From Mytilus californianus (taxonomy: Eukaryota): DNA of 64,000 nucleotides. Where the stretch lies: positions 43,462,001-43,526,000 of the forward strand of contig NW_026262745.1 in assembly GCF_021869535.1 (NCBI RefSeq). Reading direction: 5' to 3'. Positions 1 through 64,000 of the stretch are shown here, piece after piece. A program made the position numbers and the translations under genes. How positions within the stretch are numbered: position 1 is the stretch's first letter; each line of letters opens with the position of its first letter. The notes below the pieces were generated by a model, which worked only from the letters and a program-made list of their open reading frames with translations, was not told where the DNA came from and ran no database searches.

Positions 1-1994
1 GCTATAAATATCCACCACTTATCAGAACTTTAATCGAATGACACAAGTTAAATATCATTTAGTGGTCTGATACTTGTCGAATTGTGTTATCTACTTAGCT
101 CGCCCAATTACATGTACATGTATCAAGGTAATTGATATAGAATTTCTGTCAAAAATTATATGATAAGGAATACTTTGAAAATACTTAATAATATGTTGCC
201 CTCTTAATGTCTTTTGTTTATTTTTGTTGGTCGGGTGCTTTCAAGGGACATGGTGTGTCCATAACATAAAATCCAACCGAGCACCTAACAAAACTCACAG
301 CAAAGGAACAACACTTTTATTGCTGTTTAATTCTGAGGGTTTCATCAATGACGAAAAGCTTCACTTACTACTCATCCATATCACAATATATGAGAAACAA
401 GACTCCCCCTCTTTTTTTCTTTCCCTATGTACACACCTTCGTTTGAATGCCAAAGGCATACTTCAATAGCTATTGCATAATCTAGTTAATTAGGAATTTC
501 CTTGATTAAAGTTAAACTGTGTTTGAAACAAACAAGAGTGAAAGTATAATTTGAATTTTTATTTATATTTATTAAGATTGCATGTAGATCGACGTATTTA
601 AGTATGAAAATATGAAGGTACTAACCGCAACATGGTGATGTGCCATTCATTACCATAAAACAATTGTATTTATTGCCGGAAATCATAACAATACTTACTC
701 TTTTATGAATAGATAAATTTCTTCCGTGTTTAAATATGATATTGTCACATGACCAAATACGTCACTTACATGGTTAAGTGCACTAAAGATATGGTAGATA
801 ATTCATTGACAATTTCTATTTGAACTATTGAAGTATAGCGATTTAAAATCCTTTTAGTATCATAAGTATGTGTGTAAAATTACCGATGAAATAAATGTGC
901 TCCACGATTTGGACAGAAAATTTAACATTAATTTTGATATGTTACCGAAATTAGGTTTCTAAAAAAGTGAAACATAAAAATTCATCAATTGTACACATCC
1001 TCTTCCTTTTAAACATACACGTGACAGACAAGTTTTTCTGGGCTAATAAAGGGAGCACTGTTTATTTATGCTCAATCATAGATATAAAAGTCATGCGTCA
1101 AGTTTATTGCTAGATTTAAATATGATTGGAAAAGGATTTTTCTTCAATACTAAACGTACGAATTTGTCTTATTTTCAGGAAAACGCATGGCCTAAAACGA
1201 AAGAGATATAATATGTATATTTGTGTAGGTTTATAGCACACATAACGCTCTTGAAAGCTAACATTTTCTTCTTTTTGATTTGGAAAAGCAATTTGTATGT
1301 ACTTTTTCCAATTTAAATCTGGAATGCTTGACTTCACAAATATCAAATTGGTATCTTAGACAGATGCAAATACGTTTAAAATTGTGTATGAAAGTTGTTT
1401 AGTTTGCAATTGTGTTCAGAATTGTCCCTCTTTGCCCAGGGAAAATTGAAACATACGAGATATCGAACGATTTGTAAAAAGACAAAGACTCACAGAGCTA
1501 CTATAAAGATGATGCCGTGTATTAACAGATTGTTCTTGCGGAGTTTAGTTATCATGTGTTACATGTACATGTACCTTTAAACAAAGTAAATGAAAACATC
1601 AAAACATTGTGAACAATATTAAAATCCGCTTGATTTTTGTAATGTAATAATATTTGGTGTGTTTGCTTTTTTTTTATTAGAATAGATTTTATTTTAATTA
1701 TTAATATTGATAGTTTTATTTTTATTTATTTTTTTACATGTATAGTTTTCTTTGAAAAAAGATAATGTGTTGGTGTTTCCTGCAGCAGACATATGGGGTT
1801 AATACGGGAGTTAAAATTGTACGAATCTTTTTCTTTTTATGAACAAAATGATGTCAAATTATATTGGGCCACTACGAAATCTGACGGAGAAATGTTTTTG
1901 TGACCAAATCATTAAAAAAATAATTGTCAAAGAATTAACTTTTTACAATTAAGTGTTAACATGGTGAATAAATGAAAGTTTACACAAACTAGAA

Positions 1995-2230
1995 AACTAT
2001 GGAGTTAACCCTAAAACTAACAAATGGATTCTTTCTTTCCTCGAAAATAGAATGCAGAGCGTAATACTAGTATTAGAAAGAGCTGTCTCCTTACTATCTG
2101 TCTTTCCCCCAAGGCACAGTTCTTGGACCTCTATTGTTTCTAACCTACATAAATGACATACCAGAAACATGAACGTCATCTGAAACTATTTGTAGACGTT
2201 ATCCTTCTCTATAGTACTATCAAAAACCAG
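1995..2230 (+). mobile_element. Degenerate LINE (CR1-like) reverse transcriptase fragment
   Basis: Manual translation across frameshifts gives KWILSFLENRMQSV...(P)[18 protein letters not shown]...KLFVD, matching the non-LTR RT PQGSVLGPLLF..YIND..LFADD motifs. Confidence 0.65.
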
Positions 2231-2994
2231 GTAGGAAAAATTAGCATGATGTTCATGTTTGGGTTATTTTAACAACCAGCCACCGCATCAAACTAACTTG
2301 GATGTCGTAGTTCATTGCTTTATTCATTAATATTCTAGGTCTTCTTTCATACCGCAAAAAAATATTATTTTATTTAGGGAATAATATTTTTAAAACCATC
2401 CACCATGAGCATGATGAGCCTGGAGGTTGAATGGTATTTGTTTACGAACCAACGGCTATCCAATTTTAGTCTTAAAACTCTATTTTAGACCTTGTTACTG
2501 AATTTGTGTGTTACGGAGTTGAAGAGTATTCTTACGTTTCAACGTATTTATACATCCCTTTCAAATAATTAGGTTTGAGCGTTGCTGTTTAAGGTAAATG
2601 CAGAAATCGGCACTGTCAAAGTACTATACCTGTACCTGTGTCATCACCACCAATAAAGCCAACATTTAATATACCTTACATCTTTAACCCTATATTCTTT
2701 TAACCTAAAGTTAGGAATAAACATCGTTCCCTAGTTTGTTTTGGTATATAAAAGTTTAATCTAATAACAATAGAACATTTGCGTGCACTGATCGCTAAAA
2801 ATATTCAAAAGAAGAGTTTCGATACCGGAGTTCAGCAGCGGCCAAGATATATGATCAAAATAATTTTTTCAATTAAAGTAAAAAATAAGAAGATGTAGCA
2901 TAATTGCCAATGAGACAAATATCAAGCGGAGACCAAATGCCGTAGATGTAAGAATAACTTCCTAAGTATTAACTTGAAGAGTGACATCCTTTGT

Positions 2995-3211
2995 TTTTAT
3001 TGGTGGAGGAAGCCGGAGTGCCCGGAGAGAAACGCCGACCTTCGGTAGGAAAACTAACAATCCTAGTCAATTAGAAATGGAGTCGAACGCACCTGCCACG
3101 TGCGCAATTGGAACTCACAACCTCAGTGTTGAAAGGCTAAATTTAATGATACCGTAGTTCGACTACTGTTTTTGTTTTACTTTTTACTTAGACCACTCGG
3201 CCACAGAGGCC
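2995..3211 (-). mobile_element. tRNA-derived SINE (Meta/RUDI-like bivalve SINE)
   Basis: Reverse complement starts with an A-box-like ggccgagtggtcta, has a degenerate B box, and has the body ggtgcgttcgactcc...ctccgggcactccggcttcctccaccaataaaa. Same family as 32021-32290. Confidence 0.7.
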
Positions 3212-3409
3212 TCCTCCAATTGAACGAAAATGTTATCATTTGTATTACACCTCTGGTTCCGCATGCCACTCTCGTGTATATGAGAGGATCTAAATATGCT
3301 TTGCACGCGGAACCTGGTCCATATTCTCATCACTAGTCAATTATTGCAGAAATAATCTGGTTCCACGTGCAAGGCACATTTAAAATTAGAACAGAGTGAT
3401 GCATTTTTT

Positions 3410-3602
3410 AAATACCTGAACGTACAAGATTTATATTTATGAATGATGACCTTGTAGCGATGACAAAATTTAGTAAAAGTTTTGACAAGTTTGTGATATC
3501 AAAAAACTTGATGTAATGATTTTACAGTAATACAGAGATTTCTTTCGTTAAAATCAGATACGTTGTCACATACACGAGCAAATCGAACAAGTTGAGATAT
3601 AG
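3410..3602 (-). mobile_element. Naiad-type Penelope-like element RT fragment
   Basis: Translates ISQLVRFARVCDNVSDFNERNLCITVKSLHQVF*YHKLVKTFTKFCHRYK, which aligns by eye with the ORF at 35314-36246 (ISQLVRFARVCNNVLDFSARNLCITEKLLHQGFLYHKLVKTFTKFYHRYK). Confidence 0.8.
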
Positions 3603-3750
3603 ACAATAACTGTTTAGTGTCTTTAAATATCAGCTGTATTTGTACGAGGCTAAGAAACAGGTGTAATGCGAGCTTTAGCGAGCTATTACTCCTGTTTCGA
3701 GCCGAGTACAAATACAGCTGATATTTAAAGACACTAAACAGTAATTGTCT
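3601..3750. repeat. 150-bp near-perfect hairpin (MITE-like palindrome)
   Basis: agacaataactgtttagtgtctttaaatatcagctgtatttgtac (3601-3645) pairs with gtacaaatacagctgatatttaaagacactaaacagtaattgtct (3706-3750); the inner gaaacagg/cctgtttc and gtaat/attac also pair. Confidence 0.85.
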
Positions 3751-6114
3751 TTATCCTGCAATTAATTCTGTATATTGTTTGTGCTTTGAAAGACACAAAA
3801 ACTCACATTTTTTGCATTTATTTTCGATTTAAAATCCCTTGAGGCCCGTGTAGTAATATTAAAATCACACATTCAGCTGGAGACGGGTTCGCAAAAAAAG
3901 AATCTCGAATGGTCAACAATAATACATCGCTCAAAGTGAATAATTATCTATTTTAACATAAAAACTAATTTCAACAGTAAAAACAAATAACAAAACATTG
4001 TACAATTTGAAACAGAAGTGTACGAGTTGTCCTACGCTTCAGAATTTTGAACTGAACTTGACATTCACTTAACATGCATGCTGAAATTGACATGGTTGAT
4101 TTTGTTACACATGTACACATTCAAGTTTTGAAATCGATGATTGGCATCGTAGAAAATACTACTGTTCATGTTTGTCTGTTATTAGAAAATTCGTTTGATT
4201 CTTATTGCTTTAAAGATATGTTTGAAAACAAACAGAACGTATAAAAGTGATCGTTAGTTCGCATACGTCATTGGAATGCGACTGCAATACACATTCTGGG
4301 GTCACGCAGGTTCATACAACACTCGTCAACAGCAATACACAAATGTAGTCCGGCAGTGGGCGGAGCTTTAAAGCGATATCTGTATAGTATACAGATACAG
4401 CATAGCGATATCTGTAGGGCTGTATCTGTATAGTAAGACACCCAATTACAGGATAAATATATATAAACACCATACGATGATGCCAAGGGAACGTAATCAT
4501 CTGAAAGTTGATAATTAACAATTATAGCAAATGAAAAATCATCTTTTATCGTTAATTTTAGTATTTTACAAGCGTCCCGTTAGAGATATAGATATCAAGA
4601 TTTAGGAAAGTGTAGTGTTTATTGTTAGTATTAGCTTTATTTAAAGTAAGTTCATCAGGATAAATTTCTTTAGTGTACATACTGAAGTCGTCATTATTGT
4701 GTATAGCTAATGATTATTTGTGAATTATGAGTGTAGGCTTAAATTGAATTTTATTAGCTTCTTACTTATATGCCCAGTCTATATGTTTTTCGTTGTTCGA
4801 CCAATTGTGAATTAATTTATAAATAATTAATCTTTTTTTATGATTTTAATTTTACCTTTTCATAAAGCCAAATGAGTATATCAAGCAGCACATAATCATA
4901 ATTGGCAATGATTTGAAAAAAAAAGTACGAAAGTATGATTTTTTGTTTCAAACCTGTATAAAAGCAGAATATATAATTTTTCATTATTAGCAGTAAGTTT
5001 TGTTTAATTCAGTCAAAATAGGCTCAAAAACATTGCTGATGTATCATTTGCTTGCAAGTCAATAACGCAACATCATTATTTAACCTTTGTTTGAGATGTG
5101 TTGCATATTTGCTCAGTTCACGAAACGAGTGTCAGCTGAAAAGTGAAACAAGGACAGGCAGCAGCAGGACTCAGACAAGCCAGGAATACACACGAAATGG
5201 CGATACTTTATAACGATTCCAGACATTGTGTATTTATGGTGCTAGTCCTAAATTGTAGGCGGCCGGGGATCTATGAAGCAGGGGAAAACATTTCCCCCCT
5301 ATACATCGGGAAGAAATTTTCATAGACGGCCACCGGTCAAAATAAATATTTGTTCTATTCCTACAAACAAAGTAAAATACTAGCTGTTGTTATAAGGTCC
5401 TTTAGTTAGTTGTTTTAGCAATTTAGATTTAATTGATGTACAGGTAACTAAGTTAAAGAAAAAAAAAAACTCCTTTTTACTTATTTATGAAGACTTATGA
5501 TTATATTAATAATTGATAAAAAATGAATGCATTGCTGAGAATAAAATAGAAAATTAAATATGGAAATGTACTTTGAATTTATATAAAATTATATACCTCT
5601 ATGGAGTTATTTTCTTTCAGAACGATAGTTCTTTCTTTTAAAGAATCATCAACCCGGGCGATACCAAGTTTCAATGAATATGTGCTTCAAGGCATACATT
5701 AGTTTAATAAATCATTTAATTCATTTGATAGTGGTAAATTTTCCATTTAACATTTTAGGCAGAATCATTCCTTTCATCCGTTTACTATACTGACATATCA
5801 GAAAAAGTCTGGTCTACTTTTACAAATTGTGACTTGGATGGAGAGTTGTCTCATTGGCACTCATACCACATCTTCTTATATCTATTTAATCTTTAATCAC
5901 AATCAGAGTTTCTCTCTAGCCTCAAGAAGAGACACGTTTATTATGCCAGAAGAAGATTCTCTGTAGTCGAAACCAATGAATGAAAACCAGTTTTTGAAGT
6001 CGGAAGACGATATTGATACTACGACAGCTGATGCACTTTCCTTATTAATCTGTTCATTAAATAAGGCCCTACGACGAAAAAAAACAGTAAACGGCAAAAC
6101 TGCACCACAAGTAA

Positions 6115-6594
6115 GATATAGCCGGGTAAAATGGCGTTCCGGCTAAATGGAAATCAAGAAGGAATATTTCGCTCCTTCAACTTTATTTTAGCAGTCCGGC
6201 AAGACCGAACAACAAACTCAAAACTAAATGTAATGTCACATACAAACAATAACAATATATATAAGCACAAGCAATTAAAGGATTAAGAAGATTAACATAT
6301 GCCAAATAGAAATAACAATAGATTAGAAGAGTAATTAATGTCCGACACGTATAGGTAAATTATTGTCTAAACTGTTACAGAGAATAAATAATCAAATGAA
6401 TAGAGTAAATGAATTTAAGTCCTTTGTCCAAGATTATGACATATAATCCGTGTAAAACACTTATGCCTAAATTTACGACAAAGTTCAGAATAATAAAATA
6501 AATGCAAAACCTAAATATACATTAAAACAATTGAATAAATAAAATGTTGTTTAAAACTATTTTCACACTGCACAGTCCAAATAGTCCGGTCATA
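6115..6594 (-). repeat. 3' LTR-like direct repeat
   Basis: Matches 7543-8022 with 4 substitutions. Confidence 0.9.
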
Positions 6595-6635
6595 TATTCC
6601 CGCGGCCCTTGAAGACACGACCCGGGTCTTAATGT

Positions 6636-7463
6636 TCATCTAAAATTATGGTTCCGAAAGTTTCTTCTATGGTTGTGGCGTCCTCTGTAACGATAGTTTT
6701 GGTTTGGATGATTATCTTCTCTTGTATTATTTCGAAAATTATCTAATTCGTCTTCTAGTTTGGTGATTCGATCCCGCATATGCTCTTTGTCGCGTTGTAA
6801 TTGGTATTGCTGGTCGATTGCTTCACATCTTTGATCGTAAATCCGAAAATTAGCTTCTTCAAGATCAGTAATGCGTTCCCGTAATTTTTCCATATCTTTT
6901 TTATCATCTGCACCTTGTTTTTGAAGTTTTTCTAGATTGCTAACAACACTGGTATGCTTTTGATTTAACTCTTTAAACTTCTTCTCATAGTGTACACTTT
7001 TGATTTTAAATTTTACTCTCTCTGAATTCACTCGGTCGTGCCTGAGTCTAACGTTATCTATAAATTCCCTATTATAATCTAAGGTTGGAAAGAAGTCCAT
7101 CAGTTCAATAGTATTGAGTTCCGCACAAGGAAAAATTGACATAGCTTTCTGTTCTTTGAATTTTCTCATTCTTTCTGCGTCACGACGTAACTTGGATTTC
7201 GATTTAACCTTAACAACTTTCACGTCCGGTTGTCTGTGAAAATAACACATTCTGGCGTAATGTCCAAAACTTCTGCACTTATAGCAAAATGACGTTTTTG
7301 CTATACATTGTCTAAAATGAAATTGATTGTTCACAGTCTTTCCACAAAACTTACATAGGTAGTTGTCCATATGTTGAAAATTTCTTGTCTGAAAGGTAGT
7401 TCCATGATCAGACATCTGGTATCTGCAGTCTCGGCCAAAATTTCTGGTTCTCCGCGTATCCAT
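6636..7463 (-). CDS. Gag-like protein (275 aa): N-terminal CCHC zinc knuckles, long coiled coil, Arg/Asn-rich tail
   Basis: Intact ORF. CKFCGKTVNNQFHFRQC-IAKTSF-CYKCRSFGHYARMC is the double-knuckle arrangement of gypsy-type gag (second knuckle C-X2-C-X4-H-X4-C). Heptad-like charged region around aa 150-245; the C terminus is RYRGRHNHRRNFRNHNFR. Confidence 0.8.
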   Translation of the reverse strand: MDTRRTRNFGRDCRYQMSDHGTTFQTRNFQHMDNYLCKFCGKTVNNQFHFRQCIAKTSFCYKCRSFGHYARMCYFHRQPDVKVVKVKSKSKLRRDAERMRKFKEQKAMSIFPCAELNTIELMDFFPTLDYNREFIDNVRLRHDRVNSERVKFKIKSVHYEKKFKELNQKHTSVVSNLEKLQKQGADDKKDMEKLRERITDLEEANFRIYDQRCEAIDQQYQLQRDKEHMRDRITKLEDELDNFRNNTREDNHPNQNYRYRGRHNHRRNFRNHNFR

Positions 7464-7542
7464 TTTTCTGTTTGCTGGGGGGTCAGCTTCACAGGTAGAG
7501 TAAGGTATCCGAAAGATGCGTTGCCCGGATGTTCTTACACCA

Positions 7543-8022
7543 GATATAGCCGGGTAAAATGGCGTTCCGGCTAAATGGAAATCAAGAAGGAATATTCCGC
7601 TCCTTAAACTTTATTTTAGCAGTCCGGCAAGACCGAACAACAAACTCCAAACCAAATGTAATGTCACATACAAACAATAACAATATATATAAGCACAAGC
7701 AATTAAAGGATTAAGAAGATTAACATATGCCAAATAGAAATAACAATAGATTAGAAGAGTAATTAATGTCCGACACGTATAGGTAAATTATTGTCTAAAC
7801 TGTTACAGAGAATAAATAATCAAATGAATAGAGTAAATGAATTTAAGTCCTTTGTCCAAGATTATGACATATAATCCGTGTAAAACACTTATGCCTAAAT
7901 TTACGACAAAGTTCAGAATAATAAAATAAATGCAAAACCTAAATATACATTAAAACAATTGAATAAATAAAATGTTGTTTAAAACTATTTTCACACTGCA
8001 CAGTCCAAATAGTCCGGTCATA
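7543..8022 (-). repeat. 5' LTR-like direct repeat
   Basis: Matches 6115-6594; followed on the minus strand by a TGG-initiated PBS-like sequence. Confidence 0.9.
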
Positions 8023-9442
8023 AATATCTGATAACTATAATACAAGCAATAACGCCAGTGCTCAACCATCTGCAGTTGATTCTAGCCTTCGTCTCTTGAC
8101 TTTAAATAGATAGAAACTAAGATTCGGTTCAACACTGGCCGTATTTCAGCTTTGAGAAGGGTTGGACTTTTGATTAAGTTCGAGTCGAACAATACAGTTG
8201 ATACACAGTCAATTATCAAAACTTAAATTGACAATTTGAACCAGCGTAATAAGATTTTTAAAATCGCAGATCGCCGTGGTGAAATACAGTTCACGAATAT
8301 CTGGATGATTCTCTCGAAAATGTTTCTATTGGTGAAAGACGCAGTAATTACGTGTAGATTGTTAACAACTGAACAGTTTATGTAGAGCGGGTTGGTCCTA
8401 TCTAATCGAAAGCAGACTGTTTATTGTAATTTTACGTTCGTCACTTAATGCATACTGACAAAGTAAACGTTCATGCTATTTAGTGTTGTATTCATATAAT
8501 TATGTTCAGTTTTTTGGTTTTAGTGATTGCTTTATTTTTGCAGAATAAAGAAAGTGATGACACGGTAGTTTTCCGTCTTTTTAGAATAGATTCGTTGCCT
8601 TGTTCTCTGAAATCTAATTGTTAATTTTGTTTTTGGTCATGCTTATGTAGATTGTATATTGAACGGCTAAGACGTAGTACTACATTTTCCACCAATACCT
8701 ACCCAATTTACAGATATATGTATCACACAGGATTTTTTTCACGGATATTTATTAGTACGAACTTAAAGGGTCTTTACTCTATAATTGTATGCATGTTTCA
8801 TGTCAGCAGGTACTTTTTTAGCTTGCTTTTAGTAGATGGGAACTATCTTTATATATAGAATTACCAATAATTGTTGTGTGTGTACTTGTGTTAATGTACA
8901 CCATGTAACGGTTAGGAGTAATTGTTTTCCTGCACTGATATTGATTGCATGTTCCTTGCCTGCCTCTTTGTAAGTCAACTTATTGAAATTTAAAGGAGAT
9001 GTTAAAAATTACATAAAACTAGTTTTATAGTAATAACGCCAGATGTTCTTGTGACCTGGCTTGACCATAAACACAATAAGTGGTTGTCGTATGCCAAATG
9101 ATAAATGTTTTTGTTATTTGAAGACTTCGATGTAGATGGCAGATTTATTCACAATTGCTTAGACTAGTATCTTGCTTGACATACATGTATATAGACATCA
9201 ATACTGTATAATTACCACTAGATGGATCGTTAACGATTGAGTCGTTGGGTTGATGTCTCATTGGCGAGAATCCTACTTCTACTTTTATTCATACAATATG
9301 TATTTGTTTTTGAGGTTACGTTTGGGGGGGGGGGGGGGGGGGGTAAATGAATACGGCAAGTTTTTTTTGTACGTGTATACTTCACGCATATGACTAAGAA
9401 ATTAATTATCTGGCTTATATATGCATTGAAGCCTTAATAATC

Positions 9443-9897
9443 TATGGAACGCCATAGCTGTCTTATGTGTCTTTTTTATTGCTTTTCTATTATACGAAGA
9501 TGCTTTTCTATTATACGATGGTGGTTTTCTATTATACGAAGGAGGTTTTCTATTATACGAAGGTGCTTTTCTATTATACGAGGGTGGTTTTATATTATAC
9601 GAAGGTGCTTTTCTATTATACGATGGTGGTTTTCTATTATACGAAGGTGCTTTTCTATTATACTAAGGTGGTTTTCTATTATACGAAGGTGCTTTTCTAT
9701 TATACGATGGTGGTTTTCTATTATACGAAGGTGCTTTTCTATTATACGATGGTGCTTTTCTATTATACGATGGTGCTTTTGTATTATACGAAGGTGCTTT
9801 TCTATTATACGATGGTGCTTTTTTATTATAATAAGGTGCTTAATTATTATGTGATGGTGGTTCCCGTGATTAACCGGAAGTGTGGAGTTTATTTGAA
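9443..9897 (+). repeat. Left TIR containing a 21-bp tandem array (about 17 units, consensus GAAGGTGCTTTTCTATTATAC)
   Basis: Array at about 9482-9860; whole segment is the reverse complement of 15379-15857 and 14930-15378. Confidence 0.95.
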
Positions 9898-9997
9898 AAA
9901 GGGACGGACCAATTGCTAATGAAATACGAAAAAAAAAAAATCAAGAAAATCAATTAAGTCTTTAAAATGAAATAGTTAGTTCAACATTTTTTAAGTA

Positions 9998-11870
9998 GAT
10001 TTTGTACCGCTTAATGGAGTCAAAAAGCGAGACATAGGTATGCTGTTTCCGGCGGCGTCAACAATGTATTAGTTTGTGATTAGGTCTAGTTTATGGTGAA
10101 GCCCTAGTGATACGTTAAAGATATTTGGTATGCAGTTGTATTAGTATTGACATATCTCATTACCATGGAGATTATTGGCCATGCCCCCTCAGTTATGGTC
10201 TATTGACTCTGAAATTATTCCTAAGAATCATGTATTAGTTTGTGATTAGGTCAATTATTGGGGAACCAATAGTGGTAAGTTAATGATACTTGGTAAGGAG
10301 TTGTATATGCATTGGCATATCTTATTTCCATGGAGATTATTTGGCCCGTCCCCTCAGTCATTGTCTATTGACTGAATTTTTTGTTTAGTTTTTATGGAGC
10401 CTGCGACTTTTCACAGAAAGCTCGACATATGGATAGTGATCGGGCGGCGTTAGCTAACTTATTAAAAGCTTTATATTTTAGGTGGAAGACCTGCATGGAT
10501 TGTTCATACTTTGTATATAGATGCTCAATGATACTTAGTTTCCGTCTGTCACATGGCCTATGTTCTTAACCCAATTTTCATGGTTCAGTGACTGCTTGAA
10601 AAAAAAGTTATGATTTTTTGTAATGTTAATTTCTCTCTTATTATGAGTAATAGGATAACTTTATTTGGTATGTGCGTACCTTGTAAGGTCCTCATGCCAG
10701 TCAGACAGTTTTCACTTGACCTCAACCTCATTTCACGGATCAGTGAACAAGGTTAAGTTTTGGTGGTGAAGTCTTTATCACAGATACTTTAAGCAGTAGG
10801 TCCAGTATTTTTGGCGTATGGAATGATTGTAAGGTGTACATGTCCATCTGGCAGGTGTCATCTGACCTTGACCTCATTTTCATGGTTCAGTGGTTATAGT
10901 TAAGCTTTTGTGTTTTGGTTATTTTTTCTTATACTATAAGCAATAGGTCAACTATATTTAGTGTATGGAATAATTGTAAGGTGTACATGTATTTCTTGTT
11001 TGGTTTATATTACCTTGACCTGATTTTTATACTCATGTTTATGTGATAGTTAGGCTTTCTATTTAGGACTATCAACATATTATCAATGTTTAGTAAAGAA
11101 GGCGAGACATTTCAGTGTGTGCACTCTTCTCATGTATTAGTTTGTGATTAGGTCAGTTTATGGGGAACCACTAATGGTAAGTTAATGATAATAGGTATAC
11201 AGTTGTATACGCATTGGCATATGCCATTTCCATGGAGATTATTTGGCCCCGCCCCTCATTCATGGTCTATTGACTTTGAATTTTTTGCTTAATTTCAATG
11301 TATTTGTTTGTGATTAGGTCAGTTTATGGGGAACCACTAGTGGTAAGTTAATGACAATTGATATGCAGTTGTATAAGCATTGGCATATGTCATTTCCATG
11401 GAGATTATTTGGCCCCGCCCCTCAGTCATGGTCTATTGACTTAAACTTTTGCTTAGTTTTCATGCATTAGTTTGTGATTAGGTTGGTTTATCGGGAACCA
11501 CTAGTGGTAGGTCAATGATATTTGGTATGCAGTTGTCATAACATTTGTTCACCTCATTACCACAAAGATTATTTGACCTTGCTCCCTCAGTTATGGTTTA
11601 TTGACTTTGAAATTTTGCTTAGTTTACATGTATTAGTTTGTGTTTAATTTTGTTTAAAGGGAATTATGATAAGTCAATGGTATTTGGTATTAGCATTGGC
11701 ACATCTCATTTCCATGGAGATTGTTTAGCCATGTACCTTCAGCCATGGTTCATTGACTTTGAATATTTGCAAAACTTGCATGTTAAAGTGTTGCTATTTT
11801 AATTTCAACATATGCATTATAAAAATTACCAATAAGGGAGACATATCTCTATGATAACAGTTTATTTATT
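9998..11870 (+). mobile_element. HINE/pearl-like non-autonomous element with about 6 internal 165-bp tandem repeats
   Basis: Starts in a T-run with aagcgagacataggtatgctgtttccggcggcgtc. Units begin (c)atgtattagtttgtgattaggtc at about 10065, 10231, 11131, 11297, 11461 and 11627. Ends with gggagacatatctctatgataacagttt. This architecture is typical of bivalve Helentron-associated interspersed elements (family assignment is inference). Confidence 0.65.
10391..11128 (+). mobile_element. Second HINE-like element nested in the 165-bp array
   Basis: Interrupts unit 2 at a T-run, and the array resumes at 11131. Has its own tgaccttgacctcattttcatggttcagtg repeats and a terminal ggcgagacatttcagtgtgtgcactctt. 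Confidence 0.65.
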
Positions 11871-13573
11871 TTAGTAAACCTGACTGGAGGAATTTCAGTA
11901 GAAAAAAATCTATTTAATTTGAATTTTCTGTGTTTGATATCTTCATACCATGACTCTAAGTTTTAAAAAGGTATCTGGGGGGGGGGGGGGACATGCCCCT
12001 CAGACCCTCTTAGAAAATTTCTCGCATTTGGCCCTCAACAGTGATACTACTAAAAAAAACTTTTAAATTAGATAAACACCTCTGCGTTATCTGTAGATGA
12101 GCATCACCACACAAGTTGGAGACTGTTCTTAGTGGGTGAACGGTAGAAGATGCCTTGAAATGAAATTTAGCTCAAGTTCAAGATAGGTGATACTCCTATA
12201 TAGCCAAATTTAATCACTGGAAAGCATTTTCGCAAATATTAGCATTGATTTCATTACATCAAAAATGGTTTTAACCCAAGTCTAATAGTAAAAATAAGTA
12301 CATTCAGCTACATACTAGTACCTCGGACAGTTTCGAAAAGTACCTGTTCGCTAAAGCTTGCCGACACATTTTTTTTTAAAATCAATGGACTTGTGTACTC
12401 CCGCAATACTTGTGACACAGTAAAACCTGTCTAAACCGAACCGATTATAGTTAGTTGAAGTGGAGACATATAAAACAAGAGATTGGAAACTCTGAATATT
12501 ATACAATAGAAAATTGAAGAGATTTCGGTCTGGAACATTTTATGACAAAATGAAGTTTTCATATTATCATGACAATATTTTGAAACTTACTAAATAACAA
12601 AGTATTGAGGGCATGTGTTGATTTTTGATACTTCTTTTACAACTTCTGTGATCGGTATATTTAGATATCTTGTTAAGTTTTTGAAAAATTAAGGAATATT
12701 TCTTAAAACTTAACTACTTTCTTTCTCTATATATGACTCTTATACATGTTATATTCTTATCAAAGCATGTGGCTGCGATATTTCTCGAGATTTCACAAAG
12801 TTGCTTATCTCTAGTATTATATGTCTCTGGTTCAAGTACTTTTTAATTTGGCAAATTGTAAGACCAATGACTTAATATTCAGGACACAATTAATGATTTT
12901 CAGTTCAAACACAAACATTTAAATATTTGTTCATTATCGGCCAAATTCTTTAAATGCACGTAAAAGTCACAGTTACATAAGTTTTCATTTAAAGCATTAT
13001 CGAAGAATTTCATTTAGCTGAACCATGTAGCCAACCTTTATATATAAAAAATAAAGATAAAACAAGGAATGGCAATAATTCGATATAAAACATCAAAAAT
13101 AGAGACATACAGCGACAACACAAAAAGGAAAATGTACAGAAGGTAGAGAGAAGTCCCGACTTGGTACAGGCACTCTGTCAAAACTTGGCAGAGTGGTGGG
13201 GTTGAACCATGTTTATGGGTACACTAACCTTTCCCCCCCAATCTACTCGACTTCCTATCAAGATTCGAAAGACGCGCAGCAAAAAGACTTGCACAATACA
13301 ATTGCCAACTCAGCGTCCATATAAGTTAGAAAATTTGTTTATAATAAATACTAAAATAGTAAGAGGATATACAGATCTGTACATTGTACATGTACTACCT
13401 CTACACAAAATAATACAGTTACATATAACCAATATACCACTGTAAAGCTTGAAGTTGTTGAAAAGTCATGGGGTTTTATAAGATTAAGTATATAAAGAAG
13501 TTATGCAGTTATTCATTTACGTTCAAGATATGAAGGAAATTTAGTAAATTACAAATAAGTTTTAATAACCAGT

Positions 13574-14918
13574 TTAGTTATTTCTTTCAATGACTTCCAA
13601 ACATTCAAGATAATAATCTATTCCAAAGTTAGTATTGCTTCTTATCAATTGTCGAGTTGAATCCAGCCTGCATTGATCACTTATCATGCGTGCAAGGGGT
13701 CCAAATATTAGTCTCTCGCCCTCTTCTACATCATTTTGATCCACATAGCCTTCAATTCCATAATCTTGCAAATTTGCTTCTCCTTCGGTAATTCCTACGG
13801 CATTTTGAAGTTGTCCTGAAGTCCACAAGCTCAATGGAGATGAATTAACAGTGCGTAGTCTATGACCAGCCCATGCCTCTGCCAAAAATTGAAGCTTCCT
13901 GTTTAGTTCGTCCATGAAAACAAAGTGGAGAGCAGCTAAGTTTGTCAGTTTTAGTGGGTCTAGATAACCTTCATCTTCCATGAAATAAAATAAGTTGTAA
14001 AAGTAACTAAGCACACCTTCATACACATCTCTCCATAGTCTCTCAATCCGTTGATTATGAGTGCTTTTTCCCGTTACCATACTGTTGGGCCTTTTTGAAT
14101 CAACATGTAGTTTGCCACAGAAACATTTTCCAATCCTTTGTCAGACCTAACTTTATTGGGTATCCCATACTTTGCATCACCGGAGAAGAAACGATCCAAA
14201 ACTGTTCTTGATGTGTTGTTGTCGGTACATTTTAAAAATGTTATCAATCGACTAAACCCGTCAATGCCACCTACAATAACAAATCTCCACCGGACAAGTT
14301 TATGATTTGTATCTATGTGCCAGAGGTGATTTGGACCAATTAGATTGTAAACACGCCTATTAAGCCTACCAGTACGTCTCGCCTGTACACCGGCGGTATC
14401 TAATCGATGCATACACTCCCTAGTCTCCATCTCTGTACTCTTATGCCTTTTAATAGAAGCATCTGTTGCAATAGTGTTTCGCCACACAATGGAAACTCTT
14501 TCATTATTTGTCCAAGTGTCAAGTCTAAATCACTGTCATCAATTTGTGTAAAATTCATTTTGCTTAATCCAAACTGTGACATTCTTCGGTAAATGGTGCT
14601 TTCAGACACGGACAACAATTTAGAAATGTCGGATATTTTAAATCCATTTTCAAGAACAGACTTTGGAATATCAAATTTCGGAGGGCCGCATTCAGAGTTT
14701 ATTTTATTAGGGGCAGACGTTCCATATTTTACACATTCAGTTCTTAACTTCATCATATCTGCCCTACTAGATACACCTAATATTTCAATTTCATGTGTCG
14801 AAAGCCTACATACAACGTCTGGAGTGATTTTCTCTCTCTCAAAGTTTAGAAATGCTTGCTGCAAGTTTAATTTCTGTAAAACGTTTAACATTTTAGTATT
14901 CACAGCCATGGCCGCCAT
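13574..14918 (-). pseudogene. IS3EU/IS481-like integrase-core (DDE) transposase, two frameshifts
   Basis: Three overlapping ORFs (14918-14400, 14487-14074, 14080-13574) join into one protein: HTH (FKISDISKLLSVSESTIYRRM), GPNHLWHIDTNHKL..GGIDGFSR, VRSDKGLEN, GKSTHNQRIERLWRDV. Single-base losses at about 14420 and 14085. Confidence 0.9.
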
Positions 14919-14958
14919 GTTGGTTCGGTGACATTCAAATACACGCCACGCTTCCGGT
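14912..14958 (-). promoter_or_regulatory. Candidate transposase promoter motifs (YY1-like AACATGGCGG over the ATG; ETS-like ACCGGAAG in the inner TIR)
   Basis: Motif match only: plus-strand ccgccatgtt at 14912-14921 and cttccggt at 14951-14958. Confidence 0.3.
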
Positions 14959-15378
14959 TAATCACGGAAACCACCATCACATAATAAAAAAGCACCTTAT
15001 TATAATAAAAAAGCACCATCGTATAATAGAAAAGCACCATCGTATAATAGAAAAGCACCATCGTATAATAGAAAACCACCTTCGTATAATAGAAAACCAC
15101 CATCGTATAAAAGAAAAGCACCTTCGTATAATAGAAAACCACCTTCGTATAATAGAAAACCACCATCGTATAATAGAAAAGCACCTTCGTATAATAGAAA
15201 ACTACCTTCGTATAATAGAAAAGCACCTTCGTATAATAGAAAACCACAATCGTATAATAGAAAAGCACCTTCGTATAATAGAAAAGCACATTCGTATAAT
15301 AGAAAACCACCATCGTATAATAGAAAAGCACCTTCGTATAATAGAAAAGCAATAAAAAAGACACATAAGACAGCTATG
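14930..15378 (-). repeat. Inner copy of the right TIR with 21-bp array (about 17 units), lacking the terminal 10 bp
   Basis: Ends ...cagctatg and then restarts at acattcaaatacacgcc (15379). Confidence 0.95.
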
Positions 15379-15857
15379 ACATTCAAATACACGCCACGCT
15401 TCCGGTTAATCACGGAAACCACCATCACATAATAAAAAAGCACCTTATTATAATAAAAAAGCACCATCGTATAATAGAAAAGCACCATCGTATAATAGAA
15501 AAGCACCATCGTATAATAGAAAAGCATCTTCGTATAATAGAAAACCACCTTCGTATAATAGAAAACCACCATCGTATAAAAGAAAAGCACCTTCGTATAA
15601 TAGAAAACCACCTTCGTATAATAGAAAACCACCATCGTATAATAGAAAAGCACCTTCGTATAATAGAAAACTACCTTCGTATAATAGAAAAGCACCTTCG
15701 TATAATAGAAAACCACCATCGTATAATAGAAAAGCACCTTCGTATAATAGAAAAGCACCTTCGTATAATAGAAAACCACCATCGTATAATAGAAAAGCAC
15801 CTTCGTATAATAGAAAAGCAATAAAAAAGACACATAAGACAGCTATGGCGTTCCATA
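15379..15857 (-). repeat. Outer right TIR with 21-bp array (about 18 units)
   Basis: Ends cagctatggcgttccata, followed by the TSD ataatc. Confidence 0.95.
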
Positions 15858-15932
15858 ATAATCATTCTGCATGACTTTATATGTATAACTCTTCTATGCA
15901 ATTCTTTGGATAAATTTAAAGATATGAGTGGA

Positions 15933-17140
15933 TTAAAGTCTTGTGTCTTCTATTATATCAGAATCGAGACCATTATAGTATCCATTGAGTTCATTAGATG
16001 TTACGCCTTTGAAGTCTGGTATCAAATTTGTAACACTTGTTGTCACATATACTTTCGTTTCTGACTTTTCATGTTCGATTTGCATATCTTTTTCTCTCTT
16101 TTCAAATTTCCCTCTATGCATTTTCACTATAATTGTCATTAAAATTGTAAAGAAAAGAACAATTGCCCCATAAAATGTCATTTGATGAAAAAACATGTCA
16201 TAACCATGATGCTGATAGAGATATCCAATTACCCAAAGGTATGACATGGCACCCAAAGCCATACCCATAACAATAAACGTTATGGCTACTCCAGTGACCT
16301 CAAGGTGAGCATTAGCCCAACCTAAGCCAGAAGGAAATATTGGCCCAACACATAATCCCATCATTATAGTTAAAATCCATAATGCCAAGTCGTTTTCATG
16401 CGCAAAAATTTCTAACAGAATTCCTGTAACTAAAGTTCCACACACTTCAACCGGAAGTAAGATACGAATTGGTATGAACCGTCCGGTAAATATACCAATA
16501 AATCGACCGACCGCAAAACTTATCCAGTATACGGTATTTATGAGGGATGCGTCATCGCCTGAAAATTTATGTTTGTCTATGGAATAACTTCTTATAAACT
16601 TTCCATACAAAGCGTCACCACCGCCTATATTAAAGAAACACAAAAATAACACAATGAAAATTTGAATACCAAACCATCTATCACCATCTGTACATGTTGC
16701 GGGATCGACTAATCTTACAACTTTCCGAAAGTTACTCTCCTTGGCGTCAACTTGTTTTTCTGGAGTTAAAATTATATGCCGAGAACAGAACTGATAAAAA
16801 TAATACACAATCGATACGGAAGCTATGACGATTGCAACAATCAAATATGCTGTCTCTATCTTGGATTCTTTTAGATATTCCATTGTAGTATTTTTATTAG
16901 TACTATTTGTACGCGGAAAGGGTGATGTGTTTTGTATCGATGTTACCAAAATATTTTGTACGAGAGATATATTTGGCATTACAGTTGAAGTGACATTTTC
17001 AAGTGACGGCGCCAACACTGCCAGGAATGGATTTGCTATTTGCGGAGCGAGGACTGATCCCATTCCAAACCCGAAGTGCAGAAGGTGTAAAGGTCCAGTT
17101 GCTTTTTTGTCCCATAGCTGTATGAGAACTCTCTGTCCGA
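15933..17140 (-). CDS. MFS transporter (MFSD4 / sodium-dependent glucose transporter 1-like), exon 3 of 3
   Basis: Acceptor tttttgcAG at 17142-17141, phase 1. Motifs GQRVLIQLW..LHLLHFGFGMGSVLAPQIANPFL, FFNIGGGDALYGKF and YWISFAVGRFIG, with multiple TM helices. The joined CDS is 108+292+1208 = 1608 nt (535 aa) with no stop. Confidence 0.9.
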
Positions 17141-17629
17141 CTGCAAAAATATGACAAACATAAGATATGTGTTTCATTGATGTAGCGGAATATCATAGTC
17201 ATCTTATAACAAGAATTTCCTTTGATAACAGTCTTAGTATTTGTTTTTGTTTTTTTTTTGTAATACAACATATAATACATTAGTCAGTAAGGAACGATTT
17301 GATTTATAATTTTAGTACATTTGTGTTTTATTCCTGATCTCAATTCATTGAAGAAAAATTATGTCATATTAAATACACCACAGTTTAAAGTTTTAGGTAT
17401 GCGCTCGAGACAACCTTTATAATATTGTGGCAGAGGTAAATAAATCCTTATATAATCTTGTTGGCTATATCGGTCATTTTTCAAGTTTTTGTCCCACTAC
17501 CATGTACTCCACATCTACTTTATTTTATAAGATCGATTGAAGTTCACGTCCCCCAATCAATTATTGGAAAAATAATCAGTATGACAACCAGAAATGAGAT
17601 ATAAATACGAATCCTATTCGATTACTTAA

Positions 17630-18319
17630 AGGGGCATTAGCTACGAGATATAAAAACAATTGAAGTATGATTTGTTTTGTTCAATCATTAATGAAAGTGA
17701 AATAGTGAAATAATAATTCGCTTTTAGCAGCCAGTTTGGTTCAATTTTGTAAAAATAAGCTAAGAAACATCGCTGATGAATTATTCACTTGCAAGTGAAT
17801 AATTAGATCTAATTGAATCCGTATTCATGTGACCTTCAATTTAAACACTTAGCTAGAGATGGGTTACGCATAAACTAGGCGTGTTCAGCTATTAAAAGGA
17901 AAAGAATGTCAATATTTAAAGTGAAACAAGGATAAACCATTTGGTTAATTGATACGATCCGCAAAAACAAATTCTTATACAGGTAAAAACGATGATTAAC
18001 ATAGTTTTTTAACCTATAATATGAATTCAAACAGACCTAGAAAATCCAATAGCACGTGTTCGCTATCTATTTATAACTATATTTATGTTTATATCGGGTT
18101 ATATGATCATCGGCAATCTTCGGATGTCACCCGGATGGTTAATTATATGGCGTGTAGACTAAAATGAACACGAAATGCTGATCATATTTTCGAGTTCATG
18201 CATCGTAAATTGTTTATTTAAGACTTTTTATAATTTGAATATACGTTATAGTATGTTATAAATCAAATATGAGAATTTGAGTCAAATCGGTGAACATGAA
18301 TTTGACAGTTAATGTCCCT
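17630..18319. mobile_element. Kolobok-type MITE in MFS intron 2
   Basis: TTAA on both sides (17626-17629, 18320-18323). TIRs AGGGGCATTAGCT / AGGGACATTAACT. A related degenerate segment lies at about 4900-5160. Confidence 0.7.
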
Positions 18320-18900
18320 TTAACATGCATGCTGACAAAGTACATTATAAGTTTAACAGTGCACAAAATCACAGTAATTCGAGTGGATCAATTTTGCTCA
18401 AATACTAAATTTTCAATTATATCTTAACCGCGATATTTATTATATTTTATTTTATTTGTTGTTTCTTATAGTGTCTTTTGTAATCTGGGACATAAAAAGT
18501 AAAATAACAAAAATACCAAACTCCAAGGAAAATTCAAAACGGAAAGTTCCTTAACAAATGGCAAAATCAAAGTTCAAACACATCAAATGAATGAAAAACA
18601 ACTGTCATATTACTGACAGGGTACAGGCATTTCTTTATGTAGAAAATGGTGGATTAAACCTGGTTTAATAGCTAGCTAAACCTCTCATTTGTATGACAGT
18701 CGCATAAAATTCCATTACATTGACAACAATGTGTGAGCAAAACAAACAGTAATTATAGGTAAAAAAGTCAAAAATTGGGGTACAGCAGTCAACAATGTGT
18801 TATAAACTTAATCACTATAAAAACAAACAACTATGTCAAACTATGTTATATTATGACCCGGTTGCAATACAACAAAACATGACATATACTTTAATCTTAC

Positions 18901-19192
18901 CTATGTTTACAACGCCTTCAAACGAAGCTGCAACAGCGAGTAAAACCCATAAGATGTTAATGTTTGTAGCGTATGGTACAGCAAATATGGCGACTGCCGC
19001 ACAATCTAGGCAAATGGCTATCGTTACATCACACCATTTTTCATATTTGTCTATGAGAGGCCCACCAATGATTGCCCCAATAAAATACCCAACACTTTGG
19101 CCAGATATAGCTCTGGATACCAGCTCGTAGTCTGAATTTGTTTTTATAATTAAATCTTTTTGAGTTGGTCCCGTGATTTCATTGAACAAACC
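18901..19192 (-). CDS. MFS transporter exon 2 of 3
   Basis: attttcAG acceptor and G|GTAAG donor. Encodes GLFNEITGPTQKDL...GYFIGAIIGGPLIDK...FEGVVNI, in frame with exons 1 and 3. Confidence 0.9.
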
Positions 19193-20382
19193 CTGAAAAT
19201 AAATGAAAATTATTGTTTGATACCCTTAAAAACTTTGTTAAGGGTCAACCTGACATATGGTGTAATATATTATTGGATCGAGCACGTTACCAGAAGAACA
19301 CTTGGGCAGTTAGTATATTGCAATGATTTTATTAATGAAATAAAGTCTTTCAGTAACTGCGAGTACTCTTAGATCCGTACTTTGTATTTTTGCCTTTCAG
19401 TAAATTATGTTTGTACCGATCACGCCCTTTCCAACGATTTTAACAGTTTGTTCTTATCTTGTGTTGTCACATCACTGTCACATTTAAAGGTATGATTCAG
19501 CGACCACAAACATGTTAAACCCCGCCACATTCTGTATGTATCTGTCACAAACCAGAAACCTGTAATGCAGTGGCTGTCAATGGTTGTTGCCTGCCATATT
19601 TGTTTTTTGTTCTTTGCTGGAGTATAAATCAGGTCGTTTTTTCTCTTTCGAATCGTTTCATATTTTGTTATCCTGTCGCCATTCACAATTATACATGTAG
19701 CTTGCTTATAATACGATATTGTGTTTGTTCATTGTTGAAGGTCGTACAAAAATATACGATGACCTGTAATTCTTCACATCATTATCCAATCATACCTTAT
19801 ATCCGTATTTATATATATCTATAATAATTCCTCGTCTTTTTCGACAATTAACAATGAAATTATAGTTAAATATAAAAAAAAAATAAAATACCGTCGGCAA
19901 ATCAACATAAAACCCGGAATGTTTTTCTTCGTTCAAGAATCGTTTGTAGCTGCATGCAAGACTTTTTTGTGGCATTTTTTTTTCACATTACTCCTCCCAT
20001 GATCCCAAAAGTTTTTTTTGTGATTTTTGTTTGTTTCTTAAATATTACTGGAATATTGTTCGCACAAATTGCAGCAATAAATTCTTCGGCACCAATAAAT
20101 GCAATTAGAAAGCACAATGGTTCTAACATTTGATTATATAAATCTATATCTTAAGATGGTCTGAAAATTACTTGATCTCTACACATAATACTTCTTATGC
20201 ATACGTTCTAAACTTAAAACTTGATATCAAAAGTGGTTTTTAATTTTAATCAAACTTCTTACAAATAGTCTTATTTACATTTTGACTGATTTTTCCCCAC
20301 AAAATCAGCATGTATTTGTATCAATTAAAATATTGACTTTTCAAAAACTTAGCTAGAGCGGCAGATGATTTACAACTTATAA

Positions 20383-20660
20383 CTACAGAACTACTTACTA
20401 TAGTTTGCCATGTAAAGACTAAGACAGCTTACAGAACTACTTACAATAGTTAGCCATGTAAAGACTTATAATAGACAGCTTACAGAACTACTTACTAAAG
20501 TTAGCCATGTAAAGACTTAGAAAGCTTACAGAACTACTTACTATAGTTAGCCATTGAAAGACTTAGACAGCTTACAGAACTACTTACTATAGTAAGCCAT
20601 GTAAAGACTGAGACAGCAGAACTACTTACTATAGTTAGCCATGTGAAGACTAAGACAGCA
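20383..20660 (-). repeat. 42-51-bp minisatellite (6 units) spanning the MFS exon 1 / intron 1 junction
   Basis: Unit gtctttacatggctaactata|GTAAGTagttctgtaagctgtct(t)a. The GT of each GTAAGT starts at 20629, 20587, 20541, 20495, 20444 and 20398. Confidence 0.9.
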
Positions 20661-20737
20661 GTTTTTGTAACCTTCTGAGTTGTAGTATATGTTTCCAACT
20701 TCGTTTGTTTCTTGTCATCGTTCTTTTTAGATTCCAT
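20630..20737 (-). CDS. MFS transporter exon 1 of 3 (first coding exon)
   Basis: ATG at 20737; MESKKNDDKKQTKLETYTTTQKVTKTAVLVFTWLTI, then a phase-0 GTAAGT donor that matches the exon 2 phase. Confidence 0.85.
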
Positions 20738-23700
20738 TACTCGTAAAGGTTTACTTCAAATTTGCATATCCATTTATGTCGTATACTATTGTATTGTGCG
20801 CCGTAAAATAGATTCTGTTGTTGTATCGAATATCAATATTTGAAATTCGGATCTATAAACAGCATAAACAAAAAATACTGTATTAATTCGTTACAATTAC
20901 AAAAAGTAAAAAAAAAACAACTACTAATTAAATGATCTTCTCGATGGTTTTCAGACATAAAACCTTTTAACCCTTTTTTTTAAACACGATTACAGTTTGT
21001 TTTAAAAAACAAAAAAACCGACAAGGTTCCTGACTTGGAACAAACGCATATAAATATAAAGCGGAGTTTTTTGTGTCCCTCAATCATTCATATTAATTTG
21101 CCCTGCTTACAGGCGTTTTTTAAGCAAAGAAAATGTAACCATATCCAAACACGGGAGTACACTATCTCCTGTACGTGACTGCATTAATTTTTTGTATACA
21201 TCCCGAACAGCCAATTGAACCCCAAGTGTTGGCCCTACATCCGTAAGAGAAACAATATTTCGATACCAAAGTCACTTTTTGAGTTTTAATCTATTTGGGT
21301 TAACACACATACATTTGACTTTTGGAGCGACCCCATTATTACCCTTAGACAAAAAAGAACGTTCATGTGAACATTAATATGATAAAGCCAACATCAAAAA
21401 CCGAAAGGATATTTAGATTTTGATTTGATGGTATTGATGGATTGCATTTATGTCGAAATCCAGATAGTATACAGAACAAATTTTGTTGATAAAAAACACC
21501 GATTATTATCTAAACACGTGGTTCCGGTTTGTATTTCTATTGATAATTATTTTTTAGTCCAGTGTAAAATTTTTATTTGCATTTTTTCTTTGTAAGTATA
21601 ATTTTTTTCTTACCTCAACCCAGTCAGTAACTGTATTACTTTGATAACAAATACCTGGCGTACCTTTGTAGCTAGGGAGATACGCTTATCAATGTTTACA
21701 TAATCTTTAAACGTCTTTTTTTGGATTCTGATTATCTTACTTTTGTATATCTTCTTAACATGTTATTTATCATTCCTATGAAAGTCTTAAACGTGAGGAA
21801 TAGTATGTGTGGATTACAATTTCAATAGATAAAACAAAATCCAGAGATGTGAAAAAAAGGAATGCATACCAAACTATATGCTTAGTTCTTTGATACTTCC
21901 TGGAAAAATATTTTAACAATTAATTTTCGATTGTAATGGTATATACGTGCACGCTGCTTAATTCAGTGTCAGTAGATCTTTTAGTGGTATTTATGTTTGG
22001 AATTTTCGTTGTAAATCCCATTTTTTTATCAATAAAAAATCACGGCAATAATATTTCTGGTATTATCCCAGCATATACTTTTGAAACTTTTAGGCTTTGT
22101 GAAAGACAACACGTGAAAACTCTCATTTTTTAAATTTTCTATTGCCTAAAAAAACTTTATAATGATTATGAAATGTGGTTTGATTGTCAAAGAGACAACT
22201 ATCTACCAAATGACGTGGGTGTCGTTGTAAGCCACAGTAGGTGACCGTCCGACCTTTAACAATGTGGAAAACCTATGCCGTATAGTCAACTTTAAAATCC
22301 TCGACAAAAATTAATGTCGAACAATTTAGACCTGAAAACAACCGGCCATTTTTTTTCTGTAACAATAAAATATATACAAAGCTTAAAAGAAAGCAACCAA
22401 CAACACCCACTGAATATCAGATTCCGATTTGACACAGGCACATAAAGAAAGTAACCACCAACAACCACTGAATATCAGATTCCGATTTGACACAGGCACA
22501 TAAAGAAAGTGGCAGAGTTAAACATGTTTGTGGGCGCTCAACCGTCCACAAACCGTCATATTCATATATTCATGTATATATTGTGTTCATTGAAATCTAA
22601 AACGTACCTAGAGGCACGGGCAAAGCGAACGAGTTGGGAAATATACACACCGTAGTCGGAAATGAATAATGTCAGAAATATCAAGTTTGACGTGAGAAAT
22701 GGTCCAATTTCAAACTGGAACTAAAAGATATTAATTTGAAACCGCAACATGTCAAGTTTGAACTTTGAAATATCAGGTTGGAATTAAGATATGTAAAAAT
22801 AGCTTTGAGAAATAGAAAAAGTGTCCCTATCAGTCTTTCGTGCAATCTGTTTTTTTGTTTGTTTTATATACTTATATTTGTTTCAAACACTGCCTATGTT
22901 GTCAATTTTGAAGACCATTTGCCCATATTTCTGTTGTCTGTTGGATATTTTCTGTTTTAAAAATTGTCATTACAGGTTAAAATGTAAATTGTCAAAGTTT
23001 TCTGCATACTCCTTAATTATTAATTTCCACTTTTCCAGTTATTTTCCTATCTTTTCGGGCCTTCTTCAGAGTAGAGCGGTCATTCCTTCTGTGAACCACA
23101 GATGCAATTTTAAAGTAAACGGCAGATCAGTTACATGTAGATATAAGTCATTATTACTATCAACATTTCTTTTGAGGCTGTCAGCTATTTATCTGTTGTA
23201 CTTTAAATTTGAACTGTCTTTAAACGGTTACAGGTTTGTGAATGCTTTTATGATCTTACGAATCACGTTTTTGTGGTATGTTTAAACGTCGTTGCATATG
23301 TATTTTAAATATCAGTCGATTTAAAAAAAAATTTTTAACAGATCGCTGCATTGTTTTCAAGCTCTTTTTGCTCTTTGACAATAAGCAGCACACAGTGTAG
23401 AAACCTTAACACAATAATTTAGATATTGAACCTCTATATCAAGTGTAATACGATATTCCTTTATCTCAGAAATTAAAATTTAAAATCAAATGTCGAGATA
23501 GAGAACATATAGCATTACAGGTTAATTAAACAGTAAAAGAGATTGCTTTTATGATGTTTGTGATATGTAGGCACACATTGAAGCATTTTTTTTTATTTTC
23601 CAATGATCTTAATAAGAAGACACCAATCATTGGTGCCGATTTGCATTGGCGTCAAAATAATAAAACGTCCTAGCACAAAACGTTCTATTCAAAACTTTGA

Positions 23701-23954
23701 AGATTGCTTTATCTCGGCGGTGGAGGTTTTATTTAAGAACTATACTTTTTTACAAATCAAAATCTGTTATCCAAACGAACGCATTATTAACGAGAAAACA
23801 TGTGTAGGCTTGTCCTTGTATGAACGGACAAATGTGTATAATTGTAGTTTATTTTTTCAAGGCTTCGAAGTAATGTTATAATATTTACATTCAAACGATA
23901 CTTACAAATGTATGAATTGATATTTTAACTAATTCAATGTTGTGCAAGAAGTCA

Positions 23955-24705
23955 TCAATTACTTAGACATCTCTCTTGATGACCTCTTGCAACTGTTAGC
24001 AACTTTTCAGCTGAAGCTTTGTCTGCTAATTTGGGTCCCTTTTGGAAAATCTTCTCGCCCAAGTGTTTGCAATAACTTTTGTTCCTTAGACCTTTATGTT
24101 TGCTTGATAGTAATCCCATTATAATATCTATCAACAATAAAAACTTCATTAATTTTTAACTGGTACATTAGTGGTTCATTTTGATTGTATGGGTCTATTT
24201 TTAAAGTCTTGATGCCTTTTTACCATTGTGTTTGCCTTTCAATAACTATAACTTAAGATGTCAGGGAATGGTCATTAAATGTATTATCTCCAAGTTCACC
24301 TTTACAATCTTTGGGATATAAAGTCTTTGAACTTAGGTTCCAAAATGTTCGTTCCATGCAAGCTGATCATGAACTGTTGTCTGAATTTATAGTGGTAAGT
24401 CTAAATCTTGAATAGTGTTATGTTGTTTGTGTGTTGTTTTTAGAGAATTCGATTCTATTTTTATTTCTTCAGGGGGAGTTGATAGATCATATGCATTTAG
24501 ATTTGTCCTCATATTTGACTAATTCTTTTTCCCCATTTTATATTCAGCGTCGTAACATTACTACATACAAAATCAATAATCATTGGTTTAATATTGTTAA
24601 AATTTGGTCAAGTTGATATTGATAATTGCACTGAACGTTCCATGGTTGGAGTACATTCACTTTGTAATTTGATTGGTTCGGACTGCTATTCCTGGTTTAT
24701 GACAT
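23955..24705 (-). pseudogene. Decayed ORF of unknown (probably TE-borne) protein
   Basis: Protein-like reading through several stops and frameshifts: CHKPGIAVRTNQITK*MYSNHGTFSAIIN ... HDQLAWNEHFGT*VQRLYIPK/CKGELGDNTFNDHSLTS*VIVIERQTQW ... NQNEPLMYQLKINEVF ... KVANSCKRSSREMSK*. Identity not established. Confidence 0.4.
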
Positions 24706-25924
24706 TAAATACATGAGTTTTCTTATATAATCCTCAAGACAACACATTGCTCGCAGTCCTTATGGCATTCGACCTAACATTGTATGGAAAATGTACGTAT
24801 TGTAACTTACTAATCCAAATATTGCTGTCGGTTGTTTTAATGTCGTTAGTATACTTTTTTAAAATGTGTCATAGTATTCAGAAAAAAGTAAAGTATTTAA
24901 GTATTCATACATCCATGCTGTTACTTTCATTTGCACAATGTATGAAAGCTTTTCAAACTTAAATATCGTCATTTATTTTATCACAACATTTCATTATCCA
25001 ACTTTTCAACCTAACCAAAAATCCGCTTTCACTCGCCAAATAATGCTTTATAGAATTGTATTTCATAAGTGTTTGAGAGTAGGGGCATAACATTAACACA
25101 ATTTCATTTGATTCAAATACACCAATAAAGAAAATAACTTAGAACTAAATATTATTATAATGTCATACCCAAAAAGGGCTTCCCAGTTTGAAATGACCAA
25201 ATATTTAAAAAAATGTGCAGTCTATTTAATATTCAATATTTGAATCTTATTTTTATTTATGTTTTTCGTACACTACTGCTTAATATTCCAATGAAAAATA
25301 TTTTAATCTTATTTCTATCATGCTTTATTTCGATTTTGAACTGTTTTTTTTTTTATTTTTCTTATTTTAAGAATTCATTTATTTGTGTTGTTGTTTGTTC
25401 GTTTTTATTTTTGCTTTGATTTCTTTTTGTCGGCGGACGGGGTTTATATTTTGTATGGTTGTTTCTTTTTGTATTTTGTTGCTTTGAGACGTCAGATAAT
25501 ATTTATGTACAATCAGCACATCATTGTTTGTATAAACCTAATGTTTATCGTTTTAATGAACGTTCTCATCCATAGAACTTTACTTTTTTGTTATTGCACT
25601 TGAATGACGATTTTTTTTGCCTATTTTTTTGAAAACTATAAATCCACAAGACAAGATCTTCAAACGAGTTTTGAAATTGCTGAAACTGTTGGTCGATTCT
25701 GTATAGATGTTGTTTCTATAAATGACAGTTTTTTCAATTTTGCTTTCTTGTCTATTATCTGAAAAACAATATATAAACATGGAAAGATCGAAATTTAAAT
25801 AGCAAAGAATGACCAGCAATCTCTACATAAGTAAACATGGCCAACATTGTTAATCATAATCTTTTATAAGTAATGGTCCTTCAAGACTATTTTTAGTTTG
25901 GCATAACAAATCAAAAGCTGGTGA

Positions 25925-26265
25925 TCTTTGATGATTTTTACAACCCGAAGGTATCACCAGCCAGTCGGCATTTTTGTGTTGACATTAGTTATCATTGATA
26001 TGATCTTTTCCTGTAAGTTTACTGTTTGTAAAAAGTTGAATTACTCGAAATAGTAAGGTGTTTCTACCCCTAGACATAGATTGCTTAGCTATATTTAGCA
26101 CAACTTCTCTGACTTTTTTGTTTTAATGCTCTTAAGCTATATATTTGATTTGGCGTTCCATTTAATTCTATTCGGGCGTCACTGGTAAGTCTTATGTCGA
26201 CGAAACGTTCGTCTAGCGTAACACATTAACAGCTTGGTATCTTTGATGAGATTACCAACTGTTTG
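25925..26265 (+). mobile_element. Penelope-like pLTR repeat with a degenerate hammerhead motif
   Basis: ctggtaa-gtc-ttatgtc-gac-gaaa at 26182-26205 (hammerhead core CTGATGA-stem II-GAAA with 2 substitutions). A weaker relative lies near 28225-28275. Confidence 0.5.
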
Positions 26266-29200
26266 CGTTTTTGCTTATTCTCTTGAAAACTATAATAGAT
26301 AGATAGAAATATTAAAAAAGCAAAAAAGATCAGCAAGACAGAATCTTCAATATACCAGGATGGCCAGTCAGCTCTAAATTGGAGTTATTGCCCTTTAATG
26401 GTGATAATATACCATTTTTGTATAAAAGCAAAATTGATCAGCAAGACAAGATCTACGTTTAAATAAACTTGCCCAAATCTTCAGTCGACACCTTTTAGAA
26501 CAGATGATAAATGTACCTCTGATTTTTTGGGTATTTCTTTTCAATGCTTCGATACTATACAAGTCAATAAAAAAAAACTATAAACGACTTCAGAAAGAAA
26601 ACATTAATTCAACATTACAAATAAATCATAACAAATATTTAGTTATAACAAAAATTATCACCAACAATTTGTCGGACACGATAAAACGCGCAAAATCTGA
26701 AAATGTAACAAAATTCAGACGGATAACAGTTCCAGTACGCAATGTCATTTACGGGATTTACATGTAGTTTAAATCGGTATGACTCTTTCATGACGCAACT
26801 AAGACTTCCTATCGTCGACGCATAGATCCATTCAGTCTCTTGATAAAGTGAATGATGATGATACATTATTACAGAGTAGCGATTTGCAATTGTTCAGACT
26901 GTTTTCGATGCATTAGGGAAATAAATACTAATGTCTTTAAGTTCATCCCACAATGCTCGAAAGGCGATAAAGCCGATTACAATGCTGGCCATGGAAGAAC
27001 ACGAATCTAATGAGTAAAAACATAAATTATATGTGGATCACGTTACACCAGGGTGTTGTCTTGCTGCTTAAACGTCTACTTCATAGTTGTAATTAACTTG
27101 CGGTTTGATCAGATATTTGCAGTTGTTAGTTAATGTGCAAGGTGTCCTTACCGCTGATAGGAGTCGATTACGGAGACAAATTAATCGTATATCATGCATG
27201 TACAGACGCTGTGACGTCTCCCATGGAATACCACTATGCGGAATATCGGTCGTACTTCCTGTCTGCTGAAACGACTCCCCAATCTAGTTATTGTCCTCCC
27301 GGTATGCGTTTAATTGATTCACAGCGTCGTCATGGAGCATCTCACACTGCTTCATACTCATACATGTAGCGCATTCGCTATCCCTTCCATATAACTGTGG
27401 TGTCGTATTATCAATGTCTTTCGAAGGTTTTAGAAATAGCAAAATGTTTTTACATGACACCGTATACAAAATAACCTAATATGGTTTAAACAACTGTTTG
27501 TTATAGGGTGCATTCGATGATCCGGTGTTATTGACAATTCCATGATCGCGACGTTAGGTAAAAAGTATATGAAATTTGAATTATTGGTTTAAGAGAATTT
27601 CCATAAATAAACGATAAAACAATTTCTGATTAAACAGGAAAAAAATATCAAAAAAAATATAATCGTGCATCGTTCTTTTGTAGACTATCATGAAAATGAT
27701 ATATTTGGCTCATATTAATAATTTTCAGTTTTTTGTTTAATTTATTTTTTTCATTTTTACTAAAGTATATATTACAGGTCTTTCCGCTACCAAAATATAT
27801 GCCTGATTTTGGTCCTTCATACAAGTTATTTTACGAGCTGAATAAATCACGCAAGATGTTGAAATTGTTGTTATCTCTAAATCAACCATTGGTTTTAGCA
27901 TTTGCTAGAAGCGACTTTCTAGTCTTCTAGTTTCACCCCAAACCTCTGAAGATAATATATTTTTTACGTTGAAATCATTACTTTTAATCATATGCATGAT
28001 ATAAATACAGACGTCTGATAACAAGAAAAAGACCTTGATTCTAATTCCGGAAAGGAATTTTTATAATGTATTGATACCACTACTGCACTACAAAGATAAC
28101 CGTATTTTAAAAATGTTTAGTAGGTCGTGATGATATGTTATGTAGATACACCTTGGCTTGTCTAAATGTAATACTCAGAAATTTAGTACAAAATGGTGTC
28201 ATTTAGCTTTTTTTAACTTTTTTGATTCGAGCGGCAATGAGCCTTTTGCATGTTTTGTAGTCGAAACGCGCATTTGACTTAATAAATGTTAATGATATCT
28301 ATGATCAGTTTATTAATACGCGGATTAAAAGTTTTTAACTACATGACTATGGATAAAAAAATTCAGATACCATACAGTGGGAAATCAAGTCTAAAAAAAA
28401 TTACCCTCCTCTTTCAAATACTGAGAAATACAAATGTGCAATGTTTAATACATTCTCTGCGAGGTCGCTAATTAAAATAAGTTCACAAGAAAACGAAACC
28501 TTTGATAAATAGTAATGATGAATTAAATATTAAACAAAATCAGAATTACATGTACCATGTCATGGTATAATTTCCTACTTATTATGGCAATGCATCAGGC
28601 TATGGAAATATTGTATAAAATTGCTTTGAAATGTTGCTATGGGAATACATTTGTATTATTAAAAATGAATAATGACGGTATTTTGTCACCGAGGTTATCA
28701 TCAGTTCAATAGTTAGTTCGTAGGCACTGACATTCTTTATAAATTTTCCGTTGATAACTTTAGAAATTATAGATAAACTAACTTAAGGTTAACTAGCACA
28801 GGAAAAGTTGACTTAGATGGATTTGGTTATTATCTAAGGTCCGTTTTGGTCGTAAAGCTCTTCACATGTTTCGGTACTTGTACATCCTTGGCTCTGAAAT
28901 ATGTTGTTTTAAGCATTCCTGAAAAGTAAATCCAGACTAGCCAAATAGAAGGCCGTACTTTCACCTATAATGGTTTACTTTTACAAATTGTAACTTGGAT
29001 GGTGAATTGTCTCATTGGCACTCATACCACATACCATCTTCTTATATCTTTACAGTCAGTCGTAAACATAAAATTCATGAAGTGTTATTTTCATTTCCTT
29101 AATATCAACCTTAATGTATTTTTCTTTTGGCTTTATATGTTACTAAAACGCAAAAGTCCAGAGAGATTCAGAACAAATATCAACAAAATCTATTGATATG

Positions 29201-29286
29201 CACCAAAGATTAATTCTTTCGAATGAAAGCCCCTAGATAGGCTGTAGGCCCATTAACAAAAAACTTGTTCTGAAGAAAACATTTAA

Positions 29287-29506
29287 CGGGTGCCACATGT
29301 GGAGCAAGATCTGCTTACCCTTTCGGAGCACCTGAGATCACCCCCAGTTTTTGGTGGGGTTCGTGTTGCTTAGACTTTAGTTTTCTATGTTGTGTCATCT
29401 GTACTATTATTTGTCTGTTTGTCTTTTTATTTTGGCCATGGCGTTGTCGGTTTGTTTTCGATCTATATGAGTTTGAATTTCCCTCTGGTATCTTTCGTCC
29501 CTCTTT
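29287..29506 (+). mobile_element. 3' end of a non-autonomous Penelope-like repeat
   Basis: ggtgccacatgtggagc...cacctgagatcacccccagtttttggtggggttcgtgttgc...ggtatctttcgtccctc. The same tail follows Naiad RT codons at 41470-41688 and recurs at 44810-45027 and 51390-51557. Confidence 0.75.
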
Positions 29507-30889
29507 TTTAACGCTTATACACCGAGAAGATTACAAATTTATGTACAAAAATCAACGGCCTACTCTGATAAAAAGTAAAAACTTTTTAACGAATAATTAT
29601 TTTTGTTTTCCTAAACAGAATTTTCGTTTAAATCGCTATATTTACACAAAGACAATATTTGTGTATTGAAAGTACCTGTACAAATGCACAGACCACATTT
29701 TTCGATAACTTGATGTTGAAGTTAAACCAAACTTTGAACAAAATTACCATGCTAAGGATTATGTGGACACTCTATAGAATTGTTGTTTGAAAACATTTTA
29801 GCTTTTGTTTGTACATGATGTTTTTCTTTCTTTTTTAATTAATATACGGCAAAGATTTACATTTGCTTTGATATGAGAGTAACAAGCTTATAATGCAATT
29901 ATCAACAATGAAAAGGAAAGGAAAGGAAATAGACATATATACATAGTTTAACAGAATGTTATTTATCTATAGTGAGTTATTTCCTAACTAAAAATGGTCT
30001 CTCTACTGAAGAAACAACCTAGACGATACCCACTTTTAATAAAATATACTTAAAGGCATAAAATAATGCAATGTCATTTTTTAACATTATTAAAAGTTTG
30101 TTAAAACATTCAGTTCAATTGATAGTAATTGGGTGTTCTTGCCAGTTTGGGTTTTTTTGTACAATTTCAGACCTGTTTAATTTATTACTAGTATATTTGA
30201 TAATTTCGGAACTTAAAGTAGTATATTCTGCACATACATGTATGCTTCGTTAGGAAAGCATGAACCCCTGTCATCCACCAAAATCGCTTAGATTTTGACA
30301 GCATTTTAAAATGTGTTCTCTGCAAAAATATATTTGAGATAGAAACTGCTGACATTTAGTAATATTATCATATCTGGTAACTCTTACGTACTTTTTGTTC
30401 GTGATTCGTTGGATAACGGCATGATTAAGTAACGTGATTCTGACTGAAAAATAATAGCAAATGAACAAATTAAGATTGTTTTCAACATTAAAGTATGAAG
30501 GTAAACATCGCCTTGTTATTATTTCATGTATCCACATGAAGTTATAGATTCAAGCAAAGAAAGATTTTTAACATTGTAAATCATATTCAAAATCGCAAAG
30601 CTACAATAACCACTCAGTTCGATAAGAACAAAAACAACTTGGAATATAAACACTGAAATTATACATTTTGTAGGCAGTGAATATTTTGATTTTTGCTGTT
30701 AACGAATATGATTTGAGAAAAAAAGTGAACGTTATTTATTAACATTACAGTTACGAAATTTGCAATTGTGGACAATGGGAGGCAACTACCATTTTACAAA
30801 GCATTGGAATTTTAAGATGTCTTTTCCTTACAAAGAATGATTTATAGACAGGTCGTCAATATGTTCGACTTAACACCTTTCGTAGGTTC

Positions 30890-31495
30890 CTTTATTTCTA
30901 TAGTAAAAGATGATCTTTAGAAATTCTGTGATGGGGTATTTTCAACCTTCGGTATCAATAAGATATGGAGTCTTAAAAATTCTAAAGATCAACTGCAAAA
31001 TCGACAATTTTTACAATTTTGCAGTAATATGAAAACTATTGATTTTTCTACATTTTACGTTACTATTCCCCATGCTTTATTGAAAGATCGAATACAACGT
31101 TTTATTTAACAGAGCTTTTTCTTTACAAAATTGGAATTGTATATACAAATGTTCAAAGTCATTAAAATCTTACTTTTTGAAGAACCACACTGATTCCAAA
31201 AGCTAATACACCGAGGATGACATCATCAACACACATGACACACTGCACGTTGTGAACGGCAGCATATTAGTTGAGATTAATTACTTTATATTTCAATAGA
31301 TAGTCGGTGCTCTAATGGGTTCCTATTTCTAACCCTACTGGCCGAGTTGTCTTTGTACGAATATGAAGCAGAATTCAAACAGAATTTTCTCAAAAAGAAA
31401 AAGAAAAAGAAGAAATCTTGCAATGTTCTTTAATTTCGCTCTCAGATATATTTACGATGCTCTGTCACTTAATAACACAATTCAGTAAGTGCTTG
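30890..31495 (+). mobile_element. Degenerate Naiad-type PLE RT fragment
   Basis: FCDGVFSTFGINKIWSLKNSKD...MKTIDFSTFYVTIPHALLKDRI ... YTEDDIIN ... FQ.IVGALMG ... PLLAELSLYEYEAEF, read across frameshifts. Confidence 0.7.
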
Positions 31496-32020
31496 CATCT
31501 TTTCACACTTTAATGTTGATTTTTTTTACATTTGCTATTATTTTTCAGTCAGAATCACATAACTAAATTATGCTGTAATCTTAACAAATCATGTTAAAAA
31601 AAAATGTACTTAGAACTCCCAGATATGATTGATACAGTGGAAACTTTTGTAACCTCGTAGGTAATATATTTAAAGAGAAACATTGTTAATTATTTTTATT
31701 GCTACCTTTGTCGCATTGTATTGTTATATGGATTGTGCCCCAAAGGTTGTTATGTCCTTTTTAATCGAAATGCTGTATGCTTCAATAGGACAGCAATTTA
31801 GGCAACACTATCAAATAAAAAAAGACATATAAAAACAACATACGTTCTTCTGTTCAGTTCTTCTGACCTGTCACGTTCTCGTTCGTGCATTGTCTTCTGG
31901 AGTTTGATTTTATTTTATTCCAGTCGATATATAGTTAATTAAGTATTTAATCGACCTGAGTTTCTTTTTTTTATAACAAAATAATCCCTAATTCTAATTA
32001 TTATGCTTCTCCTTTTTACA

Positions 32021-32290
32021 CGTGGCATCTATGGTTGAGTGGTCTTAGAAGTCAAACTACTGAATCACTAGACAGTTAAACATGAAGTTGTCAGTTCGAA
32101 TCCCGCACGTGGCAGGTGTGATCGACTCCAATCTAAATTGACTAGGATTGTCAGTTTTCCTACCAAAGTTCGGTGGTTCTCTCCGGGCACTCTGGCTTCC
32201 TCCGCCAATGAAAACTGACCGCCACGAAATAGCACCATAGTGCTGAAAATGGCGTTAAACACCAATCAATCAATCAAATAATCAATCTCC
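32021..32290 (+). mobile_element. Full-length tRNA-derived SINE (Meta/RUDI-like) with (AATC)n tail
   Basis: A box ggttgagtggt, B box agttcgaatcc, conserved body ctccgggcactctggcttcctcc...actgaccgccacgaaatagc, and tail caatcaatcaatcaaataatcaatc. Confidence 0.8.
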
Positions 32291-33534
32291 TTATTACAGA
32301 TTCATAACTTTAACTTTCTTTCAAATTCACACCTTTAAGTCAGTATCAATTCAAACGAATTCTTTTCCCTTATCCCGTATTTATATTAAATATCGCATGT
32401 ACCTTTTCTATGACAATGCATTTATCAGATGCCTTAGTCAGACAAATTTGTATAGAATCTAATACTTTCAATTTACCAATATTTGACTGGGGGACACATG
32501 CGCCATGCTGATCATGAAGTCAGAATTTCAAATGTGTTTATTTATTTATTCATTAATTAATGAAATATGTCATATTTAATTTATCTTTAGTGTATTTTTG
32601 AAATAAATGAAATGTTTAAAGTTTTATGATTTAAGACTAATCTAAAAGTGAATTTAACATACTTATTGTTATGTCATCACTCACATTATAACTACAAAAT
32701 AGATAAACACATATATTCAGAGTTGTTAAACTTAATACGGTTGGTGATCAGGAAGTTCCAACACCAATGGTGCCTACGTGCTTAAACTTGATTGCCTTGA
32801 CACAGTTCGTGCATATCAATGACATAAATTTATTTTAGTAAATTTCTCCCTTGATAAAGATGTCACAACCATAAACTAATAATTGTTATATAATTTGCAT
32901 ACCTACAAAAGTATTTTTCATTTATTATACTTAAATTTATACTATATACTAGGTATTATTTTAGAAGGTGTGCTCGATTAAGGATTGTTCCGTGTTGTTT
33001 TATTTAACGGGAATGTTTCGGAGTCCAAATACAAAAGACATTTCGGGCAAAATATCTTATATCCATTGAATAACATTAACTGATAGTATTTTATCTATTT
33101 TACTGATAAACAATTTATAGGGGTCACCGAATTTGTTTTACTGCATAAATCATTGAAATGAATGTGTTAGGAAAGAAACATAGAACAACATAAGATAATA
33201 AGATTTCGATGACAGACGCTGATCCAGGATTTTAAAAGAGGTTGGGGCTAGGCAATGTTAGGAGTAGAAAATGTAAAATTATATGCATTAGCCATACATT
33301 AAGCTCTACATAGACCCCCTACCCCTAAATCCGCCTTTGGATGCGCTATGCAGTCAAAAAGGCACGCTATTTTTTCCTTTTCGATGTTTAATTCCCAATG
33401 CAGTGTAGAAGATCACGAGTTTGCGCAACGCTAAAATATAAGTATAAACATGATACAGGGCCATATATATACTTGTTCGTTGCATATGTTGTTTGTATAT
33501 GCATATCTATGACGAGAACCCGATTTTGTATTAC

Positions 33535-33725
33535 ACCTCAGGAAGATATGTCACTCTACCGGACACATGATTCTGACTCCGGAACGACAAATCTTAGCTC
33601 TTACTCCTAAATATTGCGTGCTTGACAGAGAGGCATTCAATCTTTGATTTGAACCGGATGACGATCGAGCCCAAGACCTCCTGCACTCTAACAGAAGCGT
33701 AGCTTCCGTTGACGCTATGAGGCAA
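33535..33725 (-). mobile_element. Degenerate tRNA-derived SINE (second family)
   Basis: The minus strand has a B-box-like gggctcgatcgtc and the body gagtaagagctaagatttgtcgttccggagtcagaatcatgtgtccggtagagtgacatatc. Confidence 0.45.
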
Positions 33726-33949
33726 CCGCCTTACCAACTTTTTGACCATTAAACAAATAGAGATAAAGAGAAAATATACCGTGTATTTTATAGTATATAT
33801 TGAAAAATATTTTGCGATACTAATTTACCATTAACCTCCACTCCTCATTGGCATTGATGTCTTTTAACCAAGTTGAGGCTTTAACTGCCAAGATTCAAAT
33901 TTTTTGCTTCACTAGAAATAAAATTCAAGTTACGGTTCCGTCAATAGGT

Positions 33950-34375
33950 AGATAGTTGGTTGTTTAACGTCCAGTGGTAAATATTTAAAGCATATTCAGG
34001 ACGAGAACAAATCATCAATAAATATAATAGGTAGGTCCTCTGATAAGAGGCCGTCCGAGTTGAAGATCAGGGAAATTCGGACTGCCACTGGAAAATGAGA
34101 GTATATTGGATAGAGATAGAAATTTGGACTTGCAACATGTCTCCTACAAACCCCTGAAAGATTTGTTTAAAGGTTCTTAACGTGCAGAGAGCGTGGCATT
34201 ATCTCTACAATAGGCATCGGATTTAACGTCTTCATTATGACCTGACGTGACTGCGTACTTGTACATCTCGCACGGCCAAATGGATGCCCCACTTTCAGGT
34301 AATTGTTTTACTGTCGGTTTGAAAGTGACCAGGAGTGACCATATTTCTATTCCCCAGTAAACATTGGGGCACTAC
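33950..34375 (-). mobile_element. Nin/Deu-domain-like SINE
   Basis: Contains gcacgttaagaacc (Nin/Deu-type core) and ends gccactggacgttaaacaacc; homologous to 60630-61050 and 61790-62080. Confidence 0.6.
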
Positions 34376-35166
34376 TGTCGAGTGGCCCTTCACATTATCA
34401 CATTTCAATGTTCAGTGCACCACATAATCCGGGTAAAACTATAATTTGGTATATAATTTTATTTTGAACGGAAAGAAAGAACGAACGGACGCACAGATCA
34501 GTAAATATAATATTCCCTTGCTATCATAAGTTGGTCATTAAACTAAAATGATCATCCTACATAACTAAACTGCAATCAAATATTCCGTACGTATTTGCAT
34601 AAGTTAGAACGCCAAACATTTCATAATAAAATTGTGATGAATGCCGTTAAATCACTCATACATTTGCACAAACTCATCCTAGAATCCATACGTTATTATA
34701 ATTAAAGACAAGAAGTAAAAAAATAACTGATTAAAGTAAAGTGTAATCATATTTTTCCTTGAAGATGCATCCTCATCAATTCCATTTGATAAAATTTTAC
34801 GGAAAGGTGAAAAAGTACTATCAGAGATCTGATTTTCTACCGTTAACAAAAGTATCTTCAAATAAATGATAGACGTATGCTATAAAAAACCAAGGCAAGA
34901 GGTAAGTCGTGTACACATGTTACATTTCGTCGTGTTTGAAACTCTCTCGCTTCAGATTTCATTAATTCTATTTTTTCAAACTTAATTTTGATTTAAAAAA
35001 TTCACCCTTTGAGGAATAAATATATGGGTCAAGTGAAATGATGAAGTAATGATTGGTTCATTTGACTACCGGTAACTGAATTAATTATTTCCTTAAAAGA
35101 TGGTTGTCAATAAAATAATCCCGAATTTAATAAATAAAATATGTAAAGAATTAAAAAAGCAGATTG

Positions 35167-37270
35167 TAAAATTGAGAATGGAAATGGGGAATGTGTCTAA
35201 GAGACAACAACCCGACCATAGAGCAGACAACAGCCGGAGGCTACCAATGGGTCTTCAATGTAGCGAGAAACTCCCGCACCCGAAGGCGTCCTTCAGCTGG
35301 CTCTTAAACAAATATGTATTTTTCATTTTTTAGTAGCAACAAACAAATGAACTATGTCAATTGGACATGCTTTTATACTAATAGTATATCCGCCCTTGAA
35401 TTTTTACTTGATAACATTTTTGTTCGCTTTGGAGATTCCGTATATCGTCAAGTTATCGGAATTCCAATGAGGACTAACTGTACACCACTTATTGCGGACC
35501 TGTTTTTGTATTGTTATGAGTTACAATTTATGACTAAAATCAGCAAAGACCCATCGAAACAACATCTGATACAAAAAATTAACAATACTTTTAGATATTT
35601 GGATGATATATTGGCTCTCAATAATGACGACTTCAGTATGTTTACTAAAGAAATTTATCCTGTTGAACTTACTTTAAATAAAGCTAATACTAACAATGAC
35701 CACTGTCCTTTCCTCGATCTTGATATCTATATCATTAACGGGAAGCTTAATACAAAAATTTATGATAAAAGAGATTATTTTTCATTTCCTATCGTTAATT
35801 ATCCATTTTTAGATGGTGACGTTCCCTTGTCACCATCTTATGGTGTTTATATATCTCAACTTGTACGATTCGCTCGTGTATGTAACAACGTATTAGATTT
35901 TAGCGCGAGAAATTTATGTATTACTGAAAAATTATTACACCAGGGTTTTCTATATCATAAACTAGTCAAAACATTTACTAAATTTTATCATCGGTATAAG
36001 GACATCACTCGTAAATATAACTCAACATGCAGATATCTTATACGTTCGGGTATTTCACATCCAATCTTTTATGGTAATATTCTTTACAAAGCACAAAAAT
36101 GTCAGTATTCACCTCAAAAGCTAACAAAACCTTTAAACAGACTTATTAAGAAGGGATATAGTTACGATACTGTTGTCAGGTCATTAAAGATTGCATATTT
36201 TGGCTTTAATATTAATTCACTTATAGGGTCTTTGCATCGGAATTAAACACATTTATTCTAAAACAAGTTGTTGGCATGACACGGGTTATGTTCTTCTCAT
36301 ATATTTTATGGCGGTATAATACTGAACCCCTAACAGGAGGGATTGTGCCTGATATTCATATGATGAAGACATAATCTTTTAATCAGTTTAATTGAGGTCT
36401 GGAGCTGGCATGTCAGTAACTGCTAGTAGTCTGTTGTTATTTATTTATTTATTATTGTCATTTTGTTTATTTTCTTTTGTTTCCTATTCTGATATCGGAC
36501 TCGGACTTCTCTTATACTGAGTTTTACTGTACGTACTGTTGTGCGTTTGTTTTTTCTACATTGGCTAGAGGTATAGGGGGAGGGTTGAGATCTCAAAAAA
36601 CATGTTTAACCCCACCGCATTTTTGCGCCTGTCCCAAGTCAGGAGCCTCTGGCCTTTGCTAGTCTTCTATCATTTTTAAATTTAGTTTCCTGTGTATAAT
36701 GTGGAGTTTAGTATGACGTCCATTATCACTGAACTAGTATACATATTTGTTTAAGGGCCAGCTGAAGGACGCCTTCGGGTGCGGGAGTTTCTCGCTGCAT
36801 TGAAGACCCATTGGTGGCCTTCGGCTCTATGGTCGGGTTGTTGACTCTTTGACACATTCCCCATTTCCATTCTCAATTTTATGTATACTAGTTCAGTGAT
36901 AATGGACGTCATACTAAACTCCAAATTATACACAGGAAACTAAAATTAAAAATGATACAAGACTAACAAAGGCCAGAGACTCCTGACTTGGGACAGGCGC
37001 AAAAATGCTGCGGGGTTAAACATGTTTTTTAAGATCTCAATCCTCCCCCTATACCTCTAGCCAATGTAGAAAAAACAAACGCACAACAATACGTACAGTA
37101 AAATTCAGTATAAGAGAAGTCCGAGTCCGATTGTCAGAATAGGAAACAAAAGAAAATAAACAAAATGACAAAAATACATAAATAACAACAGACTACTAGC
37201 AGTTACTGACATGCCAGCTTCAGACCTTAATTAAACTGATTAAAAGATTATGTTTTCATCATATGAATAT
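35167..37270 (+). mobile_element. 5'-truncated Naiad-type Penelope-like retroelement with inverted pLTR segments on both sides
   Basis: RT C-terminal ORF plus 3' UTR ending ccatttccattctcaattttat (36882). 35167-35319 is the reverse complement of about 36739-36882, and 36880-37270 is the reverse complement of 36352-36745. Confidence 0.85.
35314..36246 (+). CDS. PLE (Naiad) reverse transcriptase, C-terminal half; probably inactive
   Basis: YRQVIGIPMRTNCTPLIADLFLY, FRYLDD, FLDL, IYDKRD, SYGVYISQLVRFARVC. No C-terminal GIY-YIG, consistent with the N-terminal-EN Naiad clade. 5'-truncated, and the conserved GIPMG is changed to GIPMR. Confidence 0.85.
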   Translation: MYFSFFSSNKQMNYVNWTCFYTNSISALEFLLDNIFVRFGDSVYRQVIGIPMRTNCTPLIADLFLYCYELQFMTKISKDPSKQHLIQKINNTFRYLDDILALNNDDFSMFTKEIYPVELTLNKANTNNDHCPFLDLDIYIINGKLNTKIYDKRDYFSFPIVNYPFLDGDVPLSPSYGVYISQLVRFARVCNNVLDFSARNLCITEKLLHQGFLYHKLVKTFTKFYHRYKDITRKYNSTCRYLIRSGISHPIFYGNILYKAQKCQYSPQKLTKPLNRLIKKGYSYDTVVRSLKIAYFGFNINSLIGSLHRN

Positions 37271-37687
37271 GTGCTTATTTTGAAATAGTATCTATTCCAA
37301 CAAAGTTAGTGTATTCAACGAGCCAAAGATTCATGCAGTTTATGCTCCCCTCCGCCATCCTTCAATTCAATAGGGCGAGATACGGTCAGATAGGTTGGTA
37401 ATGTCGAGTAATGTCATTTTATTGGAAATCTCTAGTGAGTTGGGATTTTGTATCTATCAATTCGATTATTTAAAGATAGTTAGATCTTGAGACTTTCCCG
37501 AGAGTCGGAAGATACCAAGGAGATATTGAAACTCATAAGTCGAAGACAAGTCAATTATCAGTTTCTTTGATTTTCAGGTAACATAGTATCAGTAAATGAA
37601 GTCTTTTGAAGTCGATTCAGTCTATTATGATGTCTGTTAAACAATGATTTATAGGTATAATGTGTTTATAAATAATTTTTCAGCAAG

Positions 37688-39217
37688 ATGATTGCCAGTA
37701 TTTTGTATGTTAGCATCCTTCTGAGTCACGTCATTATCGAAACTGATGCCAAGAAAATTTTGTTCCTGATGGCTCAATCAAAAAGTCATATGTTTCCGGC
37801 AATACCTGTTGCGGAGGAGATGGTAAAATTAAACCATACAACTACTTTTGTGGTAGCAGCTAGAATGAAAGAGGCGTTGGCATCTGAAGGCATTAAACTT
37901 TCACCTTCTATCATTTCAAAGAGTTTTGATAAGTATTATTATGAGGACATTATTCGAGTTACGCTTGAGAAAATGGCACAAGGTTCAAAAATTGAATCGC
38001 AGGTGAAATGGTTACAAGGAACTAACGCTCTTTGTCACGAATTTATGAATGATAAGAAATTGATAGACGAATTAAAAGACCAGAGATTTGATATTGCTGT
38101 TATAGACTACGCACCTGTTCTTTGTTTCACTATTATGGCATATAAACTAGATCTGCCATTTGTCTCTTTTGGTGCCTTCATAGATCCAACCTTAAATAGA
38201 GTTCCATTGAACCCAGCTTTCACGCCAACATTTTTTTCCGATTTCAATGATAAGATGACATTCTTGGAGAGAGTTTGGAATACACTCCGATACATTTTTT
38301 TAGTTGCTAGACCTGCAGCTCCAACGTTGGAGAATTTGGCAGTCAAGTATGTCCCAGAAAAACCAGCCATCTCTAATCAAGAAGCAAAACAAAAAGCTAT
38401 GCTTTATATACATGACAGTGACATTCTATTTGATTATCCACAACCATTTCCTCCAAATGTAATACTTTGTGGCGGTCTTGCTGCACATCCGTCAAAAAAA
38501 GTATCAAAAAAACTTGACACATTTGCATCATCAAACAAAGGCTTGGTAGTTGTTTCTTTTGGTAGTATTTTCAAAACATTTCCGAATAATACCTTCGGGA
38601 AAATGATTGAAGCTTTTAAACAAATATCTGATCTTAACTTTGTGATTCGACAAGGAGATACAGAGGAGACAACAGACAATATTTTGAGACTTCCATGGAT
38701 CCCGCAGAACGATTTACTCGGTCATCCCCGTACCGTTTTATTTATAACTCATTGCGGTAGGAGTGGAAGTATGGAGGCTATCTACCACGGAATCCCTGTT
38801 ATTACATTTCCCTTAAGTATTGACCAACCTTACAATGCAGCTGTTATGGAAGACAAAGGTTATGGTATCAAGATGGATTTACATGATTTTTCTACTGAGG
38901 AATTAATTGCCAATATTAAACAAGTAGCTTTTACCGATAAGTATAAGCGTAATATTAAGCAAGCATCGGACATATTCCACAGTCGCCCACAAACTCCTGC
39001 AGAAAGGGCAGCTTATCATATCGATTTAGTTGCCAAGCATGGTGATAAACATTTTCGACACTTTGGGATAGATATACCATGGTATTCGTTTTATCTTGTT
39101 GATGTTATATGCTTTCTTTTGTTAATGAACATAAGCTCCTCTGTCGTAATGTATTTAGTGTTTAGGAAATGCAGAAGACATTTGAAAAACAGAGCTATTA
39201 AACTTAAAAAAGAATAA
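37688..39217 (+). CDS. UGT: UDP-glucuronosyltransferase (GT1/UGT family), 509 aa, intron-free CDS
   Basis: Signal peptide; catalytic His in QSKSHMFP; UGT signature WIPQNDLLGHPRTVLFITHCGRSGSMEAIYHGIPVITFPLSIDQ; C-terminal TM helix and dilysine-type ER-retrieval tail (KLKKE). A tttttcAG acceptor 4 nt before the ATG implies an upstream non-coding exon. Confidence 0.95.
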   Translation: MIASILYVSILLSHVIIETDAKKILFLMAQSKSHMFPAIPVAEEMVKLNHTTTFVVAARMKEALASEGIKLSPSIISKSFDKYYYEDIIRVTLEKMAQGSKIESQVKWLQGTNALCHEFMNDKKLIDELKDQRFDIAVIDYAPVLCFTIMAYKLDLPFVSFGAFIDPTLNRVPLNPAFTPTFFSDFNDKMTFLERVWNTLRYIFLVARPAAPTLENLAVKYVPEKPAISNQEAKQKAMLYIHDSDILFDYPQPFPPNVILCGGLAAHPSKKVSKKLDTFASSNKGLVVVSFGSIFKTFPNNTFGKMIEAFKQISDLNFVIRQGDTEETTDNILRLPWIPQNDLLGHPRTVLFITHCGRSGSMEAIYHGIPVITFPLSIDQPYNAAVMEDKGYGIKMDLHDFSTEELIANIKQVAFTDKYKRNIKQASDIFHSRPQTPAERAAYHIDLVAKHGDKHFRHFGIDIPWYSFYLVDVICFLLLMNISSSVVMYLVFRKCRRHLKNRAIKLKKE

Positions 39218-39811
39218 AAAAACAATAGATATTTAAAGATTGTTATTTTTTAAATGATTATCAATTATCACATACTGTACACGATATATAAATGAATTTA
39301 TATTATTGTTTTATGTTTTAAGTGCGCTGTTGGATTATTTGTAGAATTTGACGTCTACCTCTTATCTAATTCTATTTAGTCAAATATATAATCAAAATGC
39401 CCTATTTGACATCATATATAATGCAGTTCTACCGATCTAAATGAGGGAATGGATTTTTTTAACAGGTGAGTCTAAATTAAATTTTCCCATTGTTTCTCCA
39501 AGTACTAAAGTTATTGACTCTAAGCAATATGTTTTTCCCAAATGAAGTAAAAATATGTTAAACTAAAACTATATATGTAGCTATATTTAAACCATTGTGG
39601 TGACGTCAGCCTATTCATTTTCCGTGGATTCTTTTTCTAGAATCAACGCTTCCTAAATCTGCCGCTGAAATTGACTCACCAAATTATATTCAATTGTTTC
39701 CTTTGTATGCCTAATTTCATTAAGTTTGAATTGGCTAATTTACTGATTTCTGTTCACTAACGGAATTAATTTAAAAACTTACCTTTAATTTTTGTAATTT
39801 TTATATGCCTT

Positions 39812-40083
39812 CACTGGGAATCGAACCCTTCCTTGAAATCTGTTATGTGTGACTGACATCAACACACCGACGAAACCTCTCGGCTACCAATGGGTTACAC
39901 TATAGATGTTTATTATATATATTTAAATGAACATCTGATATACATCGGTTCATCGGACACACAGGGCTTGTACCTTTATATAGACAAAATAGGCAGTCGT
40001 ATAGTATGAGTTGGTAGCCGCGAGGTTAGCATGGTTAAACTCAATGAGTTAAAGATCGGGATTTGTCGGTTTAGTTCGAATCC
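39812..40083. promoter_or_regulatory. Two divergent tRNA-like A-box/B-box (Pol III type 2) units
   Basis: Minus strand: TTGGTAGCCGAGAGG (39890->) ... GGTTCGATTCC (39827-39817). Plus strand: TTGGTAGCCGCGAGG (40011->) ... AGTTCGAATCC (40073-40083). No cloverleaf evident. Confidence 0.55.
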
Positions 40084-40695
40084 CTGTATTCTCTCTGTTG
40101 TTCCAATTCTTAAGTTATCCTGGTTTTTTTTCTAATTTTTCAAGTTATAGTGGATATTTTTGTAATAATAGCGAGTTTTACCGGTTTTTTTTATTATTAT
40201 TGGCTATTTCACATGTTTGAAACACAAATGATTACATTCTATTTGTCAATTTTTGTTTTATAAATACAGTATGATTTCATCTGTTTTACTACATAATTTT
40301 ACAAAGGTTTGTTTGCAAATTCCTATGCGAGAAAATCGTGATGTGCCTAGAGTGCTAGAAAAATTTCGATAACATAATTATTATATATACTTTATATATG
40401 CTTTTTGGTCGGGTTGTTGTCTCTTTGACACGTTCCCCATTTCCATTTTCAATTTTATTAGAAATAATCTCAAATATGTCTTATTTTGTATAAACAGATA
40501 ATATTCATATGCCTGGTAATATAAAGATCTTTAAAGGTAGAAGTGTTATATTTGTATTTTGTTAACCAATTAATTGTGATCTGAGATTTATCAATGCATC
40601 GTTGGACACGATAACATGGTTATTTAAACTCACTTACAATACCTTCTAATTAAGAAAGGCTTTAATTTTGAAAAGAAATTAACACAATAGTTTAA

Positions 40696-40804
40696 GTTAT
40701 AGATACAATGGATAAGCGTAGATTCATGAAAAACAAACCATTCGCCCTCCGGGCTCATGGTTTCTTTTTCAAGAATCCACGCTTATCCATTGTATCTATA
40801 TAAC
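40696..40804. repeat. 109-bp hairpin (MITE-like)
   Basis: gttatagatacaatggataagcgtagattc pairs with gaatccacgcttatccattgtatctatataac. Confidence 0.85.
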
Positions 40805-41145
40805 ATCGCCCAGTTGATTCGATATATCAGAGTTTCTTTTTTCGGTATGATTTCGTGATAGGGATTACTGCTGACAAGGGGACCATGCGCTAATACGATA
40901 TTCAAAATCCTCTTTACAATTTAAATCGCCGAACACGAATATTCAGCACAATTTCAATTCTTCGATCGCCGAATGACAACGTTGATGCCAAATTCTCCTG
41001 CACCACTACATTTGAGTTGAGGGATATGTATTAAAATATTCTAGAACTTATCACCTTTTAAAAAAGCACTTTAAAATGAATTCCTGTAAACATGAATTAA
41101 AGTATGCTCAGATCTTCCTGGTTTTTACTAGCTCAATAAAACGAA

Positions 41146-41688
41146 CCGTTTCTATGGAGCAACATTCCAGCAACGCCTGCATACGGAGTATATATCTCCC
41201 AGTTGATACAATATTCTAGGACTCGCATTTCCTATCATGAATTATTTGATAGAGGGGTGCTGTTCACAAGGAAACTATTAAACCAATACTTCCAAGTGGG
41301 AATATTTTACGGACGCCATCATGAGTTGGTTGACGGTTATGGAATATGTTTCACAGGTGGCGATGGATATATTCTAATTGTCGTAAGTACAATCCCGTCC
41401 CCTTTTCCCCGAATGTGACCTACCGAATAAGACTTATCACCGAGTTTGTACTTTCATAAGCAATACATCGGGTGCTACATGTGGAGCAGGATCTGATTTC
41501 CCTTCCGGAGAATCTGAGATTACTCCCAGTTTTTGCTGGGGTTCGTGTTGTTCAGTCTTTAATTTTCTATGTTGTGTTTTGTGTACTGGCGTTTGTCTGT
41601 TTGTCTTTTTCTTTTTTAGCCATGGCGTTGTCAGTTTATTTTCGACTTATTAGTGTGAATGTCCGTTGGTATCTTTCGCCTCTTTTTT
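41146..41688 (+). mobile_element. Naiad PLE 3' fragment (RT end plus 3' UTR)
   Basis: PFLWSNIPATPAYGVYISQLIQYSRTRISYHELFDRGVLFTRKLLNQ..FYGRHHELVD; duplicated at about 44483-45027. Confidence 0.8.
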
Positions 41689-41959
41689 TATATATACACC
41701 TCATGTATTCTCTCCATGGCCCAAAACTTTAGTACACTACTTATAGGACTTATTGTCCTCCATTGACATTTTCCCCCGTGTTTTGCCTTTTTGGTAGAAA
41801 CTATAGTAGATAAACAGAAACTGTGAATAGGTTTGTTGTCAGGTCAAGTTGAAAATCACTGGATGTTCAACACAATGACTTATAATCCAATACATAATCA
41901 ATCATAAAAAAAGTTAATGTAAACACCAGACACATGAGGTTACAAGGTTGAAATAAATT

Positions 41960-44900
41960 TCGAGTAATGACATTTTATTGGAAATCTCTAGTGAGTTGGG
42001 ATTTTGTATCTATCAATTCGATTATTTAAAGATAGTTAGATCTTGAGACTTTCCCGAGAGTCGGAAGATACCAAGGAGATATTGAAACTCATAAGTCGAA
42101 GACAAGTCAATTATCAGTTTCTTTGATTTTCAGGTAACATAGTATCAGTAAATGAAGTCTTTTGAAGTCGATTCAGTCTATTATGATGTCTGTTAAACAA
42201 TGATTTATAGGTATAATGTGTTTATAAATAATTTTTCAGCAAGATGATTGCCAGTATTTTGTATCTTAGCATCCTTCTGAGTCACGTCATTATCGAAACT
42301 GATGCCAAGAAAATTTTGTTCCTGATGGCTCAATCAAAAAGTCATATGTTTCCGGCAATACCTGTTGCGGAGGAGATGGTAAAATTAAACCATACAACTA
42401 CTTTTGTGGTAGCAGCTAGAATGAAAGAGGCGTTGGCATCTGAAGGCATTAAACTTTCACCTTCTATCATTTCAAAGAGTTTTGATAAGTATTATTATGA
42501 GAACATTATTCGAGTTACGCTTGAGAAAATGGCACAAGGTTCAAAAATTGAATCGCAGGTGAAATGGTTACAAGGAACTAACGCTCTTTGTCACGAATTT
42601 ATGAATGATAAGAAATTGATAGACGAATTAAAAGACCAGAAATTTGATATTGCTGTTATAGACTACGCACCTGTTCTTTGTTTCACTATTATGGCATATA
42701 AACTAGATCTGCCATTTGTCTCTTTTGGTGCCTTCATAGATCCAACCTTAAATCGAGTTCCATTGAACCCAGCTTTCACGCCAACATTTTTTCCGATTTC
42801 AATGATAAGATGACATTCTTGGAGAGAGTTTGGAATACACTCCGATACATTTTTTTAGTTGCTAGACCTGCAGCTCCAACGTTGGAGAATTTGGCAGTCA
42901 AGTATGTCCCAGAAAAACCAGCCATCTCTAATCAAGAAGCAAAACAAAAAGCTATGCTTTATATACATGACAGTGACATTCTATTTGATTATCCACAACC
43001 ATTTCCTCCAAATGTAATACTTTGTGGCGGTCTTGCTGCACATCCGTAAAAAAAAGTATCAAAAAAACTTGACACATTTGCATCATCAAAAAAAGGCTTG
43101 GTAGTTGTTTCTTTTGGCAGTATTTTCAAAACATTTCCGAATAATACCTTCGGGAAAATGATTGAAGCTTTTAAACAAATATCTGATCTTAACTTTGTGA
43201 TTCGACAAGGAGATACAGAGGAGACAACAGACAATATTTTGAGACTTCCATGGATCCCGCAGAACGATTTACTCGGTCATCCCCGTACCGTTTTATTTAT
43301 AACTCATTGCGGTAGGAGTGGAAGTATGGAGGCTATCTACCACGGAATCCCTGTTATTACATTTCCCTTAAGTATTGACCAACCTTACAATGCAGCTGTT
43401 ATGGAAGACAAAGGTTATGGTATCAAGATGGATTTACATGATTTTTCTACTGAGGAATTAATTGCCAATATTAAACAAGTAGCTTTTACCGATAATTATA
43501 AGCGTAATATTAAGCAAGCATCGGACATATTCCACAGTCGCCCACAAACTCCTGCAGAAAGGGCAGCTTATTATATCGATTTAGTTGCCAAGCATGGTGA
43601 TAAACATTTTCGACACTTTGGGATAGATATACCATGGTATTCGTTTTATCTTGTTGATGTTATATGCTTTCTTTTGTTAACGAACATAAGCTCCTCTGTC
43701 GTAATGTATTTAGTGTTTAGGAAATGCAGAAGACATTTGAAAAACAGAGCTATTAAGCTTAAAAAAGAATAAAAAAACAATAGATATTTAAAGATTGTTA
43801 TTTTTCAAATGATTATCAATTATCACATACTGTACACGATATATAAATGAATTTATATTATTGTTTTATGTTTTAAGTGCGCTGTTGGATTATTTGTAGA
43901 ATTTGACGTCTACCTCTTATCTAATTCTATTTAGTCAAATATATAATCAAAATGCCCTATTTGACATCATATATAATGCAGTTCTACCGATCTAAATGAG
44001 GGAATGGATTTTTTTAACAGGTGAGTCTAAATTAAATTTTCCCATTGTTTCTCCAAGTACTAAAGTTATTGACTCTAAGCAATATGTTTTTCCCAAATGA
44101 AGTAAAAATATGTTAAACTAAAACTATATATGTAGCTATATATCGCCCAGTTGATTCGATATATCAGAGTTTCTTTTTTCGGTATGATTTCGTGATAGGG
44201 ATTACTGCTGACAAGGGGACCATGCGCTAATACGATATTCAAAATCCTCTTTACAATTTAAATCGCCGAACACGAATATTCAGCACCATTTCAATTCTTC
44301 GATCGCCGAATGACAACGTTGATGCCAAATTCTCCTGCACCACTACATTTGAGTTGAGGGATATGTATTAAAATATTCTAGAACTTATCACCTTTTAAAA
44401 AAACACTTTAAAATGAATTCCTGTAAACATGAATTAAAGTATGCTCAGATCTTCCTGGTTTTTACTAGCTCAATAAAACGAACCGTTTCTATGGAGCAAC
44501 ATTCCAGCAACGCCTGCATACGGAGTATATATATCTCCCAGTTGATACAATATTCTAGGACTCGCATTTCCTATCATGAATTATTTGATAGAGGGGTGCT
44601 GCTCACAAGGAAACTATTAAACCAATACTTCCAAGTGGGAAAATTTTACGGACGCCATCATGAGTTGGTTGACGGTTATGGAATATGTTTCACAGGTGAC
44701 GATGGATATATTCTAATTGTCGTAACTACAATCCCGTCCCCTTTTCCCCGAATGTGACCTACCGAATAAGACTTATCACCGAGTTTGTACTTTCATAAGC
44801 AATACATCGGGTGCTACATGTGGAGCAGGATCTGATTTCCCTTCCGGAGAATCTGAGATTACTCCCAGTTTTTGCTGGGGTTCGTGTTGTTCAGTCTTTA

Positions 44901-45234
44901 ATTTTCTATGTTGTGTTTTGTGTACTGGCGTTTGTCTGTTTGTCTTTTTCTTTTTTAGCCATGGCGTTGTCAGTTTATTTTCGACTTATTAGTGTGAATG
45001 TCCGTTGGTATCTTTCGCCTCTTTTTTTATATATACACCTCATGTATTCTCTCCATGGCCCAAAACTTTAGTACACTACTTATAGGACTTATTGTCCTCC
45101 ATTGACATTTTCCCCCGTGTTTTGCCTTTTTGGTAGAAACTATAGTAGATAAACAGAAACTGTGAATAGGTTTGTTGTCAGGTCAAGTTGAAAATCACTG
45201 GATGTTCAACACAATGACTTATAATCCAATACAT
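41960..45234 (+). repeat. Segmental tandem duplication, copy 2 (lacks the equivalent of about 39577-40804)
   Basis: Near-identical to copy 1, with junction gtagctatat|atcgcccag at about 44141; a 65-bp unshared segment (41895-41959) separates the copies. Confidence 0.95.
42244..43772 (+). pseudogene. UGT: UGT duplicate, disrupted (1-bp deletion in a T-run at about 42790; TCA->TAA at 43047-43049)
   Basis: Split into ORFs 42244-42813, 42810-43049 and 43098-43772. About 11 substitutions versus 37688-39217 by eye. Both lesions are in homopolymer contexts, so sequencing error is possible. Confidence 0.8.
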
Positions 45235-48200
45235 TTTTATTTGTATTATGAACTGTTCCTATATTTAATTTATGTTGTCCAATATTTTTCGAAATCCAGT
45301 TCAGCGCCTTTGGGACGTCGCAAGGGAATTGATCTGATAATTATAAAATTGATCTTACAGATCTTTGGTCTTATTTTAATTTATTGGCCAAGCTCTTCCC
45401 TGAAATTAGCAAATTTGATAAGAAATGGATTTTGTTTGTGAAATTTTCTTTCCAATGAAAACAAATTTGATTTTATATTATTGTAACATCATTTTTACAT
45501 TGAAAAAAACTGTGTTCATCAATTGAAAACTTCAAAAAATTTGTTTATCAGGGGCGGCATAAAAGAATGTATAGGTAATTTACTTATTTTGTTTTTTAGG
45601 AAGTGAACGAGTTCCTCGACCTCACCTTTTCATTTTATTTTCTGAATTTAAAACACTTATTTGTCTTCTCAAACATTGTTTTAAAATCTACTATGCACTG
45701 TCGGCTCATAGTTATTCGTCGTGTGCCAATTTTGCGTATTTTGTGGTTATTAGTAAACGCTGAACCTTAATGTGCAACGAAGTACAATTTTTTCTATGGT
45801 TTACTTTGCATACGTTATCAATTCCACGAAAATATGATCTTTCCTCCATCCAAGAAAAATTGGTATCAACGAAAACGAATGAATCCACAGTAGTGTTTTT
45901 CAATGCAGAATCCTGACAAAATCTGACAATTTTGCAAAACCGTGCTTGATACAAATTTCGATGAATCATTTTTTAATATATATTTTTGAATATTGTATAA
46001 TCTTAACTACATTTTGATAAAAAAAAAAACGAAAATGTTCTGTCCTTTTTAATTAAGATCCCCATCTACCTTGAATTAAAGCAAATTTGGCAGATATACA
46101 GTACATAGATATTGTTAACTATAAGCATAATGTTCAAACTCGGCACAAAATAATTTTTGTTGTTGATTACAGCGCTAACTTCGCAAGGATTACATTTTGA
46201 TACAGAATACCGGGTAATTCTGACACTTCTTATAAATATACGAGGAAAGTCAATCGTTGAAAAAGACCGAAAATATCGAATAAATAGAAGGATGAGTCAA
46301 CATTTATAAGTTAAACAGTCATGCACAGACAACTCAACAACCACAAATATAAATATAAATATAAAAACAAAAGTTAATAAAACTAAAACTTTGTAAAAAA
46401 GCTATTGATTAAGCAACACACAATTGACCAAATATCAACAAATGAACTCCGATCATACTAAGGATGAACAATGCCCCTTCCACTATCCACAATAGTTGGT
46501 TTGCTAATTTGTGTAAGATTCAGGCTATCGGTCGTATTGAAAGCCCGGTGCTATAATCATGTTACAAAGACAGGATTGAGCGGGCATCCGTTTTCATCAT
46601 TGTGAGGAACACTCACAGCATTTGATTGTGGGAGTTGCAATGCGGTGAAACAAGTAATATAAACAGTTGTGTCGATCAATTTTTGTCATCTGGAGGTTTG
46701 GTATAGACGTCGATGAAAGAGAAACTACACATAAAACAAACGATATCTAGAGGTGAACATACTGATTAAACAATTAAAGAAATATCCAAAAACAATACGT
46801 CAAGGACTCAAATGCCTCACATCTAGTGAATAAATTTGACATACATGATTGACTATCTGCTATAACATCAAATCCCTAAAAGACAAAACATAATCAGAAA
46901 ATGGCAGAGTTTAACACAGACGAGGTTCCTCACTTGGGACAGGAATATGAACGTGTTTCAGAATCAAAGTAGCTTTGTAGTACTAAAACATTAATTCGTC
47001 GACAGTTTAGAGGAAGGAAGGTTATCTAAAAGTTGCCCGAACCAAGATAGAGTCAATTTGAACTGGTTATCTATAAATTTGAATTATACGGTATATCGCC
47101 AATGTCAATATTTAATCAATGTATTTTTCTATCGATTAATTCCGTCTTGTCAGTCATACAGTGCATTCATTATTATTCATGGGATATCATTTTTTGTAGA
47201 TTTCTTTGGTATAAGTACACCACGAATTCAAATGTTAAACGAAGAACAATTTTGTTATAGGCTCGCCTGTATGAATACCTGTGGATTAAATATGTTCGAG
47301 ATATACTTATTTTCGCAAAATTTCATAGACAAAATTTAAACACGAGTTAAACATTTCAACAAAATACTAGTTTTTCAATGGCTTGTTTGCGAAAATAAAT
47401 CACCAAATGATAAACAATGAAGGTTCTGCAAACTAAGTCGAACGGAATGAATGGTCGGAAATTTGACTTGACTCTGCAAAGGGGTATTATGGATAGAAAC
47501 AGATTTTTTGTTCATTTACGTACAGAGAGCGTGACACTCCCTTACATGATACATCGGATTCACTAACGACCAGTAGTTGCGCATTTTATGGATTCCGCAT
47601 ACCCAAACGTGCATTTTGTTTTGAAATATGCTTCACTGCCGACTTCCTAGTGTACAGAAGTCCAATTCTCTATATCCCAATCAACCCATTTGGGTCATGT
47701 TCAGAGGAAATCAGAATGATAATTTTACTACTTGATGAAAAAATGTAACTGATTCTATTCGGAGCATACCCGGCTACGACGGTATAATGTCTTTTTAGTT
47801 TTGAAATTGTTGCACATTTTATTGAAATGGCAGTGTGCGGAAAACGTATAAATATTTGTTGTGACCTGAAAATAGTCAATAAAAAATGACAAAAATAAAA
47901 AATCGACAGCCTTAATTATTTTTCCTGTCTTGAGAAAATATTTAAGTGTATTGACCGATGGATTTCGTTCTTGCCAATAGCCTTTATAAAAAGATTACTA
48001 TAACTTCCTTTCATTTACTTTAATTCTATTTCGCCTCAGACGAGTTGAGTAAGAACTATTAGAGTATCATCGGCAATTGAAACTGCGTGCTTATCCGCGT
48101 TCACAGCCAGATATCGGTGACTTGTCGAAAAATGATTTTATAACTTGTAGAAATATCTAATAAAGTCATACACAAAACCACCACTTGTTGTTAAAAATCT

Positions 48201-50079
48201 TATTAAGCGGTTAAATTGAACTCAACCCAGGCCCTAAAATGCCACACTGGCCCTGTGTTTCATGTGGAAAAAATGTCACTTGGTAATGTAAAGCTTTAGA
48301 GTGTGACTTGATATCATGTGGAAAACTTGGTATCATGTAGATTGTCAAGGAGGTATGCAAGCAGTAATGTATAACATAGTTGATAACAGTAACCTGTCCT
48401 GGAATTGTATTAAATGTGGACTCCCATACTTTAGCAGTTCATATTTAACCATATTGAACTATCATCATCTGTTACAACCATTTCTTTTTCGTTATTAAGT
48501 GACATTGGTAGTCCTGGACAGCCCCATGCATGTTCATCAACAATCTCACAAAAGGACAACAGAAAACAAATTATAAAAAAAGGTAATAAGACCGAAAAAC
48601 AAGTTACTTAGACCTTTGAAAATAGTAAATATTAACTTCCAGTCTATCAAGAACAAAAAACCAGAAGTAAATATTTTGATCAATACCACACAGCCTGGTA
48701 TAATTAATAGGTACTGAAACCTGGTAAGATCCTAAAACATCATCATATGAATATTTTGCAAAACATCAATACACAGTATTTAGAAAAGATAGACCACCAA
48801 ATAAAAGGGCAATGTCATGCAGACGTTCTCATAGCTATATCATATAATTTTTGGTGCAACTAGACCCATGATGTGAAATAATATGGATAGAACTATTGAT
48901 ATAAAATGCACGTAAATGTTATATATGTGCTTATTATCGACCTCAACCAGAATGAATCATTAAGTAGAATAAACGTCAGCTCAAAGTCAGCCAAAATTGT
49001 TGGGGGTGGGGGTACTTTAATTTAGGAAACATCAATTGGGAAACATCTAGTGTCATCCCTAGAAAAACAAACCAAAAGCAACATCTGTGATCATACCAAC
49101 TCGAAATGATAAATTATTGTGTTAACCAATTATCCAGTCATTATTGAAAAAACTGAAACCATGCCACCATTTAGAGCGGCAGACCATGATATTGTATATA
49201 TAAAATGTTTACTATCACTAAAAAGATACTAAACTAAGCCACCTAAAATTTATGAACATAAAAACGCAAACTGTCAAAATATAAAAGAGGATATAGATGA
49301 AATATATCAAGATATCATGCATTAAAAGGATAATAAAGATACAAATACACTTTGGATAATATTTAAAAATTCTCTGCAAAAACTATCTCTGAGAACTAAC
49401 CACAGAAAATGATGAGACACAGCAAAGATTTACCTTGAATAACAGACAGTCTTAGGAGACAAATGAAACAATACAAGTAAAAATATCAGAATTATAAGTT
49501 GAAAGGGCAAGGGAACCTAGACCAACTCAAAAAATTAAAACATGAATTACAAAAACAGCAAAGAAGATCTTATTGGAAATATATTGAAGATATGATATGT
49601 GGTATACCAATTGATGACAACCCTACTACTATATCAAAAAGTTTTCCCAAAAATCTTTTTAGCTACATAAAAACACAAAAGTTTGAAAGCTCTAATATTC
49701 CACCACTACGGAAAAAGGGCTCACTAACATCTCATCCAAAAACAAAAGCAAATATACTAAATGAACAGTTCTAAAAAGCATTTACGCCTGTAACAGATGA
49801 CCCCATACCAGATAAGAGCGTCAGTAAACATCCACAGATGCCTGATATTTAAATACAAAAACAAGGAATAGAAAAGCTTCTAAACAATATCAATATTAGT
49901 AATTTTAAAAGCAGCTAGGCCTGATCTCATCCATGGAAACATATTAAAAGAGTGCAAGACATCTCTCACTCCCATCTTGTCAATCATATTTCAAATATCA
50001 CTGGAAAGATCCAAATGACTGGCTTCGTGCAAGTGTATGTCCAGCGTTCAAAAAAGGCGACAAACACGATCATATAAAC

Positions 50080-52473
50080 CACCGTGAACAACGACACATG
50101 CTGGGTGTTGGGTATTTTTGACACGGGGTGGTGATTTTGAAGCGGAGAAAAAGCGATCAAGGTAAGTAAAAGTATCAAAATTTATTTTTTGAGAATTGTT
50201 AGCACCAAATAATATATTGCATGGAAGGAACCGAACCATAATCTATTTCCAACAAGCAGAAGCAGACGTTTCCGGTGCTCATTTTTCTCAAACACCTCTC
50301 CCTAGTTTTCTGTGTTGCAGATTTTGAGACTTCATATTCAAGTTTCAGGATAAAAAACGACTTTTGGCAATTTTTCCCCGTATGATTTATATAGAAATGG
50401 ATTCCTATCATAAAATTGAACCAAATACCAGATTCCTAGTCAAAACATTTTGGTTTTAAAGTTGATTTGTCGTTCGGGGTGTCAGATTTTGCATCTCAAG
50501 GGGTTGAGGCATTCATTAAAACAAGGATAGATGTCCCTATAATTCAGTCTTTATCTGATAATTTATAATTCAAACACACCTACTCTGTTGTGATGACTCG
50601 TCACAAACTTAAAGTATTTCATTTGGCCCATATTTTTTTGTTGTTGAGTAATTAGATATAAGAAGATGTGGTATGAGTGCCAATGAGACAACCCTCCATC
50701 CACGTCAAAATTTATAAAAGTAAACCATTATGTATATTTTTAATGTTAGAAATAGAGTAAAAGACTCAGAAGTATTTTGTTTTATACCTGAACATGATTT
50801 GTTTTCCTTTTCAGTTACCATCATGGTCAGGAAGAAGTCACGTCTATGGCTTAATGCACCAAAACATGGAGCAAATTCAAATCCGGAGCAGACCTCTGTA
50901 TAAGTTTTGCCCGAAGCCGAAGCCAGCAACACCTAAACTTTATCAAATTTCTTCACCAGTTTTCTCTTCAAAGCATACGTGGACGCCGCAAAATGGACTT
51001 ACTCCGAAACGAATTGGCTTACTCACTCCACAGAAATACTTACCGGCATCTATATTTACAAATGACAATAACGCTATAAAAAGACCTGAAGAAGATAACA
51101 CATCAATTTTAATCGATCTAAAACAGCAATTAAAAATCTAGAAGAACATAATCTGGCGACCGATTTTCTTCCATTTATCCAAATTAATTATAAAAGAATA
51201 CAAATTTTCATTAGACAATATTTCCTTTCTTCTTTTCCTTGTTGGCTTGTATAGCTCAATACTATAATATTTGTATGGATAATTATAACAGATATATATA
51301 TAATACAAGTTTTAAAATATGCAGCTGCATTTCATTTTAAATGACCATAGAAACAGATGAATGCCAACATGATCTTTTTTAAACTTTCTTTACCCCAGTT
51401 TTTGATGGGGTTCGTGCTGTTCAGTCTTTAGTTTTCTATGTTGTGTTTTTGTACTATTGTTTTTCTGTTGGTCTTTTTCTATTTTAGCCATGGCGTTGTC
51501 AGTTTATTTTCGACTTATGAGTTTGAATGTCCCTTTGGTATTTTTCGCCTCTCTTTTAAGAAAAGAATGTAAATATAGATGCCAGTTAGTATTTCTGTGG
51601 AGTGAGTAAGCAAATGTTTCGGAATAAGTCCTTTTTGCGGCGTGCACGTATGCTAATGTAGAGAAAACTGGTAAAGAAATTTGATGACGTTTAGGTGTTG
51701 CTGGCTTCGGTCTCAGGCAAATCTTTTACGGAGGTCTGCTCCGCGTGTGTTTTTGCTGCATGTTTTTGGTGCAATAAGCCATAGCCGTGACTTCTTCGAA
51801 TTCCTGACCATGATAGTAACTGAAAAGGAAAAACAAATCATGTTCAGGTATAAACAAAATACTTTGAGACTTTTTCTCTATTTCTAACATTAAAAATGCA
51901 CATTACTCAAAAAACTAAAATATGGGCAAACTGGAATACCTTAAGTTTGTGATGAGTCATCATAACAGAGTGGGTCTGTTTGAATTACAAACTATCAGAT
52001 ATAGGCAAATCTATCCTTGTTTTAATAAATGCCTCACCCCATTGAGACGCAAAATCTGACACCCCGAGGGATTTACATTTCTATGAACAATTAGCTTTAA
52101 AAACAATAAATTTTGACTAAGAAGCTGGCATTTGATTAAATTCTATGATCATGGTGATGGAATTAATTTCTGTATAAATCATACGGGAAAAAATTGCCAA
52201 AAGTAGTTTTTTATCCTGAAACTTGCATATGAAGTCTCAAAATCTGCAACACGGAAAACTATGGAGAGGTGTTTGAGAAAAATGAGCACCGGAAACGTCT
52301 GCTTCTGCTTGATGGAAATAGATTATGGTTCGGTTCCTTCCGTGCAATATATAATTTGGTGCTAACAGTTCTCAAAAAATAATTTTTTTATCTTGATCGC
52401 TTTTTCTTCGCTTCAAAACTATCACCCCGTGTCAAACATAGCCAACACTCCGCATGTGGCGTTCTACACGGTG
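50080..52473. mobile_element. Foldback non-autonomous DNA transposon with about 900-bp inverted arms, CACCGTG ends and a 5-bp TSD (Transib/RAG-like signature)
   Basis: Arms 50080-51060 (containing a 79-bp insertion at 50653-50731) and 51568-52473; TAAAC at 50075-50079 and 52474-52478. Removing the element restores the LINE codons KKGDKHDHINYRPAS. Confidence 0.85.
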
Positions 52474-53075
52474 TAAACTATCGCCCTGCATCTGCAAAAA
52501 ACTCTTAGAACATGTTGTAGCTAGTAATACCATGAAACATCTAGAAAAAAATTAAATGCTATATGACTTACAACATGGTTTTTGATCAGCCCGTTCTTGT
52601 GAAACTCAGTTGATATCATTTATTCAAGATCTTGCAAATTCAAATAATAATGGATTTTGCTAAAGCATTTGGCAAAGTTTCACATCCTCACCTCATGTAT
52701 AAAATCGGCTACTATGGTATAAAATTACAATGCTTTACATTGGATTCAAGACTTTTAACACACAGAACACAAACAGTAGTCCTTGAAGGTGAAACATGAA
52801 ATAAGATTCCTGTAACATCTGGAGTATTTTTAATATTTATTAATGATTTGTCAGGATATATCAAACATACTACATTAAGATTATTCGTAGATGACAGTAT
52901 TATTTTTATGGAAATTAAGAAACCGGATGACACAAATAAAATACAGTCTGATTTAGAAGCGGCCGGCAGATGGGACCGGGACTGGATCATGTATTTTCAC
53001 CCTGATAAATGCAACGTTCTCAGTGTAACACAAACACGAAAACCTTTAGATTTCACTTACAAATTATATGATAAT

Positions 53076-54557
53076 GTTTAAAATTTATTTTATTTAAATA
53101 AATTGAATTGGATTGGGCAAAGCCTATATTAGCCCTCTCCATAAACCAAGGTACAATATATTATATTCAAACAAAACAACACATACACAAACATAATGAC
53201 AGCACAAAATTATTTATTTCAAAACTACCTCATAGCTGACTCGAAGGATGCTTCAAATAGTTAACTAAAATAAAAATAATTTTATTAACATTCTAATTAA
53301 CGAACTCCTATATTGATTAAGAAGCATTACAATAAAGTAAACTGTTCCAGTCAGCTGTTAGATATTATTTTTAGAATAAGTCATTTTTACAAAACAACAT
53401 GTTTGATATCATGTACTTATTTTTACTAATTTATCGCACCTGAAAAATAACGATATTGAGTAAATAATCATATAGATACATTTAAGAATTAAATGACAAA
53501 TTAAAAACCAATTGTCCAGAGAACAATTGAAGGTCTTTTCACACTAAATTTCTAAAATAAATTACCAGAAGCTACTTCCGGTTTACTCAAAGTTACTATT
53601 GGCGCCCAATCATGGAGTTCTTCATATTTAAAAATATAAGTCTTGTATATACTTTTGTCTAAAATAAGGGAGATAGTTTGCTAGAAAATGTCCCCTCAAG
53701 TTTAATGTGATAGCTTTATTCGCACTGATTCCAAAAATATATGGTATCTATATACTTTTGCATGAAATAAGGGAGAAATTTTCTATTTCCGGTTAAGAAA
53801 ATGTTACTTCCTGTCTCTAATGATAGCTTTATTATTACTGATTCCAAATATATATGGTTTCTATATAATTTGCCTAAAATAGAGAGATCATAAGCTACTT
53901 CCACTTTATAGAAGGTCACTTCCGGTCTCTAATGATAGTTTTATATATGGGTATTAAAATAAAAATATGGTTTTTAGGTACTTTACTTTGAACAAAGTGC
54001 AAAAATTGCTACTTTCGATCTACTCAAGGCCACTTCCGGTAAATATCTTTAAAGGTTATATGTCACCCAACGTTTTGCGAAAGACCCCATGGGTTTATCA
54101 TGTACCATATTGAAGAAATAAGCAATTTACCTTAATTTTTAACATTTCAGGGGAAATTACTCCACTAAGATATAATCAGATCGCTTCAGACTGAATGTAC
54201 CATATCTTCGTCTCAACAACCCAAATATTTAGCACTAGTTATTTCATTTCCAGATTTTATAGTATGAGAAAAGATGCACACACAAGCAAAGGGCAAAATT
54301 TAAATCATGACCTTGACCTATGAACTTGACACCATTTTCTATTTGGTGGACCAAGGACCTCAAATTAAGATACCCGAGGTCTCTATCACTAACGGTTCAC
54401 GAGTTACTTGTATATATCTCTTATGACAAATACAAAAGGGGAGATAACTCTCATATGGAATCTCAGTATCGCTTCGGTAAAAATTGATCAAAGCATCCTG
54501 AGGAATTAACATTCAAGCAATTTAGAAAAATAAATTTGTCGATTTCTTTTACATAAT
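53076..54557. mobile_element. Composite insertion into the LINE RT (AT-rich segment plus HINE-like repeat)
   Basis: ATAAT at 53071-53075 and 54553-54557; removal restores YKLYDN-HSLEKVDSTKYVG. Internal cttccggt and tgaccttgacc repeats. Confidence 0.65.
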
Positions 54558-57500
54558 CACTCACTCGAAAAAGTTGACTCTACAAAATATGTAGGCCTAA
54601 CTCTTCAATCAAACTTAAAATGGGATAAATATATCGATAACATGACAACAAAAGCAAACCAGGGGTTCTTTTCACAAAAAATCTTAAAAGTAAAATTCTC
54701 GTAAGTCATTCACATTTCAGTATAACTTACGATCAATTTGAATCGTAAGATGTTTTGTAAAAAGAGTCACAGTCTCTTGGATTTATTCGCAGAAACCTTA
54801 AAACAGCCTCACCTAAAACCAAAGATCATGCATTCAAAGCTCTTGTCCGACCAAAATTAGAGTAACTGCTCAACCTTTTGGGATCCACATCAAAAACAAC
54901 AGTACAGAAAAGAGCAACCCGCTTCCCTTGCAACCGCTTTCACAACACCAGCTAAGTTACTGATATGATGACAGACTTAAATTGGTACCCACTTGAAATT
55001 AGTCGTTTAAGTTATATACTTGTTTCTTTCACAAAATTATACACGAAATTGTTGCAGTCCCTACATTTAATCTTTTGATCCCACTAGACAATAGAACCAG
55101 ATATAACAATCCCCACGCATTTTGGCCAATACAAACATCTAAAGACAGTTGTAAATATGCATTTTATCCGCGTACAGTTATAAATTGGAATCAATTGTCA
55201 CAACTAGTAGTTTCATGCAGTACAGTACAGGGTTTCAACAGGATGATCTCAGAATTTGCTCTAATCCCTATTTTCTACCCTTAACTGTTATCGTTATGAA
55301 ATGTTTATAGTGTTATCTAAATGTTATTTTTCAAATGTACATATATTATTTTGATTTTAATTTTGTTTCTTTTTCTTGTTGCCTTGTAAATCATAAATCC
55401 AACTTTAAAGTCGACGCCCGGCGAATAATCTTCAATTGATGAAGGATCGCTAGAAACTTAAAGAAGAAGAAGTCCATATGTGTGTTGCAAACAATGGTTC
55501 ATATTTAATGTATAAAGACTTGTTGTGGGTAACGTCCAAGTTAATTTTTGTGCAATTAAACGTCAGAGCTCATATTCCTTGGACTATAAGTAACATGATT
55601 AATTAAACTTAAGGTATGATATAAACTGCAGAATAGGTCAGTATCATGTCAAAGAAAGATCATCAAGCTCCATCGACTTTGGACAGATACTTACGCCCGA
55701 GTCCATATTACAGTAATTTCAAGTAAAACAATACAGATCAACTTGTGTAGATTAACATGCATGGGGAGTAGATTAACAATTTTACAAAATATCGTCACTA
55801 TCACCTACATTTCACGCTTCAATGGTTTTACTTGAGTTATATGTCAGAGATAATGGTTAGGTAGGTATAAGTAGTGGGATGGATGCATCTTTTGGAGAAG
55901 ATCAAATCCAGACAGAGATAGGTAAATGAAGGTATATCTCATGCTTTCTAATTTTTAATCGATTACAAAAACTGGGTAGAGCAAGGCTAACTTTTTACTC
56001 ATGATCCTGAATTTGTTAGAATTTAAAAACAAAAGTATCCCGTGAGCATTGTGCCTCCTATATAAAAAAATTTAAAGTAAAAAGTTATTAAATCACACAG
56101 GTTGCACAATATTATAAGTTCAAAGCCTATGTTTCATAGTAATATACTTGCATTAAATGTCATTTTACCTGTTATCGCTGTAAAACTTTACACAGAAGCT
56201 GAAAGCAGACAAGCTTTTAAACAGCCATACTAGTTTATCGAATATTGATTTAACAGTACTGTACATTTGTGCGGGCAAGATGCAATTATTTTGACGACGA
56301 AACATGATTTTATCATGATATTGACGCATATACCCAATCAGCATACCGTTCAACAAACCATTTATACCTATCCATAAGCATATCCGGTACACTTCAATGT
56401 AAAAGTAAAAGCATCTTATTCCCAATATCCTGGGAACCTATAAAGAAAAACAAATTAAAAAGAATTGATTTTTTAGACAAGTTATTTACCAACTCAAGAC
56501 GGACACAGTTTATCCTCATCCATTATTTGAAAGTTCAAAACCTAATACAAATGTTGAAGTTTTATTACTTTAAAATGGAATTTATCGACCGACTTCAACA
56601 TATATGGTTACACAAAAATTATAAAAAATCCACTAATACATAAGTAGAAAAATTTCTTTTTAATGTCATTACTCTAATATTGAGAGTAGATAAATCACAA
56701 CTGACAATGAAAGATAACCTGAATAAATCTTCAAAGAAAAGTAGCGTTTTCAAGATCTAAAATGACTTCTTTTTTTACGATCAAGACATAGTTAATACTG
56801 CCATTAACAAAAGCTTTGCAATATTTGTTAATGACCAGTACCTTAAAAGTTTTTAAAGCACAAGACAATGGAACGGAAAAACGTATATGTTGTATCGTCA
56901 ACTCAATACTACTATAGCAAAAGGTGAAGTAGTGAAGCAGCCTATTACAAAATAATGACAAAATTTCGCATTACTTAATCCCATGAGAAATATGTTATTT
57001 CATCGGGCATGATAACAAAACCAGCGGCCATTAAATTAGATTAAATTTTAAAAATGTTATAACAAAATTACTGAACTCCAAGGTAAATTAAAAAAGAAGG
57101 AAGTCCCAATAAAACTTCCAAAAACAAACGCTTGATTATATCAACCAACGCAACGACTGAAAAACAATTGTCATATTCCTGATTTGGTACAGGCATTTTC
57201 CGAAGAAAATGATGGTTTAAACCTGATAGTTTTTCATAAATATATGTTTTAACGAAAAAGCCCACCTTTAAAACATATGTTAATATATATAAAGTCTTCG
57301 GAATGTTTACGAATTCTTCAAATACTTTAAGATATCATAATACAAAGTTCATTCTTTATAAACAGACATGCGCAAAAATATAATAAGTTGTATGCGGAAA
57401 ATATGTTGTACCTGTTTACTTATCTACAAACACTGACGAATAGTTCTGTCACATGGCACAGGTAAGGTGTTTTCATAGTTTTTATTAAAAGTATTTATAA

Positions 57501-60500
57501 AAAGTTCGCATTAACAATTGTGTGATCAGTCTTAAGATTTCTATGTAGTGCATTATAAACTGTTGTTTATCAATTCTTTGCTTTTTGCCACTGTATTGAC
57601 ATTTCTCTTCGACTTCTTTTTATTTTCCCTTTGGTATCCTCTGTCTCTTTTTGTTCATCATTCTAATCTTGTCGTAAATGTTGGCCGACTCTTACATGTC
57701 AAGAGCAAATTTTAATTCACTGCAGATTTTTCTTTGCATGTTTTGCTACAGATTCATAAAAATGGCTATAGTTTATTTTGAGTACAGAAGAACCAGTGCA
57801 ACTATAGTGTTTTGGAAAAGTTTTGAGCGCTTGCAAGGACTAAATCTTTAAAATTGTACTACATTTTGTATTTCAGAAAAGGGTCACTAAGGTTAAAATG
57901 GGGCTGTAAACATAAAATTGACAGCCCCATACTATCGTAAAAAGTCCAGGTTATGAATTCTTAAAAGCTTTCATTACAACAAGTTTAAAGTCATTTTCTA
58001 AAAGAGAGCTTAGAACTGTTTGTAATTTAGTAAGCTAATTCATTTGAAATTTGTATACAATACGCTGTTGAAGATTACTAAGCGCCAATGAAATACAATA
58101 ATTTTGTATTTTATAAACTAGTCACATATAGTTAACGGCGTTTTTCTCACAATGACGTTCTACCTCCATAAGCCTTGGAATGTCATGGCGGGTCACATAT
58201 ATATTTATGACTTTAAACTTGTTGTAATGAAGTTAGTATAAAATTTGTCAAAGAAAGCTTTTAGAAGCTTTAAGAATTTATGATGCATGTCTCTACACCA
58301 CATAGCATGCGAAGCGTAACAGTTTATAAGTAGTTGTTCTCATATATACATTTGAAACGGTGCATTTATTATAGATATATTTTAAACTCCATTTATGAAA
58401 ATCTATAGAGCAGAGAATTTAGATTTTGTTTCATCAATTTCATATGTAGATTCAAATATTTTTCACTTCAAACGATAAGTTTAAACATAAAACTTCTTCA
58501 GAACTTATATAGGATGTATGGTTCAGTGCCAGCAAAAAAAAAGCCAAGGTAAAGTCTTAATCTCTTCTTCACAAATACTTATTCAATCGAATCTCGAGGA
58601 CATTGAAGGAACCATCTGAAAACAGTTATAAACTTGTAATTGATTGATTTACCCTCAACTTATATATATGTTTAACCGGGCTTCAACTTATGAAGTCAGA
58701 GGCGGATTTTTATATCTATTTCTTTTCTTTTCTTTTCTTTTTTCTTTTCTTTTAGTTTTGGTATGAGGTATGAGCCGCAGCTACATATATGGTAAATGCC
58801 ACTCCTTATGTTGTCATGGTCCCCACCCTTTTCAAAATCTTTGAATTGTTAATTACTAACATATTTTAAATCTACGATGTAAACCTATTTTACGAGATTT
58901 TTGTACTTTTATTGATAAATACTTTGTCTGGTCTTTTCTGTTTACTTACTTATGGAATAACTGTACATCGCATGTATTCACGTTAATTGTTTTATACCAA
59001 CCGACTGTCCCTAGTATAGCTAAATACATTTTATTTCTTTAAATTCATTTAGAAGCTTGTATTCTTATGGAAACTACAATATTTTACAGTTTGTGACAAA
59101 TTTATGTCGACAAAAGCGTTGACAATAATATATGATCGAAGGGGGGTATTAAATGGCTATGACTTTATAAAAAAGGAAGATTTTGGTATGATTGCCAATG
59201 AAAAAACTCTCCACCAAAGACCAAATGACGTAGAAGTTAACAGTTATAGGTTACCGTACGACCTTCAACATGGAGCAAAATCCAAACCGCATAGTAAACA
59301 AAAAAGGGCCCCAAAATTTTTTGAAGTTTATGATTAGTTCGCTTGCAATGGTAAAAAGCATCCAAAACATAAATTCAGTATAGAAATTAACGTGTATGTC
59401 CCATACGAAATTTTACATAACGTTTATATATGATATTTAACGGCGTTTTTCTAACAATGACGTTCTACCTCAATAAGCCTGGAAATGTCATGGCGGGTCA
59501 CATATAGTTTAATAGTTAGCAGATAATTTTATGACAATATGTTAAAACTTTCGTCTTTTCCGTATAAAATCAAAAGCAGAAATCTAATTTTCTGTATATT
59601 CTATATGAAACTTTTGTTGCCTGAATTAAAGATTCATTTGTCAAACACCGTCCAACTAGACTTTCAACTATGAATTAACACGAAACAAAACGAATTGCAA
59701 AATTGAATATTTAATTAACATTTAAAATTCTCTTTTCATATTTGTTACCCTCTAGTTGTTCTGCTAATGACCATGTATTTCATTTGACATACATTGTATA
59801 AGACTAGTTGATTTGATTTAGTACAACTAGTCCAAACAGAAACAAAACGCATCATATTTCAAGCCACCTTTGGTCCCGTTTTAAATGACAATGCAAAATA
59901 GTTCTTTTAAGCCATTTCTCCAACATACACTGTAAGACAAAACGATACACCAAAAGTTTGGTCTAACATCGACTATTTTCAGTGATGGAAATTGCAACTG
60001 ATTAGTGTCATAGATTAAGGTGACAGGATTTTACTGATGTTCAAATCTCGTTAATCATTGACAGAATGGCATGAACTCCAAAAGGAGGATAGGATAGAGA
60101 CAAAAGTAACTAATGTTCATCCAAATTTGACCACACTGTACTATGGTGCACAAGATAATTGTAAAACTGTATGAATTTTTGATAACTTTTGCTAGACAGA
60201 TTCATTATGGTTAACATTTGCAATCTTATGTTCAATTTTATCATTTTAAATGTGAAATTTGTGAAGGTGAAAATTTCAAAAACGGAAATCTCTGAAAATT
60301 TATATAAATGTTATGTAGAATATCCAATAAATGTTAATACTCTTAAAAAATTGATCAACTTCCAGGGATCTGTGCATGAGTTTGGAATTTGGTTAAATAG
60401 AAAATACACTCAGTTGTTGCCTTTCTATTGGCACTCAGTACCAACGACGTTTGAATTAGAAATGAAAGTGTTGCTGTCTCATTGACCTTAACTACAAATT

Positions 60501-60629
60501 TCCTTTTAATGTATTTATAATTATCACATCCTATTTCCGGTTATCGGTACTACAAATGCAATAGTAACACAGATCAAAATTACATGTATCCATTGCTACA
60601 GTATTGAAAAGCTAATTGAATCAGCAGTA

Positions 60630-61050
60630 ATTGGTTGTTGATTGAGTGATGGTTGCTTACCGTCCAGTGGCAAATATTTCATGCATGTTAAGATCAAATA
60701 AACAATAGATACAAATGGTAGGTCCTGCAACAGAGGCCGTCCGGGAGGAAGGTCGGGGAAATTTAGACTGCCACTGAAAAATGATGGTACATTTGATAGG
60801 AACAGATATTTTGCCTTGCAACCGGACCCCTCAAAGAGTTGTTACAAGGGTTCTTAACGTGCAAAGAGCGTGGCAGCACTCTTTCTACACAAGGTATCGG
60901 ATTTAACGTTCCCATTCTGACCGGACATGGCTGCGTACTTGTACATCCCGCGCAGCCAAAACGGATGCCCCACTTAGGCAAGGGGTTTAATGCCGGTCGG
61001 AAGAAGACCTGTAGTGACCTTATTTTTATTCCCTAGTCACCCTTGGGAGT
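60630..61050 (-). mobile_element. Nin/Deu-domain-like SINE
   Basis: Collinear with 33950-34375 (ggttcttaacgtgca..gagcgtggca..ggcatcggatttaacgt). Confidence 0.6.
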
Positions 61051-61065
61051 CAGCAGAAACTCGAT

Positions 61066-61348
61066 TGCTAGATTCATTGCTATGGTTTTGAAAAACCAGT
61101 TGGTACAGCAGAAACAAATTTGCTGTACAGGATTTTTAGATCCATTGCTACTTGTGCTACAGTATTGAAAAAGTAATTGGTACAGCAGATACAAATTTGC
61201 TGTACATGATTGCTAGATCCATTGCTAAAGTTTTGAAAAGGCAATTGGTACAGCTGACACAAATTTGCTATACACAATTGCTAGATCCATTGCTTCAATA
61301 TTGAAAAGGCAATTGGTACAGCAGACACAAATTTGTTGTACACGATAG
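61066..61348 (+). repeat. About 68-bp minisatellite, 4 units
   Basis: Unit tgctagatccattgct...ttgaaaaggcaattggtacagcagacacaaatttgctgtacac(g)at; a partial unit lies at about 60588-60628. Confidence 0.85.
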
Positions 61349-61789
61349 CAAAAAATAATTGTTACAACGGCAATCTTAAATACAGATTCTTTGGTATCTG
61401 TCGTAGTGATAGCGTGTGTGTTCATGATTACAGGAAAGTTAAACTGTTAATTTGAATGAGTTTCAATTTCACGTAATTGTTAAAATTCATGACGGAGTCA
61501 CATGAAATCAAAATCAACAAAAAACTGACCTGTCAACCGTTTGGGAACAACAGAATATCGTTCTATCTAAATCACTGTCCTGAACGAGCTCGGTGAAGAT
61601 TCTAAAAGAACCAGTTTCTGTAAAATTGGTGACAAAAAAAAATAATTAAAAAATATATTTATGTCCAGTTGCTCCTTGTCCGTTATCAAAATGTTTTAAG
61701 TATAGTACAATCATGGTCATATACCAATCTAACCCAAGCATGACTTTGGTGTAGGAATTATAAATTTTGTCTTCTTCCGACCAGCAGTA

Positions 61790-62080
61790 AAATTCTTGCC
61801 AAATTCGGGCGTTTGTTTGACTGTGTGTGATGTATTAATTCGCAGATAGGTCCGATCAGAATTGCAACGTTCATTCCAAATCTCATATAGAGAGAGAGTT
61901 TCACTCTTTATGCACGTTTAAGAACCCTTGCAGCAACTCTTTGATGGATTCTCAATTTGTCCTGTTGCATAGAAATATTTCTTCACCATTTGGTCACCGA
62001 TCCAACATACTAATGTTTTTCAAATGCAGTCCAAATTTTCCGCCTTGTAACAGACTTACCTTTTATATATATATATTGTC
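61790..62080 (+). mobile_element. Degenerate Nin/Deu-domain-like SINE
   Basis: atgcacgtttaagaacccttgcagcaactcttt..., the reverse complement of the 60630-61050 family. Confidence 0.5.
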
Positions 62081-62569
62081 AATAGTTTCTCATCCTAAGT
62101 ATGCATAAATAATTGCCACTTGAATCTAAGCAATCAATTTATAATCATTGTAATGAAAATAATATCTGGTGTTATCCGAACAAAGGTGGTTAAAAATTTA
62201 TCTATCTTGTACTATCCTTAACATATTCGAAATAGTCGAATATAGTCATAAATATGAATATATGTCACAGGATAAAATATGGTCGATTATATTAGATCCG
62301 CCCTCACATTCTAATGATAACAATAAATGTATTTTTTCTAAGAATCTGTATAGTAACTTTGATTTGCAGACCATTAACGAAAGGCGTACCCAAATTATAT
62401 TTTGTTTTCCAATAACATACAACATTTTTGACTGCAAGTGCTTCTCATAACAAAGTAAAACGAATGCATAGGAAAATACACGAATAGGTTGATATATCTT
62501 GTTATTTCAGAGTTAATGATCAGAATTGAAGGGTTGAAAAATGGTTGATCGTACACATAATTTTAATAT

Positions 62570-63095
62570 AAAAATAAGAAGATGTGGTATGATTGCCAAT
62601 GAGACAACTCTCCACAAGAGACAAAATGACACAGATATAAACACCTATAGGTCACCGTAAGGCCTTCAACAATGAGTAAAACCCATACCGCATAGTAAGC
62701 TATAAAAGGCCCCGAAATGACAAATGTAAAACAATTCAAACGAGAAAACTAACGGCCTAATTTATGTACAAAATAATGAACGAAAAACAAATATTATAAA
62801 CAGCAACAAACGACAACCACTAAATTACAGGCTCCTGATTTGAGACGGGCACATACAGAATGTGGCGGGGTTAAACTAGTCTGAAGGCGAGCCAACCCTC
62901 CCCTAACCTGGGACAGTGGCGTAACAGTACAACATAAGAACAAACTTAAAAAATCAGTTGAAAAGGTCTTAACTAATCAGATCGATATAAAGCAGAAATA
63001 CATCTAACAAATCAGATCAGAGAGTATTCGCACTTACTGACAGCCAGTTCAAAGTCAATAACAATTAATAAAATAAAATCATGCATCTAAGACTA
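62570..63095 (-). mobile_element. Abundant interspersed repeat related to the PLE 3' UTR/pLTR
   Basis: aagaagatgtggtatgattgccaatgagacaac...acaggctcctga..tgtggcggggttaaa..ccctcccctaacctgggacagtgg shares motifs with the Naiad 3' UTR at 36560-36660. Fragments also at about 2880-2960, 5820-5885, 18490-18840, 19480-19800, 22170-22550, 28960-29050, 50653-50731, 57060-57240 and 59170-59330. Confidence 0.65.
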
Positions 63096-64000
63096 AAAGC
63101 ATGATGCGCTTTGGATGATAAATTTAGAAATTAATAATTATACAATTTTATAAACAAAATTTGTAGGTTGTCAATGGTGAAAAAGCATCTATGAGTTCTT
63201 ATAGTCGTCAGAATAGATTCAAAAAGCAAGACAGTATGGCAGACATTAAAAGCAGTAATTGTGATGAAACAAATATGGGTAAATATATATCTCTCTCCTT
63301 TTCTCTCTCCCGTTTTTGCAAAAACTGGTGACAAAAGTAATTATCCTCCTAATAAAAACTTTAAATGATTAATACGTTCTCTGCATGCATCTCTTGATGT
63401 ATAAAAGTAGATTAAGCAAATTAAGGTCAATATACGTTCCTCTGTTCACAAATAAACCAGGATAGGACACTTTAAAAGACAGGGTTTTTTTTGGGGGGGG
63501 GGGGGGGGGTATAAATATATATTTGTGTAAAATAGTTTTGTAGAAAATGTGTCTTCACAGGAGAAGGTTACAATCTTGTATACCAACTGGCTGATCTTTG
63601 CCAAGATATGTAAATCAAAGAACTTTCAGTGAGCAATCACACACTCTACACGCCCCATATAATTAAAAGTTTTTGAACGTTTTGTATCAAATGATTTGTT
63701 CAAAATTGAAAAGCATTGTTTCTGTTACTCCCATACAGGAAACAACTCTAATGAACACACAAGTAAGGGTCAAGTCACGTGGAATTCACACAAGATGAAG
63801 TCCATGAGAGATTCAACACGACTCGGCACTTCCTTGCATGGAACAAACTTGTCTACATTAATGACAAATACAAATTATGGTATTGTCTTTGGTATTGAAA
63901 TCACAAACTGGACAAAGTATCATCTGACCGAACCAAAAACGAAGACATATTCAGGATACATATCAACGCCCGCTGTTTCAGTAAGACCTGGACATAAAGA

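What the first reader, a model, noticed from the sequence alone, without database searches (positions are those of the whole stretch)
6115..8022. Young pol-less LTR element whose only gene is an inside-out Gag-like protein
Seen: 480-bp terminal direct repeats about 99% identical, a PBS-like TGGTGTAAGAAC, a purine tract, and a single uninterrupted 275-aa ORF with no protease, RT or integrase. Established: canonical Gag runs capsid then nucleocapsid knuckle, and gag-only terminal-repeat elements (TR-GAG) are described mainly from plants. Here the CCHC knuckles are N-terminal, followed by a roughly 100-aa coiled coil and an Arg/Asn-rich tail, and no capsid domain is recognisable by eye. Inference: a non-autonomous retroelement family that keeps an RNA-binding, oligomerising protein under selection. 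It could be an adaptor that loads its own RNA into a helper's particle, or a dominant-negative modulator of the helper.
Basis: partly seen in the sequence, partly recalled or inferred. Interest (0 to 1): 0.72.

Follow-up and report, generated by a model that had tools for sequence, protein, structure and literature searches.

The report
Pol-less mussel retroelement, knuckle-coil gene
A 1.9-kb mobile element in a mussel (Mytilus) genome has two nearly identical 481-bp end repeats and one intact gene for a zinc-knuckle plus coiled-coil protein from a large, conserved, unstudied bivalve family; it has no copying enzymes and no capsid domain, so it must borrow its replication machinery.

Summary
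On the minus strand, two 481-nt direct repeats (6114-6594 and 7542-8022; 4 mismatches, 99.2%) flank 947 nt. That interior holds a 78-nt leader, one intact 275-aa ORF and 41 nt, with no room for pol.

The protein has an N-terminal double zinc knuckle, a basic helix, an unbroken ~120-residue coiled coil and an Arg/Asn-rich tail. A profile comparison shows the knuckle pair is homologous to the nucleocapsid of ordinary Gag proteins (98.3%, E 1e-14). Two AlphaFold models, Foldseek, Pfam and PDB searches find no capsid fold.

The gene is not an orphan. There are at least 21 gene models on at least 17 Mytilus edulis scaffolds, 12 of them intact at 274-275 aa. The same stand-alone architecture recurs in M. 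coruscus, Pinctada and about 100 further clusters, and is never fused to protease, RT or integrase.

Long-term purifying selection is evident. True dN/dS could not be computed because DNA of other copies was out of reach.

The LTR label is less secure. There are no TG...CA termini, no clear target duplication, a weak purine tract and an unverified PBS. Head-to-tail arrays exist, so a Penelope-like pseudo-LTR origin remains a real rival.

Verdict: a real, moderately novel non-autonomous element.

The parts
7542..8022 (-). 5' terminal direct repeat (LTR-like), 481 nt. TATATA at repeat positions 332-337 (window 7686-7691). AATAAA at 408-413 (window 7610-7615).
7531..7542 (-). PBS-like TGGTGTAAGAAC. 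Its first T is the last base of the repeat.
   Evidence: No tRNA match could be tested. Beyond about 13 nt the complement does not have tRNA T-arm geometry (my reading of the sequence).
7464..7541 (-). 78-nt leader. Together with repeat positions 354-481 it forms a 205-nt ATG-free run up to the start codon.
   Evidence: P about 0.02 by shuffling
6636..7463 (-). Single ORF, 275 aa plus stop.
7245..7355 (-). Double zinc knuckle (aa 37-73), homologous to the Gag nucleocapsid module.
   Evidence: 98.3%, E 1.2e-14.. All 8 Zn ligands are invariant in 13 full-length Mytilus copies.
7080..7220 (-). Basic helix (KVKSKSKLRRDAERM..F..K, pI 11) and the conserved FPC/LPF motif (aa 82-128).
   Evidence: Helix 89-109 at pLDDT about 95..
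6714..7076 (-). Coiled coil, aa 130-250: one helix of about 17 heptads in a single register.
   Evidence: (pLDDT 97-98)
6639..6713 (-). Arg/Asn/Tyr-rich disordered tail (aa 251-275, pI 12).
6595..6610 (-). Weak purine-rich tract AAGGGCCGCGGGAATA next to the 3' repeat.
6114..6594 (-). 3' terminal direct repeat (LTR-like), 481 nt. AATAAA at window 6182-6187. The four differences from the 5' copy are at window 6225, 6220, 6178 and 6169.

Best explanation
This is a recent insertion of a non-autonomous, terminal-repeat retroelement of Mytilus (about 1.9 kb, no pol).

Shown:
- Two 99.2%-identical 481-nt repeats flank one intact gene.
- The gene belongs to a dispersed multi-copy family, and its protein has been kept intact and conserved for a long time.
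- The protein is an NC-type double zinc knuckle, then a basic helix, then a roughly 120-residue coiled coil, then a basic tail. It has no capsid fold.

Inferred:
- The upstream repeat supplies the promoter. TATATA sits at repeat position 332, with a start near 355-365, followed by a 205-nt ATG-free 5' UTR.
- The downstream repeat supplies the poly(A) signal (AATAAA at 408). The roughly 1.5-kb RNA therefore carries a terminal redundancy, as an LTR-element RNA does.
- The protein binds the RNA that encoded it through the knuckles and basic segments and multimerises through the coiled coil. This forms a ribonucleoprotein. Functionally it is a nucleocapsid-chaperone with a zipper in place of a capsid, closer in logic to LINE-1 ORF1p than to a shell-forming Gag.
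- Reverse transcription and integration are supplied in trans by an unidentified autonomous element.

My probabilities for the sub-claims:
- Mobile multi-copy family under purifying selection: 0.9.
- No capsid domain: 0.9.
- Integrase-type LTR replication rather than another route: about 0.5.
- The cis-RNP role of the protein: about 0.4.
For: Anatomy.

Promoter and poly(A) motifs in the repeat, and the ATG-free run.

Family:
- 17 Mytilus hits.
- At least 21 M. edulis gene models in 4 clusters on at least 17 scaffolds, 12 of them 274-275 aa.
- Pairwise identity among 13 full-length copies is 79-98%.
- Relatives at 43-49% identity keep the length and all Cys/His.
- 125 representative clusters share the architecture, 30 of them at E<1e-10.
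- Named members come from M. coruscus and Pinctada imbricata, on several chromosomes at 90% identity or more.

Selection:
- Under neutrality the chance of staying stop-free is 0.05 at 85% identity and about 0 at 43%.
- The knuckle and basic module varies at 20% of sites against 38% elsewhere (Fisher P 0.006).
- Against distant kin, the knuckles are 68-80% identical and the coil 29-38%.

Structure:
- AlphaFold with 59 sequences gives mean pLDDT 80. It shows the knuckles, helix 89-109 and one helix 130-250.
- Foldseek finds only knuckle proteins or NC, at E of 0.002 or worse, and no capsid.
- The heptad register is continuous.

NC homology: hhalign 98.3% to the C-terminal knuckles of proteins that carry Retrotrans_gag or an aspartyl protease and RT.

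Other copies: gene models on other scaffolds read through the repeat end and leader into the ORF (P0001, P0008, P0011). The repeat-leader-ORF junction is therefore part of the mobile unit.
Against: - The repeats lack TG...CA ends. They show only an imperfect 7/9 terminal inverted match.
- No 4-6 bp target duplication is visible. At best there is a 3-bp TTA if the repeat is read as TG...TC.
- The purine tract is weak.
- The PBS-like string matches no tRNA available here. Judged from read-through gene models, it differs in 2 of 4 other copies (an amino-acid-level inference).
- All four differences between the repeats cluster in 57 nt. One round of LTR replication does not predict this.
- Head-to-tail arrays exist: P0001 and P0008; neighbouring models CAG2244713/4; three copies on one 22.7-kb contig.
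- No helper was identified.
- No DNA of any other copy could be examined.
Confidence: 0.55

Rival explanations
1. Pseudo-LTR of a head-to-tail partial tandem. The true unit would be 1428 bp (leader + ORF + 522-nt 3' region). It would be copied by target-primed reverse transcription from a Penelope-like or LINE helper. The upstream 'LTR' would be a 5'-truncated neighbouring copy. The protein would then be an ORF1-like RNP protein.
For: - Non-canonical termini, no clear TSD, and no verified PBS or PPT.
- Head-to-tail arrays of two to three units can be inferred from gene models P0001 and P0008, and from clustered copies.
- Penelope-like elements are the most abundant TEs in Mytilus. [quoted passage not shown]
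- Some PLE clades carry a coiled-coil ORF1 or a zf-CCHC upstream ORF (same paper).
Against: - No hammerhead ribozyme or any Rfam match in 5000-9200.
- No inverted truncated copy upstream.
- TGG directly abuts the repeat.
- The TATA, the AATAAA and the ATG-free run fit an LTR transcription unit.
- Tandem arrays and a missing canonical PBS are also reported for bivalve TRIM elements (PMC6934838).
- The knuckle module is of the LTR-Gag NC type.
Confidence: 0.25
2. A cellular or domesticated gene family, not a currently mobile element. CCHC plus coiled-coil genes would have been amplified by local and segmental duplication. The 481-nt repeat would be the overlap of a 1.43-kb tandem duplication.
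For: - The protein is conserved across bivalves and annotated only as 'CCHC-type domain-containing protein'.
- Clustered and tandem copies exist.
- No helper or TSD was found.
Against: - There are many copies at 79-98% identity on at least 17 scaffolds in M. edulis, and on several chromosomes in Pinctada.
- About a third to a half of the models are truncated, frameshifted or interrupted by other TEs (P0010, P0181).
- Repeat end and leader travel with the ORF.
- The gene is a single exon flanked by repeats that carry TATA and AATAAA.
Confidence: 0.12
3. A simple deletion derivative. The family's autonomous form would carry this gene as gag, or as a separate ORF1, followed by pol. The window copy would merely have lost pol.
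For: - The knuckle module is homologous to Gag NC of elements with protease and RT.
- Separate-ORF partners would not appear as fusions in a protein search.
Against: - None of 125 significant hits in 1.84 billion representatives joins the knuckle-coil architecture to PR, RT or IN.
- The one long cluster member, P0181, is a copy interrupted by a LINE tail.
- Twelve M. edulis models are the same 274-275 aa stand-alone gene.
- Only 41 nt separate the stop codon from the 3' repeat.
- The architecture is conserved down to about 20% identity.
Confidence: 0.08

Closest known systems
TR-GAG elements of plants (terminal-repeat retrotransposons with GAG domain; PMC4350172)
   Same: Short (<4 kb) terminal-repeat element with a single ORF for a structural, Gag-related protein and no pol. 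Presumed to be mobilised in trans.
   Different: TR-GAG encodes a recognisable GAG precursor with a capsid domain and has canonical LTR features. Here the capsid domain is absent, only the NC module is Gag-like, the termini, PBS and PPT are non-canonical, and the host is an animal.
biv-TRIM and other TRIM/LARD non-autonomous LTR elements (PMC6934838)
   Same: A bivalve terminal-repeat element with no pol, no identified partner and no canonical PBS. It occurs in canonical form and in tandem arrays.
   Different: TRIMs are under 1 kb and non-coding. This element keeps a 275-aa gene under selection.
Nucleocapsid (NC) domain of Ty3/gypsy-type Gag-Pol (e.g. P0171, P0099)
   Same: The same composite double knuckle: CX2CG..H..C(P)A....CX2CX3GHX4C. 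hhalign 98.3%, E 1.2e-14.
   Different: In those proteins it lies C-terminal to a capsid domain and upstream of protease and RT. Here it is N-terminal and followed by a coiled coil.
LINE-1 ORF1p (coiled coil + RRM + CTD; PMC5940361) and coiled-coil ORF1s of some Penelope-like elements (PMC8557442)
   Same: A retroelement-encoded, capsid-less RNA-binding protein that multimerises through a long coiled coil. This is a functional analogy.
   Different: No RRM or CTD is present. The nucleic-acid-binding part is a zinc-knuckle pair placed N-terminal to the coil. No sequence or fold match was found.
Non-autonomous Penelope-like elements with pseudo-LTRs (e.g. MRC1; PMC8557442)
   Same: Direct terminal repeats without LTR hallmarks, and head-to-tail arrays. 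PLEs are abundant in Mytilus.
   Different: No hammerhead ribozyme and no inverted upstream copy. Similarity of the 3' end to a PLE could not be tested.
Troyka LTR retrotransposons (PMC12440569)
   Same: Present in Mytilus, with 3-bp target duplications, non-autonomous derivatives and a long-spaced Gag zinc finger (CX2CX8-10HX4C; compare knuckle 1 here, CX2CX8HX3C).
   Different: The defining 5'-CG...CG-3' (CGCCA...TGGCG) termini are absent here.

Membership tests
LTR retrotransposon (integrase type: Ty3/gypsy, BEL/Pao, copia) | Two long direct terminal repeats, near-identical in young copies | tested here: met
   481 nt, 4 mismatches
LTR retrotransposon (integrase type: Ty3/gypsy, BEL/Pao, copia) | LTR termini 5'-TG...CA-3' with short inverted ends | tested here: not met
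   The repeat runs TATGACCGG...CCGGCTATATCT. There is no CA within 20 nt of the 3' end and only a 7/9 imperfect inverted match.
LTR retrotransposon (integrase type: Ty3/gypsy, BEL/Pao, copia) | 4-6 bp target-site duplication | tested here: not met
   The flanks are ...ATCAGATATT | repeat ... repeat | TACTTGTGGT. Only a 3-bp TTA is possible, and only if the boundaries are shifted to TG...TC. No empty site was available.
LTR retrotransposon (integrase type: Ty3/gypsy, BEL/Pao, copia) | PBS complementary to a tRNA 3' end next to the 5' LTR | tested here: inconclusive
   TGGTGTAAGAAC abuts the repeat. No tRNA set was at hand and there is no tRNA in the window. There is no self-priming complementarity. 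The region appears variable in other copies (amino-acid level).
LTR retrotransposon (integrase type: Ty3/gypsy, BEL/Pao, copia) | Polypurine tract next to the 3' LTR | tested here: inconclusive
   AAGGGCCGCGGGAATA: 12 of 16 purines, interrupted.
LTR retrotransposon (integrase type: Ty3/gypsy, BEL/Pao, copia) | pol (PR, RT, RNase H, IN) | tested here: not met
   The interior is 947 nt and fully accounted for. The element is non-autonomous by definition.
TR-GAG | Short terminal-repeat element with a single ORF and no pol | tested here: met
TR-GAG | The ORF encodes a GAG precursor with a capsid (Retrotrans_gag-type) domain | tested here: not met
   No Pfam Gag or capsid hit. The AlphaFold models show knuckles plus one long helix. 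Foldseek finds no capsid. hhalign aligns only the knuckles.
Retroviral/retrotransposon Gag | Nucleocapsid zinc knuckles | tested here: met
   hhalign 98.3%, E 1.2e-14. The best Foldseek hits are knuckle proteins or NC.
Retroviral/retrotransposon Gag | Order capsid then nucleocapsid | tested here: not met
   The knuckles are at aa 37-73 of 275. Nothing lies upstream except 36 low-confidence residues.
Penelope-like non-autonomous element with pLTR | Hammerhead ribozyme in the repeat (absent in Naiads) | tested here: not met
   Rfam E-value scan of 5000-9200, both strands: nothing.
Penelope-like non-autonomous element with pLTR | Upstream repeat is a 5'-truncated copy with a variable start; 3' end shared with an autonomous PLE | not testable with these tools
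Penelope-like non-autonomous element with pLTR | Frequent head-to-tail arrays | tested here: inconclusive
   Arrays are inferred from gene models, but TRIM-type LTR elements form them too.
LINE ORF1p type II | Coiled coil followed by RRM and CTD | tested here: not met
   A coiled coil is present. There is no RRM or CTD by Pfam, AlphaFold or Foldseek.
Troyka | 5'-CG...CG-3' termini (CGCCA...TGGCG) | tested here: not met
   compared with PMC12440569

The most novel reading that the evidence does not exclude
Bivalves may harbour a large, unrecognised class of capsid-less retroelements. Their only gene would be a nucleocapsid module fused to a coiled coil. That would be an LTR-lineage protein that has converged on the LINE ORF1p solution: an RNP instead of a particle. 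It would allow a 1.9-kb element to tag its own RNA in cis and hijack reverse transcriptase, and perhaps integrase, from unrelated helpers. The family of more than 100 clusters could then include both active parasites of parasites and domesticated modulators of retroelement activity.
Probability: 0.25. Interest if true: 0.75.

Novelty: new variant of a known kind. Interest (0 to 1): 0.55.

Why it matters
Non-autonomous LTR-type elements that keep a structural gene are documented mainly in plants (TR-GAG), and there the gene is a normal Gag.

Here an animal element keeps only the RNA-binding half of Gag, joined to a zipper. The arrangement is old, widespread in bivalves and under selection. This suggests that a capsid shell is dispensable for at least some terminal-repeat retroelements. 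It gives a concrete protein with which to test how a non-autonomous element secures cis-preference for its own RNA.

It also flags about 100 clusters of 'CCHC-type domain-containing' bivalve gene models as probable transposon genes. That matters for annotating mussel and oyster genomes.

Tried and rejected
Other copies, solo repeats, empty sites and neighbouring pol genes could therefore not be inspected.

2. DNA of relatives from collections.
- Metagenome scans with A2 and A4.
- Viral contig scans with A2, A4 and an LTR-end/PBS pattern.
- Prokaryotic genome contig scans with A2 and P0165.
- Result: nothing, or unrelated single-knuckle hits. L001 is giant-virus-like, and L002-L005 share only a knuckle.

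3. Hammerhead or other RNA family in the repeats: none.

4. tRNA genes in the window to match the PBS: none.

5. Self-priming complementarity between leader and repeat: none of 8 nt or more.

6. Cryptic capsid: rejected by Pfam, PDB sequence search, two AlphaFold models and Foldseek.

7. Troyka membership: rejected on termini.

8. DIRS or Ngaro split or inverted repeats: no inverted repeat. The sequence before and after the 3' repeat does not match (read).

9. Empty-site search through paralogous flanks: only an unrelated roughly 80-bp interspersed repeat turned up.

10. dN/dS: not computed, because no codon sequences of other copies were available. It was replaced by a stop-codon survival calculation and domain-wise conservation.

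The window is Mytilus-like, not human.
Full report
**What is there**

The feature lies on the minus strand. Two direct repeats, 6114-6594 and 7542-8022, are 481 nt long and differ at 4 positions, giving 99.2% identity.

Between them are 947 nt:
- a 78-nt leader that begins (with the last T of the repeat) TGGTGTAAGAAC;
- a single ORF, 7463..6636, of 275 codons;
- 41 nt ending in AAGGGCCGCGGGAATA.

Nothing else fits, and Pfam sees no protease, RT, RNase H or integrase. No second copy of any part lies in the 64-kb window. The window is 30-36% GC. The protein's closest relatives are all from Mytilus, so the host is a mussel, not human.

**The repeats as a transcription unit**

Read on the minus strand, the repeat carries TATATA at position 332 and a single AATAAA at 408. 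From position 354 to the start codon there are 205 nt without any ATG, while the four earlier gaps between ATGs are 57-144 nt (P about 0.02 by shuffling).

This fits a start site just after the TATA in the upstream repeat and polyadenylation about 20 nt past AATAAA in the downstream repeat. The result would be a terminally redundant RNA of about 1.5 kb. This is inference; no expression data were available.

With 4/481 differences, and an assumed 1-5e-9 substitutions per site per year, the insertion would be roughly 1-4 My old. The rate is an assumption.

**What does not fit a textbook LTR element**

- The repeat runs TATGACCGG...CCGGCTATATCT. It has no TG...CA and only a 7/9 imperfect inverted match at the ends.
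- The flanks (...ATCAGATATT and TACTTGTGGT...) share no 4-6 bp duplication. A 3-bp TTA appears only if the boundaries are moved to TG...TC.
- The purine tract is interrupted.
- The PBS-like string could not be compared with mussel tRNAs. The window has no tRNA gene. Beyond about 13 nt its complement lacks T-arm geometry (my reading).
- In gene models from other copies that happen to read through this region, the repeat end and the later leader are conserved. The 9-12 nt after TGGT match the window copy in P0011 (bar one residue) and differ in P0001 and P0008. This is an amino-acid-level inference and is biased by which copies lack stops.
- All four differences between the repeats fall at positions 370-426, inside the predicted R region. 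The chance of that is about 0.004-0.007. This remains unexplained.

**The protein**

Residues 37-73 form two knuckles: C-X2-C-X8-H-X3-C, then the canonical C-X2-C-X4-H-X4-C.

Residues 77-110 are strongly basic (pI 11.1) and helical. Residues 111-129 carry a conserved FPC/LPF motif.

Residues 130-250 are one helix. Hydrophobic a/d positions (0.50-0.75 against 0.21-0.36 overall) sit in the same heptad register in all but one of the windows scanned, which makes it a coiled coil of about 17 heptads.

Residues 251-275 are an Arg/Asn/Tyr tail of pI 12.

AlphaFold with 11 sequences gave pLDDT 63. With 59 sequences it gave 80, with the long helix at 97-98 and the knuckles at 73-90.

Foldseek against the PDB and BFVD returned only knuckle proteins and retroviral nucleocapsids, at E of 0.002 or worse, and no capsid. 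The PDB sequence search returned only coiled coils. There is no cryptic capsid fold.

**Relation to Gag**

The profile search also picked up canonical Gag pieces that matched only query positions of about 19-82:
- P0099, which carries Retrotrans_gag plus knuckles;
- P0094 and P0097, where the knuckles lie upstream of an aspartyl protease;
- P0171, which has the order Gag-like, knuckles, protease, RT.

A profile-profile comparison of 59 family members with 12 such proteins gives 98.3% probability and E 1.2e-14. It covers exactly the 46-column double knuckle: window aa 30-79 against P0099 aa 337-384. The N-terminal module is therefore a true nucleocapsid homologue. The remainder is not a rearranged capsid.

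**The family**

The word search found 17 Mytilus proteins. Cluster look-ups list at least 21 M. edulis models on at least 17 scaffolds, 12 of them 274-275 aa, plus M. galloprovincialis fragments.

The window protein itself is not in the collection. It is 82-87% identical to the M. edulis copies and 96% identical to a Logan fragment.

HMMER against 1.84 billion representatives gave 125 hits at E<1e-3, of which 30 were below 1e-10. Nearly all are 250-370 aa stand-alone proteins matching query positions of about 36-260.

They share this layout: a short N-terminus, the double knuckle, a basic KS..K..RD..R...F...K.....LPF motif, a variable coiled coil and an RG/N-rich tail. Some add C-terminal knuckles.

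Named members come only from Mytilus and Pinctada, on several chromosomes at 90% identity or more. Unnamed clusters have 9-25 members.

No hit joins this architecture to PR, RT or IN. The longer hits are knuckle arrays (P0020, P0112), bare coiled coils (P0074, P0123), or a copy interrupted by a LINE RT tail (P0181).

**Selection**

True dN/dS was impossible without DNA of other copies. Three substitutes were used:
- From the window's own codons, a copy drifting neutrally to 85% amino-acid identity stays stop-free with probability 0.05. At 43% identity the probability is about 0, even before indels are counted. Yet 13 full-length copies at 79-98% identity, and relatives at 43-49%, keep the frame and length.
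- All eight zinc ligands are invariant in the 13 copies.
- Variable sites make up 20% of the knuckle and basic module against 38% elsewhere (Fisher P 0.006). Against distant kin, the knuckles are 68-80% identical and the coil 29-38%.

About a third or more of the models are truncated, frameshifted or chimeric, as expected for a transposon family with old and young copies.

**Arrays**

P0008 and P0001 are gene models that splice from a GTAAGT in codon ~37 of one unit to an acceptor roughly 30 nt before the end of the next repeat (a TTTAG in the P0008-type junction). They then read on through the leader and ORF start, for three and two units respectively (read). Neighbouring accessions on one scaffold, and three identical-length copies on one 22.7-kb contig, also indicate clusters.

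Head-to-tail arrays are typical of Penelope-derived non-autonomous elements, which are abundant in Mytilus and have been misread as LTR elements (PMC8557442). They are also reported for TRIM-type elements, including biv-TRIM. That element likewise lacks a canonical PBS and a known partner (PMC6934838). No hammerhead ribozyme is present and no inverted upstream copy.

**Conclusion**

The best reading (0.55) is a young non-autonomous terminal-repeat retroelement. Its conserved NC-plus-coiled-coil protein forms an RNP on its own RNA and relies on a helper's enzymes.

The main rival (0.25) keeps the same protein role. It replaces LTR-type replication with target-primed copying and a pseudo-LTR.

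A cellular gene family (0.12) and a plain pol deletion (0.08) are less likely.

The element is closest in concept to plant TR-GAG. It fails that family's defining capsid-bearing GAG and several LTR hallmarks, so I class it as a new variant of a known kind.

**Limits**

All scans of the metagenome, viral and prokaryotic collections for DNA of relatives were fruitless. Copy boundaries, TSDs, helpers and dN/dS therefore remain to be determined on Mytilus assemblies.

One functional step was referred.

Noticed in passing
window 7597-7653 and 6169-6225: All four differences between the two terminal repeats cluster in a 57-nt span (repeat positions 370-426). This lies between the TATA and just past the AATAAA, inside the predicted R region. 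There are none in the roughly 360 nt upstream. Chance is about 0.004-0.007. It could be a conversion patch, or a hint that the repeats were not made in one replication cycle.
   Followed up: partly
window 9480-9841 and 14981-15820: Two arrays of the same 21-bp unit lie in inverted orientation (17 and 40 copies). They bracket 165-bp repeats (10064-10373, 11131-11646) and minus-strand ORFs with an integrase core (PF24764, 13574-14080) and an HTH-like stretch (14400-14918). Together this looks like one large DNA-transposon-like unit.
   Followed up: partly
window 37688-39217; 42244-42813 and 43098-43772: Tandem UDP-glycosyltransferase genes on the plus strand. One is an intact 509-aa single ORF. 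The second is split into two ORFs covering the N- and C-terminal parts, by an intron or a break.
   Followed up: no
window 15933-17177 (-): A 414-aa ORF with a Major Facilitator Superfamily match (E 3e-9), next to the inverted 21-bp array.
   Followed up: no
window 5810-5890, with copies at 50646-50727, 28971-29049, 62563-62624, 2872-2918, 59176-59219: A short (about 45-80 bp) interspersed repeat at 81-91% identity, SINE- or MITE-like, lies 220 bp from the element's 3' flank.
   Followed up: no
relatives P0048, P0050, P0063, P0067, P0078, P0083, P0096, P0165: A subfamily of the same protein family carries a second pair of zinc knuckles at the C-terminus, after the coiled coil. The knuckle position is therefore not fixed across the family.
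   Followed up: partly
relative P0172 (cluster of P0165): A 50-aa fragment of this eukaryotic family is annotated in cyanobacterial Tychonema sp. LEGE assemblies. This probably reflects contaminating animal DNA in those assemblies.
   Followed up: no
window 7371-7574 (+) and 7331-7492 (-): Short alternative-frame ORFs over the leader and ORF start are what some public gene models translate (P0008, P0009, P0011). This shows that automated annotation stitches neighbouring units of this family into false multi-exon genes.
   Followed up: partly

Follow-up and report, generated by a model that had tools for sequence, protein, structure and literature searches.

A decayed IS3EU/GingerRoot-type transposon in a Mytilus californianus genome and the array-built ends that it shares with relatives from mussels to corals

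Within the 64,000-nucleotide stretch of Mytilus californianus DNA that was analysed (hereafter the window), a DNA transposon of 6415 bp occupies positions 9443-15857, where it is delimited by exact inverted termini starting TATGGAACGCC and by flanking copies of the hexamer ATAATC at 9437-9442 and 15858-15863, neither of which is assigned to a strand. The first 20 nt (9443-9462) and the last 20 nt (15838-15857) form an exact inverted pair that occurs nowhere else in the window and of which 0 were found in 100 shuffles; the tips of the element read TATGG..CCATA. A first-pass annotation had reported both the exact 6-bp target-site duplication and the matching termini, and each was seen as described. 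It had also proposed looking in other individuals for empty sites that carry one ATAATC, and such a site exists in a related mussel contig (L021), which connects both flanks via a single copy of the hexamer. Since the flanks of L021 are only 78-91 % identical to those of the window, the contig derives from a different species, from a divergent haplotype or from a paralogue of the locus; the comparison shows that the element inserted into a single ATAATC, duplicating that target. The M. californianus orthologue of the locus (L020) loses collinearity near the insertion point and is therefore uninformative on the empty site. The element sits 76 bp downstream of the stop codon of an MFS transporter-like ORF, for which an exact look-up returned no matching record. 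Neither Rfam families nor tRNA genes were found when the entire 64-kb window was scanned.

The left terminal inverted repeat (9443-9897, plus strand) is 455 bp long and is made up, on the same strand, of a unique tip (9443-9479), an array of 21-bp units (9480-9841; 17.2 units, 90 % matches) and a unique inner part (9842-9897). Arrays account for about 80 % of each ~455-bp end, and the window has 52 of the 21-bp units, against an expectation of 0, all of them within the element. The units carry a common core, ATTAYAY, which recurs at 21-bp spacing and on the same strand, read from the tip inward, in each of the window's three arrays, while two columns of the unit vary freely. Read inward, an end consists of an 11-nt tip, 17-18 phased 21-bp units and ~56 unique nt, with the start of the gene ~15 bp further in. 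ORFs that read through the arrays (e.g. 9444-9854 and 15000-15833) are annotation artefacts. The earlier description of ~450-bp inverted repeats composed mainly of a 21-bp array holds for the left end, whereas the right end consists of two tandem copies: an inner copy (14931-15378, minus strand; 448 bp, 17 units) that is without the last 10 terminal nt, and an outer copy (15379-15857, minus strand; 18 units) that has the complete tip, its last 10 nt lying at 15848-15857. The left 455 bp and the outer right 476 bp are 95.6 % identical as inverted repeats; the inner copy is 93.9 % identical to the left repeat and 99.6 % identical to its outer neighbour.

These relations point to a recent doubling of the right end, in which about 448 bp were duplicated internally in tandem. 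It is improbable that the doubling is instead a mistake of assembly among the repeats, or what remains of an adjacent second element's end, even though arrays of this kind are difficult to assemble, a single repeat stands at that end in three other copies (L001, L009 and L010), and neighbouring tips do occur elsewhere, as in L013, where a further right tip lies 28 bp upstream, and in L014, where two left tips are 1540 bp apart. Between the two right copies there are 2 substitutions and a difference of one 21-bp unit, which argues against simple collapse or expansion; exactly the last 10 nt are missing from the inner copy, and the junction is a 2-nt (TG) overlap and has no separate duplication; and the copy that adjoins the gene directly is the inner one, which matches the arrangement in L009. 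Because the right end is doubled, the ATG at 14918 stands 939 bp from the tip and ~15 bp inside the inner copy, rather than about 12 bp inside a single right repeat as first proposed.

The one gene of the element is a transposase pseudogene in one part (13574-14918, minus strand). Uninterrupted transposase genes of 443-452 aa are present in Mytilus edulis and M. galloprovincialis, as the first-pass annotation had anticipated, and are 95-96 % identical to the window transposase in amino acid sequence. Relative to them, the pseudogene has exactly two single-base frame-changing indels, in agreement with the two 1-bp lesions counted before, as well as 24-27 substitutions and an in-frame indel of 12 bp, the nucleotide identity being about 98 %. 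In bacterial IS3, a programmed frameshift lies between two ORFs and a circle intermediate is formed; an IS3-style programmed frameshift was considered for the window copy and rejected, since the intact relatives read as one ORF, and the frame changes are therefore damage. Judged from its two frame changes, the gene of the window copy is dead, with the catalytic D, D and E still encoded. The word 'complete', which had been applied to this transposon, thus fits its ends alone, because the gene is broken.

The N-terminal region of the protein (14724-14897, minus strand) is predicted to be a SAM fold on the basis of an AF2 model (pLDDT 84.5) and Foldseek, in which the best 50 matches are all SAM domains, tankyrase being the top one, at TM 0.65-0.72 and E-values of only 0.02-0.3, with weak sequence matches as well. 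Among the papers searched by text, none combines 'sterile alpha motif' with 'DDE transposase'. The helix-turn-helix (HTH) DNA-binding domain (14571-14663, minus strand) matches Pfam HTH_23 and related families at E 4e-4 and weaker, lies within the alignment to the IS481/IS3 HMMs and corresponds to helices 81-115 in the model. The DDE catalytic core, of RNase H fold, has outer bounds of 13799-14352 (minus strand) and is matched by Pfam PF24764 rva_4, with E-values of 1e-36 and 8e-29 on two pieces of the window gene and 1e-73 on an intact relative, which also matches rve at 3e-6. The catalytic residues D202, D259 and E292 are invariant in all 46 of the relatives compared. As modelled, the protein runs from SAM fold to HTH, helical linker and DDE core.

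Most of the remaining DNA is a non-coding internal segment of ~3.4 kb (9898-13337, no strand assigned), which marks a long subfamily and went unmentioned in the earlier annotation. It is rich in tandem repeats, with periods of ~165 bp at 10064-10373 and 11131-11800 and of ~147 bp at 10520-11024; it has no ORF of at least 80 aa and no further copy in the window. The segment is collinear with L010 and L001 and is largely missing from L009, a copy of 3.1 kb. The region 3' of the transposase stop (13338-13573, minus strand) is common to all family copies.

With regard to family, the nearest named relatives of an intact transposase are bacterial IS481 (E 1.4e-12) and IS3 (4e-9), whose models match collinearly across the HTH and the first half of the core and do better than Pfam rve; with the rva_4 core, this agrees with the previous reading of an IS3/IS481-like integrase-core transposase. 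The scores of 47.8 bits for IS481 and 36.1 bits for IS3 are both far below the curated NCBIfam cut-offs (224 and 160 bits, respectively), and the relation to the bacterial families is therefore distant. Among eukaryotic elements, IS3EU has 6-bp duplications and TA..TA tips (PMC10045372), with TAYGG..CCRTA at the tips (PMC12730594), and GingerRoot has been merged with it at 99 % bootstrap (PMC10045372). All of the IS3EU/GingerRoot marks that could be tested were found: the duplication, the tips, the inverted repeats and an IS3/IS481-related DDE transposase without an HHCC zinc finger, the 6-bp duplication and TA tips holding in the window copy and in three further complete copies. The element also shares with IS3EU the possession of one transposase, an HTH-type N-terminal region, a first catalytic D about 200 residues into the protein and, with the fungal families in particular, the TAYGG..CCRTA form of the tips. 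The earlier IS3EU-type assignment is, as far as sequence comparison goes, supported by the duplication, the tips, the lack of a zinc finger and the proximity of IS481 and IS3, and neither of the two grounds that the annotation had named for abandoning it, a placement with retroviral/Ginger or Polinton integrases and the absence of a single-ATAATC empty site, speaks against it.

It is very improbable that the element belongs instead to another integrase-type group (Ginger1, Ginger2/TDD or Polinton/Maverick) and that its likeness to IS3 and IS481 is superficial. Such a placement would accord with the rve-type RNase H core and with the retroviral integrases found among the best structural and PDB sequence matches; Foldseek with the full-length model, whose best matches are TnsB, IstA and MuA along with retroviral integrases, could not tell bacterial transposases and the retroviral enzymes apart, and PDB sequence searches (single piece and profile) gave weak matches only. 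Duplications of 6 bp are, moreover, also known from Polinton and Ginger2 (PMC6839031). However, Ginger1 and Ginger2/TDD have TG..CA tips, and Ginger1 in addition has a 4-bp duplication and gypsy-integrase motifs (PMC6839031), whereas the mussel element combines TATGG..CCATA with a 6-bp duplication, and the domain search of the intact relative found no integrase zinc finger, chromodomain, protease, polymerase or other retroviral, Ginger1 or Polinton domain. Polinton/Maverick elements have AG..TC tips (PMC6839031, PMC10045372), are large and encode a DNA polymerase among other proteins, as against a single gene in a canonical copy of 3.1 kb here. It is also against these groups that the IS481 and IS3 models align over HTH and core while outscoring rve. 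A single insertion of an IS3EU/GingerRoot-superfamily DNA transposon in a Mytilus-type mussel genome is probably the best explanation overall, and the window element is a further, decayed member of this known kind.

The fungal IS3EU families are described as having repeats 'longer than 30 bp' (PMC10045372/PMC12730594); array ends of 400-600 bp, a conserved 11-nt tip and a SAM-fold N-terminus are unreported in those two papers and may already show in Repbase entries. GingerRoot, described from Selaginella and animals (PMC6839031), likewise duplicates 6 bp of target, has tips that are for the most part TA..TA and encodes a DDE transposase related to integrases; corals are among the animals in which it, too, has relatives. 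However, its repeats measure 100-150 bp as against ~455 bp here, and the terms 'tandem repeat' and 'subterminal' do not occur in the text of that paper (PMC6839031). It also often carries captured gene fragments, of which none were seen in the mussel element.

Other copies place the ends of the window element in context. One of the intact genes lies in the 3.1-kb copy L009, which has its own 6-bp duplication (CAGATT), and further complete copies with 6-bp duplications are L013 (TGTTAG) and, from a coral, L019 (CTTTTT). In L010, both tips are present and the flanks do not match; this copy may represent two elements or a rearrangement. L012, a 546-aa RefSeq model, was set aside, being without an array and having only degenerate tips. 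Logan contigs that bear the intact gene, and that may derive from RNA or from DNA, stop at the edge of the array, where an assembler would be expected to break them. The combination of 11-nt tip, phased short arrays and nearby gene start is also present in another mussel family as well as in an oyster, a scallop and a coral, all with ATTAYAY at 21-bp spacing and in the same tip-inward reading in their arrays, and the end design recurs in many metagenome relatives too. An oyster satellite with a 21-bp unit, CgiSat43, is described in PMC8268682. The tip is retained from coral to mussel, and a text search of the literature for it returned unrelated primer lists only. Long, repeat-built ends are thus typical of the lineage (mussels, oysters, scallops and corals), and the window copy is ordinary; the array-bearing ends that the first-pass annotation had singled out are real but are a lineage norm, and it is in the shared end design that the interest lies.

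The bacterial IS481 and IS3 elements, although they too encode an HTH followed by an rve-type DDE core and give the best named HMM matches, have short ends. Their tips, TG..CA, also differ from those of the mussel element (PMC10045372). In full-length structure, the best matches are TnsB (Tn7/CAST), MuA (Mu) and IstA (IS21), whose elements have ends with several repeated sites for transposase binding. There are 2-4 such sites, spaced apart and used with helper ATPases, whereas the mussel family combines 10-32 units arranged head to tail with a transposase that bears a predicted SAM domain, and has no helper gene. Foldback-type or array-bearing ends are also known from Drosophila FB, Galileo and, as subterminal repeats, En/Spm, which share with the mussel element long inverted ends that are largely short tandem repeats of copy-variable number but belong to other transposase superfamilies. 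The label 'foldback-like', used in the first-pass annotation, suits the array-built ends and is otherwise a loose fit, because inverted repeats make up about 21 % of the window copy, roughly a fifth, and about 28 % of L009, as opposed to most of a true foldback element.

It is unlikely, though far from negligible, that the arrays are neutral minisatellites grown within the ends, the transposase recognizing the unique tip alone. The number of units, about 10 to 32 depending on the copy and the end, the two unconstrained columns of the unit and L011, with a 32-unit array yet a truncated tip, would all suit neutral growth. The left array of L009, folded at 21 bp, gives 5 core matches only and no clear 21-bp phasing, which may reflect indels. 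An array lies upstream in 33 of 53 metagenome relatives, in 21 of those with a period of 19-22; more distant relatives have periods of 12-14, 24, 33 or 39 bp, which also favours neutral growth. A universal 21-bp period is ruled out by this survey, and strict two-turn phasing is therefore not universal. Neutral growth does not, however, account readily for arrays whose position and orientation are constant across families with 35-57 % identical transposases in two phyla, whose core ATTAYAY is retained while the remainder of the unit changes, and which are inverted symmetrically at both ends of every complete element. Multi-site ends are, furthermore, the rule for TnsB, MuA and IstA, the structurally closest transposases.

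If the arrays are indeed functional, the 21-bp units would be putative binding sites of the HTH domain, and since 21 bp amounts to two helix turns, successive units would look to the same side of the double helix. The modelled SAM domain may link bound transposase molecules and so aid the pairing of the two ends, and the DDE core would cut at the TA tips and join them to target cuts staggered by 6 bp. Movement may follow a cut-and-paste route or, as in bacterial IS3, a copy-out-paste-in one. The promoter of the gene would be situated within the adjoining inverted repeat, and the window copy would be mobile only with transposase from an intact relative. A more elaborate and rather unlikely scheme is that the cnidarian/mollusc IS3EU clade uses an undescribed synaptic machine, in which a SAM-HTH-DDE transposase polymerises via its SAM domain along 10-30 phased sites per end and the resulting protein-DNA filament pairs the ends; some members, the coral copy among them, would add a second protein with a SAM domain, encoded just within the opposite end.

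IS3EU is a named superfamily that has barely been studied. For it, there is now a comparative set comprising intact genes from two species of mussel, four complete copies that are each flanked by a clean 6-bp duplication, the empty site of the window insertion, an 11-nt tip held from coral to mussel, phased arrays with a common core and a predicted SAM fold before the HTH. With this material, end recognition and pairing by an IS3EU transposase become addressable by sequence comparison and structural work. The findings also suggest that transposon ends may account for some of the short-period satellites known from bivalves.

The IS3EU/GingerRoot-type element, which occupies 6415 bp (9443–15857) of an AT-rich window (GC content 30–36 %), is bounded by outermost 20-nt sequences that form an exact inverted pair, unique in the window and obtained in 0 of 100 shuffles, and ATAATC directly flanks it at both ends. 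A scan of the whole window found no RNA genes. The stop of an MFS_1 ORF of 414 aa (15933–17177, minus strand) lies 76 bp away from the element; the encoded protein is 88 % identical to a M. californianus ‘sodium-dependent glucose transporter 1B-like’ protein, whereas the best matches in M. edulis and M. trossulus reach only ~56 %. A 90 % relative of this ORF, P0283, is located on the Logan contig L021, which matches 9169–9442 and 15858–17165 contiguously with a 6-bp overlap, and a three-way alignment places one ATAATC of L021 at the position of the window's element. Because its flanks are 78–91 % identical to the window, L021 is not from the same population; judged by sequence, it shows the unoccupied state of the insertion site, the single-ATAATC empty site anticipated by the first-pass annotation, which had described a complete IS3EU transposon with a 6-bp target-site duplication. 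As an unoccupied site, it is compatible with movement of the family by cut-and-paste or by copy-out-paste-in. Among relatives, CAGATT lies at both flanks of L009, a 3100-bp M. edulis copy with the same 37-nt tips as the window element, TGTTAG at both flanks of L013, which represents a second mussel family (transposase identity 57 %), and CTTTTT at both flanks of L019, an 8.6-kb element of the coral Desmophyllum pertusum. Insertion took place at a target staggered by 6 bp. Twenty consecutive G (9324–9343) precede the insertion point by ~100 bp.

The left inverted repeat (9443–9897) consists of 37 unique nt, an array of 21-bp tandem units (9480–9841; 17.2 units, 90 % matches, 0 indels) and 56 unique nt. 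All 52 of the 21-bp units in the window (52/52) lie inside the element. Within the window's arrays, invariance is 90 % or higher in 17–19 of the 21 unit columns, two columns are freely variable, and a listing of the units reveals two spacer variants, mostly in alternation. ORFs of 136–277 aa running through the arrays (9444–9854, 9467–9919, 14900–15364 and 15000–15833) were rejected as repeat artefacts, not genes. What the first-pass annotation had observed holds except at the right end, which is composed of not one but two tandem repeat copies (14931–15378 and 15379–15847), beyond which lie the final 10 nt of the tip. The two copies, which share a 2-nt TG overlap at their junction, are 99.6 % identical, differing by two substitutions and one 21-bp unit; identity to the left repeat is 95.6 % for the outer copy and 93.9 % for the inner. 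Since the relatives L001, L009 and L010 have a single repeat at the right end, the doubling is specific to the window copy and recent. The boundaries of the duplicated stretch fall almost exactly on those of the inverted repeat, and one guess is that replication switched templates at the borders of a hairpin made by the two ends.

Based on an ORF search, the transposase gene (13574–14918, minus strand) is broken into three overlapping pieces, the first with a weak HTH and the other two splitting Pfam rva_4 (1e-36 and 8e-29). Searches used these pieces as they stand, each query stopping at a frame change. An uninterrupted relative, P0151 (447 aa, 11 Logan contigs), is 95–96 % identical to all three pieces and has the same stop, and intact copies are present in genomes as well: P0269, of 452 aa, occurs in M. 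edulis and also in M. galloprovincialis, and P0271 has 443 aa. The intact proteins suspected at first pass do exist. Relative to the coding sequences of three intact relatives, the window copy shows 24–27 substitutions, an in-frame indel of 12 bp and two indels of a single base that change the frame. Its coding capacity has been lost, and any movement of this copy would depend on intact relatives. It still encodes the catalytic D, D and E; these residues (D202, D259 and E292 in P0151 numbering) do not vary among the relatives (46/46).

The AF2 model of P0151 (pLDDT 79) has a five-helix N-terminal domain (residues 1–57), an HTH (81–115), a helical region (127–183) and an RNase H-fold core (198–351), and its Foldseek matches include TnsB, IstA, MuA and retroviral integrases (E 2.5e-5 to 1e-3). 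When the N-terminal 66 residues were modelled alone (pLDDT 84.5), SAM domains made up all of the best 50 Foldseek matches, tankyrase first (TM 0.65–0.72, rmsd ~2 Å), and sequence searches agree weakly with this assignment. The models show the transposase to be a SAM–HTH–DDE protein. In NCBIfam, the intact relatives match IS481 (1.4e-12) and IS3 (4e-9) with scores far below the cut-offs, and the alignment runs collinearly from the HTH through the first half of the core; a Pfam search of the same proteins gave rva_4 (1e-73), rve (3e-6) and weak HTH families, and no zinc finger. IS3EU/GingerRoot elements are marked by 6-bp duplications and TA..TA tips (PMC10045372), both also described for GingerRoot (PMC6839031), and fungal IS3EU families have TAYGG..CCRTA tips (PMC12730594); every one of these published marks is present in the element. 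Ginger1, Ginger2/TDD and Polinton do not fit in tips and gene content. The original IS3EU interpretation is supported by the 6-bp duplication, the TA..TA tips, the IS481/IS3 matches and the lack of a zinc finger in the Pfam search, and the evidence supports a new, decayed member of the known IS3EU/GingerRoot superfamily.

L009 is 94 % identical to the window element across the inner right repeat and the gene; as it lacks the long non-coding internal segment (window ~9967–13220) common to the window, L010 and L001, the family has a short form and a long form. Tandem repeats of ~165 and ~147 bp inside the element (10064–10373, 10520–11024 and 11131–11800) are common to L010 and L001; they are satellite-like, and their size recalls the 160–180 bp satellites common in bivalves (PMC8268682). 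An extra ~340-bp segment in L009 (11595–11936), L010 and L001 is missing from the window element; copies lie elsewhere in the window (35163–35315 and 36552–37073), including a head-to-head pair at ~36881. The M. galloprovincialis copy (L010:9632–16038) carries the two tips and an intact gene of 452 aa; its flanks form no duplication. In M. edulis, L011:9225–9958 holds an intact 443-aa gene, a 32-unit array (673 bp) and a truncated tip, with no second end within 10 kb. The window also contains a full-length UDP-glucuronosyltransferase ORF (509 aa, 37688–39217, plus strand; UDPGT 1.6e-77), as well as another UGT whose sequence is divided between two ORFs (42244–42813 and 43098–43772, both plus strand).

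The ends of the element are symmetric and array-bearing, and this design is a trait of the lineage. L013 has the same 27-nt right tip with arrays of 21 bp (9.8 units) and 19 bp (5.5 units); L014, from Crassostrea angulata, the tip TATGGAACGCC and a 24-unit array of 21 bp, with an ATG ~110 bp further in; L018, from a scallop, the same 20-nt tip and 28 units of 21 bp; and the coral L019, the same 11-nt tip and 21-bp arrays of 24 and 17 units. The unit sequences differ; ATTAYAY is common to these four loci and the window's three arrays, recurring at 21-bp spacing on the same strand when read from the tip inward. The exception is the left array of L009, with five core matches and no clear phasing. 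A metagenome survey covered 80 loci; in 53 of them the sequence extends 300 bp or more beyond the estimated start on its upstream side, and a short-period array lies in this region in 33 of the 53, with a period of 19–22 bp in 21 of the 33 and of 12–14, 24, 33 or 39 bp in others. The period is 21 bp in all five arrays adjoining relatives at least 50 % identical. In nine metagenome loci, with transposases only 44–48 % identical, the 11-nt tip (≤1 mismatch) precedes the array.

Several further features were seen at these loci. Another right tip (L013:7532–7542, M. edulis) lies 28 bp from the left end of L013. The oyster locus has another left end 1540 bp upstream and in direct orientation, which carries a 21-bp array of its own (L014:5811–6293). 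An unrelated foldback-like stretch there (L014:1344–2872) has inverted arrays, also of 21-bp units. The L014 unit agrees in length and AT content, the two properties compared, with CgiSat43, a 21-bp Crassostrea gigas satellite (66.7 % AT) found on all ten chromosomes and carrying no transposon annotation (PMC8268682). In the coral, a second ORF of 438 aa (L019:14182–15495, minus strand) begins immediately inside the opposite inverted repeat, in an arrangement that mirrors the transposase; with the transposase it shares only a SAM-like N-terminus (32 % identity over 56 aa; Pfam SAM_1 5e-4); beyond that region it has no clear family.

The HTH may bind the 21-bp units, whose phasing would put them on the same side of the helix, and self-association through the SAM domain could help to pair the element ends; the transposase promoter would lie inside the adjacent inverted repeat. 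The conserved end design of the lineage, together with its SAM domain, is the part worth following.

What the first reader, a model, noticed from the sequence alone, without database searches (positions are those of the whole stretch)
50075..52478. Giant foldback element with RSS-heptamer-like ends and a 5-bp TSD (Transib/RAG-transposon signature)
Seen: both ends begin CACCGTG, one mismatch from the V(D)J RSS heptamer CACAGTG. There is a clean TAAAC duplication, validated by restoration of the LINE NYRP codons. The arms are about 900 bp and visibly diverged, around a 507-bp loop. Established: CAC termini plus a 5-bp TSD characterise Transib and ProtoRAG/RAG-like transposons, which are reported from bivalves but normally have short TIRs. 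No RSS nonamer is evident by eye. Inference: a non-autonomous foldback derivative mobilised by a Transib/RAG-like transposase, an architecture I do not recognise for this group.
Basis: partly seen in the sequence, partly recalled or inferred. Interest (0 to 1): 0.72.

Follow-up and report, generated by a model that had tools for sequence, protein, structure and literature searches.

The report
Mussel foldback transposon, P-like enzyme
The flagged stretch is a real but old and gene-less jumping element in a Mytilus mussel; its full-length relatives encode an enzyme folded like the fruit-fly P element transposase with a built-in second nuclease, not a RAG/Transib enzyme, so its antibody-gene-like ends and 5-bp footprint are a look-alike.

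Summary
Window 50080-52473 is a 2,394-bp element with CACCGTG...CACGGTG ends and a TAAAC duplication. Its arms are 981 and 906 bp (89.9% alike) around a 507-bp loop, and it sits inside a decayed LINE whose ...INYRP... frame is restored when it is removed.

It belongs to an abundant Mytilus family: 177 ends match the terminal 32-mer, against 0 for the control. Of 21 end pairs, 13 have perfect 5-bp duplications.

An 8.8-kb full-length copy (L031, 630-bp inverted ends, now decayed) and about 1,400-aa relatives in bivalves, a snail and amphioxus encode one protein. Its AlphaFold model matches Drosophila P element transposase far better (Z 29.7, rmsd 2.6 Å, 321 residues) than HzTransib (12.5), RAG1 (11.6) or Hermes (9.4). 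A YqaJ/lambda-exonuclease domain sits between the first and second catalytic Asp.

There is no RSS-like spacer or nonamer. The window copy's arms are the transposase-side end plus the first coding exon, duplicated in inverted order.

The family fits no described superfamily cleanly: 5-bp duplications rather than P's 8 bp, no THAP domain, and none of the Kolobok hallmarks tested. An earlier follow-up in this scan (s1-307196) reached the same conclusion on other DNA of this genome.

The parts
50075..50079 (.). Left copy of the 5-bp target site duplication (TAAAC)
50080..51060 (+). Left arm (981 bp). It starts with the CACCGTG terminus and the ~60-bp conserved terminal block. It corresponds to the transposase-side end of the full-length element, including the 5' leader, an intron-like stretch and the first coding exon.
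50794..51141 (+). Remnant of the first coding exon of the family's transposase. It is a 115-aa open frame, 48% identical to residues 1-108 of the first open frame (L031:7697-8578:-) of the full-length copy. It is truncated and encodes no catalytic domain.
51061..51567 (.). Loop (507 bp). 51061-51239 continues the first exon of the left side, and 51240-51392 is shared with other foldback copies.
51393..51560 (+). Nested copy of an unrelated ~168-bp high-copy short repeat inside the loop
   Evidence: at least 4,435 first-look candidates, 92-96% identity
51568..52473 (-). Right arm (906 bp), an inverted copy of the same transposase-side end, finishing in ...CACGGTG
52474..52478 (.). Right copy of the 5-bp target site duplication (TAAAC)
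49400..53200 (+). Host sequence: a decayed LINE reverse-transcriptase frame interrupted by the element. The stated extent is approximate.

Best explanation
Window 50080-52473 is an old, non-autonomous foldback derivative of a cut-and-paste DNA transposon family of Mytilus. The family's full-length form is about 8.8 kb with ~630-bp inverted ends. It encodes one large protein (about 1,400 aa in intact relatives) whose catalytic core has the fold of the Drosophila P element transposase. That core is a split RNase H domain with a helical insertion domain and an Asp/Asp/Glu triad. A YqaJ/lambda-exonuclease-type PD-(D/E)XK nuclease, together with long helices, is inserted between the strand carrying the first Asp and the rest of the fold. 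Shown: the element's anatomy, the family-wide 5-bp duplication, descent of the arms from the transposase-side end plus first exon, and the fold and conserved residues of the encoded protein. Inferred: the element was moved in trans by this protein binding the conserved ~60-bp terminal block, with strand transfer staggered by 5 bp. Inferred: the foldback arose when one end plus the first exon was copied in inverted order, for example by template switching during repair after excision. Inferred: the built-in nuclease helps to cut or process the strand that the RNase H site does not transfer. The copy itself is dead. It is about 80-83% identical to other copies, its arms are 10% diverged, and it has no intact gene.
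For: Anatomy and duplication. Family and TSD: 201 scored matches, 6,962 first-look candidates; 177 ends against 0 control; 13 of 21 perfect 5-bp, 2 one-mismatch. Parent element. L031 is 8,828 bp with 630-bp ends at 89% identity. The window arms align to its transposase-side end at 76-82%, and the left arm continues into its first exon. Protein family: YqaJ PF09588 up to 46.8 bits; TNP-like_RNaseH_N PF21787 24.6 bits, equal to the 24.6-bit cut-off; YqaJ in 8 of 11 members, PF21787 in 4 of 11; ~1,400-aa relatives in Mytilus, Dreissena, Mya, Ruditapes; Branchiostoma, Batillaria; 1,713 representative clusters at E<=1e-3. Fold: (model pLDDT 84.8, pTM 0.75). Fold matches: one search gives P element transposase 6pe2_A at Z 29.7, rmsd 2.6 Å, 321 residues aligned, model 28-1147 on chain 189-567. 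The same call gives HzTransib Z 12.5, RAG1 Z 11.6, Hermes Z 9.4, and LHK-Exo/lambda exonuclease Z 15-16 on model 239-458. The offsets at both ends of that alignment place the conserved D67 and E1110 within 1-2 positions of P's D230 and E531 (residue numbers from PMC7776569). Searches show D67, D580, E1110, DxxH (D943/H946) and the nuclease D358/E372/K374 as invariant or nearly so; the nearest named Atlas clusters for residues 490-1159 are all P/THAP9 transposases. A second, distant family in the same genome (L054) has CACGGTC ends, 495-bp ends at 98.6% identity and a 5-bp TTAAT duplication.
Against: Sequence similarity to P is weak: Pfam hits at or below threshold, and no PDB sequence hit outside the nuclease. 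No Kolobok or CACTA/Chapaev transposase structure is solved, so a best PDB match to P cannot by itself separate P from those relatives. The 5-bp duplication, the CAC ends and the absence of a THAP domain do not fit the P superfamily as defined. Both close full-length copies (L031, L056) carry frameshifts and stops, so no intact enzyme of this exact family was seen. No RNA support was found: 0 reads in the raw RNA run and no splice joints. The roles proposed for the nuclease and the origin of the foldback are inference only. Two end pairs look like 6-bp duplications.
Confidence: 0.85

Rival explanations
1. One reading: the element is a non-autonomous derivative mobilised by a Transib or RAG-like (RAG1L/RAG2L) transposase. 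On this view the CACCGTG ends are true relatives of the RSS heptamer.
For: The 5-bp duplication is family-wide. The ends match the RSS heptamer at 6 of 7 positions, and one copy reads CACAGTG exactly. HzTransib and RAG1 are detectable structural neighbours of the encoded protein (Z 11-12.5), as expected for RNase H transposases with insertion domains.
Against: The parent element encodes a protein that matches P element transposase at Z 29.7 / rmsd 2.6 Å, against Z 12.5 / 5.6 Å for HzTransib and Z 11.6 / 4.9 Å for RAG1. The profile search of solved structures, which include RAG1 and HzTransib chains, found only a YqaJ-type exonuclease. A search of the whole genome with the RAG1 Pfam family found nothing, though its control was also silent. 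An invariant DxxH motif lies between the second Asp and the Glu. [quoted passage not shown] There is no variable spacer, nonamer or end asymmetry, and the ends are 60-980 bp long.
Confidence: 0.03
2. The family is a divergent lineage of the Kolobok superfamily, for example near KolobokE, which encodes a lambda-exonuclease-like nuclease. On this view it is not a relative of P.
For: [quoted passage not shown] It also reports Kolobok lineages with accessory nucleases in molluscs, and that Kolobok shares the C/DxxH motif with P, hAT and MuDR. No Kolobok structure is solved, so P could simply be the nearest solved proxy.
Against: The Kolobok hallmarks listed in PMC9587614 were not met. The duplication is 5 bp of varied AT-rich sequence, not TTAA. 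The ends are CA...TG, not RR...YY. No zinc-finger pattern is visible between DxxH and the Glu in the consensus. The nuclease lies inside the catalytic domain, not downstream of it. The nearest named Atlas clusters are P/THAP9, carrying the P-type GTP-binding insertion-domain family.
Confidence: 0.07
3. The family belongs to the CACTA/Mirage/Chapaev group, which also has CAC ends.
For: The CAC termini. No solved structure of that group exists for comparison.
Against: The Pfam scans listed no CACTA transposase family, even with the E-value limit raised to 1. The Pfam, fold and Atlas evidence all points to P.
Confidence: 0.03
4. The stretch is not a mobile element but a local inverted duplication with chance flanking repeats.
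For: None beyond the inverted-repeat shape.
Against: There are hundreds of dispersed copies with the same ends and independent 5-bp duplications. Removing the element restores the host LINE frame precisely.
Confidence: 0.01

Closest known systems
Drosophila P element transposase / THAP9 (P superfamily)
   Same: The catalytic fold matches: a split RNase H domain plus a helical insertion domain (Z 29.7, rmsd 2.6 Å over 321 residues). The Asp/Asp/Glu positions coincide with D230/D303/E531 by alignment offsets. Pfam TNP-like_RNaseH_N gives partial hits. The nearest named Atlas clusters are P/THAP9. A DxxH motif is present.
   Different: The duplication is 5 bp rather than 8 bp (P values from PMC7776569). 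The ends are CACCGTG with 60-980-bp inverted repeats rather than 31 bp. No THAP domain was detected. A ~440-aa insertion with a YqaJ nuclease lies between the first and second Asp. Sequence identity is only about 14%. GTP dependence is unknown.
Galileo and other foldback-like members of the P superfamily (my own knowledge, not checked here)
   Same: Very long inverted ends giving a foldback shape, associated with a P-type transposase.
   Different: Galileo is described with 7-bp duplications and no embedded nuclease. No sequence comparison was made here.
Transib transposons and RAG1/RAG2-like transposons
   Same: A 5-bp target duplication and CAC-initiated ends resembling the RSS heptamer (6 of 7 positions, occasionally 7 of 7).
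   Different: The enzyme is not RAG1/Transib-like. There is no spacer/nonamer organisation or 12/23 asymmetry, the inverted ends are long, and no RAG2-like gene is present.
KolobokE lineage (Kolobok superfamily; PMC9587614)
   Same: A DDE transposase combined with a lambda-exonuclease-like PD-(D/E)XK nuclease, a C/DxxH motif, and presence in molluscs.
   Different: No TTAA duplication, no RR/YY ends, and no zinc finger seen after DxxH. The nuclease is inserted within the catalytic domain, not downstream of it.
ISL2EU (PIF/Harbinger-related; PMC4482050, PMC4122938)
   Same: An element that carries a YqaJ exonuclease domain alongside a DDE transposase.
   Different: In ISL2EU the YqaJ protein is a separate ORF, the transposase is Harbinger-type with a THAP domain, the duplication is 2 bp (AT) and the ends start with GG.
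Tn7 TnsA/TnsB (my own knowledge; an analogy in mechanism only)
   Same: A PD-(D/E)XK nuclease working beside an RNase H-fold transposase, with a 5-bp duplication.
   Different: Tn7 is bacterial, uses separate proteins, and no homology was tested. The analogy is a hypothesis for the role of the nuclease.

Membership tests
Transib / RAG-like transposons | 5-bp target site duplication | tested here: met
   13 of 21 end pairs perfect and 2 with one mismatch. The window copy has TAAAC.
Transib / RAG-like transposons | Ends starting with a CAC heptamer like CACAGTG / CACWATG | tested here: met
   the consensus is CACCGTG, and one copy reads CACAGTG.
Transib / RAG-like transposons | Short inverted ends built as heptamer, variable spacer, conserved A-rich block (RSS-like), with 12/23-type asymmetry | tested here: not met
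   even conservation across positions 1-60, with no variable spacer and no A-rich block; inverted ends of 60-980 bp, with the two ends of L031 89% alike over 630 bp.
Transib / RAG-like transposons | Autonomous copies encode a transposase homologous to the RAG1 core | tested here: not met
   P element Z 29.7, against HzTransib 12.5 and RAG1 11.6; the only hit below E = 0.1 was a YqaJ-type exonuclease, with no RAG1 or Transib chain; no RAG1 Pfam match in the genome (weak test, as the control was silent).
P superfamily | Transposase catalytic domain homologous to P element / THAP9 transposase (split RNase H plus insertion domain) | tested here: met
   (Z 29.7, rmsd 2.6 Å, 321 residues). (PF21787 partial hits at about threshold). 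(nearest named clusters are P/THAP9).
P superfamily | 7-8-bp target site duplication | tested here: not met
   5 bp. The P value of 8 bp comes from PMC7776569.
P superfamily | [quoted passage not shown] | tested here: not met
   no THAP family hit in 18 full-length relatives. Only Pfam was used, so a divergent zinc finger cannot be excluded.
P superfamily | GTP-binding residues of the insertion domain and GTP dependence | not tested
   The aligned range (chain 189-567) must include the insertion domain, but residue-level correspondence could not be read because no model coordinates were available. GTP dependence needs biochemistry.
Kolobok superfamily | TTAA-specific 4-bp duplication and 5'-RR...YY-3' ends (PMC9587614) | tested here: not met
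   varied 5-bp duplications, and ends reading CA...TG.
Kolobok superfamily | Zinc finger between C/DxxH and the catalytic Glu in nearly all lineages (PMC9587614) | tested here: not met
   the consensus between D943/H946 and E1110 shows only two scattered Cys and no CxxC/CxxH pattern. This was judged by eye on the consensus.
Kolobok superfamily | Catalytic core grouping with Kolobok references in a phylogeny | not testable with these tools
hAT superfamily | hAT dimerisation domain, Hermes-like fold and 8-bp duplication | tested here: not met
   no hAT Pfam domains. Hermes Z 9.4 at rmsd 6.7 Å; 5 bp.
ISL2EU | Harbinger-type DDE transposase with THAP, a separate YqaJ ORF, a 2-bp AT duplication and GG ends (PMC4482050) | tested here: not met
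   only the YqaJ domain is shared.

The most novel reading that the evidence does not exclude
The window element is one decayed member of a large clade of animal DNA transposons, found in molluscs and amphioxus and represented by about 1,700 protein clusters. I found no description of this clade in the papers searched. Its P-fold transposase has a working PD-(D/E)XK (YqaJ) nuclease built into its RNase H domain. On this reading, the nuclease cuts the strand that the DDE site does not transfer (as TnsA does beside TnsB in Tn7). The clade inserts with a 5-bp stagger and has independently arrived at RSS/Transib-like CAC ends. It would then be a superfamily-level lineage beside P and Kolobok, and an example of convergence on the features used to argue for RAG ancestry.
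Probability: 0.3. Interest if true: 0.75.

Novelty: new variant of a known kind. Interest (0 to 1): 0.5.

Why it matters
CAC ends plus a 5-bp duplication are widely used as a signature of Transib/RAG-type elements, including in searches for the origin of V(D)J recombination. This case shows that the signature also occurs in an abundant mussel family whose enzyme has the P element fold, so the signature alone does not identify a RAG relative. The family is also unusual in its own right. A lambda-exonuclease-type nuclease is inserted inside the transposase's catalytic domain, its catalytic residues are conserved across phyla, and the insertion splits the DDE domain, so profile-based transposon surveys may miss it. 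That architecture offers a testable model for how P-type enzymes deal with the second DNA strand. The copy in the window itself is old, broken and ordinary.

Tried and rejected
- **RAG1 Pfam family (PF12940) against the whole genome:** no match, but the control genomes were also silent, so this counts only weakly.
- **Sequence searches of solved structures:** with one protein and with the family profile, only the YqaJ-type exonuclease matched. No transposase matched by sequence.
- **Pfam on the pieces of L031:** only a sub-threshold YqaJ hit. Relatives with intact frames were needed.
- **Ends and duplications in other species (Branchiostoma, Dreissena, Batillaria):** So superfamily-wide TSDs rest on two Mytilus families only.
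- **Expression and splicing of the full-length copy:** 0 reads in the raw RNA run (only about 6% of it was read). There were only fragmentary contigs from runs whose RNA status is a guess, plus two contigs over the first exon from one RNA library, and no joints. This is inconclusive.
- **Introns versus decay in L031 and L056:** the frame changes come with in-frame stops and differ in detail between the two copies, so I read them as decay.
- **Literature:** the full-text searches turned up no paper that pairs a YqaJ or lambda-exonuclease-type nuclease with a P-type transposase. The only transposons reported with such a nuclease were ISL2EU and KolobokE. Repbase and Dfam could not be consulted.
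- **Chance inverted duplication:** rejected.
Full report
**Observation**

Reading the window and the inverted-repeat scan confirm the description.
- The element runs 50080-52473 (2,394 bp). It begins CACCGTG and ends CACGGTG.
- TAAAC flanks it at 50075-50079 and 52474-52478.
- Collinear inverted blocks run from the tips inward to 51060 and 51568, leaving 507 nt between them.
- A global alignment of the arms (981 and 906 bp) gives 89.9% identity over 874 aligned positions, with 14 indels.
- Joining the flanks with a single TAAAC restores ...FKKGDKHDHINYRPAS..., a reverse-transcriptase motif of a decayed LINE.

**It is a member of a family, not a chance structure**

- The whole element finds 201 scored matches, from 6,962 first-look candidates, across the genome. 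The genome is a Mytilus assembly of 1.65 Gb (species names appear).
- Many matches come as inverted pairs of the ~900-bp arm.
- The consensus terminal 32-mer has 177 matches within 3 mismatches, against 0 for the reversed control.
- Across 21 end pairs that I could read, 13 have perfect 5-bp duplications and 2 have one mismatch. Two look like 6 bp. The rest are unpaired or rearranged.
- The duplications are AT-rich but varied.
- An almost identical copy 660 kb away shares its flanks at 99.3% over 5.4 kb. It is a segmental duplicate, not a second insertion.

**The parent element**

- Pairing ends at larger distances found an 8,828-bp copy, L031 (G000:C1:63770121-63778948). It has 630-bp inverted ends, 89% alike, and long open frames on one strand.
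- A second full-length copy lies on C106 (L056).
- The window's arms align at 76-82% to the transposase-side end of L031. The left arm continues into L031's first coding exon.
- The 115-aa frame at 50794-51141 is 48% identical to residues 1-108 of L031's first open frame, L031:7697-8578:-.
- So both arms are the same end, carrying the gene's leader and first exon, present once in each orientation.
- Inverted ends in this family range from about 60 to 980 bp. Long ends are therefore a family trait, and this copy is the extreme.
- About 168 bp of the loop is a nested copy of an unrelated, very abundant short repeat.

**What the parent encodes**

- L031 and L056 are decayed, with frameshifts and stops. 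More distant relatives in the same genome keep long frames.
- Public protein sets hold ~1,400-aa relatives from Mytilus, Dreissena, Mya and Ruditapes, and from Batillaria and Branchiostoma.
- An exhaustive search finds 1,713 representative clusters at E<=1e-3 and 318 at E<=1e-30.
- Pfam sees a YqaJ domain (up to 54 bits). It also sees, at or just below threshold, only the second half of the P-element-type RNase H N-terminal domain, always after the YqaJ domain.
- The profile search of solved structures finds only a YqaJ-type exonuclease.

**Fold**

An AlphaFold2 model of a 1,159-aa member, built with a 60-sequence alignment, is confident (pLDDT 84.8, pTM 0.75). Foldseek finds lambda-exonuclease relatives and the P element transposase. 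Re-alignment gives the following matches:

| Structure | Z | rmsd (Å) | Note |
|---|---|---|---|
| P element transposase 6pe2_A | 29.7 | 2.6 | 321 residues aligned, model 28-1147 on chain 189-567 |
| LHK-Exo / lambda exonuclease | 15-16 | 2.3-3.5 | on model 239-458 |
| HzTransib | 12.5 | 5.6 | |
| RAG1 | 11.6 | 4.9 | |
| Hermes | 9.4 | 6.7 | |

- The offsets at the two ends of the P alignment place the conserved D67 and E1110 within 1-2 positions of P's D230 and E531 (residue numbers from PMC7776569).
- D580 follows the fourth strand, as the second Asp should.
- D67, D580, E1110, an invariant DxxH (D943/H946) and the nuclease's D358/E372/K374 are invariant or nearly so across 36-60 diverse members.
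- A protein-language-model search with residues 490-1159 returns only P/THAP9 transposase clusters among its best named neighbours. This is a lead, and it is consistent with the rest.
- The nuclease, with about 120 residues of long helices before it, is therefore an insertion of roughly 440 residues between the first catalytic strand and the rest of the RNase H fold.

**The ends are not RSS-like beyond the heptamer**

In 62 distinct ends, positions 1-60 are evenly conserved. There is no variable spacer and no A-rich block. The two ends of the full-length copy are near-identical, not asymmetric.

A second, distant family in this genome has about 30% protein identity to the first and 35 ends. 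Its ends read CACGGTC, its inverted repeats are 495 bp at 98.6% identity, and one readable pair has the 5-bp duplication TTAAT. So CAC ends and 5 bp may be traits of the whole clade, but this rests on only two families.

**Mechanism**

Shown: the window copy has both conserved terminal blocks, a 5-bp duplication and no catalytic gene, so it is non-autonomous.

Inferred:
- It was moved in trans by the family's P-fold enzyme, with a 5-bp stagger at strand transfer.
- Its foldback shape arose when one end plus the first exon was copied in inverted order during repair.
- The embedded nuclease handles the non-transferred strand.

At 80-83% identity to other copies and with 10% arm divergence, the copy is old. 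I found no intact enzyme of this exact family and no RNA evidence.

**Comparison with known groups**

- It works like, and is folded like, a P-type transposase. However, it fails P's defining 7-8-bp duplication, and no THAP domain was detected.
- It shares Transib's duplication length and CAC ends but fails on the enzyme and on end organisation.
- It shares a lambda-exonuclease-type nuclease with KolobokE (PMC9587614) and a YqaJ domain with ISL2EU (PMC4482050). It fails the TSD, end and domain-order hallmarks of both.
- No Kolobok or CACTA-group structure is solved, so a position nearer to one of those cannot be fully excluded.
- In the papers I could search I found no description of a P-type transposase with an embedded YqaJ nuclease. 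Repbase and Dfam could not be checked.
- A bivalve-wide survey using superfamily DDE profiles does not list P in the passages of its results that I read, and it found a single Transib (PMC10294476). This would fit with a split catalytic domain being hard to detect.

**Limits**

Ends and duplications in other species, and in more families of this genome, were therefore not tabulated.

**Relation to earlier notes of this scan**

A follow-up on another element of this genome (s1-307196) reported RAG-like ends with a P-like enzyme. My result agrees and was reached from this window's own family, but the two are not independent lines of evidence.

**Verdict**

The Transib/RAG interpretation is refuted on its own criterion. 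The element is an ordinary dead copy, but it belongs to an unusual and possibly undescribed P-related transposon clade.

Noticed in passing
window 51393-51560: A ~168-bp short repeat is nested in the loop. It has at least 4,435 first-look candidates genome-wide at 92-96% identity, so it is a young, very abundant SINE- or MITE-like family unrelated to the foldback element.
   Followed up: partly
L002 (G000:C165:44170600-44175993): A second copy of the element together with its LINE flanks lies 660 kb away on the same contig, 99.3% identical over 5.4 kb. It is a recent segmental duplication or an assembly duplicate.
   Followed up: partly
L054 (G000:C24:33840068-33847190) and L055 (G000:C128): A distant sister family of 7.1-8.1 kb has ends reading CACGGTCGCG, 495-bp inverted repeats at 98.6% identity, a TTAAT duplication and frames of 942+413 aa broken by a single stop. 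There are also many ~2.5-kb short forms (35 ends). It looks much younger than the window's family.
   Followed up: partly
L033:1202-1588 (G000:C99:77115040-77118646): A 3.6-kb non-autonomous copy with 97.5%-identical ends carries a 129-aa frame with C2H2 zinc-finger-like motifs. This may be a captured host gene fragment.
   Followed up: no
family ends, positions 1-8 and 42-51 (window 50080-50087 and 50121-50130): The terminal CACCGTGT motif recurs in inverted form (ACACGGGGTG) about 35 nt inward in most copies. This gives a small subterminal palindrome of unknown role.
   Followed up: no
L027 and L031 end pairs: Two copies, including the 8.8-kb full-length one, show apparent 6-bp duplications (AATCAT, TATCGA). 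Alternatively they have a 5-bp duplication plus one extra base at one end.
   Followed up: no
family subtype with ends ...GGGGTGTCGG (e.g. L032-L038): A subfamily is marked by one base change in the terminal 32-mer. It has many ends only 1-2 mismatches from the family consensus 32-mer and inverted repeats up to 97% alike, in sizes from 446 bp to 8.8 kb. It seems to be the most recently active branch.
   Followed up: partly
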